Part shown: piece after piece, positions 1 through 64,000 of the stretch
Position numbering within the stretch: position 1 is the first letter of the stretch
How the letters are laid out: each line of letters starts with the position of its first letter
Source of the DNA: an uncultured Thiotrichales bacterium
Lineage (GTDB): Bacteria; Pseudomonadota; Gammaproteobacteria; UWMA-0217
DNA length: 64,000 nucleotides
Direction: 5' to 3'
NCBI GenBank assembly: GCA_964430355.1
Contig: CAYSFW010000047.1
Coordinates: forward strand, 5,090 to 69,089
Notes under the pieces: generated by a model
The model's database searches: none
Seen by the model: only the letters and a program-made list of their open reading frames with translations
What the model was told of the DNA's origin: nothing
Made by a program: the position numbers and the translations under genes

Positions 1-13
1 GCGCGGCCTGCTG

Positions 14-1090
14 TTGTCGGTGACGCTCGGTGCGACGCTCACGCTGGGACTCACGCTTACCTTCGTGAAGGACGCGCTCCTCGCGCAGTGGCAGCGGCAA
101 ATCCCGCCCGAGGCACCCAACCATTTCCTGATCAACATCCAGCCGGGGGAGACGACGGCCCTGCGTGCGTTTCTGCAGGCGCGGGGCATTGACGACTTCG
201 AGCTCTATCCCATGGCGCGTGGCCGGCTGATCGAGCACAACGGCCGCAGCATCGCCCCCGGTGATTTCGAGAATCCCCGGGCGCAGCGCCTGGTCGATCG
301 CGAGTTCAACCTGTCGGCCAGTGCTGCCCTGCCTGCCGACAACCGGATCGTGGCCGGCGCGTGGTTTTCGGGGTCTGCGGACTCGGGTTTCTCGGTGGAA
401 CGAGGCATCGCCGACACGCTCGGGCTTGCCTTGGGCGACGAGCTCGTATTCGAGGTGGGCGGGGAGATCGTGCGCGACCGCATTACCAGTTTGCGCCAGG
501 TGCATTGGGAGAGCCTGCGGCCCAACTTTTTCGTGTTCCTTGCGCCGCATGCGCTCGACGAGTTGCCGCGCACATTCATCACCAGCGTGTACTTGCCCGG
601 GGTGCAGGGCGGAATCGTTGCGGAGCTGGTCCAGCGCTTCCCGGCCGTGACCGCGATCGACGTGCGGGCGGTGCTTGTGCAGGTCCGACGGGTGCTCGAC
701 GCCGGTGGGGCCATGATCCTCGTCGTGTTCGGCCTAACCGTGGCTGCGGCCCTCGCCGTGCTCCTTGTGCTCCTGCTGGCGCAGCGTGAGGAGCGTACAC
801 AGGAGCTCGCTGTGTGCAAGGCGTTGGGCGCGACCACAAGCCGGCTCCGTGCCCGGCTCGCGCTGGAGTTTGCCTGGCTTGGCGCCGTAACGGGCATGAG
901 CTCCGGTCTGATCGCCGAGACGCTCACCTGGGCGCTGATGCGACGATTGTTCGAAGTCGACTACGTGCCGCACGCATGGCCGCTGGCGCTGGGTGTGGCT
1001 GCGGCGTGGACGGCCTTGGGCATTGGGGTGTGGCTCGTATTGCGCGGCATCGTCAGCGCCTCACCGACTCGCCTGTTTCGCCATCTGTGA
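14..1090 (+). CDS. ABC transporter permease, FtsX-fold C-terminal domain (YbbP/MacB-type); 5' end lies upstream of the window
   Basis: The C-terminal 358 aa have three or four hydrophobic helices preceded by a soluble domain, which is the FtsX/MacB-permease architecture. The open frame reaches the window edge. Confidence 0.65.
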   Translation: MSVTLGATLTLGLTLTFVKDALLAQWQRQIPPEAPNHFLINIQPGETTALRAFLQARGIDDFELYPMARGRLIEHNGRSIAPGDFENPRAQRLVDREFNLSASAALPADNRIVAGAWFSGSADSGFSVERGIADTLGLALGDELVFEVGGEIVRDRITSLRQVHWESLRPNFFVFLAPHALDELPRTFITSVYLPGVQGGIVAELVQRFPAVTAIDVRAVLVQVRRVLDAGGAMILVVFGLTVAAALAVLLVLLLAQREERTQELAVCKALGATTSRLRARLALEFAWLGAVTGMSSGLIAETLTWALMRRLFEVDYVPHAWPLALGVAAAWTALGIGVWLVLRGIVSASPTRLFRHL

Positions 1091-1166
1091 GCCCGAGGTA
1101 GGTGCCAACCACCAACCCCCGCCCCCACGTAGGAGGGCGAGGATTTGCGGTCAACCACTTGGGCTC

Positions 1167-1568
1167 TCAGTCTTTCCAGGTGAGGATTACGCGCGTGGGC
1201 GCACCCTTTTTCACTTGCACGACCTGCTGTTTGCGTACCGTGTCGCGGGTGGCCTCGACGCGATAGGTGCCGGCGGGCAGCCGTGCGTAGACCAGCGGTC
1301 CGGTGTGCTCCAGGTTCAGCACGGTCTTGCCGGCCTGGTTGCGGATCCTGACGTTGACGTCAGCAAAATAGGCGCCGTCCCTCGCGCGCGCAAACTCGAG
1401 CCGCAGGTTGTACTTGCCCGCCTGGGCCTGCATCTCGGCTCGCTCGGTGAGACCGACGCCGCCGCTCAGATGGGGTACGCCAGCCGCCAACGTCAGAGTC
1501 GGCGCCACGGCGAGGGCGCTCATAAACAGACCGCTTGCGAGAACACGAGTCAGTTTGGACGATTTCAT
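1167..1568 (-). CDS. secreted hypothetical protein
   Basis: N-terminus MKSSKLTRVLASGLFMSALAVAPTLTLAAG is a Sec signal peptide. A GAGGAGAT Shine-Dalgarno sits 5-8 nt upstream of the ATG at 1566-1568. No recognisable family. Confidence 0.5.
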   Translation of the reverse strand: MKSSKLTRVLASGLFMSALAVAPTLTLAAGVPHLSGGVGLTERAEMQAQAGKYNLRLEFARARDGAYFADVNVRIRNQAGKTVLNLEHTGPLVYARLPAGTYRVEATRDTVRKQQVVQVKKGAPTRVILTWKD

Positions 1569-1706
1569 TCTTAATCTCCTCATCAAAGAGCGCCTTTGGC
1601 AGACTGCCGATCGCCTCGGGCGCCCGGATTAACTGGACCAACAAAGCTCTTTTCTCACGCAACTGAATATGGGACGGGGTTCACGGTGTTTCAAGGCAAA
1701 CCGGCC

Positions 1707-2573
1707 ATGGCAAGGTTCGTGAGCCGTGAACGGAGCTGGCCGCGGCGCTGGGGGTACCTCACGAGTGCCGTGTTGACGGTGCAGCTGCTGGGCTGTGTCA
1801 GCGTCCATGTTCACAACGACGACCACGCGCGTCGCCACGGCTTCGAGCGTGTCGAAGTGCGGGGTGAGGGCTTCGCGCATGTGGCTTACGTCAAGATGGC
1901 CGGGACGGGCGATGTGTGGCATGTGTACCTGGAGGGTGACGGGTTACCCTGGACTGCGCGGGTGTTTATCAGCCCGGACCCCGCCGTGCGTGAGCCACTC
2001 ATGCTCCAGCGGATGACCGAGGACCCGGCGCCGGTCATCTACTTGGGCAGACCGTGCTACCACGGCACGGAACAGGCCGAAGGCTGTGAGCCGTGGGTCT
2101 GGACCAGCGGGCGACATGCTGAGGCCGTCGTGGCAAGCCAGGTCGCGGCGCTGCGCCGCTTGATCGCGCGCTACGCGATCCGGCAGGTTTCGCTGATCGG
2201 CCATAGCGGCGGAGGCGCGTTCGCCATGCTGATGGCGCCGCGCGAGCTCCCCGTCGTGGCCGTGATGACCGTTGCCGGCAATCTCGACCTCGCCGCCTGG
2301 ACGCGCCTGCATGACTACTCACCCCTGACCGGTTCGCTCGATCCAGCAGCGGAGCCGCCGTTGCCAACTCACATTGCCCAGCTGCATTTCGCGGGTGCCG
2401 GGGATGAGAACGTACCCCCTCGGCTGGTCGCGCCCGTGGTTCAGCGGCAGTCCTGCGCCCAATGGACCGTGTTCGACGGCGTGACGCACGTGGATGGCTG
2501 GGCTGCCCATTGGCCCGCGATGCTCGCGGCGTTACGCAGGGCAGAAGCTCAGGGAGGCTGTGCAAGCCGGTGA
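1707..2573 (+). CDS. alpha/beta-hydrolase-fold lipoprotein (GHSGG nucleophile elbow)
   Basis: Start MARFVSRERSWPRRWGYLTSAVLTVQLLGC carries an LLGC lipobox. GHSGGGA is a GxSxG serine-hydrolase motif, and downstream Asp/His candidates are present. Confidence 0.6.
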   Translation: MARFVSRERSWPRRWGYLTSAVLTVQLLGCVSVHVHNDDHARRHGFERVEVRGEGFAHVAYVKMAGTGDVWHVYLEGDGLPWTARVFISPDPAVREPLMLQRMTEDPAPVIYLGRPCYHGTEQAEGCEPWVWTSGRHAEAVVASQVAALRRLIARYAIRQVSLIGHSGGGAFAMLMAPRELPVVAVMTVAGNLDLAAWTRLHDYSPLTGSLDPAAEPPLPTHIAQLHFAGAGDENVPPRLVAPVVQRQSCAQWTVFDGVTHVDGWAAHWPAMLAALRRAEAQGGCASR

Positions 2574-2624
2574 GGCGAGGTCAAGTGTGGCTGGCACGAA
2601 GTGCCGCGATCATCCCATGCGCGC

Positions 2625-3338
2625 TCAATCGAAACGCAGGATGGGCTCCGATTTTTCGTAGACTTGGGTAATCCGGGTGCCGTCCCAGACGTAAACGAGA
2701 TGTGGCCCTTGTGTAGGCAGCGTGACGGCCGGGGGGCGGAAGGCGGCGACACAGCGACCACCTTCATGACGCACGCTGCGGTAGTAAAGCCCCCAGGAGC
2801 CCGTGGCGCGCAATGCCTTGCCAAACGCCTGGGCAACCGGGTGATCGCGCGGATCCGGCGCGGGGTCATGCAAACTGGCGTAACGCGCCGGGCGCAGGTC
2901 ATGCAAAGGCTGCTGCACGTGCCCCACCCATGCGCGCAGGGAGAATTCCGTGGCGCTCAGCGCGGCAAGGCGGGCGACGCGTTCCCGATGGTGGACGGTT
3001 TCCCGGATTGCGGTTTCCAGACTAAAACCAGCGTAGTAGACGCCGTAGCTGCCGTCGCTGAAGCGGGATGGCCAGCCAATGTGGGTGAACGGGGCCATGA
3101 CGATGCTCGCACCGGGACCGGTGACGCGGTCGGCTTCGGCGACGCGCCGCAAGTCGCCGGTTTCCTCGAGCAGCCGCGGGTTGGTTCGCGCCTCGAGTTC
3201 CCACACGGCCCCAAGCAGCTCTGGCGGGACGTGACGCTCGAAGAAATCGATCGGTGGATAGCGCGTGGCGATGATGCGGTAGTGCTTGCCGCGAGGTTGG
3301 ACCACGCCGGGCGGCGGCAGTGTGGCCGAATCGGACAT
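2625..3338 (-). CDS. RES-domain toxin (MbcT/ParT-like NAD-targeting toxin)
   Basis: Conserved Arg/Glu/Ser-containing RES core (R..YY.G....E..H...R....S) over about 235 aa. It lies 9 bp downstream of the Xre-like partner on the same strand. Confidence 0.8.
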   Translation of the reverse strand: MSDSATLPPPGVVQPRGKHYRIIATRYPPIDFFERHVPPELLGAVWELEARTNPRLLEETGDLRRVAEADRVTGPGASIVMAPFTHIGWPSRFSDGSYGVYYAGFSLETAIRETVHHRERVARLAALSATEFSLRAWVGHVQQPLHDLRPARYASLHDPAPDPRDHPVAQAFGKALRATGSWGLYYRSVRHEGGRCVAAFRPPAVTLPTQGPHLVYVWDGTRITQVYEKSEPILRFD

Positions 3339-3347
3339 CCCGACGTT

Positions 3348-3767
3348 TCAGCCGCGCGCGGCGTCAAGATAGCGGCGCACGTCCGCCAGCGCGATGAGCG
3401 AGCCGCTGGCGAGATGCTCGAGCGGCGAGCGGCCCTGGAACAAGGGTTCCTGGTTGGGGTGGTTCAACCACTCGCGTGCCGCCTGAGCCGGAAACAGGAT
3501 GTGCAGTGCCTTGTAGATGCCAAGCACGTAGCTGATGCGGTCCAGCGTATCGCGCGAAAGCTGGCCGGTCTTGGTCTTTTTCCACTTGAAAAACGTGGAG
3601 CGGCCGGGCTCACCCAGCAGGGCGCGCTGCTGTTCGGCATCGAGCCCCCACTCCTCAGCAATGGAGAAGAACGCGGTGAGACCCGCGGCAGCAAGCTGCG
3701 CTTCGGTGTTGCGCGGCGACTGGGCAACTTCGTACACGGCCCGGTGATCGGCGACTTGCAGGGTCAT
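3348..3767 (-). CDS. Xre-like antitoxin with DUF2384 (MbcA/ParS-type) toxin-binding domain
   Basis: About 140 aa helical protein immediately upstream of the RES toxin. The C-terminal region is typical of RES-cognate antitoxins. The start is taken at the internal ATG (3765-3767), which has a GGGA about 10 nt upstream. The listed ORF reaches 3800. Confidence 0.7.
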   Translation of the reverse strand: MTLQVADHRAVYEVAQSPRNTEAQLAAAGLTAFFSIAEEWGLDAEQQRALLGEPGRSTFFKWKKTKTGQLSRDTLDRISYVLGIYKALHILFPAQAAREWLNHPNQEPLFQGRSPLEHLASGSLIALADVRRYLDAARG

Positions 3768-3858
3768 ACATCTTTGTCCCGAAACATACTTTGTATGCAA
3801 TTTAGTTCAAAACTGAACTCAAGTCGCCGTCCTGTCAAGTAACCCGTGCGTAAACACT

Positions 3859-4287
3859 TTGTTGACGGAGCAGGTCATGCCAGCGTCATGTGGACCCGGA
3901 ATCCATCTCAAATCCCCAGCACCCAGGCCAGCGACGCCCGCCATCTTGCAGGATGAGGTGACGGATGTTCGCGACGACGAGGCTGCCATCACCTGCGCGG
4001 CATGCGGTCAGCGGGTCACCTCGCCGCGCTCGCGGACCTCGGTATCGGGTGCGCACGCGCATTCATTCATGAACCCGCATGGCCTGAGTTTCCACATTGG
4101 CTGCTATCGTGAGGCGCCGGGGGTGTGTCCCGTCGGCGTCTGGACGAACGAGCACACCTGGTTTTCGGGTTACGCCTGGCGCGTCGTGCTGTGCACAGGC
4201 TGCGGGGCACACCTCGGCTGGGTCTACCAGCGCGAGGGTGCGGACCGGTTCTACGGGCTGATTGTGGGCCGCTTGCGGCAGGGGTAG
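3859..4287 (+). CDS. CULT-domain (cereblon/Lon-N-terminal-like, thalidomide-binding fold) zinc-binding protein
   Basis: Two CxxC pairs (CAAC ... CTGC). A Trp cluster WTNEHTWFSGYAW ... HLGWVY matches the tri-Trp cage of bacterial cereblon isoforms. The protein is about 140 aa. Confidence 0.6.
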   Translation: MLTEQVMPASCGPGIHLKSPAPRPATPAILQDEVTDVRDDEAAITCAACGQRVTSPRSRTSVSGAHAHSFMNPHGLSFHIGCYREAPGVCPVGVWTNEHTWFSGYAWRVVLCTGCGAHLGWVYQREGADRFYGLIVGRLRQG

Positions 4288-4307
4288 GGCGGGTGGGGTG
4301 CCCGCCC
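4287..4307. terminator. GC hairpin (GGGCGGG-tggggtg-CCCGCCC) between the convergent CULT gene and proS; likely bidirectional terminator
   Basis: Perfect 7-bp stem with a 7-nt loop in the 27-bp gap between two convergent stop codons. Confidence 0.4.
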
Positions 4308-4314
4308 GGTACAG

Positions 4315-6033
4315 CTAGTTGTTGAGGGCGGCGTCCAGCTTTCCCTTGAGGAACGCGACGATCCCCTCGATCGGGAGATTTTGCGATTCGGTGTCGCGGC
4401 GGCCACGGTATTCGATCTCGCCGGAATCCAGCCCGCGCTCGGAGAACACCAGCCGGTGCGGGATGCCGAGCAGTTCGAGGTCAGCAAACATCACGCCGGG
4501 ACGCGCACCGCGATCGTCGAGGATCACCGAGATGTCGGCAGCCTTGAGCCTTGCGTAGAGCTGCTCGACCGCTTCGCGCAGGCGCTGCGACTTGTGCAGG
4601 TTGATCGGTGCGATGGCCACGGTGAACGGTGCGATGGCCTCGGGCCAGATGATCCCGTTGGCGTCGTGATTTTGCTCGATCGCTGCGGCGACCACGCGCG
4701 AGACGCCGATCCCATAGCAGCCCATGGTGAGCGTGACGGCCTTGCCGTTTTCGTCGAGCACCTGGGTCTTCATCGCCTCGCTGTACCGCTTGCCGAGCTG
4801 GAAGATGTGCCCGACTTCGATGCCGCGCGCGATGCCAAGACTGCCCTTGCCATCCGGGCTCGGGTCGCCGGGCACGACGTTGCGCAGATCCGCGCCCAGC
4901 GGGGCGGGGAAGTCGCGACCCCAGTTTGCGCCTGTGTAATGGAAGCCCTCCTCGTTGGCGCCGCACACGAAATCGGACAGGGCGAGCGCGGCGTAGTCGG
5001 CGTAGACGGGTACACTCAGCCCGATCGGACCCAGCGAGCCGGGTTTGCAGCCGACCGCGGCGAGCACTTCGGCCTCACCGGCCATTTGCAGCGGCTCGGC
5101 AACCTCGGCGAGCTTGGCGGCCTTGATCGCGTTGAGTTCATGATCGCCGCGCAGCACGATCGCGACCACGGTGTGCGGTTCGCGCCCACGCACGAACAGG
5201 GTCTTCAGACACTGCTGCGGAGTGACGCCGAGGAAGGCGGCCACCTCCGCGATGCTCTCCTTACCGAGGGTAGACACCTTGGTCAGCGCCTGCGTGGGCG
5301 GGGCGGGCGGCGGGCAGGGCAGGGTCTCCGCGAGTTCGACGTTGGCTGCGTAGTCGCTCGCATCCGAAAAGGCGATCGCGTCCTCACCGGAGTCCGCAAG
5401 CACGTGAAATTCGTGCGAGGCGCTGCCGCCGATGGCGCCCGTGTCGGCGCGCACCGCGCGAAACTTGAGCCCGAGCCGCGTGAAGATGCGGCTGTAGGTC
5501 TTGTACATTAGGTCGTAGGTCTGCTGGAGCGAGGCCTGATCCATGTGGAAGGAATAAGCGTCTTTCATCAGGAACTCGCGCGCGCGCATCACGCCGAAGC
5601 GGGGCCGGATTTCGTCGCGGAACTTGATCTGGATCTGGTAGAGGTTGATCGGCAGGTCCTTGTAGCTGCGGATCTCGCGGCGCGCGATGTCGGTGATGAC
5701 CTCCTCGTGCGTCGGTCCGTAACAGAATTCACGGTCGTGGCGGTCGTGGATGCGCAGCAGTTCCGGGCCATATTTCTCCCAGCGGCCGGATTCCTGCCAC
5801 AGCTCGGCGGGTTGCACGGTGGGCATCAACAGTTCGATCGCACCGCTGCGGTCCATCTCCTCGCGCACCACGCGCTCGACGTTGCGCAGCACGCGCAGGC
5901 CCCACGGCATCCACGTATACAGGCCGGCGGCGAGCTTGCGGATCAGGCCGGCGCGCAGCATGAGCTGGTGGCTGATGACCTCGGCGTCGGAGGGGGTTTC
6001 CTTCAGGGTGCTCAGGGGGAACTGCGAAATGCG
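4315..6033 (-). CDS. proS: proline--tRNA ligase
   Basis: 572 aa with class II aaRS motifs and a full-length match to bacterial ProRS ([15 protein letters not shown]... through the C-terminal anticodon-binding domain). The start is taken at MRISQ. Confidence 0.95.
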
Positions 6034-6132
6034 CATGCGTTGCGGGCTCCAGGCGGTTTCCGGATGGCAGTGTCGAACGGGTCTCGGCGCGTGTGGATAC
6101 ACCGCGCCGTTCCGGGGGCGGCTAGCTTATGC

Positions 6133-6480
6133 TCAAAAAGTGCCCGAATTCCATCCCCACAGGCCAGCCTCGGCTCGGGAGAACTCGATGTAGGTTCGCT
6201 GGGGCACGATGCCGAAGTGGCGCTCCACCAGGCGGCACAAGGTGGCGGAATAGCGCCCGGCCTCCGCTTCGGGCAGGCCGATACTTTTCAGTTCAAGGTA
6301 GGCGCACGGCTCCGAAGTGCCGGCGAAGATCAGGAGCGGCTCTTGCATGAAGCGCACCATCACGTAGCGCTCCGGTTTGCCCAACATCTGCGCGACGGCG
6401 CGCGAAAAATCCCGCAGCACCTCATCGGTGGCCGCCGGGTTCGCTGGGGCGTGATTGGTCGAGATGGACAGGACAGGCAT
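6133..6480 (-). CDS. MIF/tautomerase-superfamily protein (Pro-1 enzyme)
   Basis: 115 aa beginning MPVLSIST. Met-Pro start, length and pattern resemble macrophage migration inhibitory factor / phenylpyruvate tautomerase family proteins. Confidence 0.6.
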   Translation of the reverse strand: MPVLSISTNHAPANPAATDEVLRDFSRAVAQMLGKPERYVMVRFMQEPLLIFAGTSEPCAYLELKSIGLPEAEAGRYSATLCRLVERHFGIVPQRTYIEFSRAEAGLWGWNSGTF

Positions 6481-6488
6481 GGCGGAAC

Positions 6489-6938
6489 CTACTCGGGATC
6501 GCAGTAATCCTTGATCATTTGCCGCTGGCGTTCGATGTTCTGCAGGCGCTCGTCCTCACCGATCACGCGGTAGGTTTCACCATCCTTGACGCGGATGCGG
6601 CGGTTCGTTTCCAGCACCGAGAGGTTTTCCTGAGCGCGCCTGCAGTTCTCCTGGCGGATCCGGGCCGTTTCATCCGCATCAGCGGCGGGTGACTTGCCGC
6701 TTGCATCTGCTGGTCCAGTCCCGCTCGCTGCCGGTGCGGACGCCGTTGGCGGCGCGGGCGCACGCGGTTTCGGAACGTTGACCTCTTGCGCGGATTTGCC
6801 GCTCGGCGGCAATTGCGTGTAGTGCGTCACACCGTGTTCGTCGACCCATTTGTACGGTGCCGCCATCACCAGCAGCGGTGCGCAGGCGAGCAGGGCGAGC
6901 GCCACGCGGCGAAGGGGTTTCGTGTGCATGCAATTCAA
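6489..6938 (-). CDS. DUF4124 domain secreted protein
   Basis: A signal peptide is followed by the AAPYKWVDEHGVTHYTQLPP motif characteristic of DUF4124. The C-terminal half is Pro/Ala-rich. Confidence 0.7.
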   Translation of the reverse strand: MNCMHTKPLRRVALALLACAPLLVMAAPYKWVDEHGVTHYTQLPPSGKSAQEVNVPKPRAPAPPTASAPAASGTGPADASGKSPAADADETARIRQENCRRAQENLSVLETNRRIRVKDGETYRVIGEDERLQNIERQRQMIKDYCDPE

Positions 6939-7031
6939 GTGTCATCAACCATTTGGACTTTGTTTATTCTATGCGAACGGGCATCTGTTGCGCACAGTCC
7001 GGGGGCGCGGCCACAGTTAGTTGCAATCAGT

Positions 7032-7051
7032 ATATTAGCGATCGCTAATAT
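7032..7051. promoter_or_regulatory. perfect 20-bp palindrome ATATTAGCGATCGCTAATAT in the divergent promoter region upstream of the RND efflux operon; candidate repressor operator
   Basis: Read directly from sequence. It ends 29 nt upstream of the adaptor gene's ATG at 7081 in an otherwise GC-rich genome. Confidence 0.5.
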
Positions 7052-7080
7052 TCTCTGTTATGCTTAGGAAAAATTTTTCG

Positions 7081-8151
7081 ATGGAGCTAAGTTTCATGAG
7101 ACATTTCATTGTGTTAGCGGGCCTTTTGGGGCTCTCCGCGAGTGCCTGGGCCGAAGCCACGCTGCCGTTTTCCACGGCTGCCGTGGTGCGCGAGGTGGTG
7201 CCGCAGGAGCGGGTGCTCGATGGGAGTGTCGAAGCTGTGAACCAGACCACAGTTTCGGCGCAGACCTCCGGCGAGGTGGCCGAGATCCTGTACGACGTGG
7301 ATGATTTCGTCAAAAAGGACGCGGTCATCATCAAGCTCAAAGGGGTCAAGCAGCAGGCCAGTGCCGCGGAGGCGCGGGCGGCGCTCGCCGAGGCGGAGGC
7401 GCGACTCAAGCAGGCCGAACAGGAGCATGACCGCATCAAGGAGATCTACGAGAAAAAGCTGGTCGCCAAGTCGCAGCTCGATGCGGCGGTCGCCGAACTC
7501 AACGCCGCCAGGGCCCGCGTGCAGTCTGCGCGTGCCTCGATCACAAAGGCATCCGAGCAACTCGAAAACACTTTGGTACGCGCTCCCTACAGCGGCATCG
7601 TCACCGAACGCTTCGTGGAGGTCGGCGAATTCGTCAACGTCGGCCAGAAGCTCATGAGTGGGGTGTCGCTGGAGAAGCTGCGCATCGAGGTCGAGGTGCC
7701 GCAGTCGCTGATCAAGCAGATCCGCAAATACAAGAAGGCGCGCGTGCTCACCGACGGGGATGGCGTCGCCAGTGTGCCGGTCTCGGGCCTGACGATCTTT
7801 CCGTACGCCGATCCCAACACCAACAGCTTCAAGGTGCGCGTGAACCTGAGCAAGGACAGCGAAAGCCTGTTCCCGGGCATGTTCGCGAAGGTGGCCTTTA
7901 CCACGGGCGAACAGGCGCAACTGGTGGTGCCGGACCGGGCGGTGGCCTACCGCAGCGAGGTCACAGGTGTGTACGTGGTGGAAGGCAATAATCAGGTCCG
8001 CTTCCGCCAGGTGCGTCTCGGCCAGAAGACCGCGGACGGACGCGTGGTGATCCTCGCGGGCCTGCAGGAAAACGAGCAGGTGGCGCTCGACCCGATCGCC
8101 GCCGGTATCTACCTGAAGCGCCAGTTCGCTGCTGCTGAGGAGAAGCATTGA
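7081..8151 (+). CDS. RND efflux periplasmic adaptor subunit (HlyD/AcrA family)
   Basis: Signal peptide, coiled-coil hairpin, lipoyl and beta-barrel segments. The stop overlaps the pump start (ATGA). AGGAAAAA lies upstream of the ATG at 7081. An alternative start is at 7096. Confidence 0.85.
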   Translation: MELSFMRHFIVLAGLLGLSASAWAEATLPFSTAAVVREVVPQERVLDGSVEAVNQTTVSAQTSGEVAEILYDVDDFVKKDAVIIKLKGVKQQASAAEARAALAEAEARLKQAEQEHDRIKEIYEKKLVAKSQLDAAVAELNAARARVQSARASITKASEQLENTLVRAPYSGIVTERFVEVGEFVNVGQKLMSGVSLEKLRIEVEVPQSLIKQIRKYKKARVLTDGDGVASVPVSGLTIFPYADPNTNSFKVRVNLSKDSESLFPGMFAKVAFTTGEQAQLVVPDRAVAYRSEVTGVYVVEGNNQVRFRQVRLGQKTADGRVVILAGLQENEQVALDPIAAGIYLKRQFAAAEEKH

Positions 8152-11100
8152 TGAGCGCGTCGCGGATGGGTATTTCCGGGCGCATCACGCAGAAGTTCCA
8201 GAACAACGCGATCACGCCGCTGCTGGCGCTGGTCGGGCTGCTGCTGGGGCTGTTCGCCGTGCTGGTGACGCCGCGTGAGGAAGAACCGCAGATCGACGTG
8301 ACCTTCGCCAATATCTTTGTGCCGTTTCCGGGCGCCTCGGCCGACGAGGTGGAAAACCTGGTGAGCGGACCGGCGGAGCAGGTGCTCTCCGAGATTACGG
8401 GCATCGAGCACGTCTATTCCTCGTCCTACCCGGGCCTGTCGGTGCTGACGGTGCAATACAAGGTGGGTGAGGACAACACCCAGGCGCTGGTGCGTCTGTA
8501 TAACAAGATTGCCTCGAACCAGGACTGGCTGCCGCGCAACCTCGGCGTGCAGCAACCGCTGATCAAACCCAAGGGTATTGATGACGTGCCCATCGTGACG
8601 GCGACGCTGTGGACCGAGGATCCCGAGCGCGGCGCCCACGAGCTACTGCACGTGGCGCACGCACTGGAGGCCGAGCTCAAGCGCGTACCCGGCACTCGCG
8701 ACATCTACACCCTCGGTGGGCCGGAGACCGTGGTTAGCGTGCGCCTCGATCCGGTCAAGCTGGCGGGCTACGGTATCTCGCTGAATGACCTGCGTTTCGC
8801 GCTGCTGGCGGCCAACGCCTCGCGCGATGCCGTGACGATGGTCGCAGACAACGAGGAGATTCAGGTGCAGGCCGGTGCCTTCATGACCACGCCTGAGGAA
8901 ATCGGCGGGCTGGTCGTCGGTGTGATGAACGGCAAGCCGGTCTACCTCAGTGATGTCGCCGAGGTGCGCTACGGTCCCGACCAGCCTGAGCGGTATGTGA
9001 CCTTCAGCCAAAAGGGCGTGGTCAGCGGCGCACCCGCGGTGACCATCGCCATTGCCAAGAAGCCCGGCGAAAATGCCGTCGAGATCGCTGATCAATTGAT
9101 CAAGCGCTTCGAGCAACTCAAAGGCATCTTCATCCCCGAGGGCGTCAACGTCGAGATCACCCGCAACTATGGCGAAACGGCCGACGCGAAGGCCAAGAAG
9201 CTCATCCAGAAGCTACTGTTTGCCACGCTGTCGGTCGTGGTGCTCGTGTGGCTCGCGATGGGTTGGCGTGAGGCGCTCATTGTCGGCGTGGCGATCGTCA
9301 TCACGCTGCTCATTACGCTGTTCGCCTCGTGGGCGTGGGGGTTCACGCTCAACCGCGTGTCACTGTTCGCGTTGATCTTTTCCATTGGCATTCTCGTGGA
9401 CGACGCGATCGTGGTGGTGGAGAACATCCACCGGCACATGCTGATGGGCGGCCGCAAGCTGCTTGAGGCGATCCCGATCGCGGTCGACGAGGTCGGTGGC
9501 CCGACGATCCTAGCAACCTTCACCGTGATCGCGGCGCTGCTGCCAATGGCTTTCGTCACCGGCCTGATGGGGCCGTATATGAGTCCAATCCCCATCAACG
9601 CCAGCATGGGTATGCTCATCTCGCTGGCAGTCGCCTACGTCGTGACGCCGTGGCTGACTTACAAGGTGCTGAAGAATGTCGACTTCAGCCACCCCCAAGG
9701 TGAGGCCGTTCCGCAGTGGCTGGCCAACCTGTTCGGCAAGGTCATGACACCGTTTTTGCGCGGCCGGGAAGGCCGGAGTAACCGCCACAAGCTGTATCTG
9801 GCCGTGATCGTGCTGATCGCCCTGTCGGTATCGCTCGCGGTGGTCAAGCTCGTCGTGCTGAAGATGCTGCCGTTCGACAACAAGTCCGAGTTCCAGGTGG
9901 TCGTGGACATGCCGGAAGGCACCAGTGTCGAGCAGACTAAGGCTGTGCTGGACCGGCTCGCCGCGCATCTTGAGACCGTGCCGGAGGTCGCCAACCTGCA
10001 GGTCTATGCGGGCACTGCCGCGCCGATCAATTTCAACGGTCTGGTGCGCCAGTACTACCTGCGCAAGGGCGCGAACATGGGCGACATCCAGGTCAACCTG
10101 GTGGACAAGCACCACCGCACGCGCAAGAGCCATGACATTGCGCTCGATGTGCGCGGTCCGCTGCAGGAGATCGGCAAGCCCTTCGGTGCCAACGTGAAGG
10201 TCGTCGAGGTGCCGCCGGGGCCGCCCGTGCTCTCTCCGATCGTCGCGGAGATCTACGGGCTCGACTACAACGGGCAGATCGACGTGGCCAAACAGGTGCG
10301 GCAGGTCTTCGAGAAGACCCCGGACATCACCGATGTCGATGACAGCGTCGAAGCTCCCGCGCCGCGCTACGTGCTGCACGTGGACCGGCAGAAGGCCGCG
10401 CTGCTCGGCCTGTCGCAGCAGGACGTCGCGCAGACCATCAGCGCCGTGCTGGGCGGAGAGGACGTGACTTTCATCCACGGTTCGAACGTTAAGTACGCCG
10501 TGCCGGTGCGGCTTGAGTTCAAGACGGAGGACAAGGCCGACATCGACCGCGTGCTCGACACCAAGATCCGCAGTCAGAGTGGGCAGCTCGTGCCCATGTC
10601 GGAAATCGTCCGGGTGGACCACGACACCCGTGAGCGTGCGATCCATCACAAGGACCTGCTGCCCGTGGTCTACGTCATGGGCGATATGGTGGGTGAGCTC
10701 GATAGCCCGTTGTACGGTATGTTCGAGATTTCAGGACAGCTACGCGACATGGAGATTGGCAAGGTCGGCAAGCTCGATCAATTCTTCACGCGCCAGCCGG
10801 ACAATCCTTACCTCTACAGCCTGAAGTGGGACGGGGAATGGCAGGTGACCTACGAGACCTTCCGCGACATGGGCATTGCCTATGCGGTGGGTATGGTCCT
10901 GATCTACCTGCTCGTGGTCGCGCAATTCCGCTCCTACGCCGTGCCGCTCGTCATCATGGCGCCCATCCCGCTGACCATCATCGGCGTGATGCCCGGCCAT
11001 GCGCTCCTCGGCGCGAAGTTCACCGCCACCTCGATGATCGGCATGATCGCGCTGGCTGGGATCATCGTGCGTAACTCCATTTTGCTCGTGGACTTCATCA

Positions 11101-11372
11101 ACGAGCAGGTGCGCGCAGGCATGGATCTGCAACAGGCCGTCATCCAGGCCGGGGCCGTGCGCTCGAAGCCGATCGTGCTGACAGGGGTTGCCGCCATGCT
11201 CGGCGCGTTCTTCATCCTCGATGACCCGATCTTCAGCGGGCTGGCCATCTCGCTGATCTTCGGCCTGTTCGTCTCGACGCTGCTGACGTTGGTGGTGATC
11301 CCCGTGCTCTATTACGCCTACGTCAACAAGCGGGTGGACAAGGTCATCCTGAGGGATCAGGCTGCGGCGTGA
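8148..11372 (+). CDS. RND efflux transporter permease (AcrB/AcrD/AcrF family)
   Basis: 1074 aa with 12 TM helices, two large periplasmic loops and family-typical motifs throughout. Confidence 0.95.
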   Translation: MMSASRMGISGRITQKFQNNAITPLLALVGLLLGLFAVLVTPREEEPQIDVTFANIFVPFPGASADEVENLVSGPAEQVLSEITGIEHVYSSSYPGLSVLTVQYKVGEDNTQALVRLYNKIASNQDWLPRNLGVQQPLIKPKGIDDVPIVTATLWTEDPERGAHELLHVAHALEAELKRVPGTRDIYTLGGPETVVSVRLDPVKLAGYGISLNDLRFALLAANASRDAVTMVADNEEIQVQAGAFMTTPEEIGGLVVGVMNGKPVYLSDVAEVRYGPDQPERYVTFSQKGVVSGAPAVTIAIAKKPGENAVEIADQLIKRFEQLKGIFIPEGVNVEITRNYGETADAKAKKLIQKLLFATLSVVVLVWLAMGWREALIVGVAIVITLLITLFASWAWGFTLNRVSLFALIFSIGILVDDAIVVVENIHRHMLMGGRKLLEAIPIAVDEVGGPTILATFTVIAALLPMAFVTGLMGPYMSPIPINASMGMLISLAVAYVVTPWLTYKVLKNVDFSHPQGEAVPQWLANLFGKVMTPFLRGREGRSNRHKLYLAVIVLIALSVSLAVVKLVVLKMLPFDNKSEFQVVVDMPEGTSVEQTKAVLDRLAAHLETVPEVANLQVYAGTAAPINFNGLVRQYYLRKGANMGDIQVNLVDKHHRTRKSHDIALDVRGPLQEIGKPFGANVKVVEVPPGPPVLSPIVAEIYGLDYNGQIDVAKQVRQVFEKTPDITDVDDSVEAPAPRYVLHVDRQKAALLGLSQQDVAQTISAVLGGEDVTFIHGSNVKYAVPVRLEFKTEDKADIDRVLDTKIRSQSGQLVPMSEIVRVDHDTRERAIHHKDLLPVVYVMGDMVGELDSPLYGMFEISGQLRDMEIGKVGKLDQFFTRQPDNPYLYSLKWDGEWQVTYETFRDMGIAYAVGMVLIYLLVVAQFRSYAVPLVIMAPIPLTIIGVMPGHALLGAKFTATSMIGMIALAGIIVRNSILLVDFINEQVRAGMDLQQAVIQAGAVRSKPIVLTGVAAMLGAFFILDDPIFSGLAISLIFGLFVSTLLTLVVIPVLYYAYVNKRVDKVILRDQAAA

Positions 11373-11385
11373 GTTCGCCTGCGAC

Positions 11386-11408
11386 GCGGCCCGGCGCGTC
11401 CGGGCCGC
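11386..11408. terminator. hairpin GCGGCCCGG-cgcgt-CCGGGCCGC downstream of the RND pump
   Basis: Perfect 9-bp GC stem 14 nt after the pump stop. There is no U-tract, as is common in GC-rich genomes. Confidence 0.4.
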
Positions 11409-11491
11409 CTCTCCCACACCGAGTGTGGCAGGCGGGGTTTCGGGCTAGAATGCCCGGCCTGACTTTCTGATTGCACGAGTCCCCACGCCGT

Positions 11492-12052
11492 ATGACCGCG
11501 AATGCTGAGCACCTGGTCTGGATCGATCTGGAAATGACCGGGCTCGACCCGCAAACGGACGTGATCATCGAGATCGCGACACTGGTCACGGACAAAGAGC
11601 TCAACCCCCTCGCGGAAGGTCCGGTTCTGGCGATCCACCAGGACGAGGCCGCGCTCGCGCGCATGGATGAGTGGAACCGCAAGACGCATGGTGCATCGGG
11701 GCTGCTCGAGCGCGTGCGGGCCAGTGACGTTGGCGTTCAGGAGGCCGAGGCGCGAACACTCGAGTTCCTGCGGCAGTGGGTACCGGAGCGCGCCTCACCC
11801 ATGTGCGGCAATAGCATTTGTCAGGATCGGCGTTTCCTTGCGCGCTACATGCCGCGGCTGGAGGCCTTTTTCCACTATCGCAATCTCGACGTGAGCACGC
11901 TCAAAGAGCTCGCGCGCCGCTGGCAGCCCGAGGTCGTCAAGGCCGTCAAGAAGCAGTCCCGGCATCTTGCGCTCGACGATATTCGCGAGTCGATTGCCGA
12001 GCTACAGCATTACCGCGAAACGCTGTTCCGCACGCCGGCCTCCCGCACCTGA
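11492..12052 (+). CDS. orn: oligoribonuclease
   Basis: DEDDh exonuclease motifs ([13 protein letters not shown]...). About 186 aa from MTANAE. Confidence 0.9.
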
Positions 12053-13509
12053 GCCTGAGGCATCCGCTCGGCCTCGCCAACGAGGGCATCGATGACTTTC
12101 ACGACCTCCGGATCGTCCCAGGCAATCGCGCTGTTGACCGAGTAACGGATACGGCCATCGGCGTCGATGAGGAATGACGAGGGAAATGCGAACACCCTCC
12201 ACAGGGCCGCCACTTGAGCATCGAGGTCGAGCAGGACGGGGAATTCCACGAGGATGCGACGCTGGAAGGCCCGGATGTCGGCAGCCGTCTCGCGGAAGTT
12301 GATGGAGATGATCTGAAAACGCTCCGGCGGGTAGTTTTTCGCCAGCCGGTTCATGGAGGGGATCTCCTCGACGCAGGGCGGACACCAGCTTGCCCAGAAG
12401 TTTACCAGCAACACCGCGCCTCGGTGCTCGGCGAGCACCCAGTTCTTGCCGTCGAGGTCAGCAAGCTCGAAACCCGGGGCAGGCCGGGGCGGATTCCAGG
12501 CGACCAGACCGCGTGTCTCCGCGGTCTTGCGCGCCGCACGTTCCTCGGGGAGGGGCAATGCGGCCGTGGGTTTCGGGCTCATGCGCAGCAGGCGCCGGGC
12601 GCCTTCCAGATGTGCGGGCAAGCGCTCGATCCAGCGCTGGGCGCTCGCGGGTTCCGGCTCGTCATCGTGGTGCATGAAGTACCAGTCGCGCACGCCCGGT
12701 TGCAGCCAGACATAGGCCGGACTGCCGGCGCCAAGCAGTGCCGCCTGCACGTCGGCGAGCATGCCGCGCATCTGCCCGCGCTCGGGCTGGAAGATGAAAA
12801 CGGGGTAGTTAGTCGCCGCCACGATCGGTTCCAGTGGCGCTTCGTCGCCTGCGACAGGGGTAAACGCGTGCAGGGTGGGGAAGAACAGGATCGCGCCATC
12901 GACGCGCGACAGGTCGCCCGCCCGGCTTTGCCAGTCGCGCAACCCCTTGAGGACGGGGATGGCCATCTGCCCCCCGGCCACGAGCACGACCCGCTTGCGC
13001 GTGCGCTCGAGCGCGGCGTCGATCAGCGCGCGCACATGCGCAGCATCGAGCTGGCGCACATTGTCGGCCGTGCGCGGCAGGAACAGCGATTCGAGCAGAT
13101 CGACCAGCCAGATTTCCGATCCCCGCTCGCGCAGGCGTTCCAGGGTGCGCTGAAAGCTCGGCCGCGCCCCGGTGCGGTAGGACTCCGTAAACCACAGGAT
13201 GAGCTCATCACCTTGGGCGGGTAACTGACGCACCGTGAGCCGCTCGCCGGCCACACTTTCGACCTCGAATTCGCCTGCGGCGAGTGGACCGCTCGAGAGG
13301 ATGAAGACAAGCCACGCCAGCGCCAAAAAGAGTCCGTGGCGCGGTTGGCCCCGTTCACCCCGTGTTGCACCCTCGCGTTGCACGGCACGACCCGTCACCG
13401 GTCTCCGCGAGCCTTGCGTAAGCCGTTCCGAGCGACCTCCGTCGGGGCCTGCGCCGCGCCGTGCGGATTCGCGCAGGGCAACTTCGCGTGCTTCACGCCG
13501 CTCGCTCAT
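12010..13509 (-). CDS. two-domain periplasmic protein: N-terminal domain of unknown function fused to a C-terminal TlpA/ResA-like thioredoxin (WCPPC)
   Basis: The C-terminal 150 aa has the thioredoxin fold with a WCPPC active site. The approximately 300-aa N-terminal domain is unassigned. The first 55 codons are Arg-rich and look like noncoding translation. The real start is probably near the hydrophobic [15 protein letters not shown] segment (about 13,330). The 3' end overlaps orn by 43 bp. Confidence 0.55.
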
Positions 13510-13576
13510 GGAATTGGCGATTCCCTATACTGGATGGCATTGGGTGAGGTCATTTGAAACGGAGCGTGCTGTGTCC

Positions 13577-13777
13577 ATGCAAAAGGTACTGTTGCTGGCC
13601 GGAGGCGTGCTGATCGTGCTCGGGCTGCTCTGGCCGTGGCTCGCAAAGTTGCCGCTGGGCCGCCTGCCGGGGGATATCGTAATCGAGCGGCCAGGATTCA
13701 GCTTCTTTTTCCCCCTGACCACGGCGATTATCATCAGTGTGGTGATCTCCGTCATTTTGTGGATCCTGCGCAGATGA
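13577..13777 (+). CDS. DUF2905 family small membrane protein
   Basis: 66 aa, two TM helices, with the PLGRLPGDIVIERPGFSFFFP motif. Confidence 0.65.
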   Translation: MQKVLLLAGGVLIVLGLLWPWLAKLPLGRLPGDIVIERPGFSFFFPLTTAIIISVVISVILWILRR

Positions 13778-13853
13778 TGGGCCGCTCGAGGTCCACCTGA
13801 GCCACCTGTGTGAAGCCCCAACGTCCGTTGTTGCCCGAGCAAGGAGTCACTGG

Positions 13854-14924
13854 ATGTTCGCAACCGATTCCCTCCTCGACCGTCCCGCCAGCGAGGCGAT
13901 CGCGCAGCTCCTCGAAGCGCAGCTCGACGTGGCGCGGGCGTGCGTGGCCAAGCTCAAGCACGGTGAGGACCCGGAGGCGCTGCACGACTTTCGTGTCGCC
14001 TTACGCCGCTTCCGCAGCATCGCCTCGATGTTCCCCGAGTACGGCCGTCGCTTGGTGGGGCGCAAGCGGCTCAAGGCGCTCAAGCGTCTGGCGCGAGGGA
14101 CGAACGAAGCGCGTGATGCCGAGGTGCGACTGCACTGGATCGAGGGCAACGAGGCAATCATTCCTGATGATGCCGACTTCCATACGGGCTACGTGACGTT
14201 GCACGATGCCTTCGCGGCCGAGTATCAGGAGCTTGCCGCCGCCCTGCGCAAGCCATTGAGGCGTCGTTTCAAGCAACTGCGCGAGCGGATGCTCTCCCGC
14301 ATGAAAAAGGCTCGCCGGATGGAGTCCCCCCGTTTCGGCGAGCTGCTCGCCACGGCCAGCGAGGCGCTCACCGAGGCGTTCCGTGACCAGCTTTCGCGAC
14401 TGCGCGGGGAGCGCGACGGCGCGGCGGTGCACCGTGCGCGCATCCTGGCCAAACGGATGCGTTACCTGCTCGAGCCGGTGACGGGTGAAGTCGGCGCAGC
14501 CGCGCGTGCCGTCGGCTTGCTGAAGGATTTGCAGACCGAACTCGGCGACCTGCACGATGCACTGCTGCGCAAAGAGGAAATGCTCGAGACGAGCCGTCGG
14601 ACGGGATCGCTGATCTACCACGGCTTGATGGTGGAGATCCTGGAGCATGGTCAGGCGTTGCAGGATCTCGACACCCGGATCATACGTCCGTCGCTAAAGG
14701 GGGTGCTGTGCATCGCGGACCATCTGCGCGAGCAGGTGGAAGCCGGTTTCGAGCAGCTTGCGCGCAAACTCGATGCGGATTATGTCGAGCGGCTGCTTGG
14801 TGAGTTAGAACAGGTGCCGGTTGAGCTGCGGGCCCTGTTGCCGCCGGATCCGGGCGCTGACGCCGACCCTCCGCCACCGCAACCCGAGACGGCAGCGACG
14901 CCCGAGCCCATGCAGGCCGCCTGA
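13854..14924 (+). CDS. CHAD domain-containing protein
   Basis: All-helical, with conserved His/Arg ladders (HDFRVALRRFRS..., LRYLLE...) typical of CHAD. Confidence 0.7.
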   Translation: MFATDSLLDRPASEAIAQLLEAQLDVARACVAKLKHGEDPEALHDFRVALRRFRSIASMFPEYGRRLVGRKRLKALKRLARGTNEARDAEVRLHWIEGNEAIIPDDADFHTGYVTLHDAFAAEYQELAAALRKPLRRRFKQLRERMLSRMKKARRMESPRFGELLATASEALTEAFRDQLSRLRGERDGAAVHRARILAKRMRYLLEPVTGEVGAAARAVGLLKDLQTELGDLHDALLRKEEMLETSRRTGSLIYHGLMVEILEHGQALQDLDTRIIRPSLKGVLCIADHLREQVEAGFEQLARKLDADYVERLLGELEQVPVELRALLPPDPGADADPPPPQPETAATPEPMQAA

Positions 14925-14935
14925 GCTGAGTTGCC

Positions 14936-15910
14936 ATGCGGCTCGATGTGCTGCTCACCCACAAGCGCAACAACCAGTTGCAGACGGCACTCATGCTCGC
15001 AGGCATTTCCGGAACGCTCGCGCTGGTGGGGTGGTCTTTTGGCGGTTTGCCGCTGATGTTCGGTTTGCTCGCCGCGGGCGGACTCATCGTGTGGCTGACG
15101 CCCAAACTGGCTCCGGCCGTCGTCCTGCGTATGTACAAGGCCGTCCCGCTGGGACTCAGCAATGCCCCAGGGTTGATCGCTGTCGTTGAAGAACTCGCGG
15201 CACGTGCCGGCCTCGAGCAGGTTCCCAAGCTCTACTACGTCCCGAGCGCGGTCTTGAACGCCTTTGCGGTCGGCGATCGCGACCATGCGGCGATCGCCGT
15301 GACCGATGGGCTGCTGCGCAGCCTCGACGATCGGGAGCTTACTGGCGTGCTGGCCCACGAAATGACCCATATCCGCAACAATGACCTGCAGGTGATGGCG
15401 CTCGCGGATGCCCTCTCACGGTTGACGCACAGCTTCTCGTTGGTGGGCCAGCTCATGGTGCTCATCAACCTCCCCATCCTGCTCGCCGGTGGGCAGACGA
15501 TCTCGTGGGTGGGCATGCTGCTTCTGGTCTTCGCACCGCAGATCACCGCGCTGATGCAGCTCGGGCTGTCCCGGGCGCGCGAGTACGACGCGGATCTGGG
15601 TGCCGTGGAGCTGACGGGCGATCCGCGCGGACTCGCCTCGGCGCTTAGCAAGCTGGAATACCACTCGGCCGGGCTGTTCGAGCGCGTGTTCATGCCGGGG
15701 CGCCGAAACCCCGACCCCTCGCTGTTGCGCACGCACCCCCGTACCGAGGACCGTATCGCACGGCTGCTGGCACTTGAGAGTCGCCCGGCGGTGGCCGCCC
15801 GGAGGGCTTACCTCGCTGAGGATGAGCCCCTCGATCTGGAGGAGCTCGTGCGCGTGTTGGGCGGCGCGCCGCCGCGTCCCCGTCGCCACTTCAACGGCCT
15901 GTGGTACTGA
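14936..15910 (+). CDS. htpX: M48-family zinc metalloprotease (HtpX-like)
   Basis: HEMTHI HExxH motif, four TM segments and a downstream Glu ligand. Confidence 0.8.
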   Translation: MRLDVLLTHKRNNQLQTALMLAGISGTLALVGWSFGGLPLMFGLLAAGGLIVWLTPKLAPAVVLRMYKAVPLGLSNAPGLIAVVEELAARAGLEQVPKLYYVPSAVLNAFAVGDRDHAAIAVTDGLLRSLDDRELTGVLAHEMTHIRNNDLQVMALADALSRLTHSFSLVGQLMVLINLPILLAGGQTISWVGMLLLVFAPQITALMQLGLSRAREYDADLGAVELTGDPRGLASALSKLEYHSAGLFERVFMPGRRNPDPSLLRTHPRTEDRIARLLALESRPAVAARRAYLAEDEPLDLEELVRVLGGAPPRPRRHFNGLWY

Positions 15911-16069
15911 CCCCGATGCTGCCTGTGGACCGGTGCGTGGAGGGTGGGCCACTCCGGCTTCTCCGGAACCAGGCGTATGGGGTACAGCGAGTGGCTTGCG
16001 GCGCGACACCGCGGATAGCGGGCTGGTGCAGGCACAGGCATACCTGCCGCACGGTGCCCTCTGGCCAGA

Positions 16070-16599
16070 TTGTCTGACGCATCGTCGATGGCCCAACCGT
16101 TCAATGCTATCCGTTTCTCGCGCCGTTACTTGCGCTTTCTGCCGGAGGCCCGGCGGCTCGAACTGTTTCCGCCATTCTGGTGGATGGGCGTCAAGGTACT
16201 GGAGCTGTCGCCGGATTGGGGCAGGGTGAGGTTGCGTCTGCCACTGAACTGGCGGTCTCGCAATCTCGGCGGGGCGATGTTTGGGGGTTACCAGGCTTCG
16301 CTCGCGGACCCGATCGCTGCGCTGGCCTGCGCGCGGCGCTTCGCCGGGTATGACGTGTGGACGCGCAAGCTGACGCTGGATTTCCGTAGGCCCGGAACGG
16401 CCGACCTCGAGCTGCGCTTCGAGTTCCCGCCGACACTCGATGAGCGCATCGCGGAGGACTTACGCGAGCGGCACCGCAGCGATCCGCAGTTCGAGTACGG
16501 CTTCTATCTGCCGGACGGCACGCAGTGCACCGTAATTCACTGCACGGTAGCCATCCGCGAGCGAGGGTACGGCAGGCGGTTTGGTGTCGGCAGCGCGAG

Positions 16600-16603
<4 letters not shown>
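16070..16603 (+). CDS. hotdog-fold thioesterase-like protein (YiiD C-terminal/DUF4442-like)
   Basis: About 170 aa. Pattern and length fit the hotdog fold. The assignment is by recall only. Confidence 0.4.
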
Positions 16604-17817
<1,214 letters not shown>

Positions 17818-18143
17818 GACGCCTCAACCACTCCGTCTAAGGGAACGCTAATCAGCCCGTTGGATGGATGAGCGGCTGCGCCCGCCCATCGGCCTGCATG
17901 ATGTCCTGATAGGGAACGCCACGCCATGCGGGCTTGATCCCCGGCGTTCGCTCGGCAGGCCAACGGTGCGCCGTCCACATCCGCCCAGGTCGGATTCACG
18001 AACCCCACGCTCGCTAGATTCATCCGCGGCCTGTCGCGGCATGGCCGCACGATGACGGCGAGCGTCAGCAGCAGCCGGTCATGCGCGTTCATGTTCGTTG
18101 CCGGAACCCGAGGCATTCTTCATTCTTCGTTTGCGGCGCGTAA

Positions 18144-18659
18144 CTAGAAATCTGCCGTCGAGGTGAACAACCCGACTTTCAGGTCGGTGGCCGTGTAGAT
18201 TTCCCTGCCATCGACGGAAACCGAACCATCAGCGATGCCCATGACCAATTTGCGCTGAATGACACGCTTGAGGTCCAGCCGATAGGTCACCTTGTGCGCC
18301 GTTGGCAGAATCTGGCCAAAAAATTTCACTTCGCCCGCCCCGAGCGCGCGGCCTCGCCCCGGGTTGCCCAACCAGCCAAGGAAGAACCCCACGAGCTGCC
18401 ACAGCGCGTCGAGGCCAAGACAACCCGGCATGACAGGGTCCCCCCGGAAGTGGCACTCGAAAAACCAGAGGTCTGGATGGATGTCGAGCTCTGCTGTGAT
18501 CTCGCCCTTGCCATACTTGCCACCCGTGTCGGAAATCAGGGTGATGCGGTCCATCATCAGCATGTTGGGCAGCGGTAGCTGCGCATTGCCGGGGCCAAAC
18601 ATCTCGCCCATCGCGCACTGAATGAGTTCTTCTCGTGTAAAGGCGTTGGGTCGAGTCAT
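18144..18659 (-). CDS. fabA: 3-hydroxydecanoyl-ACP dehydratase/isomerase
   Basis: 171 aa with strong FabA identity (PNMLMMDRI..., [16 protein letters not shown]). Confidence 0.95.
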
Positions 18660-18962
18660 CAGGGCGCGCTTCCGCTCGTTTCAATCGAATAGCACACTTT
18701 ATTACATCCCAGGCAAAATCTCTAACGGTTGGCATGGGCCCAACGCCGCGATGCGCGGCACGTTGCGCCTCGGCGCGCCGTGCCGGAACGAAATCACGCG
18801 GCTTTGGAACGCTGCGGCCTTTGTGGTATAAAACGCGCGCCCCGCAAACGGGGCAAATCCGCACCCGCGGCCATACGCTCCACTGGGTGCCATCCGCAGC
18901 GATGGTGGTGTGAGCGGGACGCGGGGAGGCATCAACCCAGACACATTGGAGATTCTTGATTC

Positions 18963-19712
18963 ATGGCAACCGTTACCATGCGCCAGATGCTTGAGGCTGG
19001 CGTGCACTTCGGACACCAGACGCGCTACTGGAACCCAAAGATGCGCGAGTACATCTTTGGCGAGCGCAACAAGATCCACATCATCAACCTCGAGAAGTCG
19101 TTGCCGATGTTCGAGGATGCGCTGAACTTCATGGGGCGCTTGGCCTCGAAGAACGGCAAGATCCTGATGGTGGGCACAAAGCGTTCGGCGCGTGACGTCA
19201 TCAAGGAGGAGGCGACCCGCTGTGGCATGCCGTACGTCAATCAGCGCTGGCTGGGCGGAATGCTTACCAACTTCCGCACGATCCGCGCATCGATCAAGCG
19301 CCTGAAGGACCTCGAGACCATGCAGTCGGACGGCACCTTCGCCCGTCTCACCAAGAAAGAGGCGCTGATGCGTCAGCGCGAGCTGGAAAAGCTCGAAAAA
19401 AGCATCGGCGGCATCAAGGAGATGCGTGGCCTGCCGGACGCGATGTTTGTCATCGACGTCGGCTACGAGAAGATCGCGGTTAGCGAGGCCAACAAGCTGG
19501 GCATCCCCGTGGTGGCCGTGGTGGATTCGAACAACTCCCCGGACGGCGTCGATTACGTCATCCCGGGCAACGATGACGCCATGCGCGCCATTCAGCTTTA
19601 CGTCACCGCTGCTGCGGATGCGATCCTCGAGGGCAAGAGCGTTGCCGCCACGACGGCTGGCACCGCTGACGAGTTCGTCGAGGTTGACGAAGGCGCCGCG
19701 CAGGCAGGGTGA
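18963..19712 (+). CDS. rpsB: 30S ribosomal protein S2
   Basis: [27 protein letters not shown], a canonical S2. Confidence 0.97.
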
Positions 19713-19879
19713 TCCGCCGGGTGGGGCGCGGCCAGTTGGTCGTGCCGCACGCCGGGCCACAACATGAAGTTCAAGCGCCGGTCGTCCGAGGCGGCCGGTG
19801 TCCCACAGCTCAGCGGGTCCCGGGCGGTTTGTCGGCGTGGGCGCGGGGCTGGCATGACGAATGACAGGAGCAACACAGC

Positions 19880-20761
19880 ATGCAGATTTCAGCGGCAATG
19901 GTTAAGGAACTCCGCGAGCGGACTGGCGCGGGGATGATGGAGTGCAAGAAGGCGCTGGCCGAAAGCAACGGCGACATGGAGGCGGCGATCGAGGCGATGC
20001 GCAAGTCGGGCGCTGCGAAGGCCGTCAAGAAGGCGGGGCGGATTGCCGCGGATGGTCAGGTGGTCATCGCGATTTCGCCGGACGCCAAACGCGCTTCGAT
20101 CATCGAGATAAACTGCGAAACCGATTTCGTGGCGAAGGATGAAAACTTCAACGGCTTCGCCCAGAGCGTCGTCGCGAAGGCCTTGGCGGTCGGCGCGAAC
20201 GACGTCGAAGCCCTCGCCAACGAAACGCTCGATAGCGGCGAGACGATAGCCGCCACCCGTGAGCAGCTCGTGGCGAAAATCGGCGAGAACATTCAGCTGC
20301 GCCGCGTCGAAACGCTCACCTCGGCTACGGGCACGTTCGCTGCGTACCGTCACGGCACTCGGATTGGTGTGCTGGTGGAGATGGAAGGCGGCAACGAGGC
20401 GCTCGCACGTGACATCGCAATGCACATCGCGGCGAGCCGTCCGGTGTGTGTGGATGAGGGCAGTGTGTCGGCCGAGCTGCTGGAGAAAGAGAAGGAGCTG
20501 TTCCGCGCACAGGCCGCCGAATCCGGCAAACCTGCCGACGTCGTCGAGAAGATGATCTCCGGCCGGATCAAGAAATATCTCGGCGAGATCACGCTGCTTG
20601 GTCAGCCCTTCGTCAAGGACACGGAGAAATCCGTCGGCAAGCTTCTCCAGGAAAGTGGCGCCAAAGTGTTGCGTTTCGTGCGCTACGAGGTCGGCGAGGG
20701 CATCGAGAAGCGCCAGGAGAACTTTGCCGAGGAGGTCATGGCCCAGGCACGCGGCCACTAG
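19880..20761 (+). CDS. tsf: elongation factor Ts
   Basis: MQISAAMVKELRERTGAGMMECKKAL, canonical EF-Ts. Confidence 0.97.
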   Translation: MQISAAMVKELRERTGAGMMECKKALAESNGDMEAAIEAMRKSGAAKAVKKAGRIAADGQVVIAISPDAKRASIIEINCETDFVAKDENFNGFAQSVVAKALAVGANDVEALANETLDSGETIAATREQLVAKIGENIQLRRVETLTSATGTFAAYRHGTRIGVLVEMEGGNEALARDIAMHIAASRPVCVDEGSVSAELLEKEKELFRAQAAESGKPADVVEKMISGRIKKYLGEITLLGQPFVKDTEKSVGKLLQESGAKVLRFVRYEVGEGIEKRQENFAEEVMAQARGH

Positions 20762-20845
20762 GGTCGCGCGAGCTCCGTTCAGAGGGATGCCTTCACGGCG
20801 TCCCATCGTTCTCTCCGCAACCGGTAGCTGACACAGGCCGCATAC

Positions 20846-21574
20846 ATGGAAGACAAGCCCGCTCCCCGTTATCGCAGAATCCTGCTCAAGCTGAGTGGCG
20901 AAGCCCTGATGGGCGATCTCGACTACGGCATCGATCCGAAGATGATCGGCCGCCTTGCCCGCGAGATCGCCGAGATCAGCAAGGGAGGCGTGCAGGTGGC
21001 CGTGGTCATCGGCGGCGGCAACATCTTTCGAGGCGCGGGGCTGGCAGAAGCCGGCATGGACCGTGTCGCCGCGGACCACATGGGGATGCTGGCGACGGTG
21101 ATCAACTCGCTGTCGCTGCAGGACGCCATCGAGCGGCTCGGCGTGTACTGCCGGGTGATGTCGGCCATCCAGATCCATCAGGTTTGCGAGGACTACATCC
21201 GCCGGCGGGCGGTACGCCACCTCGAAAAGGGGCGCGTGGTGATCTTCGCAGCAGGTACCGGCAATCCCTACTTCACGACGGATTCTGCGGCGTCGCTGCG
21301 TGCGAGCGAAATCAACGCCGACCTGATGCTCAAGGCCACCAAGGTCGATGGGGTGTATGACTCGGATCCCGTCAAACACCCAGAGGCGAAGCGCTATGAC
21401 CGCCTCACCTACGACGAGGCGCTGGCGCGCAAGCTCGGCGTGATGGATGCCACGGCGTTGGTCATGTGCCGGGACAACCGCATTCCGCTGCGCATCTTCA
21501 ATATCTACCGCGAAGGCGACCTTGCTAAGATCATGGCTGGCGCTGAAATCGGCACCCTGGTCGAAAGAGGTTGA
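20846..21574 (+). CDS. pyrH: UMP kinase
   Basis: [13 protein letters not shown] ... amino-acid kinase fold. Confidence 0.97.
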
Positions 21575-22137
21575 GTTCCATGATCAATGACATTCTCAAG
21601 GACGCTGGCGATCGGATGAAAAAGAGCGTGGAAGCGCTCAAGCACGAGTTGGCGAAAATACGCACCGGGCGGGCGCACGCGAGCCTGCTCGACCACATCA
21701 CTGTCGAGTACTACGGCTCACCGATGCCGATCAAGCAGGTCGCCAACATCTCGGTGGAGGACGCGCGCACCATCACGGTCGTGCCTTGGGAAAAGAACAT
21801 GGTGAAGGCGGTTGAAAAGGCGATCATGGCCTCCGATCTTGGCCTCAACCCGAACACCGCGGGCACGGTGATTCGCGTGCCGATGCCGCCGCTGACGGAA
21901 GAACGCCGCAGGGATCTGGTGAAGGTCGTGCGGCACGAAGTAGAAAGCGCCCGGGTTGCCGTGCGTAACATCCGCCGCGATGCCATCGCCGACCTCAAGG
22001 AACTCCAAAAGGAGAAAGAGATCTCCGAGGACGACGAGCGTCGGGGCGCCGAAAACGTGCAAAAACTCACGGATCAGACGATCGCGGAAATGGATGCCAT
22101 CCTCGCCGAGAAAGAAAAGGAGCTGATGGAAGTCTGA
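21571..22137 (+). CDS. frr: ribosome recycling factor
   Basis: Canonical RRF; ATGA overlap with pyrH. Confidence 0.95.
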
Positions 22138-22163
22138 GGTTCCAGACGCGCGAGGTTACGGGC

Positions 22164-22895
22164 TTGTCGAACCCCATGGTTCCGCGCCATGTCGCCATCG
22201 TGATGGATGGCAACGGAAGGTGGGCGCGGGCACGCCACCTGCCGCGCACCGCGGGCCATAAGCAGGGTGTGGACACGACGCGCCGGGTCGTCGAGCAATG
22301 CGCCAAGCGCGGTGTCGAGGTGCTCACGGTGTTCGCCTTTAGCAGCGAGAACTGGCGTCGTCCAGCCGCGGAGGTCTCCGCCCTTATGGAGCTGTTCTTC
22401 AGCGCGTTGCGCCGTGAGGCAAAGCGGCTTGCGGAGAACAACATCCGTCTGCGCATCATCGGCGATGTCGCGGGGTTGCCTGAGAAGCTGCAGGAAGAAA
22501 TCCGGCGGGTCGAGCAGGTAACCGCGGGGTCGACCGGGATGCTGCTCCAGGTCGCTGCCAATTACGGCGGGCGTATGGACATCGTGGGTGCGGCCCGTGC
22601 GCTCGCCGACGCAGTACGCCGTGGGGAGTTGGCGTTGCCGGACATCGACGAGCAGCGTATCGCTGATCACCTGAGTACAGCGGGGTTGCCGGAGCCCGAC
22701 CTATTCATTCGCACCGGTGGGGAAAAGCGCATCAGCAATTTCTTGCTCTGGCAGTTGGCCTACACGGAGCTCTACTTCACCGACCAACTGTGGCCAGATT
22801 TCGACGAAACCTCGCTCGAGGCCGCCTTCGCCGTGTACGCCAGCCGGGAGCGCCGCTTCGGGCGTACCAGTGAGCAGGTGGCGCAGCGTGCGTGA
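22164..22895 (+). CDS. uppS: ditrans,polycis-undecaprenyl-diphosphate synthase
   Basis: [13 protein letters not shown] motif. Confidence 0.95.
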
Positions 22896-22955
22896 TCGTC
22901 TCTTGGCACTTGTGGGACGCGAGCATCCCGGGAGTTCGGGGGTGGTGGTCGTGGA

Positions 22956-23807
22956 TTGTGGAAAACGAACCACAGGGGTCAGGGCCTGATGAGTCCCGTC
23001 TTGCTGCAGCGTCTCGTGTCCGGATTGTCGCTCGCTGCCATCATGCTCGGTGTGATAACGCTCTGCGGCACCGAGTGGGTCGCGGTGCTGTTCGCGCTGT
23101 TGTTCCTGCTCGGCAGCTGGGAGTGGGCGCGCTTGACCTCGATCGCGAGTACAACCGGTCGAACGCTCTATGTCGGTGGCGTCGCGGTCCTGCTGGTCCT
23201 CGCCTGGCTATTGCGCGACAGCGATTGGGCGCGTTGGTGGCTCGTGTTGGCCGTGGTGTGCTGGTTCGGTGCCGTCATCCTGCTGTCGGGCTACCATCGC
23301 CGGAGTGAGCAAAGGCCGCGCTGGCAAATGCCACTGAGCCTCATCGGTACGGTGTTCATCAGTGCAGCCTGGCTTGCGGTGGTCAAGCTGCACGAGATGA
23401 GCTACCTGTGGTTGCTGTACGTCCTGGTGCTGATCGCCATCGCGGATTCCTTTGCCTACTTCTTTGGCAAGCGGTTCGGGCGCCACAAGCTTGTGCCGGA
23501 GATCAGTCCAGGCAAGACCCGCGAGGGGCTGTGGGGCGGGCTGGGCGGAGTTGTCGTCTTCGCCGCCATTGTTGCCGTCGCTGCCGGGATGCCCGGGGTT
23601 CAGAGTGTGTCCTTCGTGTTGCTAAGCCTGCTGGCGGGCTTGGTTTCGGTCGAGGGTGATCTCTTCGAGAGCGTGCTCAAGCGGGAAGCGGGCGTGAAGG
23701 ACAGCGGTTCCATCCTGCCCGGTCACGGCGGCATCCTCGACCGCTTCGATAGCCACATCGCCGCGGCGCCGGTGTTCCTGCTGGGTCTGCAGTGGATATC
23801 CTCGTGA
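22956..23807 (+). CDS. cdsA: phosphatidate cytidylyltransferase
   Basis: Multi-TM protein with the CTP-transferase signature in the C-terminal region. An alternative start is at 22989. Confidence 0.85.
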   Translation: MWKTNHRGQGLMSPVLLQRLVSGLSLAAIMLGVITLCGTEWVAVLFALLFLLGSWEWARLTSIASTTGRTLYVGGVAVLLVLAWLLRDSDWARWWLVLAVVCWFGAVILLSGYHRRSEQRPRWQMPLSLIGTVFISAAWLAVVKLHEMSYLWLLYVLVLIAIADSFAYFFGKRFGRHKLVPEISPGKTREGLWGGLGGVVVFAAIVAVAAGMPGVQSVSFVLLSLLAGLVSVEGDLFESVLKREAGVKDSGSILPGHGGILDRFDSHIAAAPVFLLGLQWISS

Positions 23808-24098
23808 GCGAAGCGCCTGCGGGTGCCGTCTTCGACAGCACCGACAGTGGTCATGCGCGTGTCGACCCCAGCCGAACGGGTCGCTTGACGCCCTGCGGGG
23901 TTCACGCGAAGGCCACGTCATGACCGTGCCGGGTGTCACTTCCACCCGGGCCGCTCGCTGCGAGTCGTCGCGACATACCTCGCGTGCTGCACCCTCGCGG
24001 GTGTTCATCAGGCAGTCTGCCGCAGGTCGCACCCGCAGCGCTTCCGCCACGCGCGGCGAGGGTACAGTGCGTGGGCACCTCCTACCTGGGGTCCTCGG

Positions 24099-25298
24099 AT
24101 GATCAACGTCACCATTCTCGGCGCGACGGGCACCATCGGTGTGAACACGTTGGATGTGGTCGCGCGCAATCCCGAGCGCTACCGCGTGTTTGCCCTCACG
24201 GCCCATCGCAATGTGGAGCGGCTCGTCGACCAATGCCAGCAGTTCCGTCCCCGGTTTGCCGTGGTGCCGGACGCCGGGCGTGCCGCTGAACTGGCTGAGC
24301 GGCTGCGGGGCCTCGGGCTGACGACACTGGTGCTCAGCGGAACGCAGGGGTTGGTGGATGTCGCCACCGACAGCGAGGTCGATCATGTGATGGCCGGCAT
24401 CGTCGGCGCCGCGGGCTTGCTGCCCACGCTCGCCGCGGCCCGGGCTGGCAAGCGGGTGCTGCTTGCCAACAAGGAGGCCCTGGTGATGTCCGGCGCGCTG
24501 TTCATGCGGGCCGTGGGCGAGGCGGGTGCCGAGCTGCTGCCGATCGACAGCGAGCACAACGCCATCTTTCAGTGCATGCCGCACCGCGCTTGGGAGGGCG
24601 ACCTGCGCGCCAGTGGCATCACCCGCATCTGGCTTACCGCCTCCGGGGGGCCCTTCCGGACCTTGCCGATCGAGGCACTCGGCACGGTGACACCGGCACA
24701 GGCCTGCGCGCATCCCAACTGGGTGATGGGGCGCAAGATTTCGGTCGATTCCGCCACCATGATGAACAAAGGCCTGGAGATCATCGAGGCTTGCTGGCTG
24801 TTCAACACCCCTTCGGATACAGTGGAGGTCGTGATACACCCGCAGAGCGTGATCCATTCCATGGTCGCCTACGCAGATGGTTCCGTGCTGGCCCAGATGG
24901 GTAACCCCGACATGCGCACGCCGATCGCGCATGCTATGGCCTGGCCGGAGCGGATCGACGCCGGTGTGACCCCCCTGAATCCCTTCGAGGTTGCGCGGCT
25001 GGATTTCGAGCCGCCCGACCCCAGGCGCTTTCCCTGCCTGAGGCTCGCACGTGCGGCATTGGACGCGGGCGGTACGGCTACCGCGACCCTTAACGCGGCC
25101 AACGAGGAAGCAGTCGAGGCCTTCCTCGATGAACGCATCCCGTTTCTGGCGATCCCCGCCGTGATCGAGCATTGCCTGGAGCACCTGCCGGGCGAGCCGG
25201 CCGAGTCGCTGGAGCAAATTCTCGCCGTCGATGCGCAAAGCCGCGCGATCGCCCGCGAGTTCATCGCAGCGCGCGGTACCCGCAGGACTCAGGCATGA
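24099..25298 (+). CDS. dxr: 1-deoxy-D-xylulose 5-phosphate reductoisomerase
   Basis: [14 protein letters not shown] motif and full-length match. Confidence 0.95.
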
Positions 25299-26656
25299 GC
25301 GTTCTGACCAGCGTCGCGGCATTTGTCGTCGCAATTGGCATCCTCGTCGCAGTGCACGAGTTTGGGCACTTCTGGGTGGCGCGCAAGCTCGGGGTCAAGG
25401 TGCTGCGCTTCTCGATCGGATTCGGAAACGTCATCTGGCGCAAGCAGTCGGCCACAGACGAGACCGAGTACGTCATCTCGGCGATCCCCCTCGGCGGATA
25501 CGTCAAGATGCTCGACGAACGCGAGGGCGAGGTCGCGCCCGCTGAACTGCATCGCGCGTTCAACCGACAGCCGGTCCGCAACCGGTTTGCGATCGTCGCC
25601 GCGGGGCCCATCTTCAACTTTCTGTTTGCCATCGTGGCCTACGCCGTCATGTTCATGGTCGGCGTGAGTGGCACGCAGCCGGTCATCGGTACGGTCGATC
25701 CGGCGTCGCTCGCGGCAAAGGCCGGTATCGCGCCTGGCTGGGAGATCGTGGCCATCGATGGCCACGAGACCGCGACCTGGGAGGCGGTTACGCTGCGCAT
25801 GGTCGATCTGGCGCTGAAGCGTGACACCGTGCAGCTCCAGCTGCGCGATGCAGGCGGGGCGATCGAGGAGCGCTACCTCGACCTCGCCGAGGGCAACGCG
25901 TTGCTCGACGAGGGAGATCTGCTGCGCAAACTCGGCATCACCCCGAGGAAGCCGCGTGTGCCCGCCGTGTTTGGTGAACTGGTCGCCAATGGCCCAGCGG
26001 CCCGAGCAGGGCTGGCTGCGGGTGACCGCGTGGTCGAGATCGACGGCAAGGCGGTGGCTCAGTGGCAGGACGTTGTCGACGCGGTGCAGATGCGGCCTGG
26101 CCAGCCGGTGAACATGGTCATCGAGCGTGGCGGGCAACCGCGCGAGGTCGTCGTGGTTGCCGACAGCGTCGCTCAAGGGGACCGGACGATCGGTCGCATC
26201 GGAGCCCGACCCCATGTCGACCAGGCGGAGCTCGCGGCCATGCGGGTCGAGGTGCGCTACGGGCCGTTCGAAGCGCTCGTCAAGGGTGTGGAGCGGACTT
26301 GGGAGATGTCCGCGCTCACCCTGCGGATGCTGTGGAAGATGCTGATGGGCGAGGCCTCGGTCAAGAACATCAGCGGGCCGTTGACCATCGCGGAATTCGC
26401 CGGGGTGTCCGCATTGATCGGCGTGTCGGCTTTTCTAGGGTTTCTTGGGCTCGTGAGCGTCAGCCTTGGCGTGCTCAACCTTGTGCCCGTTCCGGTCTTG
26501 GACGGCGGTCATTTGTTGTTCTATCTGATCGAGTGGGTCAAGGGCAAGCCGCTGTCCGAGCGCGCCGAAGCTTTGGGTCAGAAGGTCGGTCTTGCTATAT
26601 TAGGCGCCTTGATGATTCTGGCCTTTTATAACGACATCACAAGGTTGCTGAGTTAA
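25295..26656 (+). CDS. rseP: sigma-E protease RseP (site-2 RIP zinc metalloprotease)
   Basis: [10 protein letters not shown] HExxH motif, two PDZ domains and an LDGG motif. The start is at the ATG at 25295, overlapping the dxr stop. The listed ORF has a spurious N-terminal extension. Confidence 0.9.
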
Positions 26657-26800
26657 TGGAGACCTCCAACGATCCCTTGCGAGGGCGTGATCCTTCGTCG
26701 GTCGCTGCTTGGGTGATGAAAACGCCGCCAGCACCCTGGCGGTATCCGGGTGGATCGGGCCGTCGGGCGATGACCACTCGAGCCGATCGATAGGGGGCGG

Positions 26801-29089
26801 GTGATGAATCCTCGTTTCTGGACGGCGTTGACGCTGTTCGCCTCGTTGCCCGCGTTGACTGCCGCCGCAGATCGCGAGTTCATCGTGCGGGACATTCAGG
26901 TAATCGGCCTGGAGCGAATCTCCACAGGTGCAGTTTTCTCCAATATACCCGTGGACGTCGGTGGGCGCTTTGATCCGCGTCGCACTGATGAGGTCGTGCG
27001 GGCGCTCTACCGCAGTGGGTTGTTTGAAGACGTGGCCGTGGGCGTCGATCGCGATGTGCTCGTGATTCGGGTCAAGGAGCGCCCGGCGATCGCCGACATC
27101 ACCTTCGAGGGTAACGAGGACATCGAGACCGAAAAGCTGCAGGATGCGCTCAAGGCCGCCGGCATTGCCAAGGGGCGGGTCTTCAATCGATCCGTCCTCG
27201 AGGACCTGGAGCGTGAGCTGCGGCAGCAGTATTTCGCGCGTGGCAAATACAACGTCAAGATCGACACGACGGTCGAGCCGCTGGAAAACAACCGGGTCGA
27301 TATCGACATCAAGATTGCTGAAGGCGTGGTGTCGAAAATCAAGCAGGTCAACGTCGTCGGTAATCAGTCCTTCACGGATGAGCAGGTCACCAAGGACTTT
27401 CAGTCCGGCGTGCCGAGCTGGTGGGCGTTCTGGAGCAGCGCCGACGACTATTCCAAGCAAAAGCTCGTCGGTGATCTGGAAACCCTGCGTTCGTTTTACC
27501 TCGACAAGGGTTATCTGAACTTCAACATCGATTCGACGCAGGTCACGATCACACCGGACAAGCGCGATATCTACATCGACATCAATCTGACCGAGGGCAA
27601 GAAATACACCGTCAGCAACGTCAAGCTGAGCGGGGATTTGATCGTGCCCGAGGATCAGCTCAAGCCGCTGGTCAAGGTTGCGGCGGGCGACACGTTTTCG
27701 CGCGCGCGTGTCGTGGAGACGGTCAATGCCATCCGGGACCGGCTGGGCGAGGACGGCTACGCCTTCGCGAAGGTCGACGTCGTGCCGGAAGTCAACGAGG
27801 AAAAGAGCGCGGTGGCCCTGAATCTGGTGCTCGATCCCGGGCGCAGGGTCTATGTGCGGCGGATCAATTTCTCCGGCAACGCCAAGACGATCGATGAGGT
27901 GTTCCGGCGCGAAATGCGTCAGCTCGAAGGGGCGTGGTATTCAACTAAGGATGTCAACCGTTCCAAAACCCGTATCCAGCGTTTGCCGTTCGTGGAGAAC
28001 GTGACCCTCGAGCAAAAGCGCGTGCCGGGCCAGGAAGACCAGGTCGATCTCGACATCACGGTGACCGAGCGGTTTTCCGGTTCCTTTTCGGTGGGTGCGG
28101 GGTACTCGCAGAACCAGGGCTTCCTATTCAACATGTCGCTTCACCAGGACAACGCCTTCGGCAGCGGCAAGCGGCTCGCGCTCGACTTCAACAACAGCCA
28201 GGTGACGCGCATCTACAGCGTTACCTACACCAACCCGTACTACACGGTGGATGGCATCAGCCGCGGCTTCAACGCCTTCTATCGCACCACCGATGCCGCT
28301 GAGGCGAACATCTCCGCGTACATCGCCGATCGGTGGGGGCTCTCCGTGCGCTACGGCATCCCGCTGACCGAGTTCGATGCGTTCAACTTCAGCCTCGGCT
28401 ACGAAAACACCGAGATCAAGACGACCTCGCGCACACCGCGGGAGATCCACGATTTCCTCGATGCGAACGGCAACCGATATGGCGAATATGTGCTCAACGC
28501 GAGTCTCGTCCACGACACGCGTGACCGCACCGTATTCGCCAATCAGGGTAACCTGCAGCGTCTGCAGCTTGAGTCGTCTCTGCCAGGTAGCGACCTCGAC
28601 TACTACAAGCTGAGCTACCGCAACCAGTTCCTGGTGCCCATCACCAAGCGCTTCGTGTTCTCGGTGATGGGTGATGTGGCTTACGGTGACAGCTACGGCG
28701 ACACGAGCGACCTGCCGTTTTTCGAGAAGTACTACGCCGGCGGCATCAACTCCGTGCGCGGCTACCGCTCTAATAGCCTCGGTCCACGCAGCTCCACCGA
28801 TGATCCATTCGGCGGTAACTTCCGCACGCTGGCCAACATGGAGCTGCTGTTCCCCGCGCCATTCGCCCCCGACAACCCATCCGTGCGTATGGGCGCGTTC
28901 GTCGACGCCGGTAACGTATACCGGGTCTCCGACGACTTCGAATCGCGCGACCTGCGGACTTCCGCAGGCCTCTCGTTCGAGTGGCTATCGCCGATCGGTC
29001 CGCTGGTATTCAGTTACGCCGTACCCCTCAATGACAAGCCGGGCGATGAAAAACAGGAATTCCAGTTCAGCATCGGCGCGCAGTTTTGA
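26801..29089 (+). CDS. bamA: outer membrane protein assembly factor BamA
   Basis: 762 aa with POTRA repeats plus a C-terminal beta-barrel ending in F. Confidence 0.95.
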   Translation: MMNPRFWTALTLFASLPALTAAADREFIVRDIQVIGLERISTGAVFSNIPVDVGGRFDPRRTDEVVRALYRSGLFEDVAVGVDRDVLVIRVKERPAIADITFEGNEDIETEKLQDALKAAGIAKGRVFNRSVLEDLERELRQQYFARGKYNVKIDTTVEPLENNRVDIDIKIAEGVVSKIKQVNVVGNQSFTDEQVTKDFQSGVPSWWAFWSSADDYSKQKLVGDLETLRSFYLDKGYLNFNIDSTQVTITPDKRDIYIDINLTEGKKYTVSNVKLSGDLIVPEDQLKPLVKVAAGDTFSRARVVETVNAIRDRLGEDGYAFAKVDVVPEVNEEKSAVALNLVLDPGRRVYVRRINFSGNAKTIDEVFRREMRQLEGAWYSTKDVNRSKTRIQRLPFVENVTLEQKRVPGQEDQVDLDITVTERFSGSFSVGAGYSQNQGFLFNMSLHQDNAFGSGKRLALDFNNSQVTRIYSVTYTNPYYTVDGISRGFNAFYRTTDAAEANISAYIADRWGLSVRYGIPLTEFDAFNFSLGYENTEIKTTSRTPREIHDFLDANGNRYGEYVLNASLVHDTRDRTVFANQGNLQRLQLESSLPGSDLDYYKLSYRNQFLVPITKRFVFSVMGDVAYGDSYGDTSDLPFFEKYYAGGINSVRGYRSNSLGPRSSTDDPFGGNFRTLANMELLFPAPFAPDNPSVRMGAFVDAGNVYRVSDDFESRDLRTSAGLSFEWLSPIGPLVFSYAVPLNDKPGDEKQEFQFSIGAQF

Positions 29090-29109
29090 TCGACCTTCCA
29101 CCACGATAG

Positions 29110-29643
29110 ATGAGTAACGCCTCCTTGAATAAAAGACTCTTTGCCCTTTGCCTTTCTTTGGTTGCTTTCGTGTTTGCACCGGCCGCTGCGATGGCTGATT
29201 CGCGCATCGCCGCGGTCAATATCAACAAGCTCATGGAGGAGGCCCCGCAAGCGAAGTCCGCGAGCGAGGCCATCAAGAACAAGTTTGCCGGCCGCGAGCG
29301 CGAGCTGATCGCCGAGCGTGATGCGATCCGCAAGCTAGAGGAGCAGTACAACCGCGACAAGGACGTGGTTTCCAAGTCCGAGCGCGAGAAGCTCGAGCAG
29401 GACGTGCGCGAAAAGCTCCGCGAGTTCAAGCGCAAGTCCGACAGCTTCACTGAGGATTTCACGCTGGCCCGTAACGAGGCGCTGAACAAGCTGCAATCCG
29501 ATGTCTACAAGGCCATCGTGGATGTTGCCGAAAAGGAAAATTTCGACCTCGTGGTGAGCGAGAGCGTGCTCTACGCGAGCAAGCGCGTGGATGTCACCGA
29601 CAAGGTGCTGGCCCGTCTCAAGGAACAGTACGGTAGCAAGTAG
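29110..29643 (+). CDS. skp: periplasmic chaperone Skp (OmpH)
   Basis: Signal peptide plus Lys/Glu-rich coiled coil, between bamA and lpxD. Confidence 0.85.
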   Translation: MSNASLNKRLFALCLSLVAFVFAPAAAMADSRIAAVNINKLMEEAPQAKSASEAIKNKFAGRERELIAERDAIRKLEEQYNRDKDVVSKSEREKLEQDVREKLREFKRKSDSFTEDFTLARNEALNKLQSDVYKAIVDVAEKENFDLVVSESVLYASKRVDVTDKVLARLKEQYGSK

Positions 29644-29648
29644 TCCCC

Positions 29649-30665
29649 ATGCCGATGCGTGCTGCGGAGCTGGCTAGGGCACTGGGCCTCGCCGTGCAGG
29701 GTGACGGGGATGTGATCGTCGAGCGCGTCGCAAACCTCGCCCGCGCGGGTGAAGGCGACCTCGCTTTCGTCAGCAATCCGCAGTACCTGCCTCAGCTCGC
29801 GACCACGCGCGCATCGGCGGTCATTCTCAGCGCGCGCCACGCCGACCAGTGCCCGGTGACCGCGCTGCTGGCGGATGACCCGTATGTCGCCTACGCGCGC
29901 GCGGCTCAATTGCTCCATCCGCCTGCCAAGCCTGCGCCTGGCGTGCATCCGAGCGCGGTGGTCGGCCCGGACTGCGAGATCCCGGTGAGTGTCGCCATTG
30001 GACCCTGCGCCGTGCTCGGTCAGCGCGTGCGGCTGGGCGAGGGGGTCGTCATCGGCGCACACTGCGTGATCGAGGATGATGTCAGCATCGGCGCCGACAC
30101 CTGCCTCAAGCCGCGGGTGACCCTCTACGGGGGGGTTACGATCGGCGCGCGTTGCCTGATCCACTCGGGTGCGGTCATCGGTGCCGACGGCTTCGGCTTT
30201 GCCAACGAGCGGGGCGTCTGGGTCAAAATCCCCCAGGTGGGCAGCGTGCGTATCGGCGACGATGTGGAGATCGGGGCCAACACGACCATCGATCGCGGCG
30301 CGATCGACGACACGGTAATCGAGGACGGCGTCAAGCTCGACAACATGATCCAGATCGCACACAACGTGCGCGTCGGTGCCCACACGGCGATGGCCGGCTG
30401 TACCGGGGTGGCCGGCAGTGCGGTCATAGGCCGACATTGCGCCATCGGGGGTGGCGTGGGCATCACGGGTCACATCGAAGTGGCCGATCATGCGATAATT
30501 ACCGGGATGTCGTTCGTTTCCCAGTCGATCAAGCAGCCCGGCAGCTATTCATCGGGGCTGCCGTTGCTGGAGACCTCGCAGTGGCGTCGCAGCTTCATCC
30601 GCATCCGCCAGCTCGACGAACTCGCCAGGCAGGTCAGGAAAATCGAAAAGAAACTTCAGGATTGA
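29649..30665 (+). CDS. lpxD: UDP-3-O-(3-hydroxyacyl)glucosamine N-acyltransferase
   Basis: Left-handed beta-helix hexapeptide repeats at canonical position. Confidence 0.95.
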
Positions 30666-30673
30666 GCCATCCC

Positions 30674-31156
30674 ATGACCGATGAAGTCTCGCAGATCAAC
30701 GTCATTACGCCGATGGACATTCAGGAGGTGTTGAGCCTTCTGCCACACCGTTACCCCCTGTTGCTGATTGACCGGGTCGTGGAGTTCAAGCCGGGCGAAT
30801 CGCTCACGGCACTGAAGAACGTGACGTTCAACGAGCCCTTTTTTCAAGGCCATTTTCCGGGTCACCCCATCATGCCCGGCGTACTGATCATGGAGGCGCT
30901 GGCGCAGGCCTCAGGACTCTACGAGTTCGCCAGCCGCAAGGCACTCAACCAGCCGCGGGATTTCCTCTATCTGTTCGTGGCCATCGATAATGCGCGTTTC
31001 CGCCGTCCCGTGGTGCCGGGAGATCAGCTCGTCCTGCGCATCGAGCCGATCTCCAAGAAGCGCAACATGCTCAAAGTCAACGCCGTGGCCACCGTGGACG
31101 GTAAGGTCGTCGCCACCGCCGAGCTGATGTGCGCGCAGCAGGAGATTGCCCATTGA
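30674..31156 (+). CDS. fabZ: 3-hydroxyacyl-ACP dehydratase FabZ
   Basis: [35 protein letters not shown]... [12 protein letters not shown]. The listed 334-aa ORF is an upstream read-through artefact. Confidence 0.95.
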
Positions 31157-31920
31157 TCGACCCGCGGGCCATTGTCGATCCTCGCGCCGAAATCGCGGAT
31201 GACGTCGAGATCGGGCCGTACTCGATCATCGGGCCCGACGTTAAAGTGGAGTCGGGCACTTGGATCGGGCCGCACGTGGTCATCAAGGGGCCGACGCGCA
31301 TCGGTCGCGACAATAAGATCTTCCAGTTTGCTTCGCTCGGCGAGGCCCCGCAGGACCTTAAGTACAACGGCGAACCCACAGAGCTGATCCTCGGTGAGCG
31401 CAACACGGTGCGCGAGTACTGCACCTTCAACCGGGGCACCGTTGGCGGTCATGGCAAGACGGTCATCGGCAGTGACAACCTGTTCATGGCTTACGTGCAC
31501 GTCGCGCACGACTGCGTGATCGGCAACCGGGTCGTGTTCGCCAACGCCGCCTCGCTCGCAGGCCACGTCACCATCGGTGATCAGGTGATCCTGGGCGGCT
31601 TCACCCTCGTGCACCAGTTCAGCACCATCGGCGCGCACGCCTTCACCGGCATGGGTACCGCACTGAACCGCGACCTGCCGCCTTACTGCATGGCCTCGGG
31701 CAACTACGCCCGGGCGGTTGGCATCAACAAAGAGGGGCTCAAGCGTCGAGGCTTCAGCCCGGAGTGCATTCGCGCGCTGGGCCAGGCATTCAAGCTGCTC
31801 ATCCGCGGCGCGGACCGCGAAAAGGCGTTTGAGGACGTGAAGCCCCTGGCCGAGACGTTTCCCGAAGTTCAACTGTTCGCCGACTTCGTGCGCGACAGCA
31901 AACGCGGCGTGGTGCGCTGA
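31153..31920 (+). CDS. lpxA: acyl-ACP--UDP-N-acetylglucosamine O-acyltransferase
   Basis: Hexapeptide-repeat protein. Probable TTG start at 31153 overlaps the fabZ stop. Confidence 0.9.
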
Positions 31921-31967
31921 GGGCTACTCGTCGGTCTCATCCTCGTGAGCCCGTTCCGTCGCCGACC

Positions 31968-32342
31968 TTGCGCTATGTCAATGCGGTCGGGGCTGTGTTG
32001 CGGACACTATATCGCGCTCCCGTCACCCGTGTCTCATCCCTGAGCGTGCGTAGATCGAGCGGTTTTCTCCTTGCCGGCGGCGTGGCCCTGGCACTGATTG
32101 CAATGACCACCCTGGACGCGGCGCGGCAGCGGGCGGGCGCGCAGGCGCGGCTGGCCGAGGGGGCCAGGCTGGTGTCCGCGCTAGGGCTGACTGATCTCGC
32201 CCTGTTCACGGAGGCCCGCTACACGCGGCACTGGACTCAGGCGGATCTGCACAGCGCGTTTCAGGACCACCCCAGTGCACTCGAACATTTCCCGAGTGGC
32301 TCCCTGGTCGCGCCGTCGTGGGGGCGGGAGGCGGGGCTATGA
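31968..32342 (+). CDS. small membrane-anchored hypothetical protein, first gene of the NosL/ABC operon
   Basis: One TM segment (FLLAGGVALALIAMTTL). Its stop overlaps the permease start by 4 bp. Confidence 0.35.
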   Translation: MRYVNAVGAVLRTLYRAPVTRVSSLSVRRSSGFLLAGGVALALIAMTTLDAARQRAGAQARLAEGARLVSALGLTDLALFTEARYTRHWTQADLHSAFQDHPSALEHFPSGSLVAPSWGREAGL

Positions 32343-33472
32343 GCAGGGGATGGTGCCGACAGGCGTATCTCATCGATTTCACGCTCGCTTCGCTCTCGCG
32401 GCGACCCGGCAAGAACGCCGGGTTGGTCGTGGTCTACACGCTGATCGTGTTCCTGCTGGCGTCGGTGATGCTGTTTTCCCACGCGCTTCGGCGCGAGGCG
32501 GCACTGCTGCTGGCGGACTCGCCGCAGTTGATCGTGCAGCGCGTCGTGGCCGGCCGGCATGATTTCATCCCGGCGGAGTACCTGGAGCGCATCGGCGAAC
32601 TGCGCGGGGTTGCGTCGCGCCGGGGGCGACTGTGGGGCTATTTCTACGACCCGGCGGTGCGCGCCAACTACACGCTGATGGCAACCGAGGCGCACGGCCT
32701 CGTCCCGTCCGAGATCCTCATCGGCGCGACGATCGCTCGCACACGGGGGCTTGCCGCGGGGGATTTCCTCACGCTGCGCGACGCTGAGGGTCAACCCTTC
32801 GCGCTGCGCGTGCGCGGGGTGCTCGATGCGGACACTGAATTGCTCTCGGCTGATCTGGTCCTGCTCACGGAAGCGGACTGGCGGCGTTTTTTCGGCGTCG
32901 CGCAGGGTGTGTTCACGGATCTCGTGCTCGAGGTGCGCAACGCGGCGGAGGTGCGCAAGGTCGCGGAGAAAGTCACGCTGCTGCTGCCGGACACGCGGCC
33001 GATACTGCGCGAGGAGGTGCTGCGCACCTACGATGCGATCTTCGGCTGGCGGCAGGGCGTGGTGTTCGTGCTGCTGTTGGGGGCGGTGCTGGCCTTCGTG
33101 ATCTTCGCCTGGGACAAGGCCTCTGGCCTGTCCGCCGAGGAGCGGCGCGAAATCGGCATCCTCAAGGCGATCGGCTGGGAGACCTCGGACGTCATCCACA
33201 TGAAGTTCTGGGAGGGGGCGATCATCTCGCTCACGGCCTTCGCTCTCGGGTACCTCGGCGCGTACGTGCACGTGTTCTATGGTTCGGCGGCGCTGTTCGA
33301 GCCGGTACTCAAGGGTTGGGCGGTGCTCTACCCGGCGTTCCGACCGCTGCCCGAGATCGACGGCCTGCAGGTGGCAACGCTGTTCTTCTTCACTGTGTTT
33401 CCGTACACGGTGGCCACGATCGTGCCGATCTGGCAGGTGGCGGTCACCGATCCCGATGCCGTCATGCGATGA
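32339..33472 (+). CDS. ABC transporter permease, FtsX/MacB-type (4 TM with roughly 200-aa periplasmic domain)
   Basis: TM1, a long soluble domain, then three C-terminal TM helices with the FtsX signature region. It is translationally coupled to the ATPase. Confidence 0.75.
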   Translation: MSRGWCRQAYLIDFTLASLSRRPGKNAGLVVVYTLIVFLLASVMLFSHALRREAALLLADSPQLIVQRVVAGRHDFIPAEYLERIGELRGVASRRGRLWGYFYDPAVRANYTLMATEAHGLVPSEILIGATIARTRGLAAGDFLTLRDAEGQPFALRVRGVLDADTELLSADLVLLTEADWRRFFGVAQGVFTDLVLEVRNAAEVRKVAEKVTLLLPDTRPILREEVLRTYDAIFGWRQGVVFVLLLGAVLAFVIFAWDKASGLSAEERREIGILKAIGWETSDVIHMKFWEGAIISLTAFALGYLGAYVHVFYGSAALFEPVLKGWAVLYPAFRPLPEIDGLQVATLFFFTVFPYTVATIVPIWQVAVTDPDAVMR

Positions 33473-34143
33473 TCGAGCTCTCCGCCGTCAACAAGGTGTT
33501 CAACCAGGGGCGGCCCAATGAGTTTCGGGCCATCCGGGACGTGTCGCTGCGGCTCGACGGGGAGCGCGTGGTCGTGTTCAAGGGCCCGAGCGGCTCGGGC
33601 AAGACCACGCTGCTGTCGTTGATCGGCTGTCTGGCGCGACCGACTTCGGGACGCATCACGCTAGACGGCGAGCCCCTGTCCGGGCTGCCCGAGCGGTTCA
33701 TGACCGAGGTGCGCCGGCGCACCTTTGGCTTTGTGTTCCAGCAGTTCAACCTGATCCGGGGCCTGTCGGTGCTGGAGAACGTCATGCTGCCAGCCTATCC
33801 GCTGGGGCGTGATCATGGGGCGCTGAAGGCCGCGGCGCACGAGCGGCTGCGTCAGTTCGACCTCGACCACAAAGCCGCGGCGCGCGTCGAATGGCTATCC
33901 GGCGGTGAGGCGCAGCGTGTGGCGATCTGCCGCGCGCTGATCAACGAGCCGCGCATCCTGATCGCCGATGAGCCCACCGCCAACCTCGACAGCCGCTTGT
34001 CGCAGGCGTTCATGGATCACGTCGCCACGCTCGCCGCAGGCGGTGTCACCGTGCTGCTCAGCAGCCATGACCCCTTGGTGTTCGAATCCCCCGTGGTCGA
34101 GCGGGTCGTCGAGATGCGCGACGGGCAGGTGGTGTCCGCATGA
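33469..34143 (+). CDS. ABC transporter ATP-binding protein (LolD/MacB NBD-like)
   Basis: Walker A GPSGSGKTTLL, signature LSGGEAQRVAI and Walker B ILIADEPT. Confidence 0.9.
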   Translation: MIELSAVNKVFNQGRPNEFRAIRDVSLRLDGERVVVFKGPSGSGKTTLLSLIGCLARPTSGRITLDGEPLSGLPERFMTEVRRRTFGFVFQQFNLIRGLSVLENVMLPAYPLGRDHGALKAAAHERLRQFDLDHKAAARVEWLSGGEAQRVAICRALINEPRILIADEPTANLDSRLSQAFMDHVATLAAGGVTVLLSSHDPLVFESPVVERVVEMRDGQVVSA

Positions 34144-35144
34144 TCAGTCCGTCGGTGATGGCGCTGCAAGGCGCTTCGTTCACGCTGGCGGCATTGATGG
34201 TCGGCGCCGCGGCATTCGGTGTGCGCATCCTGCGGCATTGGGACATCACGAGTGGCAGCGAGCGGCAACTGCGGCTCGAACGTCAGACCTACCTGATCTC
34301 GACCGTCGTGGCCTACAGCTTCATGGCGGAGATCCTCGCGCTGCTCCTGTTCGTCTACACGGCCGAGCAGCTCTCGAGCCAGTTCGTCGGCGCGATGTGC
34401 GCCACCGGGGTCCTGAACGTCAATGGCTTCGGCTGGCCGACCTTGTGGGCAAAGATGGCCGTGGGATTCGCCGGTTTCGCGTGGCTCACCCTCGATGCGC
34501 TGGACCAGCGCGCGCCGGACTACCCACTCGTGAGGCGGAAGTACGCGCTGCTGATTGCGATCGCCCCGCTGGTCGTGCTGGAGGCCGGGTCGCAGGCAGC
34601 GTTCTTCGCCGGACTCAAGCCCGATGTCATCACCTCCTGCTGTGGCGCGTTGTTCACCCCGGAGGGACGAGGCGTGGCCGCGGAAGTCGCTGCAGTACCG
34701 CCCCGTTACGCAGCGATCCTATTCTATGCGAGCGGTGCCGCGCTCGCCGCGACGGGGGGTTACTTTCTGTGGCGGGCGAGGGGCGCGCGGCTGTTTGCGC
34801 TGGTGGGGGTGTCGACGTTCCTGATCGCGGTCGTGGCCATCGTCTCGTTCATCGCGCTGTACGTCTATGAGCACCCGCACCATCACTGCCCGTTCTGCTT
34901 GCTCAAGGCTGGCCACGGGTACGTGGGCTACGCGCTCTACCTGCCGCTGTTTACGGCCACGGCGTTTGCGCTAGGCACGGGGCTGGTCGCACCCTGGCGA
35001 CGCATCCCGACACTCGCCGAGGCGGCCCCGCGGCTGGCGCGGCACTACGCGTGGCTGGCATTAGCTGCCTTTACCGTGTTCTTCGCGGTGGCCACACTCG
35101 CCGTGCTGCGGTCGAACCTGACGATGGAGGGCGTTTGGTGGTAA
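34140..35144 (+). CDS. polytopic inner-membrane protein with conserved Cys/His motifs (AMCATG, TSCCG, HPHHHCPFCLLKAGHGY); family unknown
   Basis: About 8 predicted TM helices. Coupled by ATGA to the ATPase upstream and by TAATG to the thioredoxin gene downstream. Confidence 0.5.
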   Translation: MISPSVMALQGASFTLAALMVGAAAFGVRILRHWDITSGSERQLRLERQTYLISTVVAYSFMAEILALLLFVYTAEQLSSQFVGAMCATGVLNVNGFGWPTLWAKMAVGFAGFAWLTLDALDQRAPDYPLVRRKYALLIAIAPLVVLEAGSQAAFFAGLKPDVITSCCGALFTPEGRGVAAEVAAVPPRYAAILFYASGAALAATGGYFLWRARGARLFALVGVSTFLIAVVAIVSFIALYVYEHPHHHCPFCLLKAGHGYVGYALYLPLFTATAFALGTGLVAPWRRIPTLAEAAPRLARHYAWLALAAFTVFFAVATLAVLRSNLTMEGVWW

Positions 35145-35764
35145 TGCGGAGTCCACTGCGCGGCAAGGCGCGGGCAATGAAGGCATCACAGGGCGGTGAC
35201 TGCGCCGGTCGGTTTCGGGTGCCTGTGTTTCAAATTCTCGCGCACCAGGCGCTTGGCAGTCGATCGCCGTTGCGTGCTTGGAAGCTGACCTCAGCGCTGC
35301 TCCTCGTGGCGCTTGTCACCGCGTGCTCGGGCAAGCCCCCGGCGCTGGCCCCGGGCGAGCCGGTGCCCGGCTTCGCGTTGATGTCGCTCTCCGGCGAAAC
35401 CCTGCGTTTGCCGGAGGATGTGTCAGGCCGGGTGGTCGCCGTGCGCTTCTGGGCCGACTGGTGTCCGTTCTGCAAGTCGGAGATGCAGGCACTGGAGCCG
35501 GTTTACCAGCGCCTGAAGGAGGAGGGGCTCGTGATCCTGGCCATCAACGTCCGCCAGGACCGTGAGACCGCCGCGGCGTTCATCGCGAGGCTCGGTACGA
35601 GCTACCCGGTGTTGCTGGATACGGAGGGCGAAGTTGCGCGCCAGTATGGCGTCCTCGGCTTGCCGACGACCTTCATCGTGGACCAGCAGGGACGGCTGTC
35701 GTCGCGCATCATCGGCGAGTCCACGCCCGAGGTGTTCGAGCGCGCGGTGCGCGGGGCGCTGTGA
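35144..35764 (+). CDS. TlpA/ResA-family thiol-disulfide oxidoreductase lipoprotein (WCPFC)
   Basis: Thioredoxin fold with WADWCPFCKSEM. In frame, a TTG at 35270 would give the ideal lipoprotein signal MRAWKLTSALLLVALVTAC, so the true start may be 35270. Confidence 0.8.
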   Translation: MRSPLRGKARAMKASQGGDCAGRFRVPVFQILAHQALGSRSPLRAWKLTSALLLVALVTACSGKPPALAPGEPVPGFALMSLSGETLRLPEDVSGRVVAVRFWADWCPFCKSEMQALEPVYQRLKEEGLVILAINVRQDRETAAAFIARLGTSYPVLLDTEGEVARQYGVLGLPTTFIVDQQGRLSSRIIGESTPEVFERAVRGAL

Positions 35765-36441
35765 GCGACGAGTTCGGCTACGCGCTCGCGTTTCTCACTG
35801 GCCTGGCCGGGGCGCTGCACTGCCTGGGGATGTGCAGCGGGCTCGCGGCCGGGTTCGGCGCGCTCTGCGGTGTGCGGCCGTCCCTCGCGGTGCCGGCGCT
35901 CTATCACGCCGTGCGCCTCGGGGTCTACACGGTACTCGGCGCGGTCGGTGCGGCGCTCGGCAGCGCCCTGGTGCAGACCGGCCTGTTCGGCAAAGGGCAG
36001 GGGGTGTTGATGATCCTGGCCGGCATCGCCGTGATCTCGATTGGCGTTCATTTGGGGCTTGGGGGAGGGGCCGCGCAACCTGCCTGCAACGTGTCGGTCA
36101 AGCCCTTGCGCCGTCATGTCGGAGTTCCCCGTCACCGACTCGTCGCCTCCGCCCTCGGCGGCCTGATCAACGGCCTGGTGCCGTGCAGCCTGGTGTTTTC
36201 CGTCGCGCTCAAGGCCACGGCGACGGCAGATCCTGCGCGGGGTGCGCTGCTGATGGTGATCTTCGGGCTCGGCACGCTGCCGGCCATGTTTGCCGTCTCG
36301 GCGCTCGCCTCGCTGCTCGGCACACGGCTGCGGGGATGCTGGCCGCGCCGTCTGCTCGGGCTCACGGTCGTGATTCTCGGTGTGTGGACGCTGTACGAGG
36401 GCTGGGTGTTTTTTGACGTGATGCGCGGGCTGGCGGGCTAA
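35761..36441 (+). CDS. DsbD_2-type (CcdA-like) transmembrane thiol-disulfide transfer protein
   Basis: HCLGMC in TM1 and GLVPC in a later TM. Six TM helices. GTGA overlap with the thioredoxin stop. Confidence 0.6.
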   Translation: MSDEFGYALAFLTGLAGALHCLGMCSGLAAGFGALCGVRPSLAVPALYHAVRLGVYTVLGAVGAALGSALVQTGLFGKGQGVLMILAGIAVISIGVHLGLGGGAAQPACNVSVKPLRRHVGVPRHRLVASALGGLINGLVPCSLVFSVALKATATADPARGALLMVIFGLGTLPAMFAVSALASLLGTRLRGCWPRRLLGLTVVILGVWTLYEGWVFFDVMRGLAG

Positions 36442-36553
36442 TGGGGTGCGGCAATCTGTCGCATGTTTGTCTCGGGTCGCTGGGCGTATCCTAGTTCAAA
36501 GTCGCCTTGCGGCTTTCATAATCCAAGTTAAATCAAAGCCATGGAGACACCAC

Positions 36554-37180
36554 ATGAGCGATGTCGACACCCGCCGCCGTAAAGTCGTCAAGGTCCTCGC
36601 ATCCCTTGGCGCGGTCAGCGCAGTTGGTTTGCGGCCGGTTGCTGCCGCGCCGACAGCAGCGCGTTGCGACACCGACGGTACGCCGCTGCAGTTCGTCCCC
36701 AAGACGACTGCCGATGCCTCACCGCTCGAAAACGAGCTGCAAAAGTACCCGAAGTGCCCTTACTGCGGCATGGACCGCAAGCAGTGGAACCATAGCCGCC
36801 ACCTCGTGCAGTATGAGGACGATCTGGTCGACGGCACTTGCTCGATCCACTGTCTGGCGTTGAGCCTGGCGCTGAACATCGACCGCGGTCCGAAAGCGAT
36901 CTACGCAGCCGATTTCGGCTCGAGCGACGAGGTCAAGCCGCTGGTGCCGGTGGATGCCGCGACCTACCTGATCGGCTCGAAGCTCAAGGGTACGATGACG
37001 GCCGTGAGCAAGATGGCGTTCTCCTCTGCTGACGCAGCGAAAAAGTCGCAGGCCGAACACGGCGGTGAACTGGGCGACTTCGACAAGGCCCTGCGTGCCG
37101 CCTACACCAGCATGGCCGACGACACGTTGCGTATCCGCAAGATGCGTGCCGAGCGGCGCGCCAAAGCGATGCAGCAGTGA
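36554..37180 (+). CDS. NosL-family copper chaperone paralog with Tat-type signal
   Basis: TRRRKVVKVLASLGAVSAV twin-arginine signal. A CPYCGM metal motif, and the ATYLIGSKLKGTMTAV ... GGELGDFD segment aligns with the NosL core. GGAGA Shine-Dalgarno 6 nt upstream. Confidence 0.65.
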   Translation: MSDVDTRRRKVVKVLASLGAVSAVGLRPVAAAPTAARCDTDGTPLQFVPKTTADASPLENELQKYPKCPYCGMDRKQWNHSRHLVQYEDDLVDGTCSIHCLALSLALNIDRGPKAIYAADFGSSDEVKPLVPVDAATYLIGSKLKGTMTAVSKMAFSSADAAKKSQAEHGGELGDFDKALRAAYTSMADDTLRIRKMRAERRAKAMQQ

Positions 37181-37698
37181 TCGGCGCGGGTGTCTGGACG
37201 CGACGCCTGGGGCTTGCAGCGGTGTGGCTCTGTCTGGTTGCCGCGCCGTTGCGCTCTCACGCTGAGTCGCTGCAACTGCCCGCACCGGGGCCAAAGGACA
37301 CCTGCCCGGTGTGCGGCATGTTCGTATCCAAGTACCCGCAGTGGATCGCGACCGTGCTGTATCGAGACGGGCATGCGCACCACTTCGACGGGGCCAAGGA
37401 CCTGTTCAAGTATCTGCAGGACCTCGCAAAATGGGCCCCGGGCCGCCGCCGTGAGGACATTCAGGCGATCGGGGTCACCGAGTACTACGGCTTGAGTCGC
37501 ATCCGCGCCCAAGACGCCTGGTTTGTCATCGGTTCCGACGTGCTGGGGCCGATGGGGCACGAACTCGTGCCGCTCGCGTCCCAGGCCGAGGCCGAGGAGT
37601 TCGTGCGCGACCATCAAGGCAAGCGCATCCTGCGCTTCGACGCCGTGACCCCCGAACTCATCAAGCGTCTGGACGAAGGACGTTTCGACGGCATCTAG
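37177..37698 (+). CDS. nosL: NosL-family copper chaperone (Sec signal)
   Basis: CPVCGM motif, with AWFVIGSDVLGPMGHELV and RILRFDAV matching NosL. GTG start overlapping the upstream stop. Confidence 0.7.
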   Translation: MIGAGVWTRRLGLAAVWLCLVAAPLRSHAESLQLPAPGPKDTCPVCGMFVSKYPQWIATVLYRDGHAHHFDGAKDLFKYLQDLAKWAPGRRREDIQAIGVTEYYGLSRIRAQDAWFVIGSDVLGPMGHELVPLASQAEAEEFVRDHQGKRILRFDAVTPELIKRLDEGRFDGI

Positions 37699-37949
37699 CC
37701 GCGCCTGGCGCATCGCTCGGCGCCGGGTTTGCCCATGGGTTGAGCATCATCGTTGCCGGTCGGCTGGAGCTGCCCTACCATTCTGGGCCGCGCAGAGGTC
37801 GCAGCGCGGGTATCGCTGCGGTCTGCGGTTTCTCCAAGTAGGACCACTGCCGTGGTAGGTACACTATTCCAATACCGTTCGATCCTCGACCACGGGCGTC
37901 GCCGTGACGATGCCGGTCGTTGATTCAACCCATAGCCCAGGAGCCCTCG

Positions 37950-38336
37950 ATGTATACATTCGAAGTCACGCTCAGCATGCCGTTTGACGACGCCGTCGCC
38001 CGCGTCACGGCGGCACTCATGGAACACAAGATGGGTGTTGTGAGCGACATACCGGTGTCGGACATCGTGAAGAACAAACTCGGTACCGCGATCCGCCCCT
38101 ACCGCATCCTCGGCGCCTGTCAGCCTGCGCTCGCCCTGAGGGTGATCGAATCGGACCCCAACGGCGGCACGCTCCTGCCTTGTAACGTCGCGCTGCAGGA
38201 GGTGGCCGATGATCAGGTCGTCGTGCGTTTCATGGACCCCATCTCCGTGCTGCGTCTCTCCGACGCCGCAGAGGTCGCCGACGTCGGCCGTGAGGCCGCT
38301 GCCCTGTTGCGGCGGGTTGCCGACAGCCTCGCCTGA
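37950..38336 (+). CDS. DUF302 domain protein
   Basis: The YRILGACQP motif and a length of about 128 aa are typical of DUF302. Confidence 0.75.
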   Translation: MYTFEVTLSMPFDDAVARVTAALMEHKMGVVSDIPVSDIVKNKLGTAIRPYRILGACQPALALRVIESDPNGGTLLPCNVALQEVADDQVVVRFMDPISVLRLSDAAEVADVGREAAALLRRVADSLA

Positions 38337-38445
38337 CGGTTCGGGCCTGACGGCGCTTTTCTGAGGCGAGGGGTACGCCGCCCGCCGCAAGTGATGCGAG
38401 CGCCGGATCGGGTGAGGCAGCCGGGGCCGCTCACTCAAGGAAACA

Positions 38446-38550
38446 CCGATTGAATCCCCTCGCCCTCAGGGAGAGGGGCAGGGGTGAGGGAGACGTTACG
38501 GCGATTCAGCAGGTGACCCTCTCCCCCGCAAGCGGGGGAGAGGGAATGAA
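38446..38550. repeat. pair of REP-like GC-rich hairpin elements (for example CCCTCTCCCCC-gcaagc-GGGGGAGAGGG at 38517-38544) between convergent genes
   Basis: Two related units of about 50 bp, each beginning CGATTSA and each holding a strong palindrome. Confidence 0.5.
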
Positions 38551-38627
38551 GATATCAGTGTCTCCTTAGGCAATCGACGGCGTAGGCGGGCCCTAGTGAC
38601 GCGGCGCTCAATCGAGCCGCGTTGGCT

Positions 38628-39116
38628 TCAGGCCGACTGGGATGCCTCGCTGGCGATCGCGCCGTGCAGCCGGCGCTCTAGCTCACCGTGGTCCAGGATG
38701 AAGCATTTGACGCCCGCCGCGAGCACGTACTGGGCGATCAGGTCGCAAGACTTATACGGCGCCTGAGGTCGGATGTCTGACTCACCTAGGCGCACGGGGT
38801 GCGGTATGCCCTGAATCTCTATCGCGAAGCTGTCCAGGCCGCGCAGGTTGAGCAGGCCGTTGAGCACGGCAACGCGCCGGGTGCGTACCTGGGTCTGCTC
38901 TGGCAGCAGATCACAGAAACGCTCCAGTGACACCAGTGGTACCTCGCGATCGCGCCACACCAGCAGCCCCCGAATCCAGTCCGGTACGCTTTGCAGGGGG
39001 CGCACTTCCGGCATCGACACGACCTCGACCAAAGCGCTCTGCGGCACCAGTAGATTTTGCAGCCGCATCGGAACGATCAGCGATTGAATCTTTACTTTAG
39101 CGTGCTGCGTTTCCAT
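38628..39116 (-). CDS. chpC: CheW-like coupling protein (ChpC-like)
   Basis: Single CheW domain. Its start overlaps the chpA stop by 20 bp. Confidence 0.8.
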   Translation of the reverse strand: METQHAKVKIQSLIVPMRLQNLLVPQSALVEVVSMPEVRPLQSVPDWIRGLLVWRDREVPLVSLERFCDLLPEQTQVRTRRVAVLNGLLNLRGLDSFAIEIQGIPHPVRLGESDIRPQAPYKSCDLIAQYVLAAGVKCFILDHGELERRLHGAIASEASQSA

Positions 39117-42100
39117 GTGCCTGCTGTCCGACTTCCTTGAAAACGGCCTGGATGTTTTCGATCAACACCTGATCCTGGTACGGCTTGCCGAGGAACCGAT
39201 TCACACCGAGCTCGAGCGCCCGATCACGGTGCTTTTTGCCCGTGCGCGAGGTAATCATGATGATCGGCAACTCACGGTTGGTGTCCATGCTGCGAATGTG
39301 CGCAGCAAGCTCGTAGCCGTCCATGCGCGGCATCTCGATATCGAGCAGCATCATATCGGGCCGCACTTCCTGCAACTGCGCGATGGCGTCCATGCCGTCC
39401 TTTGCGGTGATCACGTTGAAATTGTGCCGCTCGAGCATGCGTGCCGTGACCTTGCGGATGGTGATCGAGTCGTCGACCACCATGATCGTTGGGCGTTCTG
39501 TCCCAACCGAGGATTCCTTGCGCACCGGTGCCGGCGCCCAGGACGCCTCGCCAGCGACTGAACGCAGCAGGCCCAGCATGTCGAGGATGAGCACAACGCG
39601 CCCATCGCCGAGGATGGTCGCGCCGGAGATCCCCTTGACCGACTGGAACAGGGCGCCGATTGACTTCACGACAATCTCGCGGTTGCCGATCAATTGATCG
39701 ACGACGAATCCCACCGCCCTGTCGTGAGTGCGTGCGAGCAGCACGGGCATGGTGCGTTCGAAGTGAGGCACCGGGTGATGCGCGTCGCGCTCCAGCACCG
39801 CTGAAAGCAGCTTGAGCTGGTAGCTGGCGCCTGCATACTCGATGCCGGGATCGCGGTGCGCGAATTTGTCATTCAGGACCTTGGCCGGGATCTGCACCAC
39901 GCTGTCGATGGCGGTCAGGGGTACCGCGAAGAGCTCGGTGCCGACTGTGATCAGCAGGGCCTGGTTGATCGCGAGCGTGAACGGCAAGTGGATCCGGAAG
40001 CGGGTGCCCTGACCGGGTGTCGACTGGATATCGAGCACACCGTTAAGGCGCCGCACCTGCTCCTGAACCACGTCCATACCGACGCCGCGACCCGAGAGCT
40101 GGCTCACGCGTTCCGCTGTGCTAAAGCCAGGTTGGAGGATCAGTTCCATGACCTCGGCGTCGGTCAACTCACGCGAACCGTCGATCAGGCAGACCGCCAT
40201 CGCCTTGCGCCGGACGGCATCGAGGTTGATTCCAGCACCGTCATCCGAGACCGCGATGACGACCTCCGGGCCTTCGCGCGCAATCCTCACCTGGATGCGG
40301 CCGATGCGTGGCTTGCCCGCCTGCGTCCGGTGTTCCGGCAGCTCGATGCCGTGCGCGACCGCATTGCGCAGCATGTGCTCGAGCGGCACCATGATGCCCT
40401 CCAGCATCTTGCGGTCGAGCGGCTGCTGTTCGCCGCTGACGTGGAGCTCCACCTCCTTGCCCAGCTCCAAGGCAGCGCGTCGGACCACCCGCCGCAGCCG
40501 CGGGACCATGACCCTGAACTCCGACATGCGGGTCTGCAGGAGGCTCTCCTGAAGATCTCCGCTGACGCGGCTCTGCTGGCGAAGCAGGGATTCGAGCGCG
40601 CGAATCTGTTCCGAGAGGATCTGGTGGAGATTGACCAGGTCGTTGGAACTCTCCGCCAGACCGCGGGCGAGCTGTTGCATGGTCGAATAGCGGTCCAGCT
40701 CCAGCGGATCGAACTTGTCGTAGACCGAGCTTTCGTCCGGGTCGATCTTTGCATCGTAGCGATGCACGATCTGTGCTTCGGTCTCCACCTCGAGACGGCG
40801 CAACTGGGCCCCAAGCCGCTTGATGGTCTGGTCGAGTTCCTGCAGGTTGAACGCGAAACCGCCGACCTGCTGCTCCAGCCGCGACTGAAATACGTTCACT
40901 TCGCCGACGTTGTCGACCATCTTGTCGAGCAAGTCGGCGCGAATCTTGACGACATCCCGGGCCGCTGCGACCTCCGCAGCGACCGCTTCGCCCGGCGCGG
41001 TATCCGCTTCGTGCTCGGTTTCGGGGGATGGGGTTGTGGCCGGTTCGGTCGGTGCAGCAACCGTCATCGTCCTTACCGGATCGGCTGCTGCCACAGGGCT
41101 TTCCACCTGCGCCATGATGCCGGCGAGCGTCTTTGCGGAGATATTTTCGCCCCGTCGCACGCGGGCCAACTGTTCCATGAGCGGCTGGTTGTTGGCCACG
41201 GGCTTGTGGGCCTGGATGAGCGCGGCCATCTGGTTGATCTGGTCGAGACCGGTGTGGATCAGGTCGAACAGCTCGCGGTCAGGATTGAGTTGGCCCTCCA
41301 CGACGTCGAGGAGGACATTCTCCAGTGCGTGGCTGAGGTCCCCAAGCACCTGAATCCCCGCCATCCGGGCGCCGCCTTTGAGGGTGTGCAACTCACGGCG
41401 CAGTTCGGCCAGCGGCCCAGCATCACTCGGGTTCGACTGCCAGCGCGCCATGATGTTGTCGCAGCTGTCGAGGATCTCACGGCATTCCTCGAGGAACACC
41501 TCGACAAGCTCGGCCGATTGCTCACCCGCGCCGTCCTCCTGCCAGGTCTTGGCGGGCTCGCTCGACCCGCCTCGCGGCGTGAGCCCGGAGGACATAGCTT
41601 CGTCCGCGGCGGGTGACGCCTGCGGTGCATCGTTTGACCCAGGGGCGTCGATGGTGGCCGCCAGCGCGTCGTTTGCGACCTCGGGTGATTGAGCTGAGTC
41701 CTGTGCCTCCAGTTCGACCGCCGCCACGGGCACGTCCAGGCTGGGGCTCTGTGCGAGAGCCTCGGCGGCTTCGTGGGCACGCCACTGCAAGGTGGGGTCC
41801 TGGGGAACCGGTGTTGACGCCTGAAGCGCGGCGATCACGTGCTCCACGTAACCCGCAAAGTCCAGCAGCAACGTCACCTCGTCTGCGTCCAGCACCAGCG
41901 CGTGCCGGTATTTCAGCGTCAACAGGCGCTCGAGATCCTTCGCGGTCTCGTAGATCTCCGGCAACGCGGCGGTTCGGGCCGCGCCGTTGAGCGTGTGCGC
42001 AGCACGCAGCAGCGGTTCATCGACGAGCGCTGGCCCCATCTCGCAGCGGGCACACGCCTTGCGGATTTGCGAGATGTGCTCGAGCGCCTCAGCGGCAAAG

Positions 42101-45090
42101 ATATCCAGCAAAGCCGTATCATGCGGCTTCGCGGTCTCCTCGATCACGCCCGCCACATCTTGGGCGGAGGCGAGGATGACCGCCTCATCGCCTGCGAGCA
42201 CGGCCTCGGACTCGGTCGATTCGGGTGCCACGACACTGTCGCTCGGCTGATCCACCGTAGTTGCCGACGCCTGGACGGCATGCGCATCGGGCTCGTCCGC
42301 CGGCTTGGTAGGTTCGCTGCGGGCGGCCTCCTCGCTGGGGACAGCGGTCTCGCCGGACAGCGGACTCGGGACGATGGCGGGTAGCACCGTAGCAGATCCA
42401 GCGAGCTCCTCGTCGCGCGCGCGTTCCAAAGTCTCGGAGACGGCGGCGTCGGCCGGTTCGGTCAACGTCTCCGGAGGCTCCGCAGGATGGTCGAGCGTGC
42501 CGGCCGATTCGGCGTTCGGATTTTCGACCGTGTCGATGCGCGCCAGGTGTGAAATGACGGCGGCGTTCGGGCGCTCGCGGGCGAGCAACTGGTCACGCAG
42601 CACGGGGAGCAGGGCAATACCCGACTGCACGTACGCGATCAGGGCTGGAGTGACGGGGATCGAGCCGTCCATCGCCCCGTTCAACAGGTGCTCGTGATTC
42701 CAGGCGAACTCCCCGATGACCTGGGCGCCGATCAGGCGCGAGCTTCCCTTGATCGTGTGGAATGCGCGGCGGATCTGGGTCAGTGCCTCACGTTCGGCTG
42801 GGTTGTCCGCCCACGTGCCGATGGCCGCGTTCAACCGCTGGATTTCCTCGCCCAGTTCCTCGGCAAAAATGTCCAGGAACTCGGGGTCGGCATCGCTGGT
42901 CAGCACCTCCAGTCCCGCGAAGGGATCGGTTTGCGCCGGGAGGTCTGCTGGCTGCGCTTCGCCGCCCCCCCTCATTGACAGTGCCGGGCTGCCCGCTGGA
43001 ACCCCCTCAGGGGCCATCTGCGGTTCGGGAACGACGGCTGCCTCCGCGTCGACCGTCGGCTTTGCGTTCGTCTCGTCGAATGCGAGCGCGCGCATCAGGG
43101 AGGTATCCCACAGATCGCCCTCGAACTGGTCGTCAGCCGCAATCTGCTCATGGTCGAGGCCGCTGGCGCTGGCATCCAGCCCGATCAGGGTCGCGTTGAT
43201 ACCGAGATCGGTCAGCGGTTCGTCGAACTCCTCGGTCAGGTCAATGATCTCCGTGCCCGACAGGAGGTCCTCGTCTGCCCGCAGTGCGTCGTCGAGCGCA
43301 GGCTCGAGCAGCATCGCCTCTTCAATCGCCGCCGCGTCCTCCGCAACGGACGTCTGCTCGACGAGCTCGTCGAGCTGCCGCTCAAGGGCGTGCAGGGCAA
43401 GTCGTCCTGAATCAAGATAAGGCGGATGCGGTTCGCCACTGACCTCGATCGATTCGAGGTACAGCTCGATGCTCGCCACCACGTCGGCCATGCGTTCCAC
43501 GGCAGAGGTGGCTGGCAAACGTTCGTGGGTTGCGATGCGCTGCATGGCGGGGGCAAAGTCGCGCACCAGTGAGGCACACTGGTCGAGTTCGAGTACCTGC
43601 AACGCGCCCTGCATGCGCTGGAGCGACCCTTCGATGGGTGCGAGCGCGAGCCGGTCGCTCGCCTCAGACTTGACGTAGGTGGCGATCGCAGTCTTGCACT
43701 GCTCGAGTTCGGTGAGCGTCTCGCGAATGGCGACGGCGCGTGTCTTGGCGTATTCGATGTCGCGGAGCTTGTCCTGACCGGCGGCATCGCTGTCACTATC
43801 CTCGAGCGTGACCAGCATGTCGCGCGCGCCCACGCCGTAAGAGGCCATGCTGGCCTCGACTTCGAGCAGCGTCTTGGCGAGGGCTTCGGACTGCGCTTCG
43901 TCGGGAATTTGCCGATCGTCCAGCGTGCGCTCCAGCTCTTCGAAGCGCGCGTGCACCGCCTCGCGCAGCTCAGACAGGCCCAACATGCCAAGCGTCTCGG
44001 CCAGTCGGCGCAGCGACGGTAAGACCGGGATGAGCAGGTCGATGGTCTTACGCTCGGCCAGCCCGAAGATTTCGAGCTGGTCCTTGAGGTCCTGGACGTC
44101 CTCGCAAACCGCCTTGGCCACGGAGCGGAACAGGGCGTTGTTTTGTCCGCTCACGCTGATGCGAGCGGCAGAGAGCGCTTCGGGACTTGGCAGGTCGCCA
44201 TCCAGAAAATAGGCCTCGCGCACGGCATCGACGACCGGATTGCCAGGTTCGGCAATGGCCACGTAGTACAGAAGGCTTCGCACCAGCTCGATGGGAATCA
44301 GCGGCGCGAAGCGCTGTTCGCCCATCTCGAACAAGAGCTTGATTTGACGGTCGATCTTGCCGAGCACGAGCTTGATGGCCGCGGAAGGCGCGAGCACCCT
44401 CGAGTGCAGCGCCTCGAGTATCGCCTCGGATACCCACCACAGGCGCTTGCTTGCGCGGAAGTGCGAGGCGTGCCGCAGGCGCTGACACACCAAGGCCATC
44501 TTTTTGAGGTTCGACTGGACGTTCTTGTTGCGGTACCAGCCGAGCAGGCCGAGCTGGAATACATGCCGCGTGAGGTGTGCGAGGCCCTGCAGGTCCTCGT
44601 GAGTCAGTGGACGGGTTTCCGCTACGTCCGATCCCTGGTCCAGATTCGAGATTTTCACGATGTTGTCGGAGATCAGCTCCTCGTCGCGTGCTGCGCGTAG
44701 GTCATTGAGGATGGACACGAGCACAAGCGGGATGTCCTCACGTCCGGACTGAATGTATTCGAGGTAATCCGGCAACTGGATGAGCGCACGCACCACGAGC
44801 TTGCAGGCTTCGACAGGCCGCCGCACGCGATTGTCGGCGACTTGCCGGATCAGGGCGAGGCACTCCTGAGCGAGCATGGCCGCGCCGCTGAGCTCGGCAA
44901 CTTCCAACGTGCCGAGCACGTCCTTGATTTGCGGCAGTGCACGGTGGAGGTGCTGTACCTGCGCAGTGTCGTCGAGGTAATTCAACACGGCCGCGCGCGC
45001 TGCCTCGAGGGAGCGGTCGATCTCCCGCTTGACCCACGTGAGCGAATTGAAGCGATGCCTGATTTGCGAGTCCATGGATTCCTCTAACAC
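39097..45090 (-). CDS. chpA: hybrid chemosensory histidine kinase ChpA/PilL (multiple Hpt domains, CheA kinase core, CheW domain, C-terminal receiver)
   Basis: 1997 aa. It has at least three Hpt motifs (HTIKGSSRLIGA, HTLNGAARTAAL, HTLKGGARMAGI), the HATPase G-boxes, a CheW domain, and a REC domain MVVDDS...LLDIEMPRMDG at the C-terminus. Long acidic Ala/Pro/Glu linkers are present. Confidence 0.9.
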   Translation of the reverse strand: MLEESMDSQIRHRFNSLTWVKREIDRSLEAARAAVLNYLDDTAQVQHLHRALPQIKDVLGTLEVAELSGAAMLAQECLALIRQVADNRVRRPVEACKLVVRALIQLPDYLEYIQSGREDIPLVLVSILNDLRAARDEELISDNIVKISNLDQGSDVAETRPLTHEDLQGLAHLTRHVFQLGLLGWYRNKNVQSNLKKMALVCQRLRHASHFRASKRLWWVSEAILEALHSRVLAPSAAIKLVLGKIDRQIKLLFEMGEQRFAPLIPIELVRSLLYYVAIAEPGNPVVDAVREAYFLDGDLPSPEALSAARISVSGQNNALFRSVAKAVCEDVQDLKDQLEIFGLAERKTIDLLIPVLPSLRRLAETLGMLGLSELREAVHARFEELERTLDDRQIPDEAQSEALAKTLLEVEASMASYGVGARDMLVTLEDSDSDAAGQDKLRDIEYAKTRAVAIRETLTELEQCKTAIATYVKSEASDRLALAPIEGSLQRMQGALQVLELDQCASLVRDFAPAMQRIATHERLPATSAVERMADVVASIELYLESIEVSGEPHPPYLDSGRLALHALERQLDELVEQTSVAEDAAAIEEAMLLEPALDDALRADEDLLSGTEIIDLTEEFDEPLTDLGINATLIGLDASASGLDHEQIAADDQFEGDLWDTSLMRALAFDETNAKPTVDAEAAVVPEPQMAPEGVPAGSPALSMRGGGEAQPADLPAQTDPFAGLEVLTSDADPEFLDIFAEELGEEIQRLNAAIGTWADNPAEREALTQIRRAFHTIKGSSRLIGAQVIGEFAWNHEHLLNGAMDGSIPVTPALIAYVQSGIALLPVLRDQLLARERPNAAVISHLARIDTVENPNAESAGTLDHPAEPPETLTEPADAAVSETLERARDEELAGSATVLPAIVPSPLSGETAVPSEEAARSEPTKPADEPDAHAVQASATTVDQPSDSVVAPESTESEAVLAGDEAVILASAQDVAGVIEETAKPHDTALLDIFAAEALEHISQIRKACARCEMGPALVDEPLLRAAHTLNGAARTAALPEIYETAKDLERLLTLKYRHALVLDADEVTLLLDFAGYVEHVIAALQASTPVPQDPTLQWRAHEAAEALAQSPSLDVPVAAVELEAQDSAQSPEVANDALAATIDAPGSNDAPQASPAADEAMSSGLTPRGGSSEPAKTWQEDGAGEQSAELVEVFLEECREILDSCDNIMARWQSNPSDAGPLAELRRELHTLKGGARMAGIQVLGDLSHALENVLLDVVEGQLNPDRELFDLIHTGLDQINQMAALIQAHKPVANNQPLMEQLARVRRGENISAKTLAGIMAQVESPVAAADPVRTMTVAAPTEPATTPSPETEHEADTAPGEAVAAEVAAARDVVKIRADLLDKMVDNVGEVNVFQSRLEQQVGGFAFNLQELDQTIKRLGAQLRRLEVETEAQIVHRYDAKIDPDESSVYDKFDPLELDRYSTMQQLARGLAESSNDLVNLHQILSEQIRALESLLRQQSRVSGDLQESLLQTRMSEFRVMVPRLRRVVRRAALELGKEVELHVSGEQQPLDRKMLEGIMVPLEHMLRNAVAHGIELPEHRTQAGKPRIGRIQVRIAREGPEVVIAVSDDGAGINLDAVRRKAMAVCLIDGSRELTDAEVMELILQPGFSTAERVSQLSGRGVGMDVVQEQVRRLNGVLDIQSTPGQGTRFRIHLPFTLAINQALLITVGTELFAVPLTAIDSVVQIPAKVLNDKFAHRDPGIEYAGASYQLKLLSAVLERDAHHPVPHFERTMPVLLARTHDRAVGFVVDQLIGNREIVVKSIGALFQSVKGISGATILGDGRVVLILDMLGLLRSVAGEASWAPAPVRKESSVGTERPTIMVVDDSITIRKVTARMLERHNFNVITAKDGMDAIAQLQEVRPDMMLLDIEMPRMDGYELAAHIRSMDTNRELPIIMITSRTGKKHRDRALELGVNRFLGKPYQDQVLIENIQAVFKEVGQQAHGNAAR

Positions 45091-45124
45091 TAAGCCTGCC
45101 TGACATCCCTGTCCGGACCGCCGG

Positions 45125-47242
45125 TCACACTCCGACCGCTACGCCACCGGCCTGGTTCGCGACAGATTCGCGCGCTGCGTTCATGTCGTCGGCGAGCGCA
45201 GGGGTGTCGGGCAGCTTGAAGCCCTCCACCGACTTTCTGAGATCGGACGCCTGATTGACGAGCTCCGCCAGGGCGACTGCGGTCTCGTTGGTCGCGTTCA
45301 CGGTCTGCTTCGTGATTTCCTGGATCGAACCCATCGCCTCGGCGACAACACCGGAGACGATCGCCTGCTCGCGCGCCTCCTCGGAGATGTTGCGGATCAG
45401 ATCGGCCAGTTTGTGCGATACCTTTTCGATTTCGCTGAGCGCCTTGCCGGCGTCTTCGGCCTGATGGGCGCCGGTGACGACGTTGGCCGTACTCTTTTCC
45501 ATGGAACTGATGGCCTCATGCGTATCCGCCTGAATAGTCTTGACCAGCACCTCGATTTGCTTACTCGAGTTGGCGGCCCGCTCCGCCAGTCGTTGCACCT
45601 CGTCGGCGACGACAGCGAATCCCCGTCCGCCTTCACCGGCGGAGGAGGCCTGGATGGCGGCGTTGAGTGCGAGGATGTTCGTCTGGTCAGCGATGTCGGT
45701 GATCATGCCGACGATCTCGCCAATCTGCTGCGAGCTCTCACCCAGGCGCTTGATGCGCTTGGAAGTGTCCTGAATGTGCTCACGGATCTTGTCCATGCCC
45801 TCGATGGTGCGGTGCACGGTGTCCACGCCGCGTTGCGAGATGACCAGCGACTGCTCGGCAACCTTCGCTGAGAGTTCGGCGCTATTGGAAACCCGCTCGA
45901 TCGAGTGCGTGAGGTCATTGATCGAGTCGGTGGCTGAGGCGATCTTGCGCGCCTGTTTCTTACTCGCCTCAGCGAGCTGGATGGAGGTTCGCCGCGTGCG
46001 CTCGGCGCGCTCGGAGACCCGGTTGGCTGATTCGTTGATGGTCGTGACCAGCGTGCGCAGCGCGTCCACGGCGTAGTTCACGGAGTCGGCAATCGCGCCC
46101 GTGATGTCCTCGGTCACCGTCGCGTTCACGGTCAGGTCGCCATCAGCGAGTGTGGCCATTTCATCGAGCAACTTGAGGATGGCTGCCTGGTTGCGGTCGT
46201 TGGACGCCTTGGACTGCTGCAGCTGCGTGCGTGTGGCGCGCAGCACCCCATGTGCCATGGCCAGGAAGCTCAACAGGGCGAGCAGCGCAAGGATGAGGCC
46301 GGCGTTCGACCAGAGCGCCGCGCTGCGGTTGTGTTCCTGGATGGCGGCTTCAAGCCGGGTGGTACCGTCGAACAGCGCGCGCCCCTCGCCTTCGACCGAC
46401 ACGGCAGCCTGACGGACGCTGTAGAGCTGCGGGGCGATCTCCACCAAATTGCTGGCCCGGTCGGCGACGTCCCCGAAATCGGACACGATCGCGGCGAGGG
46501 CACCCTGCGCGGCGGGCGTTGCGACCCGGTCCACGCCGAGCGCGGGATTGCCGCTGCGCATGGCGTCCACGACCTGGCTGAAGACGGAGACGTCCTTGTT
46601 GAGCTGGTCGGCCGCGTTGATCGCGGAGGCGTCCCCCACCAGGAGGCTGGTCAGGTTGTTCTCGATACGCTGCGCGAGCATGAGCTGGCGCGTGGCCATG
46701 TAGATCTGGTTGGTGCCAGCGCGGGCATCGCGCAGGATCTCGACGATTCTTGCGGAGGCATCCAGCAACGCGGGGAGTTTGGACTTGACGACGTCCACCG
46801 CCTGCTTGGTGCGAGTGATGACGCCGCGGCTGGCGAGGATGGCGTTGAGCTGCCGGTCTAAGCGCTCCCACTGGCCTACGATCTGGTCGAGTTCGGGTTT
46901 GAGCTCGGGGGACAGGGCAGGTACGCCCGCCTCGGCATCGCCGATGCACAGGCGGTTGAGGTTTTGCTGAAACTCCTCACGCAGCTGCTTTAGCAGCAGG
47001 AAGGCGGTGTCGCCGCCCTGCGAGGCAGCCAGTGATTGCGTGGTCAAGCGTTGCGAGAGCAGGCGCAGGGCGGCGGCAGCCTCACCGTGGCTGCGGCCCG
47101 TGTTACCCAGTTTTGCCGCCTGATAGAAGGACACGCCCATCAGCACGATGAACAGGAGGACCAGGCTTCCCCACAGGCCAACCGGCCGGCTGATGCTGGC
47201 TGCCTGCCGGGATTTGGAGGGTTTCAAACCGAGCGCTTTCAT
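45125..47242 (-). CDS. pilJ: methyl-accepting chemotaxis protein PilJ
   Basis: N-terminal TM helix, periplasmic domain, second TM helix, HAMP, and the highly conserved MCP signalling domain. Confidence 0.9.
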
Positions 47243-47290
47243 CTGTCAGATACCTGTGTGTTGGGCCCTTCATTGCGCAGGTGCACCGGC

Positions 47291-47842
47291 TCAGCGGGCG
47301 GTGTCGTTGAAGCCCGGGTGACTGAGGAGCCGGTTGAGATCGAATACGGCAAAGTGCTCTCCGTAGCGCTTGTAGGAGGTCGCGACGAACGGCGCGACCT
47401 GGGTCGAGATCTCCGGCAGGGCCTGCAGTTCATCACCCGGCCAGTAGTGCTTCATGCCGAACACTTCGTTAACCAGAAGCCCATACTTTTGGTTACCGTC
47501 TGTGGCGACCAGAAGCCGCCAGGCCGAGTCCGACCCTGTGAGTGGCTCCCCGGTCAGGAACGCCTGCAGATCCACGACCGGCACCAGTACGCCGTGCAGG
47601 TTGGCAATGCCAAGCAGCCACGGTTTGACGCCGGGTACACGCACCACCTCGGGTGGCGGGAGGATCTCGGCGAGGGTGGGCATCGGGGCCAGCAGGCGGT
47701 CGGAGCCGACGCGAAACAGTACGCCGATCCACTCCTCCTGCGCGGGTCCGTTACCGTCCGCGCTGGCTCGTTGCGCCCGGTATTGCCGGTCGATCTCCGC
47801 AAGGAGCGCAAAGGGGTCGGTGCTGGCTTCCGAGTGCATCAT
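47291..47842 (-). CDS. pilI: CheW-like protein PilI
   Basis: Single CheW domain between pilH and pilJ. Confidence 0.8.
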   Translation of the reverse strand: MMHSEASTDPFALLAEIDRQYRAQRASADGNGPAQEEWIGVLFRVGSDRLLAPMPTLAEILPPPEVVRVPGVKPWLLGIANLHGVLVPVVDLQAFLTGEPLTGSDSAWRLLVATDGNQKYGLLVNEVFGMKHYWPGDELQALPEISTQVAPFVATSYKRYGEHFAVFDLNRLLSHPGFNDTAR

Positions 47843-48210
47843 TTGCCGCCGCCCAACAGGTCACCGATGCAGCCGAGCAGCTGTCGCTCGCTCGGCGGTT
47901 TGACGAGGTAGGCGCGCGCGCCCTGACGCTTGGCCCAGAGCATGTCCGACTCGCCGTCCTTCGTGGTGACCATGACCACCGGGATGTTGCGAGTCGATTC
48001 GGTTCGGCTCAGCTCGCGGGTAGCCTGAAAGCCGTTCAGCTCGGGCATCACCACGTCCATGAGGATCAGGTCCGGGCTGATACGCTTGGCCAGCTGCAAG
48101 CCCTCCGAGCCGTTGTTGGCAACGGTCACGGTGTGGCCGTTTTTCTCCAGGATCTTGCGGAATGCGTGCCGGTCGGTCGCAGAGTCATCGACGACGAGGA
48201 TGTGCGCCAC
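47839..48210 (-). CDS. pilH: CheY-like response regulator PilH
   Basis: 123-aa REC domain beginning ILVVDDS. Confidence 0.85.
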   Translation of the reverse strand: MAHILVVDDSATDRHAFRKILEKNGHTVTVANNGSEGLQLAKRISPDLILMDVVMPELNGFQATRELSRTESTRNIPVVMVTTKDGESDMLWAKRQGARAYLVKPPSERQLLGCIGDLLGGGK

Positions 48211-48246
48211 GGGGAGTCTCCAGGTCCTTTTGCTGCCGATGATGCC

Positions 48247-48645
48247 TTACTGGACGTGCTGGCGGATCGCGCCCAGCAGGTCGTCCCGGGTGAATGGTTT
48301 GGTCAGGTACTGTTCGGAGCCCACGACACGACCCTTTGCCTTGTCGAATATGCCGTCCTTGCTCGAGAGCATGATCACCGGTGTCTGCTTGAAGCGCTTG
48401 TTGTGCTTGATCAGCGCGCAGGTTTGATAGCCGTCCAGGCGCGGCATTAGAATGTCCACGAAGATGATGTTCGGTTCGTGCTCGGCGATCTTCGAAAGTG
48501 CATCGTACCCGTCGACCGCGGTAATGACCTCATAGCCGTGATTCTTCAACAGCGCCTCCGCCGTTTTACGGATGGTTTTGCTGTCGTCGATCACCATCAC
48601 CCTGAGTGCGCTACCCAACGATGGATGCTTTTCAGCCACCGACAT
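48247..48645 (-). CDS. pilG: CheY-like response regulator PilG
   Basis: RVMVIDDSKTIRKTAE...PNIIFVDILMPRLDGYQTCALIK is near-identical in pattern to Pseudomonas PilG. Start at MSVAEKH, with a GGGAGG Shine-Dalgarno upstream. Confidence 0.85.
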   Translation of the reverse strand: MSVAEKHPSLGSALRVMVIDDSKTIRKTAEALLKNHGYEVITAVDGYDALSKIAEHEPNIIFVDILMPRLDGYQTCALIKHNKRFKQTPVIMLSSKDGIFDKAKGRVVGSEQYLTKPFTRDDLLGAIRQHVQ

Positions 48646-48836
48646 CTTGCCTCCCGTGTGCGTCTGCTGCGCGTCGATTTCGGCACTCGAATCTAGCGCA
48701 TGACGAAAAATCCCAGCAACCGCGGATGTCCAAATCTTCAATCCAGTTATCGTTTTGTCCGGAAGCCCCGCAACGCATGGCCTCCCCGGCCTGCTGAGGG
48801 GGTCGGAACGAACGTTTGCTCTCGGTGAATTCTGGC

Positions 48837-49784
48837 ATGGATATCGACATCGGGTTTGTGATGGATCCCATAGAATCCATCAACCCCAAAAAGGACAGCA
48901 CGCTCGCGATGATGCTGGCTGCGGCGCGCCGCGGTTGGACCGTCTGGTACCTGCAGCCCGCTGATATCTACCTGCGGGGTGGTCGGGTCATGGGGCGCAT
49001 GGCCCCCGCGCGCGCGTTCAACGACCCGCAGCACTGGTTCGAGCTGGACGCGGCGCGTGACCAGCCGCTCAGTGCTTTGAGTGCGCTGGTCATGCGCAAG
49101 GATCCACCCTTCGACATGGAGTACATCTACAGTACCTACTTGCTCGAGCAGGCGCAGCGCGAGGGTCTGCGGGTGTACAACGATCCGCGGAGTCTGCGCG
49201 ATCTCAACGAGAAGTTTGCCACGGCCCTGTTTCCGCAATGCGCCCCGCCCACGGTCGTGGGGCGTCGCCGGGAGGTGTTTCTCGAGTTTCTGCGGGAGCA
49301 TGGCCGTATTGTCGTCAAGCCGCTCGACTCGATGGGCGGGGCGTCGATCTTTCGCATCGACCAGGGTGATCCGAACACCAATGTGATCCTCGAGACGTTG
49401 TTGAAGGGTGGGCGGCAGACGGCCATCGCCCAGCGTTTCCTGCCGGAGTACGTCGAAGGCGACAAGCGGATCCTGCTGGTCGACGGTGAGCCGGTCGACT
49501 ACGCCCTTGCGCGGATTCCGGCGCCGGGAGAAAGTCGCGCCAATCTTGCGGCTGGCGGCACGGGGCGCGGTCAGCCACTCAGCGAGCGCGACCGCTGGAT
49601 CTGCGCCGAGCTGGGGCCGGAGCTGCGCCGCCGGGGGCTGATGTTCGTTGGCATCGACGTGATCGGTGACTACCTCACCGAGGTCAACATCACCAGCCCA
49701 ACCGGCATTCGCGAACTGGACGCCCAGTTCGGCCTCGATATCGCGGGCCAGCTGATGGATCGAATCGCTGTCGATCTTGTCTGA
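48837..49784 (+). CDS. gshB: glutathione synthetase
   Basis: ATP-grasp fold; IGFVMDPIESINPKKDS matches the GshB N-terminus. Confidence 0.9.
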   Translation: MDIDIGFVMDPIESINPKKDSTLAMMLAAARRGWTVWYLQPADIYLRGGRVMGRMAPARAFNDPQHWFELDAARDQPLSALSALVMRKDPPFDMEYIYSTYLLEQAQREGLRVYNDPRSLRDLNEKFATALFPQCAPPTVVGRRREVFLEFLREHGRIVVKPLDSMGGASIFRIDQGDPNTNVILETLLKGGRQTAIAQRFLPEYVEGDKRILLVDGEPVDYALARIPAPGESRANLAAGGTGRGQPLSERDRWICAELGPELRRRGLMFVGIDVIGDYLTEVNITSPTGIRELDAQFGLDIAGQLMDRIAVDLV

Positions 49785-49938
49785 GGAGGGCGCGGTCAAT
49801 CGGTCGTGTCGCGGCGCCCTTGAGCAATCCGCTGCATGGCTGAGCGGGCGCATGCGTTTTTGGGTTGGCGTTCGTGGTTTGATCGTGCGAAGAGGGTAGA
49901 ATGTCACGATTTCGCGCACGAGTGGGTACCGTCTCGAC

Positions 49939-50811
49939 ATGGCAGCAGTGATCGCAAGCCCGCAGGTGACACCGACCGACCGCTTTGGTCTGACGTTGTT
50001 CGTCGCGACCATGCTCCACGGCCTGATCATCCTCGGGGTGTCCTTCAGTCTCCAGTTCGGCAAGGGTGACGCGATCCGCAACGCGCTGGACGTCGTGTTG
50101 GTCAATACGGTCAGTCAGGAGGCGCCGAAGGACGCCAAGCGCATCGCGCAGTTCAACCAGCAGCAGAGCGGCAGCGCCGAGGCGGACGGCCGCCCTGCGG
50201 AAATGCTCTCCTCGCCCATGCCGAGTGTCGCCGAGGGTGAGGCCCCAGTCCCCAACGAGGAACGTCACCAGCGCCCCCGGGAGGTGCGCGAGCAGCAGAC
50301 GCTGGACGCGACGCGTTCCAAGGTGCAGGTCCAGCCGCAGACCAAGACCGAGCGGGAGCATCGGTCGGACCGCCTCACGCCGGAGGAGATCTCAAGGCGC
50401 GACATCGAAATTGCCCGGCTCGCGGCGGAAGTCGATCTGGCCTCCCAGCGCTATGCCAAGCGGCCCAAGATCCATTTCATCGACGCCCTATCGGCCAAGA
50501 GCGCGGTCGAGGCACGCTACATCGACTATTGGGTCAAGCGCGTCGAGAGCATTGGTAACTTGAACTACCCGGAGGATGCGCGCCGCGAGGGGATCAGCGG
50601 GAAACTTATCCTCAACGTGCTGCTCGACAACACGGGCGCCGTGTTGAAGGTGCACGTGGCCTTGTCCTCCGGCAGCCGGGTTTTGGACGAAGCGGCCATC
50701 AGCATCGTCAAGATGTCCTCGCCGTTCCCGCCTTTCCCAAAGGAAATGCGGGCGCAGTATGATCAACTGATGGTGACGCGAACTTGGGTATTCCGCAGCG
50801 ATGGCGTTTGA
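49939..50811 (+). CDS. tonB: TonB-family energy transducer (TonB3-like)
   Basis: N-terminal TM helix, Pro/Glu-rich spacer, C-terminal TonB domain. Its position between gshB and algH matches the P. aeruginosa tonB3 locus. Confidence 0.8.
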   Translation: MAAVIASPQVTPTDRFGLTLFVATMLHGLIILGVSFSLQFGKGDAIRNALDVVLVNTVSQEAPKDAKRIAQFNQQQSGSAEADGRPAEMLSSPMPSVAEGEAPVPNEERHQRPREVREQQTLDATRSKVQVQPQTKTEREHRSDRLTPEEISRRDIEIARLAAEVDLASQRYAKRPKIHFIDALSAKSAVEARYIDYWVKRVESIGNLNYPEDARREGISGKLILNVLLDNTGAVLKVHVALSSGSRVLDEAAISIVKMSSPFPPFPKEMRAQYDQLMVTRTWVFRSDGV

Positions 50812-50988
50812 GCGCACTCGCCGACTGATCAAACCCTCAGCGCAGCCGGTGGACGGGCGCCCCCATGTTGCAGGGTTGCGCCCGGGTTGGCCGTGCGCTG
50901 GCCGGCCATCTGCGGACGCAGCGGCGTCAGCGATCGCCGGAACTCCAGATCCCGTATCCTTCCACGCGGGTGCACAGGCTGCATGGGC

Positions 50989-51543
50989 ATGAATCTCGGA
51001 AATCAGTTTCTCATTGCCATGCCGGGGCTGGCGGACCCGAATTTTGCGGGAACCCTCACGCTGGTCTGTGAGCATAACGAACAGGGGGCGCTTGGCTTCA
51101 TTGTGAACCGGCCGACCGAGATCCGGGCGGCCGATGTGTTCAGCCAGTACACGGAGTTGACGGAGGGCAACCCCTTCGTGCAGTCGGCCGTGCTCTACGC
51201 AGGCGGCCCGGTTGATCCCGAGAGGGGGTTTGTGTTGCACAGCGCGGAACGCCAATGGGATGCCACCTTGCGTGTCAGCGACTCGATCAGCGTTACGGCA
51301 TCCAACGATATTCTGACAGCGATTGCGCGGGGCGAAGGGCCCGAGCGGTTCCTGATTCTGCTGGGCTACGCGGGCTGGGGGCCCGGTCAGCTGGAGGAGG
51401 AGATTTCCGCCAACGCGTGGTTGACCACCGAGGCGGACCCTGCGATCGTCTTCGACCTGCCGCCCGAACAGCGCTGGCACGCTGCCGCGCGAGCCCTCGG
51501 CATCGAGTTGAACCTCATCAACCCGCAGGCTGGTCATGCCTGA
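50989..51543 (+). CDS. algH: YqgE/AlgH family protein
   Basis: MNLGNQFLIAMPGLADPNFAGTLTLVCEHNEQGALGFIVNRP, canonical. Confidence 0.85.
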   Translation: MNLGNQFLIAMPGLADPNFAGTLTLVCEHNEQGALGFIVNRPTEIRAADVFSQYTELTEGNPFVQSAVLYAGGPVDPERGFVLHSAERQWDATLRVSDSISVTASNDILTAIARGEGPERFLILLGYAGWGPGQLEEEISANAWLTTEADPAIVFDLPPEQRWHAAARALGIELNLINPQAGHA

Positions 51544-51964
51544 GTTAGCCGCTCAGTCCGCGCTCGTGCTCGACTATGGCGCAAAGCGCATCGGCGCGGC
51601 GCTGGCGCTCAGGGTCACGCATACCGCCACGCCGCTCGCCACGCTGACCAACGACGGTGCGGTCTGGACTCAGCTCGACCGGCTGGTGAAGGAGTACGCC
51701 CCGCAGGCGATTGTGCTCGGGATGCCGACCCACAATCGAGAGACGCCCCATCCGCTGGTCACCAGGATCGAACGCTTTGGGGCAGAGGTAGGGCGGCGAT
51801 ACGGCCTCGACGTGCGCTTCGTCAACGAGGCGCTCTCCTCGTACGAGGCCAACGAGCGGCTCAAGCAGCAACGGCAACTTGGCCGTCGGCGCAAGGTTGA
51901 AAAAGGCGAGCTCGACCAACAGGCCGCTGCCATCCTGGCGGAAAGCTGGCTGGATAATCCATGA
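51536..51964 (+). CDS. ruvX: Holliday-junction-resolvase-like putative pre-16S rRNA nuclease YqgF/RuvX
   Basis: RNase H-like fold, [13 protein letters not shown]. Confidence 0.85.
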
Positions 51965-52464
51965 ACGATACGAATTCCATCGACGAGCTGCTCGAAGGCA
52001 TGGCCGCCGAGCTACGCGACTTGATCACTGCCCGCGGCCTCAAGCATCCGGCCATGGTGGGCATTCACACGGGCGGGGTGTGGGTGGCCGAACGGCTGCA
52101 CCGACTGCTTGGGTTGAGCCAGCCCTTGGGGACGCTCGATATCAGCTTCTACCGCGATGACTTCACGCGCAAAGGGTTGAACCCGCTGGTGCGCCCCTCG
52201 CATTTGCCGTTCAACGTCGATGAACAGAACATCCTGCTCGTGGACGACGTGTTGCACACGGGTCGCACGGTGCGCGCGGCCATGAATGAGATCTTCGACT
52301 ACGGTCGCCCCGCGAGTATTCACCTGGTGGTCCTGGCCGAGCGGCCTGGCCGTGAACTGCCGATCGAGCCTGTAGTGTGCGGTCGCCATTTCGAGCTCGC
52401 CCCCGGCCAGCACATCAAGCTGAGCGGCCCTGATCCCCTGCACCTGGAAGTGCTCTCGCCATGA
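51961..52464 (+). CDS. pyrR: bifunctional pyr operon regulator/uracil phosphoribosyltransferase PyrR
   Basis: PRTase motif [16 protein letters not shown]. Confidence 0.9.
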
Positions 52465-53462
52465 AAGGACCTTACATGCCGCTGCCTGGCCCGCTGCCGG
52501 CGGCGCTGCAGCTCACTCCGGACGGACGGCTGCGGCATTTCCTGACCATTGAAGGGCTGTCGGCAGCGCTGCTCGAGGAGATTCTGAGTGTCTCCGAATC
52601 GTTTACGAGCATCACGGCACAACCGGTCAAGAAGGTGCCCCTGCTGCGCGGCAAGACGATCTTCAATCTGTTTTTCGAAGCCAGCACACGCACCCGTACG
52701 ACCTTCGAGCTGGCGGCCAAGCGCCTGTCGGCGGACGTGATGAACATGAACATCAGCACCTCGGCCACGACCAAGGGGGAGAGTCTGCTCGACACCCTGC
52801 GCAACCTCGAGGCGATGCACAGCGATATGTTCATCGTGCGGCATTCGGAGAGCGGTGCGGCCCAGCTCATCGCCCGCCACGTCGCCCCCCACATCAGCGT
52901 CATCAATGCGGGCGACGGCCGCCATGCGCACCCCACCCAGGCGATGCTCGATGTGTTCACCATCCGGCGCCGCAAGGGTGACCTGAAGCAGCTGACGGTG
53001 GCCATCGTGGGAGACATCCTCCACTCGCGGGTGGCGCGCTCGCAAATCCAGGCCCTCAACACGCTCGGCGTCGGCGAGCTGCGCGTGATCGCACCGAAGA
53101 CCCTGCTGCCCGCGGAGGTCGAGGCGCTCGGGGTCAAGGTTTTTCACTCGCTGCAGACGGGGCTGCGGGATGTCGATGTCGTAATCATGCTGCGGTTGCA
53201 AAAGGAACGCATGAGCGTTGCGCTGATCCCGAGCGAGAATGAGTACTACCGCCTGTATGGACTGACCACCGAGCGGCTGGCCTACGCCAAGCCGGATGCG
53301 ATCGTTATGCACCCAGGGCCGGCGAACCGCGGCGTCGAGATCGCCTCGGAGGTGGCCGACGGCCCGCAGTCGGTCATCCTCGAGCAGGTCAGCAACGGTC
53401 TGGCCGTGCGCATGGCCGTCATGTCGATGTGTCTCGGCGCACAACCAGGGGCAGGCCGATGA
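52461..53462 (+). CDS. pyrB: aspartate carbamoyltransferase catalytic subunit
   Basis: STRTR and HPTQ motifs. An alternative start is at 52476. Confidence 0.95.
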
Positions 53463-54733
53463 GGATCGCCATCGAAAACGGTCACCTGGTCGATCCGGCC
53501 AACGGCATCGATCGCGTCTGCTCGCTCTACATCGACGACGATCGGGTGGTCGGTGTGGGTGCTGCGCCCCCTGCCTTCATCGCCAACCGCATCATCGATG
53601 CCCGCGATCGGCTCGTGATGCCGGGCATCGTCGATCTGTCGGCCCGGCTGGGCGAGCCAGGGTTCGAGTACAAGGGCGACATCGACAGTGAGTCCGCCGC
53701 TGCTGTGAGCGCGGGCATCACTACGCTCTGTACGCCACCTGACACCTCGCCAGCCATCGACACGGCGGCTGGCATCGAGTTCATCGAACGGCGTCGCGAG
53801 AGTGTGGATCTCGCACGGATCTACGTCTACGGCGCGATCACCGAACGACTGGAGGGGCGCCAGCTTACCGAGATGGCGAGTCTCAAGGCCGCCGGGTGTA
53901 TCGCTGTCACCAACGTCAACCGCCCGTTCGCCAACGCGCGTGTGGCCCGGCAGGCGTTGGAGTACGCGGCGAGCCATGAGCTCACCGTGCTCATCTATCC
54001 CGAGGACGCCTCACTCGCCGATGGCGGTTGCGCGCACGAGGGCGCCGTGGCGACCCAGCTTGGTCTGCCATTCATACCGGAGGCGGCGGAAACCTCAGCG
54101 ATCGGTTTTTACCTGCCGTTGATCGAGAAGGCTGGGGTGCGTGCGCATTTCTGCCGACTCTCGTCGGCGAAGGGAATGAACATGGTGCGTCGCGCTCGGC
54201 ATGACGGTCTGCCCGTGACTGCGGATGTGTGCGCACACCAGTTATTCCTGACGGAAGACGACATCGCGGACTTCAACTCGCTTTGCCACACCCGCCCACC
54301 GCTGCGCAGCGCGCGGGACCGCAGCGGACTGCGCCGCGGACTTGCCGAACATGGGTTGGATGCGATCTGCTCGGATCACCAGCCGCATGAGCTGGATGCG
54401 AAACTAGCGCCGTTTCAGGCGACCGAGCCCGGCATCTCCGCGCTCGAGACGTTGTTGCCGTTGACCTTGCGGTTGGTGGAGGAGGGCGTCCTCACGTTGG
54501 CCCAGGCGGTGGCGCTCATCACCACGCGGCCGGCCTCGATCCTAGGGTTGCCGCTCGGTCGGCTAGGCGTCGGTGATCTGGCGGATGTGTGTATCGTCGA
54601 TCCGGCTGCTGAGTGGGTGTGCGACCCGCAGCGCTTTGCGAGCAAGGGCAAGAACTCACCGTTCGGCGGCTGGGTGTTCCGTGGCCGGGTGACGCATACC
54701 TTCGTGGGAGGGCGCCTGGTTTACGAGCTGTGA
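53459..54733 (+). CDS. pyrC': dihydroorotase-like protein, probably non-catalytic (PyrC')
   Basis: Amidohydrolase fold, but the N-terminal HxH metal motif is replaced (…[16 protein letters not shown]…). Same position as the P. aeruginosa pyrC' downstream of pyrB. Confidence 0.75.
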
Positions 54734-54744
54734 CCGGGATTCGC

Positions 54745-55989
54745 TCAGGCGGGCGTCTGGCGGGCGCGCGCTCGTGCCTTGAGAAAGCTGTCGAAGTCAC
54801 TGAGTACACCTGGGTCCGCCGGTCGGCTCGTTGCTGGGGCCTCGCCGCCCTGCGTACTTTCGGCGGAGCCGGTGGCCCCTGGCGCTGGGTCGCCAGATTC
54901 GCGGGTTTCCACCCCGCCACCGAAATTGATCCGCCACTCCAGGTTGTTGCGTGAGTCCGCGTTGGCGAGCGCCTCCTCGCGGCTGATCTCGCCCTGTTCA
55001 TAGAGTCGCACCAGGGATTGGTCGAACGTCTGCATCCCCACAGCATCGCCCTTCTCCATGATGTCCTTGATCTCGTGCACCTTCCCCTGGCGAATGAGTT
55101 CGGCGATGAAGGGTGTGTTGATCAGGACTTCGACGGCTGGGATTCGCGGTGCCTTCAGCCCGCGCAACAGGCGCTGCGAGACGATCGCGCGCAGGTTGAG
55201 CGACAGGTCCATGAGGATACGGTTGCGGGTGTCGGTCGGAAACAGATTGATGATGCGGTCCAACGCCTGGTTGGCGTTGACCGCGTGCAGCGTGGACAGC
55301 ACCAGGTGCCCGGTGTCGGCAAATTTGAGCGCCGCCTGCATGGTGGATTCCTCGCGGATCTCCCCGATCATGATGACGTCGGGGGACTCGCGCATCGCTT
55401 CGCGCAGGGCGTTGTCGTAGCTCAGCGTGTCGATGCCGACCTCGCGCTGGCCGACAATGGATTTTTTGTGGGTGTGGGTGAACTCGATCGGGTCCTCGAC
55501 GGTGAGGATGTGCCCGTAGGCCGTCTGGTTTCGATAGTTGATCATCGAGGCCAGCGTTGTGGACTTGCCCATGCCGGTTGATCCGACGACCAGCACCAGA
55601 CCCTGCCGGGCCATCACGAGCTCCTTCAGTACGGGCGGCATGCGCAGCGCGTCGAGCTCAGGAATGGCGCTGCTGATGTAGCGCACCACCATCGAGACCT
55701 CACCGCGCTGCAGGTAGACGTTGATACGGAAACGCCCGATGCGCGACACCGAGGTCGCGAAGTTCATCTCCAGATTGCGCTCGAAATCGGCACGCTGCTG
55801 GGGCGTCATCAACTCGTAGGCCAGGTGCCGCACGACACCGGGCATCAGCGGCTTGTCCCCGAACGGGCGAACCTCGCCCTGAAGCTTGATACAGGGGGGC
55901 GCCCCGGTGGTCAAAAAGATGTCTGAGCCTCCCTGCGCCGCCATGTAACGCAGGTAGCTCTCGATCAGGGGTGGCTTCTGGTCCGTCAT
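54745..55989 (-). CDS. PilT/PilU-family retraction ATPase paralog with a disordered ~65-aa C-terminal tail
   Basis: Walker A GSTGMGKST, Asp box and His box. It is closer to PilU than to PilT, with a Gly/Ser/Pro/Ala-rich tail. Confidence 0.8.
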   Translation of the reverse strand: MTDQKPPLIESYLRYMAAQGGSDIFLTTGAPPCIKLQGEVRPFGDKPLMPGVVRHLAYELMTPQQRADFERNLEMNFATSVSRIGRFRINVYLQRGEVSMVVRYISSAIPELDALRMPPVLKELVMARQGLVLVVGSTGMGKSTTLASMINYRNQTAYGHILTVEDPIEFTHTHKKSIVGQREVGIDTLSYDNALREAMRESPDVIMIGEIREESTMQAALKFADTGHLVLSTLHAVNANQALDRIINLFPTDTRNRILMDLSLNLRAIVSQRLLRGLKAPRIPAVEVLINTPFIAELIRQGKVHEIKDIMEKGDAVGMQTFDQSLVRLYEQGEISREEALANADSRNNLEWRINFGGGVETRESGDPAPGATGSAESTQGGEAPATSRPADPGVLSDFDSFLKARARARQTPA

Positions 55990-56032
55990 GCCGGTCTTCT
56001 TATTGTTCCTTTGGTTGCGCCGCGTCGGGCTC

Positions 56033-57199
56033 TCAACGCATCAGCTTCTGATCGTCGCGCGAGCCCTGAAGTACCAGACCCTCCGCCTTGTCCAGGTGCG
56101 CCTCGCGGTGCACCCTCTTGCTTTCGAGCTTGATGCGCAGGCGCAAGTTGTTGACCGAATCCGCGTGGCGGAGCGCTTCCTGGAAACTGATGAGCCCGCG
56201 TTCGAAGAGGTCGAACAGCGCTTGATCGAAGGTCTGCATCCCCTGTTCCGCTGAGTTGTGTATCAACTCCTTCATCTCCGCGATGCGGCCCTTGAGAATG
56301 AGGTCCGACATCAAGGGGGTATTGAGCAGGATCTCGACCGCGGGTACCCGTTTTTGTTGATCGATGCCACGCACCAGACGCTGTGAAAGCACGGCGCGCA
56401 GGTTCAGCGACAGGTCCATCTGCACCTGCTGGCGCCGCTCCTCGGGGAAGAAGTTGAGCACCCGCTCCAACGCCTGGTTGGCGTTGTTGGCGTGCACGGT
56501 GGACATGCACAGGTGGCCGGTCTCGGCAAACGTGATGGCATAGTCCATGGTGGCGCGGTCGCGGATCTCCCCGAGTACGATGACGTCCGGCGCCTGACGC
56601 AGCGCGTTTTTCAACGCCGTTTCGTAGGACTCGGTATCGATGCCGACCTCCCGCTGGGTCACGATGCACTGGTCGTGCTCATGCACGAACTCGATCGGGT
56701 CCTCAATCGTAATGATGTGGCCGCGGGTGTTTCGATTGCGGTAGCCGAGCATGGCAGCGAGCGTGCTCGACTTACCGGACCCGGTCGCGCCGACCACGAG
56801 TACCAGCCCGCGCCGCGTGAGCGCGATCTCGCGCAGCGAACTGGGCAGGTTGAGTTCCTCGAACGAGGGAATGCGGTCGTTAATGCGGCGCAGCACCATG
56901 GCATAGGTGCCGCGCTGCATGAGGGCACTCACGCGAAAGCGCGCCACGCCGGGCACGGAGATGGAGAACCCGGTCTCCTGATGGCGCTCGAACTCGCCGA
57001 GCTGCCGGTCGTTCATCAGGGCCCGCACCAGCATCTGTGTGTGCGCGGGGGTCAACGTCTGCTGGGTCAGCGACTGCATCAGGTTGTTGACCTTGACGCT
57101 GGGTGGTGCACCTGCCGTGATGAACAGGTCGGAGCCGTTCAACTCGACCATTGAGCGCAGCAGCTCGTGGATGAACTCGATGGCCTTACTGCGATCCAT
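56033..57199 (-). CDS. pilU: type IV pilus ATPase PilU
   Basis: Walker A GATGSGKSST, with PilU-specific C-terminal motifs. The start is taken at MDRSKAI. Confidence 0.85.
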   Translation of the reverse strand: MDRSKAIEFIHELLRSMVELNGSDLFITAGAPPSVKVNNLMQSLTQQTLTPAHTQMLVRALMNDRQLGEFERHQETGFSISVPGVARFRVSALMQRGTYAMVLRRINDRIPSFEELNLPSSLREIALTRRGLVLVVGATGSGKSSTLAAMLGYRNRNTRGHIITIEDPIEFVHEHDQCIVTQREVGIDTESYETALKNALRQAPDVIVLGEIRDRATMDYAITFAETGHLCMSTVHANNANQALERVLNFFPEERRQQVQMDLSLNLRAVLSQRLVRGIDQQKRVPAVEILLNTPLMSDLILKGRIAEMKELIHNSAEQGMQTFDQALFDLFERGLISFQEALRHADSVNNLRLRIKLESKRVHREAHLDKAEGLVLQGSRDDQKLMR

Positions 57200-57377
57200 C
57201 TTGCCGTGTTCCCGTGGTTGAGGTCGTTGCCAGGTGCGCACCGTCGGCGCGGTGCGCCCTCGACGCCATGGCGTGCGCTGCCGAATCGTATCGCGTGAGC
57301 ACTGGCCCCGATGGCCTCGTTACTGTGGAGTGCCTCACTCGCACCGCATCGTAACGGCTCATGGGATGCGCAACGGT

Positions 57378-58412
57378 CTACAGCGACTCGGGGTTCACGG
57401 CGCGCAGCCGCGCTTCCTCGCGCGTCACCACGCCCTTGCTGAGCAGCGCCTTGAGGCTCTGGTCGAGCGTCTGCATCCCTTCTTTTTGGCCGGTCTGGAT
57501 GGCGGAGTACATCTGCGCGACCTTGCCTTCACGAATCAGGTTGCGGATGGCCGGCGTGCCGATCATGATCTCGTGGGCGGCAACCCGGCCGCCACCCACC
57601 TTTTTCAGCAGCGTTTGCGAAATGACCGCGCGCAGCGATTCTGACAGCATCGCGCGCACCATGTCCTTTTCCTCTGCGGGGAACACGTCCACGATCCGGT
57701 CGATGGTTTTCGCGGCCGAGGTCGTGTGCAGGGTGCCGAAGACCAGGTGGCCGGTTTCTGCGGCGGTGAGTGCCAGCCGGATCGTCTCGAGGTCGCGCAT
57801 CTCACCCACGAGGATGGTGTCGGGGTCCTCACGCAGAGCGGAGCGCAGGGCCTCATTGAAGCCGTGCGTGTCGCGGTGCACCTCGCGTTGGTTGACTAGG
57901 CACTTTTTCGATTCGTGAACGAATTCGATGGGGTCTTCGATGGTGAGGATGTGACCGAAGTCGTTCTCATTTTTGTAGTTGACCATCGCGGCCAGGGTGG
58001 TGGACTTGCCCGAACCGGTCGGGCCGGTGACCAGCACGAGGCCGCGCGGGTAGGAAGAGATTTTCTTGAACACCTCGGGTGCGTCGAGTTGCTCGAGTGT
58101 GAGTACGGTCGACGGAATGGTGCGGAACACCGCGCCGGGGCCGCGGTCGTGGGTGAAGGCGTTGACGCGAAAGCGCGCGAGACCTTTGATCTCAAAAGAA
58201 AAATCGGTCTCCAGGAATTCCTCGTAATCCTTGCGCTGCTTGTCCGACATGATGTCGTAAACCATCGCATGCACGTCCTTATTAGACAGCGACGGCACGT
58301 TCAGTCGCCGGATGTCGCCGTCGATGCGCACCATGGGCGGCAGGCCGGCGGAGAGGTGCACGTCGGATGCCCCGTTTTTGACACCGAAGGCGAGAAGCTG
58401 CGTAATATCCAT
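57378..58412 (-). CDS. pilT: twitching motility ATPase PilT
   Basis: 344 aa. MDITQLLAFGVKNGASDVHLSAGLPPMVRIDGDIRR, a canonical PilT. Confidence 0.92.
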   Translation of the reverse strand: MDITQLLAFGVKNGASDVHLSAGLPPMVRIDGDIRRLNVPSLSNKDVHAMVYDIMSDKQRKDYEEFLETDFSFEIKGLARFRVNAFTHDRGPGAVFRTIPSTVLTLEQLDAPEVFKKISSYPRGLVLVTGPTGSGKSTTLAAMVNYKNENDFGHILTIEDPIEFVHESKKCLVNQREVHRDTHGFNEALRSALREDPDTILVGEMRDLETIRLALTAAETGHLVFGTLHTTSAAKTIDRIVDVFPAEEKDMVRAMLSESLRAVISQTLLKKVGGGRVAAHEIMIGTPAIRNLIREGKVAQMYSAIQTGQKEGMQTLDQSLKALLSKGVVTREEARLRAVNPESL

Positions 58413-58517
58413 ATTCTACCGAAGCGTTGCGGCCTGTTGCTCACAGCGAGCCAACGGGCGGGTTGATATTGAACGTTTTACAACAGACCCCAGCAAGTTG
58501 TACACGACACGAGTCAC

Positions 58518-59213
58518 ATGACATCGGATGACCTTTGCGGCCGTTTGGAGCGGGTGCGCTCGGAAATCGAACGTTGCTCACAGACGGCCGGCAGGGCGGT
58601 CGGGTCGGTGACGCTACTCGCCGTGAGCAAGACACACCCCGTGGAGGCCATCCGCGCGCTGCACGCCTGCGGACAGCGGGCCTTTGGCGAGAGTTATGCA
58701 CAGGAGCTCGCGGCAAAGTCGCAGGCGCTTGCGGACTTGTCGATCGAATGGCACTTCATCGGGCCGATCCAGGCCAACAAGACTCGGATCGTCAGTGCCC
58801 ATGCCGCGTGGGCGCACGGGGTCGATCGTCTGCACATCGCCGAGCGGCTGGCTGCGCAACGTCCCGCGCATCTGCCCCCGTTGCAGGTGTGCATCCAGGT
58901 CAACGTGGACGCTGAGCTCACCAAGTCCGGTGTCGGCTGGGACGAGTTGCACGGGCTCGCGACCGCGGTCGCGCGGCTCGACCCGGCGCGCCTGCGATTG
59001 CGTGGCCTGATGTGCATCCCGCGCGAACGGGTGGATCCGCGCGCGCAACGGGAGCCCTTTGCGCGCCTGCGGCAGGCGTTCGCGCAGCTCAATGCGGCCG
59101 GGTTTGCGCTCGACACGCTGTCGATGGGGATGTCGCACGACTTTGCCGCCGCCATCGCCGAGTGCGCGACGATCGTGCGCGTCGGCACAGCGATTTTTGG
59201 ACCCAGACACTGA
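58518..59213 (+). CDS. yggS: YggS-family pyridoxal-phosphate homeostasis protein
   Basis: LLAVSKTHP Lys motif and a TIM-barrel of about 230 aa, divergent from pilT as in Pseudomonas. Confidence 0.9.
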   Translation: MTSDDLCGRLERVRSEIERCSQTAGRAVGSVTLLAVSKTHPVEAIRALHACGQRAFGESYAQELAAKSQALADLSIEWHFIGPIQANKTRIVSAHAAWAHGVDRLHIAERLAAQRPAHLPPLQVCIQVNVDAELTKSGVGWDELHGLATAVARLDPARLRLRGLMCIPRERVDPRAQREPFARLRQAFAQLNAAGFALDTLSMGMSHDFAAAIAECATIVRVGTAIFGPRH

Positions 59214-59269
59214 TTCTTCATGCTCGGCCGCGTAAAATGACCCAGTTCACGGAATCCCTTCGTATCCCC

Positions 59270-60106
59270 ATGCAGACACCAGCTATCGGATTCATTGGCG
59301 GCGGCAATATGGCGCGCTGCCTGATCGGTGGCATGCTCAGCAACAGCTGGCCGGCCGCTACGCTGCACGTGGCTGACCCGCTGCCGGAGCAGTGTGACCT
59401 GATCCATGCCCTCGATCCGGCGGTGCACTGCTCGCGCGATAACCGGGCCGTTGTCGAGGCGGCCGAGGTGCTGGTGCTCGCGGTCAAGCCCCAGGTCATG
59501 CAGTCGGTGGCGCGCGAGATCGCCCCGGTGGTGCAGGTGCGGCGGCCTTTGGTGATCTCCATTGCCGCGGGCATCCGCAGCGCGGACCTCGCTCGCTGGC
59601 TGGGGGGCGACCTGCCGTTGGTGCGCTGCATGCCAAACACCCCCGCGTTGGTGCAGACGGGCGCTACGGCGCTATTCGCGAATGCCGTGGCTTCCGCCGA
59701 GCACCGTGCGCTCGCCGAGCGGATGATGCGCTCGGTGGGCATCACGCTGTGGGTTGACGATGAGGCGCAGATGGATGCCGTCACCGCGCTGTCGGGCAGT
59801 GGGCCGGCGTATGTGTTCCTCGTGATCGAAGCCATGCAGGAGGCGGGCGAGCGCCTAGGGCTGCCCGCGCAGACGGCGCGTCTGCTCGCGCTGCAGACGG
59901 TGTTTGGCGCGGCCAAGCTCGCGCTTGAGAGTGACGATCCGGCTGACGTATTGCGCGCCCGGGTGACCTCGAAGGGGGGTACTACCGAGCGTGCACTGCA
60001 GGTGTTCGAAGAAGGGGGCTTGCGCACCCTGTTCGGTCGGGCGATGGGGGCGGCGGCCGACCGAGCGGCAGAATTGGCAGAGCAACTGGGAAGTGACTCC
60101 GTATGA
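59270..60106 (+). CDS. proC: pyrroline-5-carboxylate reductase
   Basis: IGFIGGGNMA Rossmann motif. An alternative in-frame start is at 59237. Confidence 0.9.
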   Translation: MQTPAIGFIGGGNMARCLIGGMLSNSWPAATLHVADPLPEQCDLIHALDPAVHCSRDNRAVVEAAEVLVLAVKPQVMQSVAREIAPVVQVRRPLVISIAAGIRSADLARWLGGDLPLVRCMPNTPALVQTGATALFANAVASAEHRALAERMMRSVGITLWVDDEAQMDAVTALSGSGPAYVFLVIEAMQEAGERLGLPAQTARLLALQTVFGAAKLALESDDPADVLRARVTSKGGTTERALQVFEEGGLRTLFGRAMGAAADRAAELAEQLGSDSV

Positions 60107-60660
60107 GCGTCTTGTCCGACATCGCGTTCTTTCTCATCGACACGCTGTTTACGCTGTATATCGCGCTGGTGATGATCCGGACGCTGCTGGGCGCCTCGCG
60201 GGCCGACTTTTACAACCCTTTCTCGCAGTTCGTCGTGTCGGCGACGAACCCCGTGCTCCGGCCACTGCGACGCATCATTCAGCCCATCGGGCGCATCGAT
60301 ACCGCGGCGATCGTCGTGATGCTGGGCTTGAAGCTCGTCCAGCTCGCGCTGCTGCTGTTCATCGAGGGGCAGTCTCCGCAGTTCCTGTGGCTGCTCACCT
60401 TCTCCGTGCTCCAGCTGCTTGAGCTGCTGATCTACATCTACATGTTCTCGATCATCGCCGAGGCGGTGCTGAGCTGGATCAACCCCGCGGGGGTTTACGG
60501 GGGAGAAAACCCGCTCTACTCGATCCTGCACAGCGTCAATATGCCCGTGATCTACCCGCTGTCGCAGGTCGTGCCGCGTATCGGCATGGTTGACATCACG
60601 CCGCTGGTGGCCATCCTGCTCCTCAATATCGCGTTGATCGTGATTCGCGCGTTTTACTGA
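60103..60660 (+). CDS. yggT: YggT-family membrane protein
   Basis: About 185 aa with 4-5 TM helices. ATGA overlap with proC. Confidence 0.85.
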   Translation: MSVLSDIAFFLIDTLFTLYIALVMIRTLLGASRADFYNPFSQFVVSATNPVLRPLRRIIQPIGRIDTAAIVVMLGLKLVQLALLLFIEGQSPQFLWLLTFSVLQLLELLIYIYMFSIIAEAVLSWINPAGVYGGENPLYSILHSVNMPVIYPLSQVVPRIGMVDITPLVAILLLNIALIVIRAFY

Positions 60661-60951
60661 ATGACTGGCTGGTACCGGTGGGACGGCGAAGACCTGCGGC
60701 TGAGTGTCCGAGTCGCACCGCGCAGCGGGCGTGACGAATTCGGCGAGGTGCTCGACGGCCGCATCAAGCTGCGCATCACGGCCGCGCCCGTCGACGGCCA
60801 GGCCAATGCCCACCTGGTGAGGTTCCTCGCAAAGCACTTCCGCGTGCCCATGAGCCAGGTGGTGCTGGTGAGCGGTGAAACCAGCCGGGATAAGTCCTTT
60901 CGTATCGCGCGGCCGCGGCAGCTCCCGGCCAGCATCGCCAGACCCGCCTGA
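60661..60951 (+). CDS. yggU: DUF167 (YggU) family protein
   Basis: LRITAAPVDGQANAHLVRFLAK motif. Confidence 0.8.
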   Translation: MTGWYRWDGEDLRLSVRVAPRSGRDEFGEVLDGRIKLRITAAPVDGQANAHLVRFLAKHFRVPMSQVVLVSGETSRDKSFRIARPRQLPASIARPA

Positions 60952-61112
60952 GGGCGGAGCAGCCGCCTCGCCTGAACGGGCCGCACGGACCCGTTAGCCA
61001 CGCTGATAAGGCCCCGTTATCGTCGAATAAGCAAAAAGAATTTCCCCAGCAGGCGGTGTTCCGGGACACTTTGCGATCCGTTCGGTAGATTCGAATTTTC
61101 TCATATTCTGAT

Positions 61113-64000
61113 GAGCGCCCGACCCGACTCCAGCGCGGCAAGCCGCGAGGTGAAAACCACCACCTGCTACATGTGTGCCTGTCGCTGCGGCATCCGCGTG
61201 ACCCTGGAAAACAACGAGGTGCGCTACATCCAGGGCAACCCGGATCACCCGCTGAACCAGGGCGTCCTGTGCGCCAAGGGCGCCTCGGGGATCATGAAGC
61301 AATATTCCCCGGCGCGGCTCACCCGGCCGCTGCGCCGCAAGCCCGGCAGCGAGCGTGGAGCGGGGGAGTTCGAGGCCATCACTTGGGATGAGGCCTTCGC
61401 GATGCTGGCCGAACGCCTCGGCAAGATCCGCACGACTGACCCCAAGCGCTTCGCGCTGTTCACGGGCCGTGACCAGATGCAGGCACTCACCGGTCTGTTC
61501 GCCAAGCAGTTCGGCACGCCGAATTATGCGGCGCATGGCGGCTTCTGCTCCGTGAACATGGCCGCCGGACTCATCTACACGATTGGCGGGTCCTTCTGGG
61601 AGTTCGGCGGGCCGGATCTCGATCGGGCCAAGCTGTTCATCATGTTTGGCACGGCGGAGGATCACCACTCCAACCCGCTGAAAATCGCCATCTCCAAGTT
61701 CAAGCGCAAGGGCGGGCGTTTCGTTTCGATCAATCCGGTGCGCACGGGGTACTCAGCGATCGCCGACGAATGGGTGCCGATCAAGCCAGGTACGGACGGC
61801 GCGCTGCTGCTCGCGCTGATTCACGAAATCATCCGGCTGGGTCTGTACGATCGCGACTTCCTGGTGCAGTACACCAATGCCCCGGAGTTGGTGAACATGG
61901 ACCCGCGCTCGAGTGAGTACGGCATGTTCCTGCGCTTCGAGGTGCCGCCCGAGGAGGGCTGCTTCGATCCGCAGAACAAGCTGTGGTGGGACCGCGAGCT
62001 CAACAAGCCGATCTCTACCCACACCGAGGGGGCCGACCCGTACCTGCTCGGCGAGTTTCGCTGGGAGGACGGCACGCCGGTGAAACCCGCCTTCCAGCTC
62101 TTGAAGGAGCGAGTCGAGCAGTACACGCCGGAGTGGGCGGCCGGAATCACGGGCATCCCCGCTGCCACGATCCGGCGCCTCGCCCACGAGATGGGGGTCA
62201 CCGCCCGCGACCAGCAGATCGAACTGCCGATCCCCTGGATCGACGCCTGGGGCAAGGAGCACGACACGGTGCTCGGCAATCCGGTGGCGTTCCATGCCAT
62301 GCGGGGGCTAGCGGCGCACTCCAACGGTTTCCACACCATCCGCGCGCTCGGCATCCTGATGACCTTGCTCGGCACCATCGACCGCCCGGGTGGGTTTCGC
62401 CACAAGGCGCCGTTCCCGCGCCCCATCCCGCCGTGCCCGAAGCCACCGAAGAGCGAGGCCGACGTCGCCCCGGATACGGTGCTCAACGGCATGCCGCTCG
62501 GCTGGCCCGCCGACCCGGATGATCTGTTCGTCGACGAGCGGGGCGAGCCTCTGCGCATCGACAAGGCATTTTCCTGGGAGTACCCGCTGTCCGTGCATGG
62601 CCTCATGCACAACGCCATCACCAACGCCTGGCGCGGCGACCCCTACAAGATCGACACGCTGCTGCTGTTCATGGCGAACATGGCCTGGAACTCGTCGATG
62701 AACACCGCGCGTGTGCGCGAAATGCTCACCGACAAGGACGAGCGCGGCGAGTACAAGATCCCGTTCCTCGTCGTCAGCGATGCCTTCCAGTCGGAGACGG
62801 TTGCGTTTGCCGACTTGGTCTTGCCCGACACGACCTACCTCGAGCGCTACGACGCCATGTCGCTGCTCGACCGGCCGATTTCCGAGTTCGATGGCCCGGT
62901 TGACTCCGTGCGCATCCCGGTTCTGCCGCCCACCGGCGAGTGCAAGCCGTTTCAGGAGGTGCTGATCGAGCTGGGCTCGCGGCTCAAGCTGCCAGCATTC
63001 ACGCACGCCGACGGCACGCGCAAGTTTCGCGACTATCGCGACTTCATCGTCAACTACGAGACCGCCCCGGGCTCCGGCATTGGCTTTCTCGCCGGGTGGC
63101 GCGGCAAGGGGGGCGAGAAGTTCCTGCGCGGCGAGCCGAACCCGCGCCAGTGGGAGATGTACGCGAAAAACAACTGTGTCTTCCACTACGAGTTGCCGAA
63201 GTCATTCCAGTACATGCGCAACTGGAACCAAGGCTACCTGCAGTGGGCGCAGGATCACGGCATGACCCGCTACGCCGAGCCGATCAACATCCACATCTAT
63301 TCCGAGGTGCTGCAGAAGTTCCGCCTCGCCGCGGAGGGTAGGTCCTTCGGGCGCCAGCCGCCGGAGCGCCTTCGCCACCGCATCCGCACGTATTTCGATC
63401 CCCTGCCGTTCTACCACGAGCCGCTCGAGGCGCAGCGCGTGGACACGCAGAGATACCCGCTCAATGCGCTGACCCAGCGGCCCATGGCGATGTACCACTC
63501 GTGGGACTCGCAAAACGCCTGGTTGCGCCAGATCCACACCCATAACTACCTGTTCGTGAACCCCCTGCTCGGCAAGGCCAACGGCTTCGGTGACGGCGAT
63601 TGGGTCTGGGTGGAGTCGCCCTGGGGCAAGGTGCGTTGCATGTGCCGCTTCAGTGAGGCGGTGGAGCCCGGCACGGTTTGGACGTGGAACGCCATCGGCA
63701 AGGCGGCCGGTGCCTGGGGCCTGGATCCCTCTGCCAATGAGTCGCAAAAAGGCTTCCTGCTCAACCACGTCATCAGCGAGGAGCTGCCGCCCGGCGAGGA
63801 GGGAACGGTCATCTCGAACTCCGACCCCGTTACCGGTCAGGCCGGGTGGTACGACGTGCGGGTGCGCGTCTACAAGGCCGCTGACGACGAGCCACGGCAG
63901 AGCTGGCCGCAGTTTAAACCGCTCGAGCCATTCCCCGGCATGGTGTCGCGCAAGCCCCGCTGGCTTGCCTACGTCGCCGGAAAATTCACCCGGAGGTCGT
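61113..64000 (+). CDS. molybdopterin-dependent oxidoreductase catalytic subunit (MopB superfamily), cytoplasmic; 3' end beyond the window
   Basis: Hand-translated from 61113. No stop occurs before the window end, so the ORF is absent from the ORF track. N-terminus MSARPDSS...TTTCYMCACRCG...LCAKGASG gives the 4Fe-4S CxxCxxxC...C motif, followed by a long MGD-binding fold. There is no signal peptide. Confidence 0.8.

Follow-up and report, generated by a model that had tools for sequence, protein, structure and literature searches.

An eight-gene run from an uncultured Thiotrichales bacterium encodes a real module that is conserved widely yet remains unstudied. Its core, comprising a NosL-type protein, a small membrane protein ('sm'), an FtsX permease, an ABC ATPase and a Cys/His-rich membrane protein (G4), is complete in 64/64 loci flanked on each side by at least 3 kb (hereafter, complete loci), and in three separate clades of G4 the module is found within nos clusters or abutting them. 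The original prediction, made from sequence alone, could recall no named system for this gene combination; likewise, no paper or named system matching the gene set was found in the literature searched.

Within the 64,000-nt stretch of DNA that was analysed (the window), the eight genes are joined by start/stop overlaps: ATGA at 32339, 33469 and 34140, TAATG at 35144, and GTGA at 35761 and 37177. Open reading frames, junctions and homologue conservation upheld the predicted eight genes, motifs and overlaps, while the predicted gene bounds held only in part, as the starts of genes 1 and 7 were moved. The long ORF of gene 1 opens with a TTG codon and bears a single hydrophobic segment at residues 31–49; because homologue conservation begins near residue 27, the start is probably the GTG at 32046. 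For gene 7, the ATG at 36554 was adopted because the conserved twin-arginine leader begins there, in agreement with the public gene call. This start leaves a 112-nt gap between genes 6 and 7, the site of the only promoter-like match on the + strand.

The eight-gene run and its source; ORF coordinates give alternative starts where these exist
Feature	ORF	Gene model	Strand	Description
Source		contig CAYSFW010000047.1, positions 5,090-69,089	forward	uncultured Thiotrichales bacterium, GCA_964430355.1; 64,000-nt window
Gene 1 ('sm')	31968-32342	32046..32342	+	small, one N-terminal membrane helix, conserved periplasmic tail
Gene 2	32318/32339-33472	32339..33472	+	FtsX-family permease, MacB/LolC (type VII ABC) architecture
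Gene 3	33469-34143	33469..34143	+	ABC ATPase, FtsE/LolD/DevA/MacB group
Gene 4 ('G4')	34140-35144	34140..35144	+	334-aa, 8-TM membrane protein, undescribed family
Gene 5	35144-35764	35144..35764	+	TlpA/ResA-like thioredoxin-fold lipoprotein; lipobox VTAC, active site WCPFC
Gene 6	35761-36441	35761..36441	+	DsbD_2 (CcdA-like) membrane protein, HCxGMC and PC motifs
Gene 7 (NosLa)	36446/36554-37180	36554..37180	+	NosL fold, twin-arginine leader, extra C-terminal helix
Gene 8 (NosLb)	37177-37698	37177..37698	+	NosL-type Cu(I) chaperone, cleavable signal peptide, no lipobox

The run had been described as inserted at the lpxA–lpxB junction, a claim of which only half could be observed: a profile search verified lpxA upstream (356 bits against NF003657), the run is followed by a DUF302 gene and then a convergent chemosensory cluster rather than lpxB, and insertion was not shown. 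E. coli LpxB and RnhB queries gave no tblastn match within the 64-kb window. Adjacency to lpxA was seen in no other locus, and the flanking genes of the module are not conserved. The native base composition was confirmed, with GC3 of 0.79–0.88 in the eight genes overlapping that of neighbouring genes (0.79–0.86), and no tRNA gene or flanking repeat was found around the run. The predicted absence of nosZ, nosD, nosF and nosY from the window also held; NosZ, NosR, NosD, NosY and NosX queries returned no tblastn match there, and the sole nos-query matches were those of NosF ATPase queries to gene 3.

Profile-HMM searches upheld all of the predicted family assignments (FtsX, ABC, TlpA-type, DsbD_2 and two NosL proteins). 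The FtsX assignment of gene 2 rests on a slight margin (27.7 bits against a Pfam cutoff of 25.5), and its TIGR02212 (lolCE) match, aligning residues 124–377 to positions 143–409 of the 411-position model, scored far under cutoff (27.5 vs 362). Four TM helices (residues 28–46, 240–258, 295–313 and 346–364) and a periplasmic domain of ~190 residues between TM1 and TM2, together with the FtsX match, sustain the prediction of a MacB-like rather than an ABC-2 NosY-type permease; orthologues in other clades show weak MacB_PCD matches. The gene 3 product matched ABC_tran (6.9e-31), and its top NCBIfam matches, FtsE, LolD, DevA and MacB, each fell under the equivalog cutoff (LolD, 170 vs 308). The 'sm' gene is invariably directly 5′ of the FtsX gene, distant clades included. 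Its product had no Pfam or NCBIfam match in profile searches, and conservation is confined to the C-terminal ~50 residues (LGLTDL..TEARYTRH..FQDHP..EHFPSGS).

The family to which G4 belongs forms at least 1,100 clusters when grouped at 50% identity; no Pfam or NCBIfam model matched it, no relative was found among solved structures, and no match to DUF2318 or YHS was obtained even at E = 10. The AMCATG, TSCCG and HPHHHCPFC motifs of the window copy are conserved in homologues as the near-invariant G-A-M-C87, S-C167-C168 and P246-x-H248-H249-C250-P-F-(C/D)253, with C87, C167, C168, C250, H248 and M86 the near-invariant residues. Position 253 is Cys in 70/108 sequences and Asp in 30/108, a swap that favours a metal ligand over a disulfide at this position. 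An asymmetry in loop charge (15 Lys and Arg in odd loops vs 4 in even loops) puts every loop that bears a motif on the periplasmic side.

Following G4 is a thiol-reducing branch. The gene 5 product matched AhpC-TSA (1.1e-26) and Redoxin (1.3e-23) in Pfam, and ResA (102.9 bits), DsbE and TlpA in NCBIfam, all under their own cutoffs; its lipobox cysteine and WCPFC site are conserved in homologues. Gene 6 matched DsbD_2 (1.9e-34), with HCLGMC...GLVPC likewise conserved. TlpA is encoded in 51 of the 64 complete loci and DsbD_2 in 34; the remaining 13 loci without TlpA all encode NosL, and DsbD_2 without TlpA occurred in none of 80 closer loci.

Both NosL paralogs retain the Cu(I) ligands of crystallised NosL, though there are no metal-binding data. 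NosLb matched Pfam NosL at 3e-30 and the experimental structures 7og7 (1.2e-8) and 7osf (4.5e-6) with Cys/Met ligands aligned; it bears CPVCGM, FDGAKD and GPMGHE motifs, and C59/C62/M64/M145 correspond to the crystallised ligands. NosLa scored 48.9–49.4 bits against a Pfam cutoff of 24 (1e-12), and its C-P-Y-C-G-M, C-S-I-H-C and KGTM motifs furnish a Cys4 site and Cu ligands, with RR, CPYC.M, C..HC and M invariant. The NosLa AF2 model (pLDDT 80.3) returned NosL structures as its top five Foldseek matches (7og7 at 8.6e-7). Judged only by their sequences, NosLb would be a soluble Sec-exported protein and NosLa a Tat-exported protein with a Cys4 site.

The carriers of the module are sulfur-oxidising Gammaproteobacteria, Desulfobulbales and uncultured lineages from sulfidic, metal-rich habitats; named carriers include Sedimenticola selenatireducens, Thioalbus denitrificans and Sulfurivermis fontis. 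A NosLb orthologue stands immediately 5′ of 'sm' in Sedimenticola, Desulfobulbales and nos-embedded clusters, the latter including L114 and L122 (nosZ ... nosD-F-Y-NosLb-sm-FtsX-ABC-G4-NosL-NosL-nosG-nosH). Related arrangements are nosZ-D-F-L-Y-Tlp-NosL-NosL-sm-FtsX-ABC-G4 in L097 and nosD-F-L-Y-Tlp-three NosL genes-sm-FtsX-ABC-G4-FGE in L090, where an outer-membrane channel and a cytochrome c each carry a fused NosL domain. L113 additionally encodes a Sco-like CPDIC protein. The nos connection is tighter than the original prediction assumed, as the closest relative of the window (L001) has convergent nosH-F-Y-D directly downstream of the module. Three loci (L002–L004) have an upstream ORF for a P1B-type ATPase with an HMA domain; these and L045 have a second upstream DsbD_2 gene. 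As the same module resides within N2O-reductase clusters elsewhere, its probable role is to handle copper for extracytoplasmic enzymes; N2O reductase cannot be the sole client, since the Desulfobulbales clade has the six-gene core alone, without nos genes detected in 10-kb flanks.

Taken together, these observations lend comparative, though not experimental, support to the predicted MacB-type ABC machine for periplasmic Cu(I)/thiol-redox trafficking: the NosL ligands are kept, the Cys, His and Met residues of G4 are placed facing the periplasm, and the core recurs in N2O-reductase clusters. That the eight genes constitute a self-contained envelope machine for periplasmic Cu(I) or perhaps some other thiophilic metal could go either way in the absence of metal-binding or transport data. 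The mechanism is inferred, and we regard as evenly balanced the case for a periplasmic relay of Cu(I) that is powered by ATP, includes a thiol-reducing branch and assists N2O reductase and perhaps further copper enzymes. In such a relay, the type VII ABC would hydrolyse ATP to drive a periplasmic conformational change, not transport across the membrane, and this change would pass Cu(I) between NosLb and the site in G4 and then on to client proteins, by analogy to NosFY driving NosD between NosL and NosZ; the direction of metal flow is left unspecified. DsbD_2 would hand cytoplasmic reducing power to TlpA, which would keep the Cys ligands of NosL, G4 or clients reduced so that metal binding is possible, by analogy to TlpA preparation of ScoI and CoxB. 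The likely client would be N2O reductase, especially of clade II, where the genes are linked; for stand-alone modules such as this one, other copper enzymes of the periplasm or membrane are further candidates.

Several observations count against the copper relay. The 64-kb window has no nos genes, in only 1/46 window-like loci do nos genes occur within 8 kb, and the Desulfobulbales core stands alone. The G4 CxxC and vicinal Cys pair could equally perform thiol-disulfide chemistry, neither NosLa nor NosLb is a lipoprotein as canonical NosL is, the FtsX score barely clears its cutoff, and contact between the parts is inferred solely from gene order.

Two alternatives appear improbable. Under thiophilic-metal detoxification, NosL and G4 would capture Cu(I), Ag, Cd, Zn or Hg, and the MacB-type ABC would expel the captured metal from the periplasm or outer leaflet, protecting cells in habitats rich in metal and sulfide without supplying any enzyme. 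MacB-type ABCs are typically exporters or extractors, and the upstream P1B ATPase in L002–L004, the stand-alone Desulfobulbales module, with no nos genes detected in its 10-kb flanks, and the sulfidic, metal-rich settings of the carriers fit this view. However, no locus encodes a membrane-fusion or outer-membrane partner, no conserved metal-sensing regulator (MerR/CueR/ArsR type) lies nearby, and recurrent siting in nos maturation clusters beside nosDFY, nosGH and Sco suggests supply rather than removal. If the relay carried thiols or sulfur instead of metal, G4 would act as a persulfide carrier or as a membrane thiol oxidoreductase resembling DsbB/VKOR, working with TlpA and DsbD_2 to reduce or oxidise periplasmic cysteines or to supply sulfide, for instance to the CuZ [4Cu:2S] centre, for which, to our knowledge, there is no established sulfur donor. 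The G4 CPFC shares its CxxC with the TlpA-like protein and, like the Cys167–Cys168 pair and Cys87, faces the periplasm; the frequency of TlpA and DsbD_2, the nos linkage and the reducing-power relay proposed for the analogous FetABCDEF also favour this reading. Against it, Asp at position 253 in 30/108 members rules out a conserved disulfide at that site, the conserved His248/249 and Met86 beside the cysteines resemble metal ligands, TlpA is dispensed with in 13 loci that all keep NosL, and a sulfide donor seems needless in sulfide-rich habitats.

Two further alternatives are more remote still. A FetABCDEF-type variant would serve iron uptake or another non-copper metal, with NosL folds replacing the FetA YHS/DUF2318 module. 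It draws on a parallel build (8-TM Cys-rich membrane protein, FtsX-type ABC, periplasmic thioredoxins) to the C. jejuni system, but FetM/Ftr1 and P19 genes are absent from the window region and individually annotated loci, G4 lacks the DUF2318/YHS match, one FtsX gene is present rather than two, and the genes linked to the module are those for nos, Sco and P1B-ATPase functions rather than iron genes. Lol-like sorting, in which a LolC/LolD-like pair would extract a dedicated lipoprotein (TlpA-like or lipidated NosL) from the inner membrane, is suggested by LolCE and LolD ranking among the best NCBIfam matches of genes 2 and 3, by the gene 5 lipobox and by the lipidation of canonical NosL. It is opposed by Lol scores far under the equivalog cutoffs, the absence of a lipobox from NosLa and NosLb, and the retention of the ABC genes in loci without TlpA; G4 and 'sm' would be left unexplained.

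Among known systems, the C. jejuni fetMP-fetABCDEF iron-uptake cluster, whose fetABCDEF genes are needed under iron limitation, resembles the module in combining a Cys-rich membrane protein of 8 TM helices with an FtsX-type ABC and with thioredoxins associated with the membrane; its 8-TM protein bears a small metal-binding domain, and the mechanism of FetABCDEF is likewise unknown (PMC10783030). G4 lacks that DUF2318/YHS domain, the module has a single permease gene, NosL folds stand in place of P19/FetM, and the links are to copper and nos genes instead of iron. Like the type VII (mechanotransmission) ABCs MacB, LolCDE and FtsEX, the module pairs a four-TM FtsX domain bearing a large TM1–TM2 periplasmic domain with an FtsE/LolD/MacB-like ATPase; unlike them, it is the equivalog of none, with no MacA/TolC, LolA/B or EnvC-type partner encoded nearby, and is always coupled to G4, 'sm' and NosL. 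As in the CcdA–ResA/TlpA reductive pathways and the TlpA preparation of ScoI and CoxB for copper insertion, a CcdA-like protein adjoins a TlpA/ResA-like CxxC lipoprotein through a start/stop overlap, and the setting is one of copper chaperones. However, DsbD_2 (PF13386), a sister family to CcdA/DsbD_TM, carries an HCxxMC motif and could itself bind metal, and the window thioredoxin, below the ResA, DsbE and TlpA cutoffs, has an unknown client. The N2O-reductase copper-delivery complex NosDFY–NosL (P. stutzeri, PDB 7osf-7osj, 7znq; S. denitrificans NosL, 7og7) likewise combines a NosL-type Cu(I) chaperone with an ABC ATPase acting in the periplasm; its Cys/Met/Met Cu ligands are retained in both window paralogs. 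The window differs in having no NosD beta-helix protein and an FtsX/MacB-type permease in place of ABC-2 NosY, and the module in its unlipidated NosL pair, one member Tat-exported, and in adding G4, 'sm' and the thiol-reducing branch. In several lineages the module lies directly beside nosDFY, and in these nos-embedded loci it is additional to nosDFY, not a substitute.

ORF calling in the window recovered a run of eight consecutive ORFs, coupled by start/stop overlaps, directly after lpxA. The original prediction, made from the sequence alone, had described this run and its junction sequences; both held with minor corrections, in that two starts were moved. The first gene, encoding a small anchored protein that we term 'sm', likely starts at a GTG because homologue conservation begins around residue 27. 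The seventh, encoding the NosL paralog NosLa, starts at an ATG where its conserved twin-arginine leader begins, and the 112-nt gap between gene 6 and the corrected gene 7 contains the sole promoter-like match on the plus strand. The preceding lpxA is a full-score NCBIfam equivalog match and is itself preceded, in order, by rseP, bamA, skp, lpxD and fabZ. The same block in E. coli passes straight into lpxB-rnhB; using the E. coli LpxB and RnhB queries, tblastn returned no match to either anywhere in the 64-kb window. GC3 of the eight genes is 0.79-0.88, versus 0.79-0.86 for the neighbouring genes, and no tRNA genes, flanking repeats or mobility genes were found around the run. A recent island or insertion was rejected on these grounds, in keeping with the earlier claim of native GC and codon usage.

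The run is followed by a DUF302 gene, also present on the matching public contig, and then by a convergent CheW/ChpA-type cluster, which stands where one would look for lpxB-rnhB; beyond the chemosensory ORFs lie two T2SSE (PilT/PilU-like) ATPases. The DUF302 gene was considered as a part of the module and rejected; it probably lies outside, since none of the 80 related loci carries it.

Coordinates of features in the window and in related loci (L-numbers) carrying the gene 4 family, G4
Locus	Position	Strand	Feature
Window	12010-13509	-	499-aa ORF; AhpC-TSA/Redoxin thioredoxin-like domain at residues 342-456 (C-terminal third)
Window	31920		End of lpxA
Window	31968-37698	+	Eight-gene run
Window	32046	+	Likely GTG start of gene 1 ('sm')
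Window	32339, 33469, 34140	+	ATGA start/stop overlaps
Window	35144	+	TAATG start/stop overlap
Window	35761, 37177	+	GTGA start/stop overlaps
Window	36554	+	ATG start of gene 7 (NosLa)
Window	37920-38336	+	DUF302 gene, directly 3' of NosLb
Window	38628-47242 and 54745-58412	-	Chemosensory cluster (CheW-like ORF, 1,997-aa ChpA-like hybrid kinase, 705-aa ORF) and, further on, two T2SSE (PilT/PilU-like) ATPases
L001	2214-4547	+	LPS-core genes (Kdo kinase, Kdo transferase WaaA), with the module downstream of them
L004	2552-5023		823-aa P1B-type ATPase ORF (E1-E2_ATPase, Hydrolase, HMA)
L004	5086-5706		Second DsbD_2
L084/L085	1718-5598	-	Six-gene core, divergent beside a Rieske/cytochrome b/cytochrome c complex
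L090	5016-5741 and 6330-7685		Fused NosL domains, one with C-terminal cytochrome c, one with Phenol_MetA_deg
L090	11086-12075		FGE-sulfatase-family gene directly downstream of G4
L113	14474-15193	-	Sco/SenC-like protein, FCPDICP motif
L113	16441-18568	+	Duplicated nosG-nosH pair preceded by 100-aa fragment of second G4 gene

Genes 2 and 3 meet the architecture of a type VII ABC system, with an FtsX domain, four transmembrane helices and a large periplasmic domain. Gene 2 exceeds the Pfam FtsX cutoff of 25.5 with 27.7 bits, its residues 124-377 can be aligned to the lolCE model, and the helices (28-46, 240-258, 295-313 and 346-364) leave a ~190-residue periplasmic domain between TM1 and TM2, which is the MacB/LolC layout. 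The FtsX match and this layout bear out the claim that the permease is of the mechanotransmission kind and not an ABC-2 NosY. Equivalog level was not reached by either gene: gene 2 scored 27.5 versus 362 for lolCE, and the best NCBIfam matches of gene 3, namely FtsE (175.5 versus 265), LolD (170.3 versus 308), DevA and MacB (154.5 versus 966), all fell under their equivalog cutoffs. MacB_PCD (PF12704) did not match gene 2 of the window at E = 10, and weak precomputed matches exist in its orthologues at three related loci (L088, L091 and L092). When the FtsX protein was compared with PDB sequences, the only match was YtrF, with an E value of 0.14.

Both paralogs pass the Pfam NosL cutoff of 24 (PF05573), the gene 8 product NosLb with 105.7 bits and NosLa with 48.9. 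NosLb matches crystallised NosL in a PDB sequence search (7og7 at 1.2e-8, 7osf at 4.5e-6), while NosL structures are the sole significant Foldseek matches of the NosLa AlphaFold model (pLDDT 80.3), the five best all being NosL with a probability of 1.00. In NosL of S. denitrificans, Cu(I) is bound by Cys62, Met64 and Met145, and a structural Zn by Cys59, Cys62, Cys88 and Asp92 (PMC8457098). The aligned positions read C-P-V-C-G-M, F-D-G-A-K-D and G-P-M-G in NosLb, and C-P-Y-C-G-M, C-S-I-H-C and K-G-T-M in NosLa; the Cu-ligand motifs of both paralogs are conserved in homologues. Because these motifs align with Cys62, Met64 and Met145, both paralogs keep the Cu(I) ligands of the solved NosL; that they bind Cu(I) and deliver it to N2O reductase is inferred. 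NosLb has a Cys2Asp2 second site, and NosLa a Cys4 one. Canonical NosL is lipidated, whereas neither paralog is a lipoprotein: no lipobox was found in NosLb, the ordinary signal peptide of which ends in SHA before ES, nor in NosLa, which carries a twin-arginine leader with an invariant RR. Such a leader would suit a protein that folds around a metal before it is exported, a possibility inferred only from sequence.

The thiol branch comprises genes 5 and 6. Gene 5 matches AhpC-TSA (1.1e-26) and Redoxin (1.3e-23) in Pfam, and both its WCPFC active site and its lipobox Cys are conserved in homologues, which makes it a TlpA/ResA-like thioredoxin fold with a CxxC motif and a lipid anchor; it stays under the equivalog cutoffs for ResA (102.9 versus 170), DsbE (80 versus 123) and TlpA (52.3 versus 230). 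Gene 6 belongs to Pfam DsbD_2 (PF13386; 1.9e-34, 119.8 bits versus a cutoff of 24.9), with the HCxGMC motif bearing the TM1 Cys and the VPC motif both conserved in homologues, and its electron-transfer function is inferred. The NosL, DsbD_2, TlpA and FtsX assignments of the original prediction thus all held in profile-HMM searches. The second periplasmic-type thioredoxin of the window is a 499-aa ORF at a position unrelated to the operon, and its N-terminal ~340 residues are without a Pfam match.

For genes 1 and 4, Pfam and NCBIfam gave nothing at thresholds as loose as E = 10, and public records label the gene 4 product, the 334-aa Cys/His membrane protein G4, as hypothetical. A profile search of 1.84 billion representatives returned 1,101 G4 clusters at E <= 1e-3. 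Almost all of the 150 with the highest scores are either proteins of ~330 residues with a single domain or shorter fragments. Across 108 sequences, with identity down to 27%, the nearly invariant positions are W34, Q43, E47, G84-A-M-C87, G90, W115, D122, K134, S166-C167-C168, F172, Y243, P246, H248 and C250-P-F; position 253 is Cys in 70 of the 108 and Asp in 30. Since loops 1, 3, 5 and 7 hold 15 Lys and Arg residues versus four in the remaining loops, the positive-inside rule places the N terminus, like every loop that bears a motif, in the periplasm, an inferred orientation. The resulting periplasm-facing set of four Cys, His and Met, with Cys/Asp alternation, likely represents a soft-metal site, for which there are no metal-binding data; a thiol-redox role of G4 stays possible.

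One genome per species was scanned with G4, which yielded 80 loci in Sedimenticola, Ca. Thiodiazotropha, tubeworm endosymbionts, Thiohalomonas, Lamprocystis and many uncultured Gammaproteobacteria; protein searches added Thioalbus, Sulfurivermis and Endothiovibrio. A metagenome scan queried with a 7-sequence alignment contributed 80 further, diverse loci. Completeness counts were restricted to the 64 loci flanked by at least 3 kb on each side: 'sm', FtsX, ABC and NosL are present in 64/64, TlpA in 51/64 and DsbD_2 in 34/64, so that the core is kept together in every complete locus. DsbD_2 without TlpA was met in none of the 80 closer loci. Mapping by tblastn found 'sm'-FtsX-ABC-G4 together with the NosLa-NosLb pair, which in Sedimenticola lies upstream of 'sm' and not at the 3' end. 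A distant G4 clade is that of Desulfobulbales, where the unit reads Redoxin-NosL-'sm'-FtsX-ABC-G4 and an HTH regulator lies divergent to it. In distant clades, the NosL gene that immediately precedes 'sm' is of the NosLb type (38-45% identity), and at one locus (L090) a NosLa-type protein is fused to a cytochrome c domain.

The position after lpxA is peculiar to this genome and the unit self-contained, since lpxA, lpxB and rnhB are absent within 8 kb of all 80 related loci and no conserved flanks were found in the window-like clade, the best recurring neighbour (a sigma-54 activator) being present in only eight loci. In the closest relative of the window (L001; 66-82% protein identity) the module likewise lies downstream of lipid A/core genes, though different ones from the lpxA of the window; this may be coincidence.

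No match to NosZ, NosR, NosD, NosY or NosX was found in the window by tblastn. This upholds the earlier claim that nosZ, nosD and nosY are missing there; the arrangement of NosD and an ABC-2 NosY beside nosZ is absent, and the lack of nos genes within 64 kb limits any copper or nos reading for this genome. Several related loci have the unit within or beside nos clusters. Two of them (L114 and L122) read nosZ, two cytochromes c, a membrane protein, nosD-F-Y, a NosLb-type gene, 'sm', FtsX, ABC, G4, two NosL genes (one of which is lipidated) and nosG-nosH, which is a clade II layout. In another (L113), the nos-embedded cluster also encodes a Sco-like protein with CPDIC, and its nosGH pair is duplicated. 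Further orders are nosZ-D-F-L-Y-Tlp-NosL-NosL-'sm'-FtsX-ABC-G4 (L097) and nosD-F-L-Y, a redoxin, three NosL-domain proteins, 'sm'-FtsX-ABC-G4 and an FGE-sulfatase-family gene (L090), and in L001, which appears to encode nosZ elsewhere in its genome, a convergent nosH-nosF-nosY-nosD set starts ~600 nt after NosLb. In a neighbour-joining tree of 156 G4 sequences, nos-linked loci fall into three separate clades, and in one of them the linkage holds at all loci whose flanks are long enough to tell. Linkage is seen in 6/18 complete distant loci versus 1/46 window-like loci. Taken together, the module is widespread and uncharacterised, and it recurs as an accessory of N2O-reductase clusters.

Other neighbours of the module were recorded. 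An apparent second G4 in L113 was rejected as a paralogous family; it is a gene fragment beside the duplicated nosGH pair, and the two are evidence of a past tandem duplication. Further links to copper come from a P1B-type ATPase and an extra DsbD_2. The P1B-type ATPase ORF family, with an HMA domain, occurs at four loci (Pfam-confirmed in L004, the only one run); in L002-L004 the 823-aa ORF and then a second DsbD_2 lie upstream of gene 1, ~2.5-6 kb upstream of the module, and L045 also has a second DsbD_2 paralog upstream. One distant lineage (L084/L085) places the core beside a Rieske/cytochrome complex; clade II N2O respiration in Wolinella needs Rieske/cytochrome bc complexes. FGE-sulfatase-family genes, members of which are Cu-dependent or nirK-associated, directly follow G4 in L088-L090, L094 and L095. 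The fusion of NosL to Phenol_MetA_deg, an outer-membrane channel, in L090 hints that metal may pass through the outer membrane.

The sequences show which parts are present, that their ligands are conserved, that the core strictly co-occurs and that it recurs in nos clusters, with the periplasmic orientation of G4 resting on the positive-inside rule; in the model we propose, metal, client and direction are inferred. Cytoplasmic ATP hydrolysis by the type VII ABC would move its periplasmic domain, together with 'sm', without carrying a substrate across the membrane. This movement would drive Cu(I) transfer between NosLb and the G4 site, and then to clients, by analogy with NosFY driving NosD between NosL and NosZ. 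DsbD_2 and TlpA would hold the cysteine ligands reduced, as TlpA does with ScoI and CoxB, and NosLa may act as another chaperone that is loaded or folds in the cytoplasm. At nos-linked loci, a clade II N2O reductase would probably be the client; Desulfobulbales, and perhaps this genome, would have to use the module for other copper enzymes or for copper handling in general. Whether the direction is uptake, insertion or removal is unresolved. The periplasmic Cu(I)/thiol-redox trafficking role put forward in the original prediction is supported as far as sequence analysis reaches, and we regard the copper relay overall as about as likely to be right as wrong.

Other explanations can be advanced for the same genes. 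Detoxification of a thiophilic metal would suit MacB-type pumps, which are usually exporters, as well as the P1B-ATPases found nearby and the loci where the module stands alone; we consider it unlikely because there are no efflux partners or metal sensors and the module is embedded among maturation genes. Alternatively, G4 could be a DsbB/VKOR-like enzyme or carry persulfide in a relay of thiols or sulfur, which would agree with its CxxC motif and vicinal cysteines and with the redox partners encoded beside it; the Cys/Asp alternation, the conserved His and Met and the 13 complete loci without TlpA speak against it, and it too seems improbable. A Fet-like iron role and Lol-like lipoprotein sorting are both poorly supported and very unlikely: G4 lacks DUF2318 and YHS (none at E up to 10), FetM and P19 were not found among annotated neighbours, and the ABC is not a LolCDE equivalog.

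The copper relay bears on how copper reaches N2O reductase in sulfidic habitats. N2O reductase activity needs twelve Cu(I) per dimer delivered to the periplasmic enzyme, no other biological N2O sink is known to us, and a 2025 preprint asks for work on the molecular mechanism of Cu supply to N2O reductase in sulfidic water and sediment. The module pairs NosL chaperones with an ABC motor of a different type and with G4, a new membrane protein rich in Cys and His, sits in clade II nos clusters of uncultured bacteria and is common in sulfur-oxidising symbionts, free-living Gammaproteobacteria and Desulfobulbales. If it supplies Cu, it would be a second assembly line beside NosDFYL, would give a function to two unannotated families, 'sm' and G4 (1,100 or more clusters at 50% identity), and would widen the task range of mechanotransmission ABCs. 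A bolder reading, possible but less likely than not, is an unrecognised ATP-driven line of Cu acquisition and insertion for N2O reductase and other periplasmic Cu enzymes, specialised for sulfidic habitats where Cu is locked as Cu-sulfide, with G4 as a new membrane Cu(I)-binding class worked by a type VII ABC, or else the long-sought CuZ sulfur donor. The copper-supply idea is directly testable because cultured carriers exist (Sedimenticola, Thioalbus, Sulfurivermis and Desulfosediminicola).

The claim that the run matches no named system also held: the literature searched (NosL/nosZ with FtsX, MacB, DsbD or thioredoxin) contained nothing relevant and described no nos-associated or NosL-associated FtsX-type ABC. 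MacB, LolCDE and FtsEX share the type VII superfamily with the ABC, which is an equivalog of none of them, and FetABCDEF of C. jejuni is alike in architecture. NosDFYL is the closest in working, as a chaperone combined with an ABC mechanotransducer; the module of the window lacks NosD, an ABC-2 permease and a lipidated NosL, and is therefore not a member of that family. Metallocentre assembly by a chaperone and an ABC is a known kind of system, and what is new is a module of this kind that contains two unannotated families, G4 and 'sm'.

Follow-up and report, generated by a model that had tools for sequence, protein, structure and literature searches.

Judged from its sequence, the four-gene core described here pairs an ABC engine of the MacB/LolE type with NosL chaperones by way of a new Cys-rich membrane protein, designated T8. 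The core lies within a window of 64,000 nucleotides (the whole stretch of DNA that was analysed, from an uncultured Thiotrichales bacterium), and the coordinates of its features are given in Table 1. T8 is tentatively read, with a likelihood a little short of even, as a membrane-embedded, periplasm-facing, thiolate-rich subunit for the binding or hand-over of Cu(I) in a relay formed by a type VII ABC transporter and NosL proteins. The analysis shows the gene and its family, the conserved residues and the side of the membrane on which they lie, the synteny, the fold class of the permease, the homology to NosL and the enrichment of an FNR-type box; which metal is carried and in which direction, that the proteins form a complex, and what the TlpA-like protein does are what we infer.

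Table 1. Coordinates of the T8 gene, its motifs and the surrounding genes in the window
Feature	Position	Strand	Remarks
Candidate FNR/ANR/DNR-type box, TTGCGCTATGTCAA	31968..31981	.	Upstream of the operon
Small bitopic protein (98 aa)	32046..32342	+	GTG start at 32046; one N-terminal TM helix
FtsX/MacB/LolE-type (type VII) ABC permease (377 aa)	32339..33472	+	
ABC ATPase, FtsE/LolD/MacB type (224 aa)	33469..34143	+	Pfam ABC_tran, 6.9e-31
T8 (334 aa; predicted 8 TM, N-terminus out)	34140..35144	+	ORF, homologues, hydropathy, model
GAMCATG motif (G84-A-M86-C87-A-x-G90)	34389..34409	+	T8 periplasmic loop TM2-TM3
TSCCG motif (S166-C167-C168)	34632..34646	+	T8 periplasmic loop TM4-TM5
YEHPHHHCPFC motif	34866..34898	+	Periplasmic end of T8 TM6
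TlpA/ResA-type thioredoxin-fold lipoprotein, active site WCPFC	35270..35764	+	Pfam AhpC-TSA, 1.1e-26; Redoxin, 1.3e-23
DsbD_2 (PF13386) 6-TM protein, HCxxMC and PC motifs	35761..36441	+	Pfam, 1.9e-34
NosLa (Tat signal, periplasmic, NosL-related)	36554..37180	+	Pfam NosL, 1e-12
NosLb (Sec signal, soluble NosL homologue, CPVCGM)	37177..37698	+	Pfam NosL, 3e-30

Family, topology and conserved residues of T8

The original prediction described a protein of 334 residues with about eight transmembrane helices and three Cys clusters. Its reading frame was confirmed, hydropathy and an AlphaFold2 model (pLDDT 85.8, pTM 0.85) agree on eight long helices, and the three motifs translate as described. A word-indexed search returned at least 1563 homologues and an exhaustive HMM search resolved the family into 1105 clusters at 50% identity, numbers that exclude a chance ORF as the origin of T8. 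The statement that T8 fits no described family was likewise borne out: sequence searches of Pfam, NCBIfam and PDB gave no match, and none of the Pfam families was matched consistently by 98 diverse relatives at E≤1. The best recurring Pfam match of these relatives, ADD_DNMT3 (9 of 98, E 0.022), was regarded as spurious. No clear match to the whole fold was evident in the PDB. The protein is labelled 'hypothetical' in nearly all naming sources, the exceptions being two evidently spurious JGI names, and no published account of the cluster was found in the literature on NosL with FtsX, MacB, TlpA, sulfur oxidisers and symbionts. On sequence grounds T8 founds a large family without prior annotation. 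Comparison by hhalign rejected both an internal duplication (TM1-4 against TM5-8, probability at most 3%) and kinship with the co-encoded DsbD_2 protein, FtsX permease or small protein (at most 0.9%).

Carriers of T8 are found among sulfur-oxidising Gammaproteobacteria, Desulfobulbales, Magnetococcus and Calditrichaceae, a list skewed by similarity to the query, related loci having been found with the closer alignment. Named carriers include Sedimenticola, Thiodiazotropha, tubeworm symbionts, Chromatiaceae, Thioalbus and Sulfurivermis; the module is also present in Competibacteraceae and Calditrichaceae, and it is conserved across at least four phyla. A tblastn search of 72,556 plasmids, which bears on the idea of a mobile metal resistance, gave no match to T8.

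T8 has 15 Lys and Arg residues in its predicted cytoplasmic parts and 4 in the periplasmic ones, the family averaging 12.8 and 3.5, counted with the hydrophobic cores as helix limits, the AlphaFold2 helices extending past the membrane. All five Cys residues are predicted to be periplasmic, and no cytoplasmic Cys is conserved. Among 106 diverse members, C87 is kept in 99%, M86 in 96%, G84 and G90 in 99%, C167 in 98%, C168 in 99%, H248 in 91% and C250 in 95%. The conserved core thus consists of M86-C87, S166-C167-C168 and H248-x-C250-P-F, all in predicted periplasmic loops. These Cys-bearing loops are the least confident regions of the model, with a pLDDT of 52-63 in the TSCCG loop.

The His-rich Cys-Pro-x-Cys stretch, which had been called classic for Cu(I) or redox-active metal handling, is not as a whole the unit that conservation marks out. 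Whereas the Cys motifs themselves are conserved, most of the His run and C253 are not. The conserved part of YEHPHHHCPFC is Y243, P246, H248 and C250-P251-F252; H245, H247 and H259 recur in just 7-22% of the 106 members, and position 253 holds Cys (66%) or Asp (26%), the variant HH(R/H)CPFD occurring in Desulfobulbales and Calditrichaceae. Since C253 is often Asp and most of the His run is lost, the CxxC is not the defining feature of T8. Loci with Asp at 253 and a known gene context number only 3-4, not enough to correlate this position with DsbD_2 presence or the TlpA motif.

No Cys, Met or His is conserved within the membrane segments, a pattern that speaks against a pore and in favour of a site at the surface. 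The conserved intramembrane polar residues (E/Q64, K105 and E/D148) lie in mid-membrane or in its outer half, and D/E76 lies just past the periplasmic end of TM2. A transmembrane channel, as suggested originally, is therefore unlikely. On the cytoplasmic face W34, Q43, E47, D122, P129 and K134 are conserved.

The four-gene core, its neighbours and its probable regulation

The gene order small protein-FtsX-ABC-T8 is kept across four phyla and in nearly all those of 88 loci, chosen via T8, whose flanking DNA is long enough; it recurs in Gammaproteobacteria, Desulfobulbales, Calditrichaceae and further lineages, in agreement with the proposal that T8 is a core component of the operon. The first three junctions of the core (small protein-FtsX, FtsX-ABC and ABC-T8) are ATGA overlaps, which suggests a complex of fixed stoichiometry. 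The small protein, encoded directly before the FtsX gene in 74 of the 88 loci, has no Pfam match; it carries the conserved motif TEARYTRH...D...FQDHP...HFP, and D49, T54, A56, R57, Y58, R60, H61, D73, P75, P82 and P89 are invariant across phyla. The permease has an FtsX C-terminal domain, four transmembrane helices and a large periplasmic domain between TM1 and TM2, with a MacB/LolE-like fold match. The ATPase matches FtsE (1.2e-51) and LolD (4.2e-50) of NCBIfam below the equivalog cut-offs. Together the two form a type VII ABC transporter (MacB/LolCDE/FtsEX). LolCDE proper was rejected on the NCBIfam scores, which are 27.4 bits against a cut-off of 362 for the permease (lolCE) and 170 against 308 for the ATPase (LolD).

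Translational coupling of T8 had been proposed on both sides. It stands for the ABC ATPase upstream, whose stop codon overlaps the T8 start at 34140-34143, and is doubtful for the TlpA-like gene downstream. The T8 stop codon TAA (35142-35144) does overlap an ATG at 35144 that is in frame with the TlpA gene, but the conserved lipoprotein signal, LRAWKLTSALLLVALVTAC, starts at TTG 35270 and the homologues are 163-174 aa long, so that a gap of about 125 nt between the two genes is the likely arrangement. The lipobox is conserved in relatives. The TlpA-like lipoprotein, which matches ResA of NCBIfam (1.7e-29) below the cut-off, is encoded in 75 of the 88 loci. The DsbD_2 gene, which overlaps the TlpA gene by GTGA, is present in 51 of the 88 loci and absent from the Desulfobulbales clusters.

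NosLa and NosLb are assigned to the NosL family by PF05573 scores of 48.9 and 105.7 bits, respectively (cut-off 24), and by the CxxCGM motif. NosLa has the pattern C-x2-C-G-M ... C-x3-C (TRASH/YHS-like); its RR signal and CPYCGM...CSIHC are conserved in 72 loci, and its match to NosL in the PDB is weak (0.05). NosLb is conserved in 73 loci, lacks a lipobox and matches the NosL structures 7og7 (1.2e-8) and 7osf (4.5e-6). Identity with the NosL of canonical nos clusters was rejected, as NosLa has a Tat signal, NosLb has a Sec signal without a lipobox, and nosZ, nosD, nosF and nosY are absent from the cluster in the window and from most of the 88 loci. NosL homologues with CxxCGM occur in every phylum sampled.

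The contexts of the cluster vary, and no cuproenzyme gene, sulfur gene or nosZ was found as a recurrent neighbour in the 88 loci. All-against-all clustering of their ORFs returned only the cluster genes and antisense shadows, and two small groups of recurrent ORFs on the forward strand had no Pfam match. Individual lineages add further genes: locus L089 carries nosD-nosF-nosL-nosY, a fusion of NosL to cytochrome c and a fusion of NosL to an outer-membrane barrel, L091 a TonB-dependent receptor with NosL, L001 P1B-ATPase and HMA genes, and L092 a nearby molybdopterin oxidoreductase and a Sulf_transp gene.

The candidate box upstream of the operon keeps TTG-N8-CAA and has three mismatches to TTGAT-N4-ATCAA, a degenerate site. 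Of 72 related loci, 21 have an FNR-type site with at most one mismatch at the equivalent position and 51 have one with at most two; in GC-matched background windows the frequencies are 1.0% and 9.3%. Most gammaproteobacterial relatives have such a box ahead of the operon, its enrichment at this fixed position being about 30-fold, and the operon is probably switched on at low oxygen via an FNR-type activator. A scan of positions 31800-38700 for sigma-70 promoters and terminators gave nothing useful for the operon boundaries.

Possible functions of T8

A link of T8 to the handling of a soft metal such as copper is plausible because NosL-type chaperones accompany T8 almost everywhere. NosL serves as a chaperone for Cu(I), and the cysteines with which CoxB binds Cu are reduced by TlpA (PMC7558416). 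The hand-over of Cu(I) is favoured by several lines of evidence. The conserved Met, four Cys and His of T8 form a classical soft-metal ligand set in the predicted periplasm, and a metal ligand at position 253 could alternate between Cys and Asp, as is observed, which the disulfide of a catalytic CxxC could not. T8 is encoded directly after the small protein-FtsX-ABC genes in nearly all loci, the permease is structurally MacB/LolE-like, NosL homologues accompany the core in 72-73 of the 88 loci, with NosLb matching solved NosL structures, and the independent lineages L089, L091 and L001 add copper-linked neighbours. The enriched FNR-type box is in keeping with a module that supplies low-oxygen cuproenzymes. 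Several observations weaken the case: no cuproenzyme gene is a conserved neighbour, the four-gene core occurs with neither NosL nor TlpA nearby in Competibacteraceae and in L090, the four invariant periplasmic Cys might just as well pair into two disulfides with a structural or redox role, the FNR-type site of the window itself has three mismatches, and the Cys-bearing loops are modelled with the least confidence.

In the proposed mechanism the small one-helix protein, the FtsX-type permease, the ATPase and T8 would make up a four-protein machine. NosLa and NosLb would bind periplasmic Cu(I), delivered in some lineages by outer-membrane uptake proteins, and would pass it to T8 by ligand exchange at a cluster of M86/C87, C167/C168 and H248/C250 (with C/D253), formed jointly by three periplasmic loops. 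The permease would relay cytoplasmic ATP binding and hydrolysis to this site, the cytoplasmic loops of T8 with their conserved residues possibly sharing in the relay of the signal. The ATP cycle would load or unload the site, and the metal would then be given to a cuproenzyme or a further carrier. Reduction of the cysteines would fall to the TlpA-like lipoprotein, which would draw on DsbD_2 in the loci that have it.

Four to five conserved periplasmic Cys on a helical-bundle scaffold are also a feature of DsbB and VKOR, and T8 may, as a live though unlikely alternative to copper hand-over, be a thiol-disulfide oxidoreductase resembling DsbB, VKOR or CcdA that exchanges electrons with TlpA through its periplasmic Cys, with quinone or a cytoplasmic donor as its partner, and sets the redox state of the NosL-type chaperones or their clients. 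The thioredoxin-fold lipoprotein gene adjoins T8 in those 75 loci, the tetrapeptide CPFC is common to T8 and gammaproteobacterial TlpA, and the Desulfobulbales clusters are without DsbD_2, so T8 could be the TlpA partner there. The known families are, like T8, polytopic helical proteins with Cys on the periplasmic face, essential in their case, and are encoded beside a thioredoxin-fold partner or work with one; they differ in having no sequence relationship to it, in their four to six helices against eight, and in that T8 is tied to an ABC transporter. Membership of DsbB/VKOR by sequence was rejected, the only CxxC being variable at C253 and Pfam giving no match, as was membership of DsbD/CcdA/DsbD_2 (hhalign probability of 0.3% against the co-encoded DsbD_2, eight helices, Cys in loops).

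The even number of invariant periplasmic Cys, four, would suit two disulfides or a structural Zn site, and the cytoplasmic-face residues of T8 resemble a protein-protein interface. In this view T8 would assist the FtsX-type ABC machine as an accessory subunit, either structural or regulatory, with its three periplasmic loops made rigid, and the substrate would be handled by the permease and the NosL proteins. Accessory membrane proteins are recruited by other type VII ABC systems as well. This role of T8 is given a low probability: Met86, His248, the Pro and Phe around C250 and Cys/Asp at 253 are conserved as a ligand-like set, a system whose Cys had to stay oxidised would not be expected to carry its own reductant branch (TlpA, alone or with DsbD_2), and some carriers are strict anaerobes (Desulfobulbales), among which disulfides are less usually formed in the periplasm. 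Still less is granted to a handling of reduced sulfur in place of free metal, the sulfur being borne by the Cys-Cys pair as persulfide or polysulfide, or present as a Cu-S species, in the service of copper-sulfide cluster assembly or inner-membrane sulfur trafficking in bacteria of the sulfide zone. A vicinal Cys pair can carry a persulfide, sulfur oxidisers, Desulfobulbales and Magnetococcus dominate the named carriers, in L089 the module neighbours nosDFY, whose products serve CuZ, a Cu-S centre, and L092 has its oxidoreductase and Sulf_transp genes. However, the taxon list is biased by query similarity and extends to Competibacteraceae and Calditrichaceae, sox, dsr, sqr and rhodanese genes do not recur next to the cluster, and the near-constant soluble partners are NosL-type metal chaperones and not sulfur carriers. 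It is scarcely credible that H-x-C-P serves as a Cys-Pro haem-binding motif in a haem-handling protein related to cytochrome c maturation, with an HrtBA-like FtsX transporter and a ResA/CcdA-like reductant pair as partners.

Relation to known systems and significance

A close parallel to the proposed copper hand-over by T8 is NosDFY-NosL, which inserts copper into nitrous oxide reductase in P. stutzeri (PDB 7osf and related entries) and in which a Cu(I) chaperone of the NosL family with CxxCGM is likewise paired with an ABC ATPase and permease. NosDFY uses cytoplasmic ATP hydrolysis for periplasmic work, as the T8 module would; both are linked to low-oxygen metabolism, and in L089 they lie side by side. 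The T8 module differs in its FtsX/MacB/LolE type VII permease, as against the ABC-2 type NosY, in the lack of a NosD beta-helix, in NosL proteins that are soluble (one with a Tat, one with a Sec signal) instead of lipoproteins, in T8 and the small protein, which have no counterpart in nos clusters, and in the lack of nosZ as a conserved neighbour. To our knowledge, no described type VII member (MacB, LolCDE, FtsEX, HrtBA, BceAB) has an operon-encoded, Cys-rich partner with eight helices or NosL-type chaperones. Neither a membrane-fusion protein nor a TolC partner was found with the module among the window ORFs by Pfam.

In the Mer system MerP is the periplasmic CxxC metal donor, and in MerT, MerC and MerF, as proposed for T8, clustered or vicinal Cys on the periplasmic side take a thiophilic metal from such a protein. 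Periplasmic-loop Cys of the copper importer CcoA are thought to assist copper transport (PMC7558416). T8 differs from Mer and CcoA in having no detected homology, no conserved cytoplasmic Cys pair and no intramembrane Met/His motifs; a relay through the membrane is thus not evident. Identity with MerT/MerC/MerF was rejected (no Pfam match, no conserved cytoplasmic Cys, five Cys periplasmic), and so, by HMM search, was the CopD/CtaG type (no match to PF05425 or PF09678 among 98 members at E≤1). The Scs system of copper tolerance (ScsABCD) likewise has a TlpA-like thioredoxin together with a membrane protein resembling DsbD, and its periplasmic function is related to copper; it is without an ABC transporter, NosL and a T8-like protein.

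N2O reduction and high-affinity respiration are limited by the supply of copper, a metal that becomes extremely scarce in the presence of sulfide. The module bears on copper acquisition and insertion in bacteria of the sulfide zone, including the symbionts of lucinid clams and tubeworms. A broader proposal, held to be somewhat unlikely, is that the four-gene core and the soluble NosL chaperones form a hitherto unrecognised ATP-driven engine of periplasmic copper acquisition and insertion, a functional analogue of NosDFY-NosL on a type VII ABC scaffold, in which T8 would be a Cu(I)-thiolate hand-over site of new fold, supplying cuproenzymes (cbb3 oxidase, N2O reductase) at the sulfide/oxygen interface, where sulfide leaves hardly any copper available. 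If the role proposed for the module holds, there would be a second ABC-driven route of copper insertion alongside NosDFY. Type VII ABC 'mechanotransmission' machines would then be known to do more than at present, and over 1000 protein clusters would gain a name and a function open to testing. Even with a different metal, the four-gene core would be a new ABC-associated complex worthy of structural study.

The T8 family and its topology

The fourth operon gene (see table) encodes T8, a membrane protein of 334 aa. T8 matched no Pfam or NCBIfam model and no PDB sequence, and no Pfam family matched 98 diverse members; it is outside every known family, in line with the original failure to place it. 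Neither the protein nor its cluster was described in the literature covered by full-text searches. At least 1563 homologues were retrieved by a word-indexed search, the best 120 showing 55-66% identity and a length of about 335 aa; nearly all homologues with a name are 'hypothetical', and the two JGI names that depart from this are evidently spurious. When 1.84 billion cluster representatives were searched exhaustively with a profile, 1105 clusters passed E<=1e-3, of which 338 also passed E<=1e-30. Carriers include sulfur-oxidising Gammaproteobacteria (Thioalbus, Sulfurivermis, Sedimenticola, Ca. Thiodiazotropha, tubeworm endosymbionts, Lamprocystis and other Chromatiaceae, Thiotrichales MAGs), Competibacteraceae, Desulfobulbales (e.g. 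Desulfofustis, Desulfocapsaceae, Desulforhopalus), Magnetococcus and Calditrichaceae; no homologue was found on any of the 72,556 plasmids searched.

The expected eight or so TM helices were recovered as eight hydrophobic cores in the hydropathy profile (7-29, 52-74, 99-119, 136-156, 190-210, 220-242, 263-284, 303-324) and as eight long helices, with short loop helices, in an AlphaFold2 model (24 homologues; pLDDT 85.8, pTM 0.85). Even-numbered loops contain 15 K+R and the remaining loops 4 (family means 12.8 and 3.5), so the N-terminus is predicted to be outside. The three Cys motifs were all located in the translation, and all five Cys (87, 167, 168, 250, 253) and the His run fall in predicted periplasmic loops.

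Close relatives keep every Cys and the whole HPHHH run without exception; the conserved set is smaller among 106 representatives with identity down to about 27%. It comprises W34, Q43, E47, D122, P129, L130 and K134 on the cytoplasmic side, G84-A-M86-C87-A-x-G90 and G98 in the first periplasmic loop, S166-C167-C168 and F172 in the second, and Y243, P246, H248, C250-P251-F252, G263 and Y267 in the third loop and the start of TM7. Of the His-rich Cys-Pro-x-Cys site emphasised originally, C250-P251-F252 and H248 are thus retained, but at position 253 66% of members have Cys and 26% have Asp, and H245, H247 and H259 are kept in just 7-22%. The site reads HH(R/H)CPFD in Desulfobulbales and Calditrichaceae. 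Judged by conservation, the family is thus defined by a Met, four Cys and a His on the outer side rather than by a His-rich CxxC. The bilayer segments hold no conserved Cys, Met or His among the 106 representatives; strongly polar residues are conserved there at three positions only, E/Q64, K105 and E/D148, in mid-membrane or the outer half, while D/E76 lies just past the periplasmic end of TM2. The lack of intramembrane Cys, Met and His argues for a putative periplasm-open binding pocket over a through-membrane metal path.

The operon and related loci

Features of the T8 operon in the window
Feature	Coordinates	Strand	Remark
Small 1-TM protein	32046-32342	+	first operon gene
FtsX-type permease	32339-33472	+	second operon gene
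ABC ATPase	33469-34143	+	third operon gene
T8	34140-35144	+	fourth operon gene
GAMCATG motif	34389-34409	+	within T8 ORF
TSCCG motif	34632-34646	+	within T8 ORF
YEHPHHHCPFC motif	34866-34898	+	within T8 ORF
TlpA/ResA-type lipoprotein	35270-35764	+	fifth operon gene
DsbD_2 protein	35761-36441	+	sixth operon gene
NosL-like protein, Tat signal (NosLa)	36554-37180	+	seventh operon gene
NosL, Sec signal (NosLb)	37177-37698	+	eighth operon gene

ATGA overlaps occur at the first three junctions, in agreement with the proposed coupling of T8 to the ABC ATPase. Coupling had also been proposed to the TlpA-like gene, and the last base of the T8 stop TAA is indeed the first of an in-frame ATG (35144); it is nevertheless doubtful, since the conserved lipoprotein signal starts at TTG 35270 and homologues measure 163-174 aa. 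The lipoprotein's active site is WCPFC in the gammaproteobacterial clade, the CPFC tetrapeptide being common to T8 (HCPFC); in Desulfobulbales TlpA C(R/K)YC is paired with T8 CPFD, Asp-type loci being too few for a test of co-variation. The first helix of the DsbD_2 protein contains HCxxMC, and a later helix contains PC. Its Pfam family, also called UreH-like, is suspected of metal permease activity; if that holds, the protein may be a metal carrier instead of an electron conduit.

Among 88 loci picked via T8, where most absences are contig ends, partners were ABC (85), FtsX (81), TlpA (75), small (74), NosL proteins (72-73) and DsbD_2 (51). The order small-FtsX-ABC-T8 is essentially invariant, and no other recurrent gene was found beside the cluster. 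Desulfobulbales have TlpA-NosL-small-FtsX-ABC-T8 without DsbD_2; Competibacteraceae and one further locus (L090) have the four-gene core only. Locus L089 (Logan SRR8439172 contig, 1-12075) is a copper-linked super-cluster, with nosD-nosF-nosL-nosY, TlpA, a NosL::cytochrome c fusion, NosL and a NosL::outer-membrane-barrel (Phenol_MetA_deg) fusion directly upstream of the core and an FGE-sulfatase-like gene downstream. Locus L091 (Calditrichaceae MAG, GCA_050173015.1, 1-11011) has, upstream of the core, NosL, a TonB-dependent receptor, the Fer4_5 membrane protein, an HGD-D/BcrAD_BadFG dehydratase-activator pair and another NosL. In Thioalbus a P1B-ATPase, HMA genes and two further DsbD_2 genes precede the cluster. 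In Sulfurivermis fontis (L003, AP018724) the otherwise conserved operon is interrupted between T8 and TlpA by a tandem pair of identical transposase-like genes of 412 aa, possibly ISL3-type (11062-13614, minus strand).

The rest of the window (1-31920 and 38628-58412) holds housekeeping genes and no cuproenzyme gene. It includes a LolC/E-like FtsX permease (14-1090), proS, an RND pump (7060-11372), pyrB/pyrC-like genes, three PilT/PilU-like ATPases, immediately 5' of the operon bamA-skp-lpxD-fabZ-lpxA (26801-31920), and cheW, a 1997-aa ChpA-like kinase and PilJ (38628-47242, minus strand). A DUF302 gene (37920-38336, +) 3' of the operon adjoins the cluster in 0/88 related loci. The 499-aa ORF at 12010-13509 (-), with a C-terminal AhpC/TSA-Redoxin domain (residues 342-463) and 340 N-terminal aa without assignment, may encode a second protein with a thioredoxin fold, unless the ORF is over-extended.

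Regulation

Many of the gammaproteobacterial relatives carry a TTGAT-N4-ATCAA box 5' of the small gene, at a distance of about 65-110 nt. With <=2 mismatches it was present in 51/72 loci versus 9.3% of GC-matched 160-nt background windows, and with <=1 mismatch in 21/72 versus 1.0%; many perfect boxes come from related Sedimenticola genomes, but loci of Thioalbus, Sulfurivermis, Lamprocystis and Thiotrichales also carry boxes with <=1 mismatch. The window's copy is degenerate (TTGCGCTATGTCAA, 31968-31981), and in its closest relatives the box at this place has 1-2 mismatches. Control by an FNR/ANR/DNR-type regulator, and with it low-oxygen expression, is probable. A sigma-70-like promoter match (36495-36522, +) lies just 5' of the probable NosLa start ATG 36554, and the NosL pair may have its own promoter in addition; in several relatives the pair is upstream of the core instead.

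Proposed role

N2O reductase has NosL as a Cu(I) chaperone, CoxB Cu-ligand cysteines are reduced by TlpA, copper is imported by TonB-dependent NosA/OprC, and cysteines in periplasmic loops of the Cu importer CcoA are believed to aid its function (PMC7558416). Tentatively, though ahead of any alternative, T8 may act in a type VII ABC machine as its metal-binding subunit, facing outward and rich in thiolates; NosL-type Cu(I) chaperones would serve the machine, and TlpA, plus DsbD_2 where present, would hold the thiols reduced. We infer which metal is bound, which way it is transferred and that a physical complex exists. With intramembrane ligands lacking, a surface hand-over site is likelier than the metal channel originally suggested.

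A DsbB/VKOR/CcdA-like redox relay between T8 and TlpA is unlikely, as the CxxC is not conserved and some T8 loci lack TlpA. A purely structural role of the Cys is rather improbable, handling of sulfur or Cu-S species slightly more so, and handling of haem very improbable.

The module is alike in logic to NosDFY-NosL but differs in its ABC class, its soluble chaperones and its two new membrane proteins. L089 and L091 encode outer-membrane uptake components, which, together with the probable low-oxygen regulation, favour a role in acquisition or insertion over detoxification.

Follow-up and report, generated by a model that had tools for sequence, protein, structure and literature searches.

An eight-gene operon ending in two NosL genes

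The window, by which we mean the whole 64 kb stretch of DNA analysed here, carries on its forward strand a tight operon of eight genes with overlapping stop and start codons, the last two of which encode proteins of the NosL family. NosL_T (P1; 36554..37180, ATG start, 208 aa) is a NosL-fold protein with a predicted Tat signal, and NosL_S (P2; 37177..37698, GTG start, 173 aa) is a NosL protein with a predicted Sec signal. The GTG start of P2 lies inside a GTGA overlap with the stop codon of P1, just as an earlier note on this DNA had read it, and the public gene call for P2 (window 37318-37698) is too short compared with the ORF at 37177-37698.

The operon opens with a small single-pass membrane protein (31968..32342, forward strand), whose maximal ORF spans 124 aa and whose likely start, GTG at 32046, would give 98 aa. 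It has no match in Pfam and carries the conserved motif L-T-D-L-x-L-F-T-E-A-x-Y-T-R-H...A-D-L-H; its orthologs, of 70-116 aa, lie directly 5' of the FtsX gene in genomic and metagenome loci, with 19 residues at least 95% conserved (74 sequences). The next gene (32318..33472, forward strand) encodes an FtsX-type (MacB/LolC-like, type VII) ABC permease, which passes the PF02687 FtsX cutoff of 25.5 bits at 28.3 bits, and whose likely start, ATG at 32339, is preceded by GGGAGG and forms an ATGA overlap with the stop of the small gene. Its similarity to LolCE is weak and its sole sequence match in the PDB is marginal (YtrF, E 0.14). The ABC ATPase that adjoins it (33466..34143, forward strand; PF00005, 108 bits) is of the FtsE/LolD/MacB type, the best NCBIfam similarities being FtsE, LolD and DevA, all below cutoffs. 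Judged from these domain assignments, permease and ATPase constitute a type VII ABC pair (MacB/LolCDE/FtsEX). The periplasmic domain of the permease contains no conserved Cys, Met or His, and no gene for a membrane-fusion protein was found in the operon.

Downstream of the ATPase lies an unannotated polytopic membrane protein of 334 aa with 8 predicted TM helices, here called Mem334 (34140..35144, forward strand). Its invariant residues, M86-C87, C167-C168 and E244-x-P-x-H248-H249-C250-P-F-C253, all fall on predicted periplasmic loops. The earlier note had left out both the ABC transporter and Mem334, which are the conserved core partners of the NosL pair.

Directly upstream of the pair are the two genes that the note did name as its neighbours, tlpA and DsbD_2. 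The former (35144..35764, forward strand; start taken from the public gene call and start-codon inspection) encodes a TlpA/ResA/CcmG-like periplasmic thioredoxin (AhpC-TSA 94 bits, Redoxin 85 bits) with a W-C-P-F-C active site, of which W94, C95 and C98 are at least 95% conserved. The protein, which is probably a lipoprotein by its V-T-A-C lipobox, is similar to ResA, DsbE and TlpA (PDB ResA, E 5e-23); since all equivalog models score below their cutoffs, we regard it as a family member and not as a named ortholog. The latter gene (35761..36441, forward strand) encodes a DsbD_2 family membrane protein (PF13386, 119.8 bits) with the conserved motifs H20-C21-x2-M24-C25 and P141-C142 and no relative found in the PDB. 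Its relatives are named 'sulfite exporter TauE/SafE family', with one UniRef name starting 'Urease accessory pro...', and the protein could serve TlpA as a CcdA-like conduit of electrons or, alternatively, be a metal permease like UreH.

The TlpA - ScoI/CoxB and CcdA - ResA/CcmG systems are reductive pathways of Bradyrhizobium and Bacillus. Shared with them is an anchored WCxxC thioredoxin gene beside a gene of the DsbD/CcdA superfamily and genes for cysteine-based (here putative) copper chaperones, which have to stay in reduced form, whereas the presumed clients here are NosL-type proteins and Mem334, and not Sco, CoxB or apocytochromes. A hallmark of DsbD and CcdA is a symmetry-related pair of TM helices that each contain a single essential Cys; C21, C25 and C142 of the DsbD_2 protein are conserved, but within H-C-x2-M-C and P-C motifs. 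With its HCxxMC motif, this protein may not be an electron conduit.

A gap of 112 nt (36442..36553, forward strand) separates the DsbD_2 gene from the NosL pair and holds a hairpin with a T-run (36446-36464) and a sigma-70-like site (36495-36522). It is possibly an internal promoter for the pair, though a weak candidate because consensus matches are what points to it. Among the large ORFs of the 64 kb window no nos structural gene is recognisable, in agreement with the earlier note; the operon has no NosD-like gene, its permease matching FtsX and not ABC-2, and the window has no copper gene near the module. A DUF302 gene downstream (37920-38336) was considered as a further member and rejected, being confined to the lineage of this window.

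Two NosL subtypes and their export signals

Both proteins score above the gathering score of 24 bits for Pfam NosL (PF05573), P1 at 49.4 bits (E 7e-13) and P2 at 105.7 bits (E 3e-30), so their assignment to the family in the earlier note holds. Each carries the CP(Y/V)CGM motif (C68-P-Y-C71-G-M73 in P1, C43-P-V-C46-G-M48 in P2) and a G-x-M loop (M148 and M126, respectively), and the residues of motif and loop are at least 95% conserved in 142 relatives of P1 and 131 relatives of P2. In the crystallised NosL of S. denitrificans the Cu(I) ligands are Cys62, Met64 and Met145 (PMC8457098). Alignment places C71, M73 and M148 of P1 and C46, M48 and M126 of P2 at these positions, all of them within the conserved set, which bears out the claim that the ligand residues had been kept.

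The second metal site of NosL, which binds Zn(II) through Cys59, Cys88 and Asp92, is variable among NosL proteins (PMC8457098), and it is here that the two proteins part. The corresponding positions are C68/C71/C96/C100 in NosL_T and C43/C46/D71/D75 in NosL_S, that is, a Cys4 site (C-x2-C-x24-C-x3-C, at least 95% conserved) against a Cys2Asp2 site. Compared with each other by BLASTP, P1 and P2 align over the motif only (E 0.036), which led us to reject a recent tandem duplication as the origin of the pair. The term 'paralogs' used in the earlier note is thus apt at the level of the family and fails for close copies, and its picture of a duplicated NosL gives way to two ancient and, by their sequences, very different NosL subtypes.

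NosL_T consists of a signal (about residues 1-37), a conserved N-terminal extension (DGTPLQFxPK), the C68-x2-C71-G-M73 and C96-S-x-H99-C100 motifs together with M148, and a basic C-terminal helix (residues 176-207). Its AF2 model (pLDDT 88.9) finds NosL as its best Foldseek matches (7osg_H and 7og7, probability 1.0, target TM 0.64-0.65), the NosL fold being a MerB-like double beta-beta-alpha-beta. NosL_S, with the motifs C43-x2-C46-G-M48, F70-D71-G-x-K-D75 and G-P-M126-G, matches NosL structures directly by sequence (7og7, E 1.2e-8; 7osf, E 4.5e-6) and is closer to the canonical NosL type without being a lipoprotein. The canonical NosL of nos clusters has a lipoprotein signal peptide with a lipobox cysteine; here sequence inspection revealed no lipobox in the twin-arginine signal of P1, and in P2 the Sec signal ends ...RSHA/ES with C19 outside a lipobox context.

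TRASH/YHS metal-binding modules have the spacing C-x2-C-x19-22-C-x3-C. Compared by motif, the C-x2-C-x24-C-x3-C of NosL_T is slightly longer and sits inside a full NosL fold; a related domain gave a weak YHS match.

The assignment of export routes is based on motif and hydropathy statistics, and it upholds the earlier proposal of Tat for the first protein and Sec for the second. The signal of P1 holds T-R-R-R-K-V-V-K, corresponding to the family consensus RRxVLK and to the S/T-R-R-x-F-L-K type of n-region motif by which Tat substrates are recognised, and RR followed by hydrophobic residues occurs in 82/82 P1 orthologs (RR is also invariant in a smaller set, 14/14). Among P2 orthologs, by comparison, RR is present in 20/76 and has the hydrophobic follow-up in 9/76, and the RR of the P2 signal in this window (W-T-R-R-L-G-L) is probably incidental. 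The h-region is less hydrophobic in P1-type than in P2-type signals (median best 12-mer Kyte-Doolittle hydropathy 1.81 versus 2.43, p = 4e-23), and R27 of P1 stands before an A-x-A region. The NCBIfam Tat-signal model did not match the signal peptides (46 aa) of P1 or P2. On these statistics, P1 is of the Tat type and P2 of the Sec type, a split that is conserved in this clade.

Beyond the clade the split dissolves: more distant relatives of the module have a P1-type protein with a plain Sec signal, and in fused forms one signal peptide serves both domains, from which it follows that split export is not intrinsic to the working of the pair. TlpA is present at 65/81 Tat-type NosL_T loci compared with 1/36 Sec-type loci (35/36 being without it), with the reservation that these loci are essentially two clades and phylogenetically non-independent; the DsbD_2 gene is present in about half of the Tat-type loci. 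Since Tat use co-varies with TlpA, pre-folding of the Cys4 site in the cytoplasm of hosts with an oxidising periplasm would fit better than cargo delivery.

In Synechocystis, the folding compartment of MncA and CucA, Tat versus Sec, sets their metal occupancy. Our pair resembles them in having one fold for two proteins, of which, as predicted here, Tat would export one in folded and Sec the other in unfolded form, a likeness that suggests that the metal sites may be filled in different compartments; it differs in that the partners share one operon and that the Tat/Sec split is clade-specific and not universal.

Conservation of the module and its neighbours

The order small-FtsX-ATPase-Mem334-TlpA-(DsbD2)-NosL_T-NosL_S is kept in most of 80 species loci, and across related loci the FtsX gene is conserved next to the NosL pair. 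In metagenomes, Sec-type relatives at ~40% identity conserve the order NosL_T-NosL_S-small-FtsX-ATPase-Mem334. NosL_T and NosL_S are adjacent in ~75/80 genomic loci and in most metagenome loci of sufficient length, and T-type and S-type domains also occur fused in a single chain (P0159, P0220 and P0233), with the same module genes coming next after the fusion gene. Adjacency and fusion together make it very probable that the two proteins work together.

The six-gene core, comprising NosL_T, NosL_S, the small membrane protein, the FtsX-type permease, the ATPase and Mem334, ranges from gammaproteobacterial sulfur oxidisers to metagenome lineages of anaerobes; in the copies from the latter both NosL types are of the Sec type and TlpA is rare. 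The operon, as far as sequence matches tell, is conserved in hundreds of sulfur-cycling bacteria. In one pattern scan the matches came from at least 464 species representatives, and metagenome proteins number in the thousands. In the literature searched, neither NosL alongside FtsX-type ABC genes, nor a Tat-exported NosL, nor this operon was described, and no plasmid-borne copy of NosL_T or Mem334 with curated annotation was found.

Among the genes around the module the most frequent overall is a CusA-type pump. A pump of the CusA/CzcA family (TIGR00914, 1065 bits) adjoins 25/80 metagenome loci and 2 Chromatiaceae loci; in L154, L164, L166 and L167 it immediately precedes the module on the same strand. 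It is of the CusA type, scoring 991 bits with E. coli CusA versus 484 with ZneA and conserving M573, M623 and M672, and a CusB-like adaptor with a YHS domain adjoins another NosL pair. Methyltransferase neighbours, seen in three contexts, were dropped as partners because they were not recurrent by tblastn, and neighbouring two-component systems were uninformative as copper sensors, their best similarities being CpxA/CpxR and generic OmpR/PhoB, all below cutoffs and in some lineages only.

A putative Cu(I)-handling module and its alternatives

With moderate confidence we read the pair as heterotypic chaperones of a conserved extracytoplasmic module that would handle a soft metal, most probably Cu(I), this metal being inferred from ligand conservation and from the neighbours in other lineages. 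The operon most likely handles Cu(I) outside the cytoplasm and independently of nitrous oxide reductase (N2OR). In the mechanism that we propose, NosL_T and NosL_S would act as a complex in which Cu(I) is bound by the Cys-Met-Met triad of crystallised NosL, the N-terminal sites (Cys4 and Cys2Asp2, respectively) would hold a structural metal such as Zn, and Cu(I) would move to or from the thiol/histidine site of Mem334, while an ATP-powered conformational change of the FtsX-type transporter on the periplasmic side would drive the hand-off. Copper might thereby be removed towards Cus-type efflux or supplied to cuproenzymes, and our preference is for a module that buffers and removes Cu(I) where the periplasm is reducing and sulfidic. 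The clade of this genome would have gained three features together, namely the Tat signal on the Cys4 protein, the TlpA-like reductase and DsbD_2; the signal would let the Cys4 site be folded and metallated in the cytoplasm, and all three would keep the many periplasmic cysteines reduced, so that they look like adaptations to an oxidising periplasm. Set against the copper reading are three observations: FtsX-type ABC systems normally use partners unseen in this operon, the periplasmic domain of the permease is devoid of conserved Cys, Met or His, and the window has no copper gene close by.

A close parallel, of similar logic but with unrelated parts, is NosDFY-NosL (Shewanella denitrificans, 7og7; Pseudomonas stutzeri, 7osf-7osj and 7znq), with which family, fold and Cu(I) triad are shared. 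Each time, NosL genes accompany those of an ABC transporter that shows no obvious path for a substrate across the membrane, which makes an ATP-driven periplasmic hand-off the natural analogy. Here, however, NosL comes as a heterotypic pair and not singly. Neither protein is a lipoprotein, and the one of Tat type has both the Cys4 site and a long C-terminal helix of basic character. The transporter belongs to the FtsX type (type VII) and not to NosFY (ABC-2), NosD is missing, and the operon adds TlpA, DsbD_2, the small membrane protein and a further membrane protein with a Cys/His cluster. Nor do nosZ or nosR lie nearby, in the 64 kb window, as they do in canonical nos clusters, where NosL is encoded together with nosZ, nosD, nosF and nosY as well as nosR/nosX. 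The comparison with E. coli CusCFBA and CusF concerns role: many related loci are co-oriented beside CusB/CusA-type genes that keep the CusA methionine triad, and a Met/Cys chaperone of the periplasm that feeds an efflux pump would take the part of CusF. There is, by contrast, no relation to CusF in sequence or fold, the module has its own ABC ATPase, and the window and most gammaproteobacterial loci are without adjacent Cus genes.

The pair might instead supply extra or alternative NosL copies for the maturation of a NosZ encoded elsewhere in the genome, since Cu delivery to N2OR is the one function that has been characterised for the family (PMC8457098; see also PMC6530538) and the names of several hosts mark them as denitrifiers (Thioalbus denitrificans, Competibacter denitrificans, Sedimenticola). 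We consider this improbable: a nos gene is found neither in the 64 kb window nor among the recurrent neighbour families of ~160 related loci, an FtsX-type ABC system and Mem334 take the place of NosDFY as conserved partners, and the proteins lack the lipoprotein anchor. Moreover, the module is common in metagenome lineages of anaerobes and in purple sulfur bacteria (Lamprocystis, Thiocapsa), where, to our knowledge, N2OR is not expected; one of the related loci, L084, belongs to a Thiocapsa MAG. Cobalt is the other metal to which neighbours could point, against the copper reading, in that cobalamin biosynthesis genes (a cobM-type methylase, cbiJ, cbiD and cobB) directly follow the pair in 16 Competibacteraceae-type loci, with a stop/start overlap in L018, while in Sedimenticola cobO is divergent and upstream of the module and in Desulfurivibrio cobU adjoins a lone NosL_T. 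The pair would then capture Co or Ni under sulfide for cobalamin synthesis, with import through Mem334 or a UreH-like DsbD_2 protein, the urease-related UniRef name and the presence of UreH-like metal permeases in the DsbD_2 family speaking in its favour. Its likelihood appears small nonetheless, given that cob linkage is limited to three lineages and missing from ~58/80 genomic loci and from the metagenome loci, that the Competibacteraceae loci with cob genes are without DsbD_2, and that Rfam, at gathering thresholds, detected no cobalamin or other riboswitch in the window or 7 loci. The conserved Cys, Met and Met ligands, too, are typical of Cu(I) and not of Co(II), and the CusA-type pump is the commoner neighbour.

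A thiol system could also handle a different soft metal or metalloid (Ag, Hg, Cd, Zn), or the chemistry could be thiol-redox without metal traffic. Either would agree with the resemblance of the NosL fold to MerB, with the export of Ag(I) also by CusA pumps, and with the vicinal Cys pair and CxxC motif of Mem334, which recall MerT/MerC-type thiol relays; yet no mer, ars or czc-type genes recur beside the module, and the NosL Cu(I) triad, kept exactly, speaks for Cu(I)/Ag(I), leaving these options unlikely. The last alternative concerns not the metal but the route. The earlier note had proposed a relay in which NosL_T is loaded with metal in the cytoplasm, exported folded by Tat, and passes the metal to the Sec-exported NosL_S. 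Although the two signals are conserved throughout the clade and the proteins are clearly linked in function, homologous modules have both domains of the Sec type or fused behind one signal peptide, exporting metal stoichiometrically, with each protein used once, would come at a very high cost, and the correlation of Tat use with thiol-reductase genes points to a folding and redox reason, so that we attach little probability to such a relay.

Returning to extracytoplasmic Cu(I) handling by the NosL pair and its partners, we put forward, tentatively, a wider possibility: the module may be an unrecognised class of ATP-driven periplasmic metal-trafficking machine, which, without involvement of N2OR, would shuttle Cu(I) between the membrane and carriers in the periplasm. 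In function it would parallel NosDFYL while being assembled from other components, and it may be the setting from which NosL originates. Such a machine would consist of a heterodimeric NosL chaperone, a type VII ABC mechanotransmitter with its small partner and a new Cys/His-rich membrane family, and would be widespread in sulfur-cycling and anaerobic bacteria.

Current understanding of NosL is confined to one role, that of copper chaperone for nitrous oxide reductase, and the present data point to a second, much broader context, in which two NosL subtypes are tied to an FtsX-type ABC transporter and a wholly unannotated membrane protein family. If the copper reading is true, it would identify a means of periplasmic Cu(I) handling at sulfide/oxygen interfaces and in anoxic sediments, where copper is both scarce and especially toxic, and a new machine would join Cus, Cop, Sco/PCuAC and NosDFYL as an object of study. 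The Tat signal, TlpA and DsbD_2, which come as a package specific to this clade, are in addition a clean natural test case, one that can show how metal sites rich in cysteine are protected by the route of export and by a reductant supply of their own when the periplasm is oxidising.

The tandem NosL genes, their metal sites and their export signals

The two forward-strand genes described in the earlier note as tandem NosL paralogs encode members of the NosL family: NosL_T (36554-37180, ATG start, 208 aa) and NosL_S (37177-37698, 173 aa) score 49.4 and 105.7 bits against Pfam NosL, both above the curated cutoff of 24. The GTG start of NosL_S overlaps the NosL_T stop as GTGA. The public gene call for NosL_S (37318-37698; locus L001, 3736-4116; 126 aa) begins at the Met of CPVCGM and thereby lacks the signal peptide and the two ligand cysteines; with the GTG start at 37177 the protein is collinear with 76 orthologs. 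NosL_S matched the NosL crystal structure from Shewanella denitrificans (7og7, E 1.2e-8) and the NosL chain in the NosDFYL complex from Pseudomonas stutzeri. For NosL_T the sequence match to solved NosL structures is marginal (E 0.05), and NosL structures were the sole significant Foldseek matches (probability 1.0, target TM 0.64-0.65) of its AlphaFold model (pLDDT 88.9). The word paralogs stands as regards the family but not as regards a recent duplication, which was rejected: because the resemblance is confined to the surroundings of the shared motifs (BLASTP E 0.036), the two proteins are old subtypes within NosL.

In the S. denitrificans protein (7og7), a structural Zn(II) is held by Cys59, Cys62, Cys88 and Asp92, and the cargo Cu(I) by Cys62, Met64 and Met145 (PMC8457098). 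Mapped through HMMER and family alignments, the Cu(I) site corresponds to C71, M73 and M148 in NosL_T and to C46, M48 and M126 in NosL_S, and the Zn(II) site to C68, C71, C96 and C100 in the former and C43, C46, D71 and D75 in the latter. Every mapped position is at least 95% conserved (142 relatives of NosL_T, 131 of NosL_S), and the arrangement C-x2-C-x24-C-x3-C of NosL_T is kept by nearly all full-length relatives among 150 cluster representatives. Both proteins keep what NosL needs to carry Cu(I), the difference lying in the presumed structural site. NosL_T further has a DGTPLQFxPK extension ahead of the fold, conserved in the family alignment, and, at residues 176-207, a C-terminal helix that is long and basic (AlphaFold model and alignment).

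The N-terminus of NosL_T reads MSDVDTRRRKVVKVLASLGAVSAV. Twin arginines with a hydrophobic follow-up occur in 82/82 of its orthologs (family consensus RRxVLK), whereas NosL_S orthologs have ordinary n-h-c Sec signals, with RR in 20/76 and RR plus hydrophobic follow-up in 9/76; the RR in the window's own NosL_S signal is not conserved among them. Tat signals have less hydrophobic h-regions than Sec signals, and the median hydrophobicity of this region is markedly lower for the NosL_T type (1.81) than for the NosL_S type (2.43; p = 4e-23). A lipobox is absent from both proteins, and these short signal peptides gave no match to the NCBIfam Tat model. Motif, hydropathy and conservation nevertheless predict Tat export for NosL_T, in line with the Tat and Sec assignments of the earlier note.

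The operon and its close relatives

The TlpA and DsbD_2 genes noted next to the pair do lie directly upstream of it, but they form only part of a longer forward-strand operon. It opens with a small membrane protein that has a single transmembrane pass (ORF at its longest 31968-32342, probable start 32046), a permease with an FtsX domain (probable start 32339, with GGGAGG just before it) and an ABC ATPase (33466-34143), followed by Mem334 (34140-35144), a Cys/His-rich 334-aa protein with eight predicted transmembrane segments and no match in Pfam or NCBIfam. Next come a thioredoxin of the TlpA/ResA kind (35144-35764), which has WCPFC as well as a lipobox, and the DsbD_2 protein (35761-36441). 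The role of the latter is ambiguous: Pfam groups it with the electron conduits of cytochrome c biogenesis and it has the conserved motif H-C-x2-M-C, while its relatives are named TauE/SafE or UreH-like by their sources. Most junctions are stop/start codon overlaps, and the only real intergenic gap, 112 nt (36442-36553), precedes the NosL genes. At 36446-36464 it contains a hairpin plus T-run and at 36495-36522 a sigma-70-like site, a faint hint that the pair may be transcribed apart from the upstream six genes by an internal promoter.

Housekeeping genes (rpsB-tsf-pyrH, uppS, dxr, bamA, lpxD-fabZ-lpxA) lie upstream of the operon, with a t44 RNA (Rfam RF00127, 47.7 bits; 18842-18936) in its usual place before rpsB. 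Downstream are a DUF302 gene (37920-38336), present in the window's lineage only, and a minus-strand Pil-Chp chemosensory cluster (38628-47242) that includes a PilJ-like receptor and a ChpA-like hybrid kinase of 1997 aa. Nothing similar to nosZ, nosD or nosR was found within the 64-kb window, which bears out the reported lack of nos structural genes.

More than 2300 NosL_T homologs, typically 60-77% identical and named NosL by their sources, are present in the protein collection, with hosts including Thiotrichales, Sedimenticola, Sulfurivermis, Endothiovibrio and Ca. Thiodiazotropha; when one genome per species was scanned with a pattern, 464 species proved to have a relative. Among the best 80 loci, the two NosL types are adjacent in about 75, and in the majority the order is complete: small-FtsX-ATPase-Mem334-TlpA-(DsbD2)-NosL_T-NosL_S. 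One Sedimenticola MAG places the pair ahead of the other operon genes, and three Desulfobulbales-like loci have NosL_T without its partner. In the complete genome of Sulfurivermis fontis (AP018724.1, locus L002), 2.7 kb without a called gene (6034-8787) separates Mem334 from TlpA and may represent an insertion or an uncalled gene. Just 3' of the operon, two lineages carry CpxA/CpxR-like two-component and CpxP-like genes (L002 12797-15465; L013 11867-13171), with all scores under the equivalog cutoffs.

Distant relatives and the six-gene core

NosL_T has matches at E <= 1e-10 in 210 clusters of a 50%-identity library, and many of them bear a Sec instead of a Tat signal while retaining the four-cysteine motif. 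Three relatives (P0159, P0220, P0233) are two-domain fusions of an N-terminal NosL_T-type domain with a C-terminal domain 39-51% identical to NosL_S, and downstream of the fusion genes lie small-FtsX-ATPase and then a 32%-identical Mem334 homolog with the same cysteine motifs. A metagenome scan queried with Sec-type relatives returned 80 loci, whose typical order, on contigs long enough, is NosL_T-type, NosL_S-type, small, FtsX, ATPase, Mem334. Because this order recurs in distant metagenome loci and at the fusion loci, these six genes constitute an ancient core. Long-distance synteny and gene fusion support the partnership of the two NosL proteins and, with their adjacency in close relatives, the cooperation that the earlier note had proposed.

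The Tat signal, TlpA and DsbD_2 are additions specific to one clade. Only 4/80 metagenome loci have TlpA and 1/80 DsbD_2, and TlpA accompanies Tat-type NosL_T in 65/81 loci versus 1/36 for the Sec type (Fisher p = 3e-16, which overstates independence, these being essentially two clades). The suggested relay from a Tat-loaded donor to a Sec acceptor is not supported: since homologous systems export both domains by Sec or fuse them behind one signal, the split route is an accessory feature rather than the mechanism itself.

Further fusions join NosL_T-type domains with a beta-propeller (Cytochrome D1/YNCE-like) or a c-type cytochrome domain (P0190; L112 6486-7931; P0194), which hints at more partners for this subtype. 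At a distant fused-NosL locus (L090 12132-12641), a membrane-anchored 169-aa protein with D-C-G-M follows the Mem334 homolog and is possibly a third protein of the NosL kind, degenerate and in place of TlpA.

Cargo metal and possible function

Core genes aside, the gene most often next to the module encodes a heavy-metal RND pump. A CusA/CzcA-family gene adjoins the module in 25/80 metagenome loci (15/33 of those of at least 6 kb) and in two Chromatiaceae loci, a third having a CusB-like adaptor only; in L154, L164, L166 and L167 the pump gene immediately precedes the module in the same orientation and itself follows the gene of a CusB-like adaptor. The pump scores 1065 bits against TIGR00914 (cutoff 701), among solved structures it is closest to CusA of E. 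coli (991 bits, versus 484 for the Zn pump ZneA), and it conserves both the methionine triad of CusA (M573/M623/M672) and a TM4 motif of the CusA type. Another distant NosL pair adjoins a CusB-like adaptor bearing a YHS domain. Given the CusA-type neighbours and the conserved Cys-Met-Met triad, Cu(I), or Ag(I), is the most likely cargo. A minority reading, cobalt acquisition for cobalamin synthesis, draws on 16 Competibacteraceae-type loci (L011, L014, L018, L024, L028, L032-L035, L038, L042, L044, L050, L052, L059, L078) in which precorrin methylase, CbiJ, CbiD and CobB genes lie directly 3' of the pair (e.g., L018 11115-11879, joined by a stop/start codon overlap), on cobO divergently upstream in Sedimenticola and on cobU beside the lone NosL_T of Desulfurivibrio dismutans; however, most loci lack cob genes, and an Rfam search of the window and seven loci found no cobalamin riboswitch.

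Some NosL homologs are known outside nos clusters (PMC8457098), and proteomics papers name a "NosL family protein" without context. In the published literature searched, such genes were treated in passing only, and we found no account of a heterotypic NosL pair, a Tat-type NosL, a linkage to an FtsX-type ABC transporter or the Mem334 family. The proteins belong to a known family and the function would be of a known type, a metallochaperone with an ABC machine, but the architecture is one that these sources do not describe.

With Cu(I) as the favoured cargo, NosL_T and NosL_S would form a Cu(I)-binding complex and exchange the metal with a periplasm-facing thiol/histidine site on Mem334, the FtsX-type ABC transporter powering the hand-off. 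In MacB, LolCDE and FtsEX, ATP-driven movement is passed to the periplasmic side with no substrate translocation across the bilayer, and the window's transporter would be expected to act likewise. NosDFY-NosL is parallel in logic, although its ancestry differs. In the window's clade, export through Tat would allow the four-cysteine site to fold and gain its structural metal in the cytoplasm, and TlpA, drawing on DsbD_2 or a housekeeping DsbD, would hold the cysteines of Sec-exported NosL_S and of Mem334 in the reduced state. In reducing, sulfidic habitats copper occurs as Cu(I), and detoxification that depends on oxygen is not an option; because of such habitats and the Cus neighbours, we lean towards a role in Cu(I) buffering and removal, although the module may instead supply cuproenzymes.
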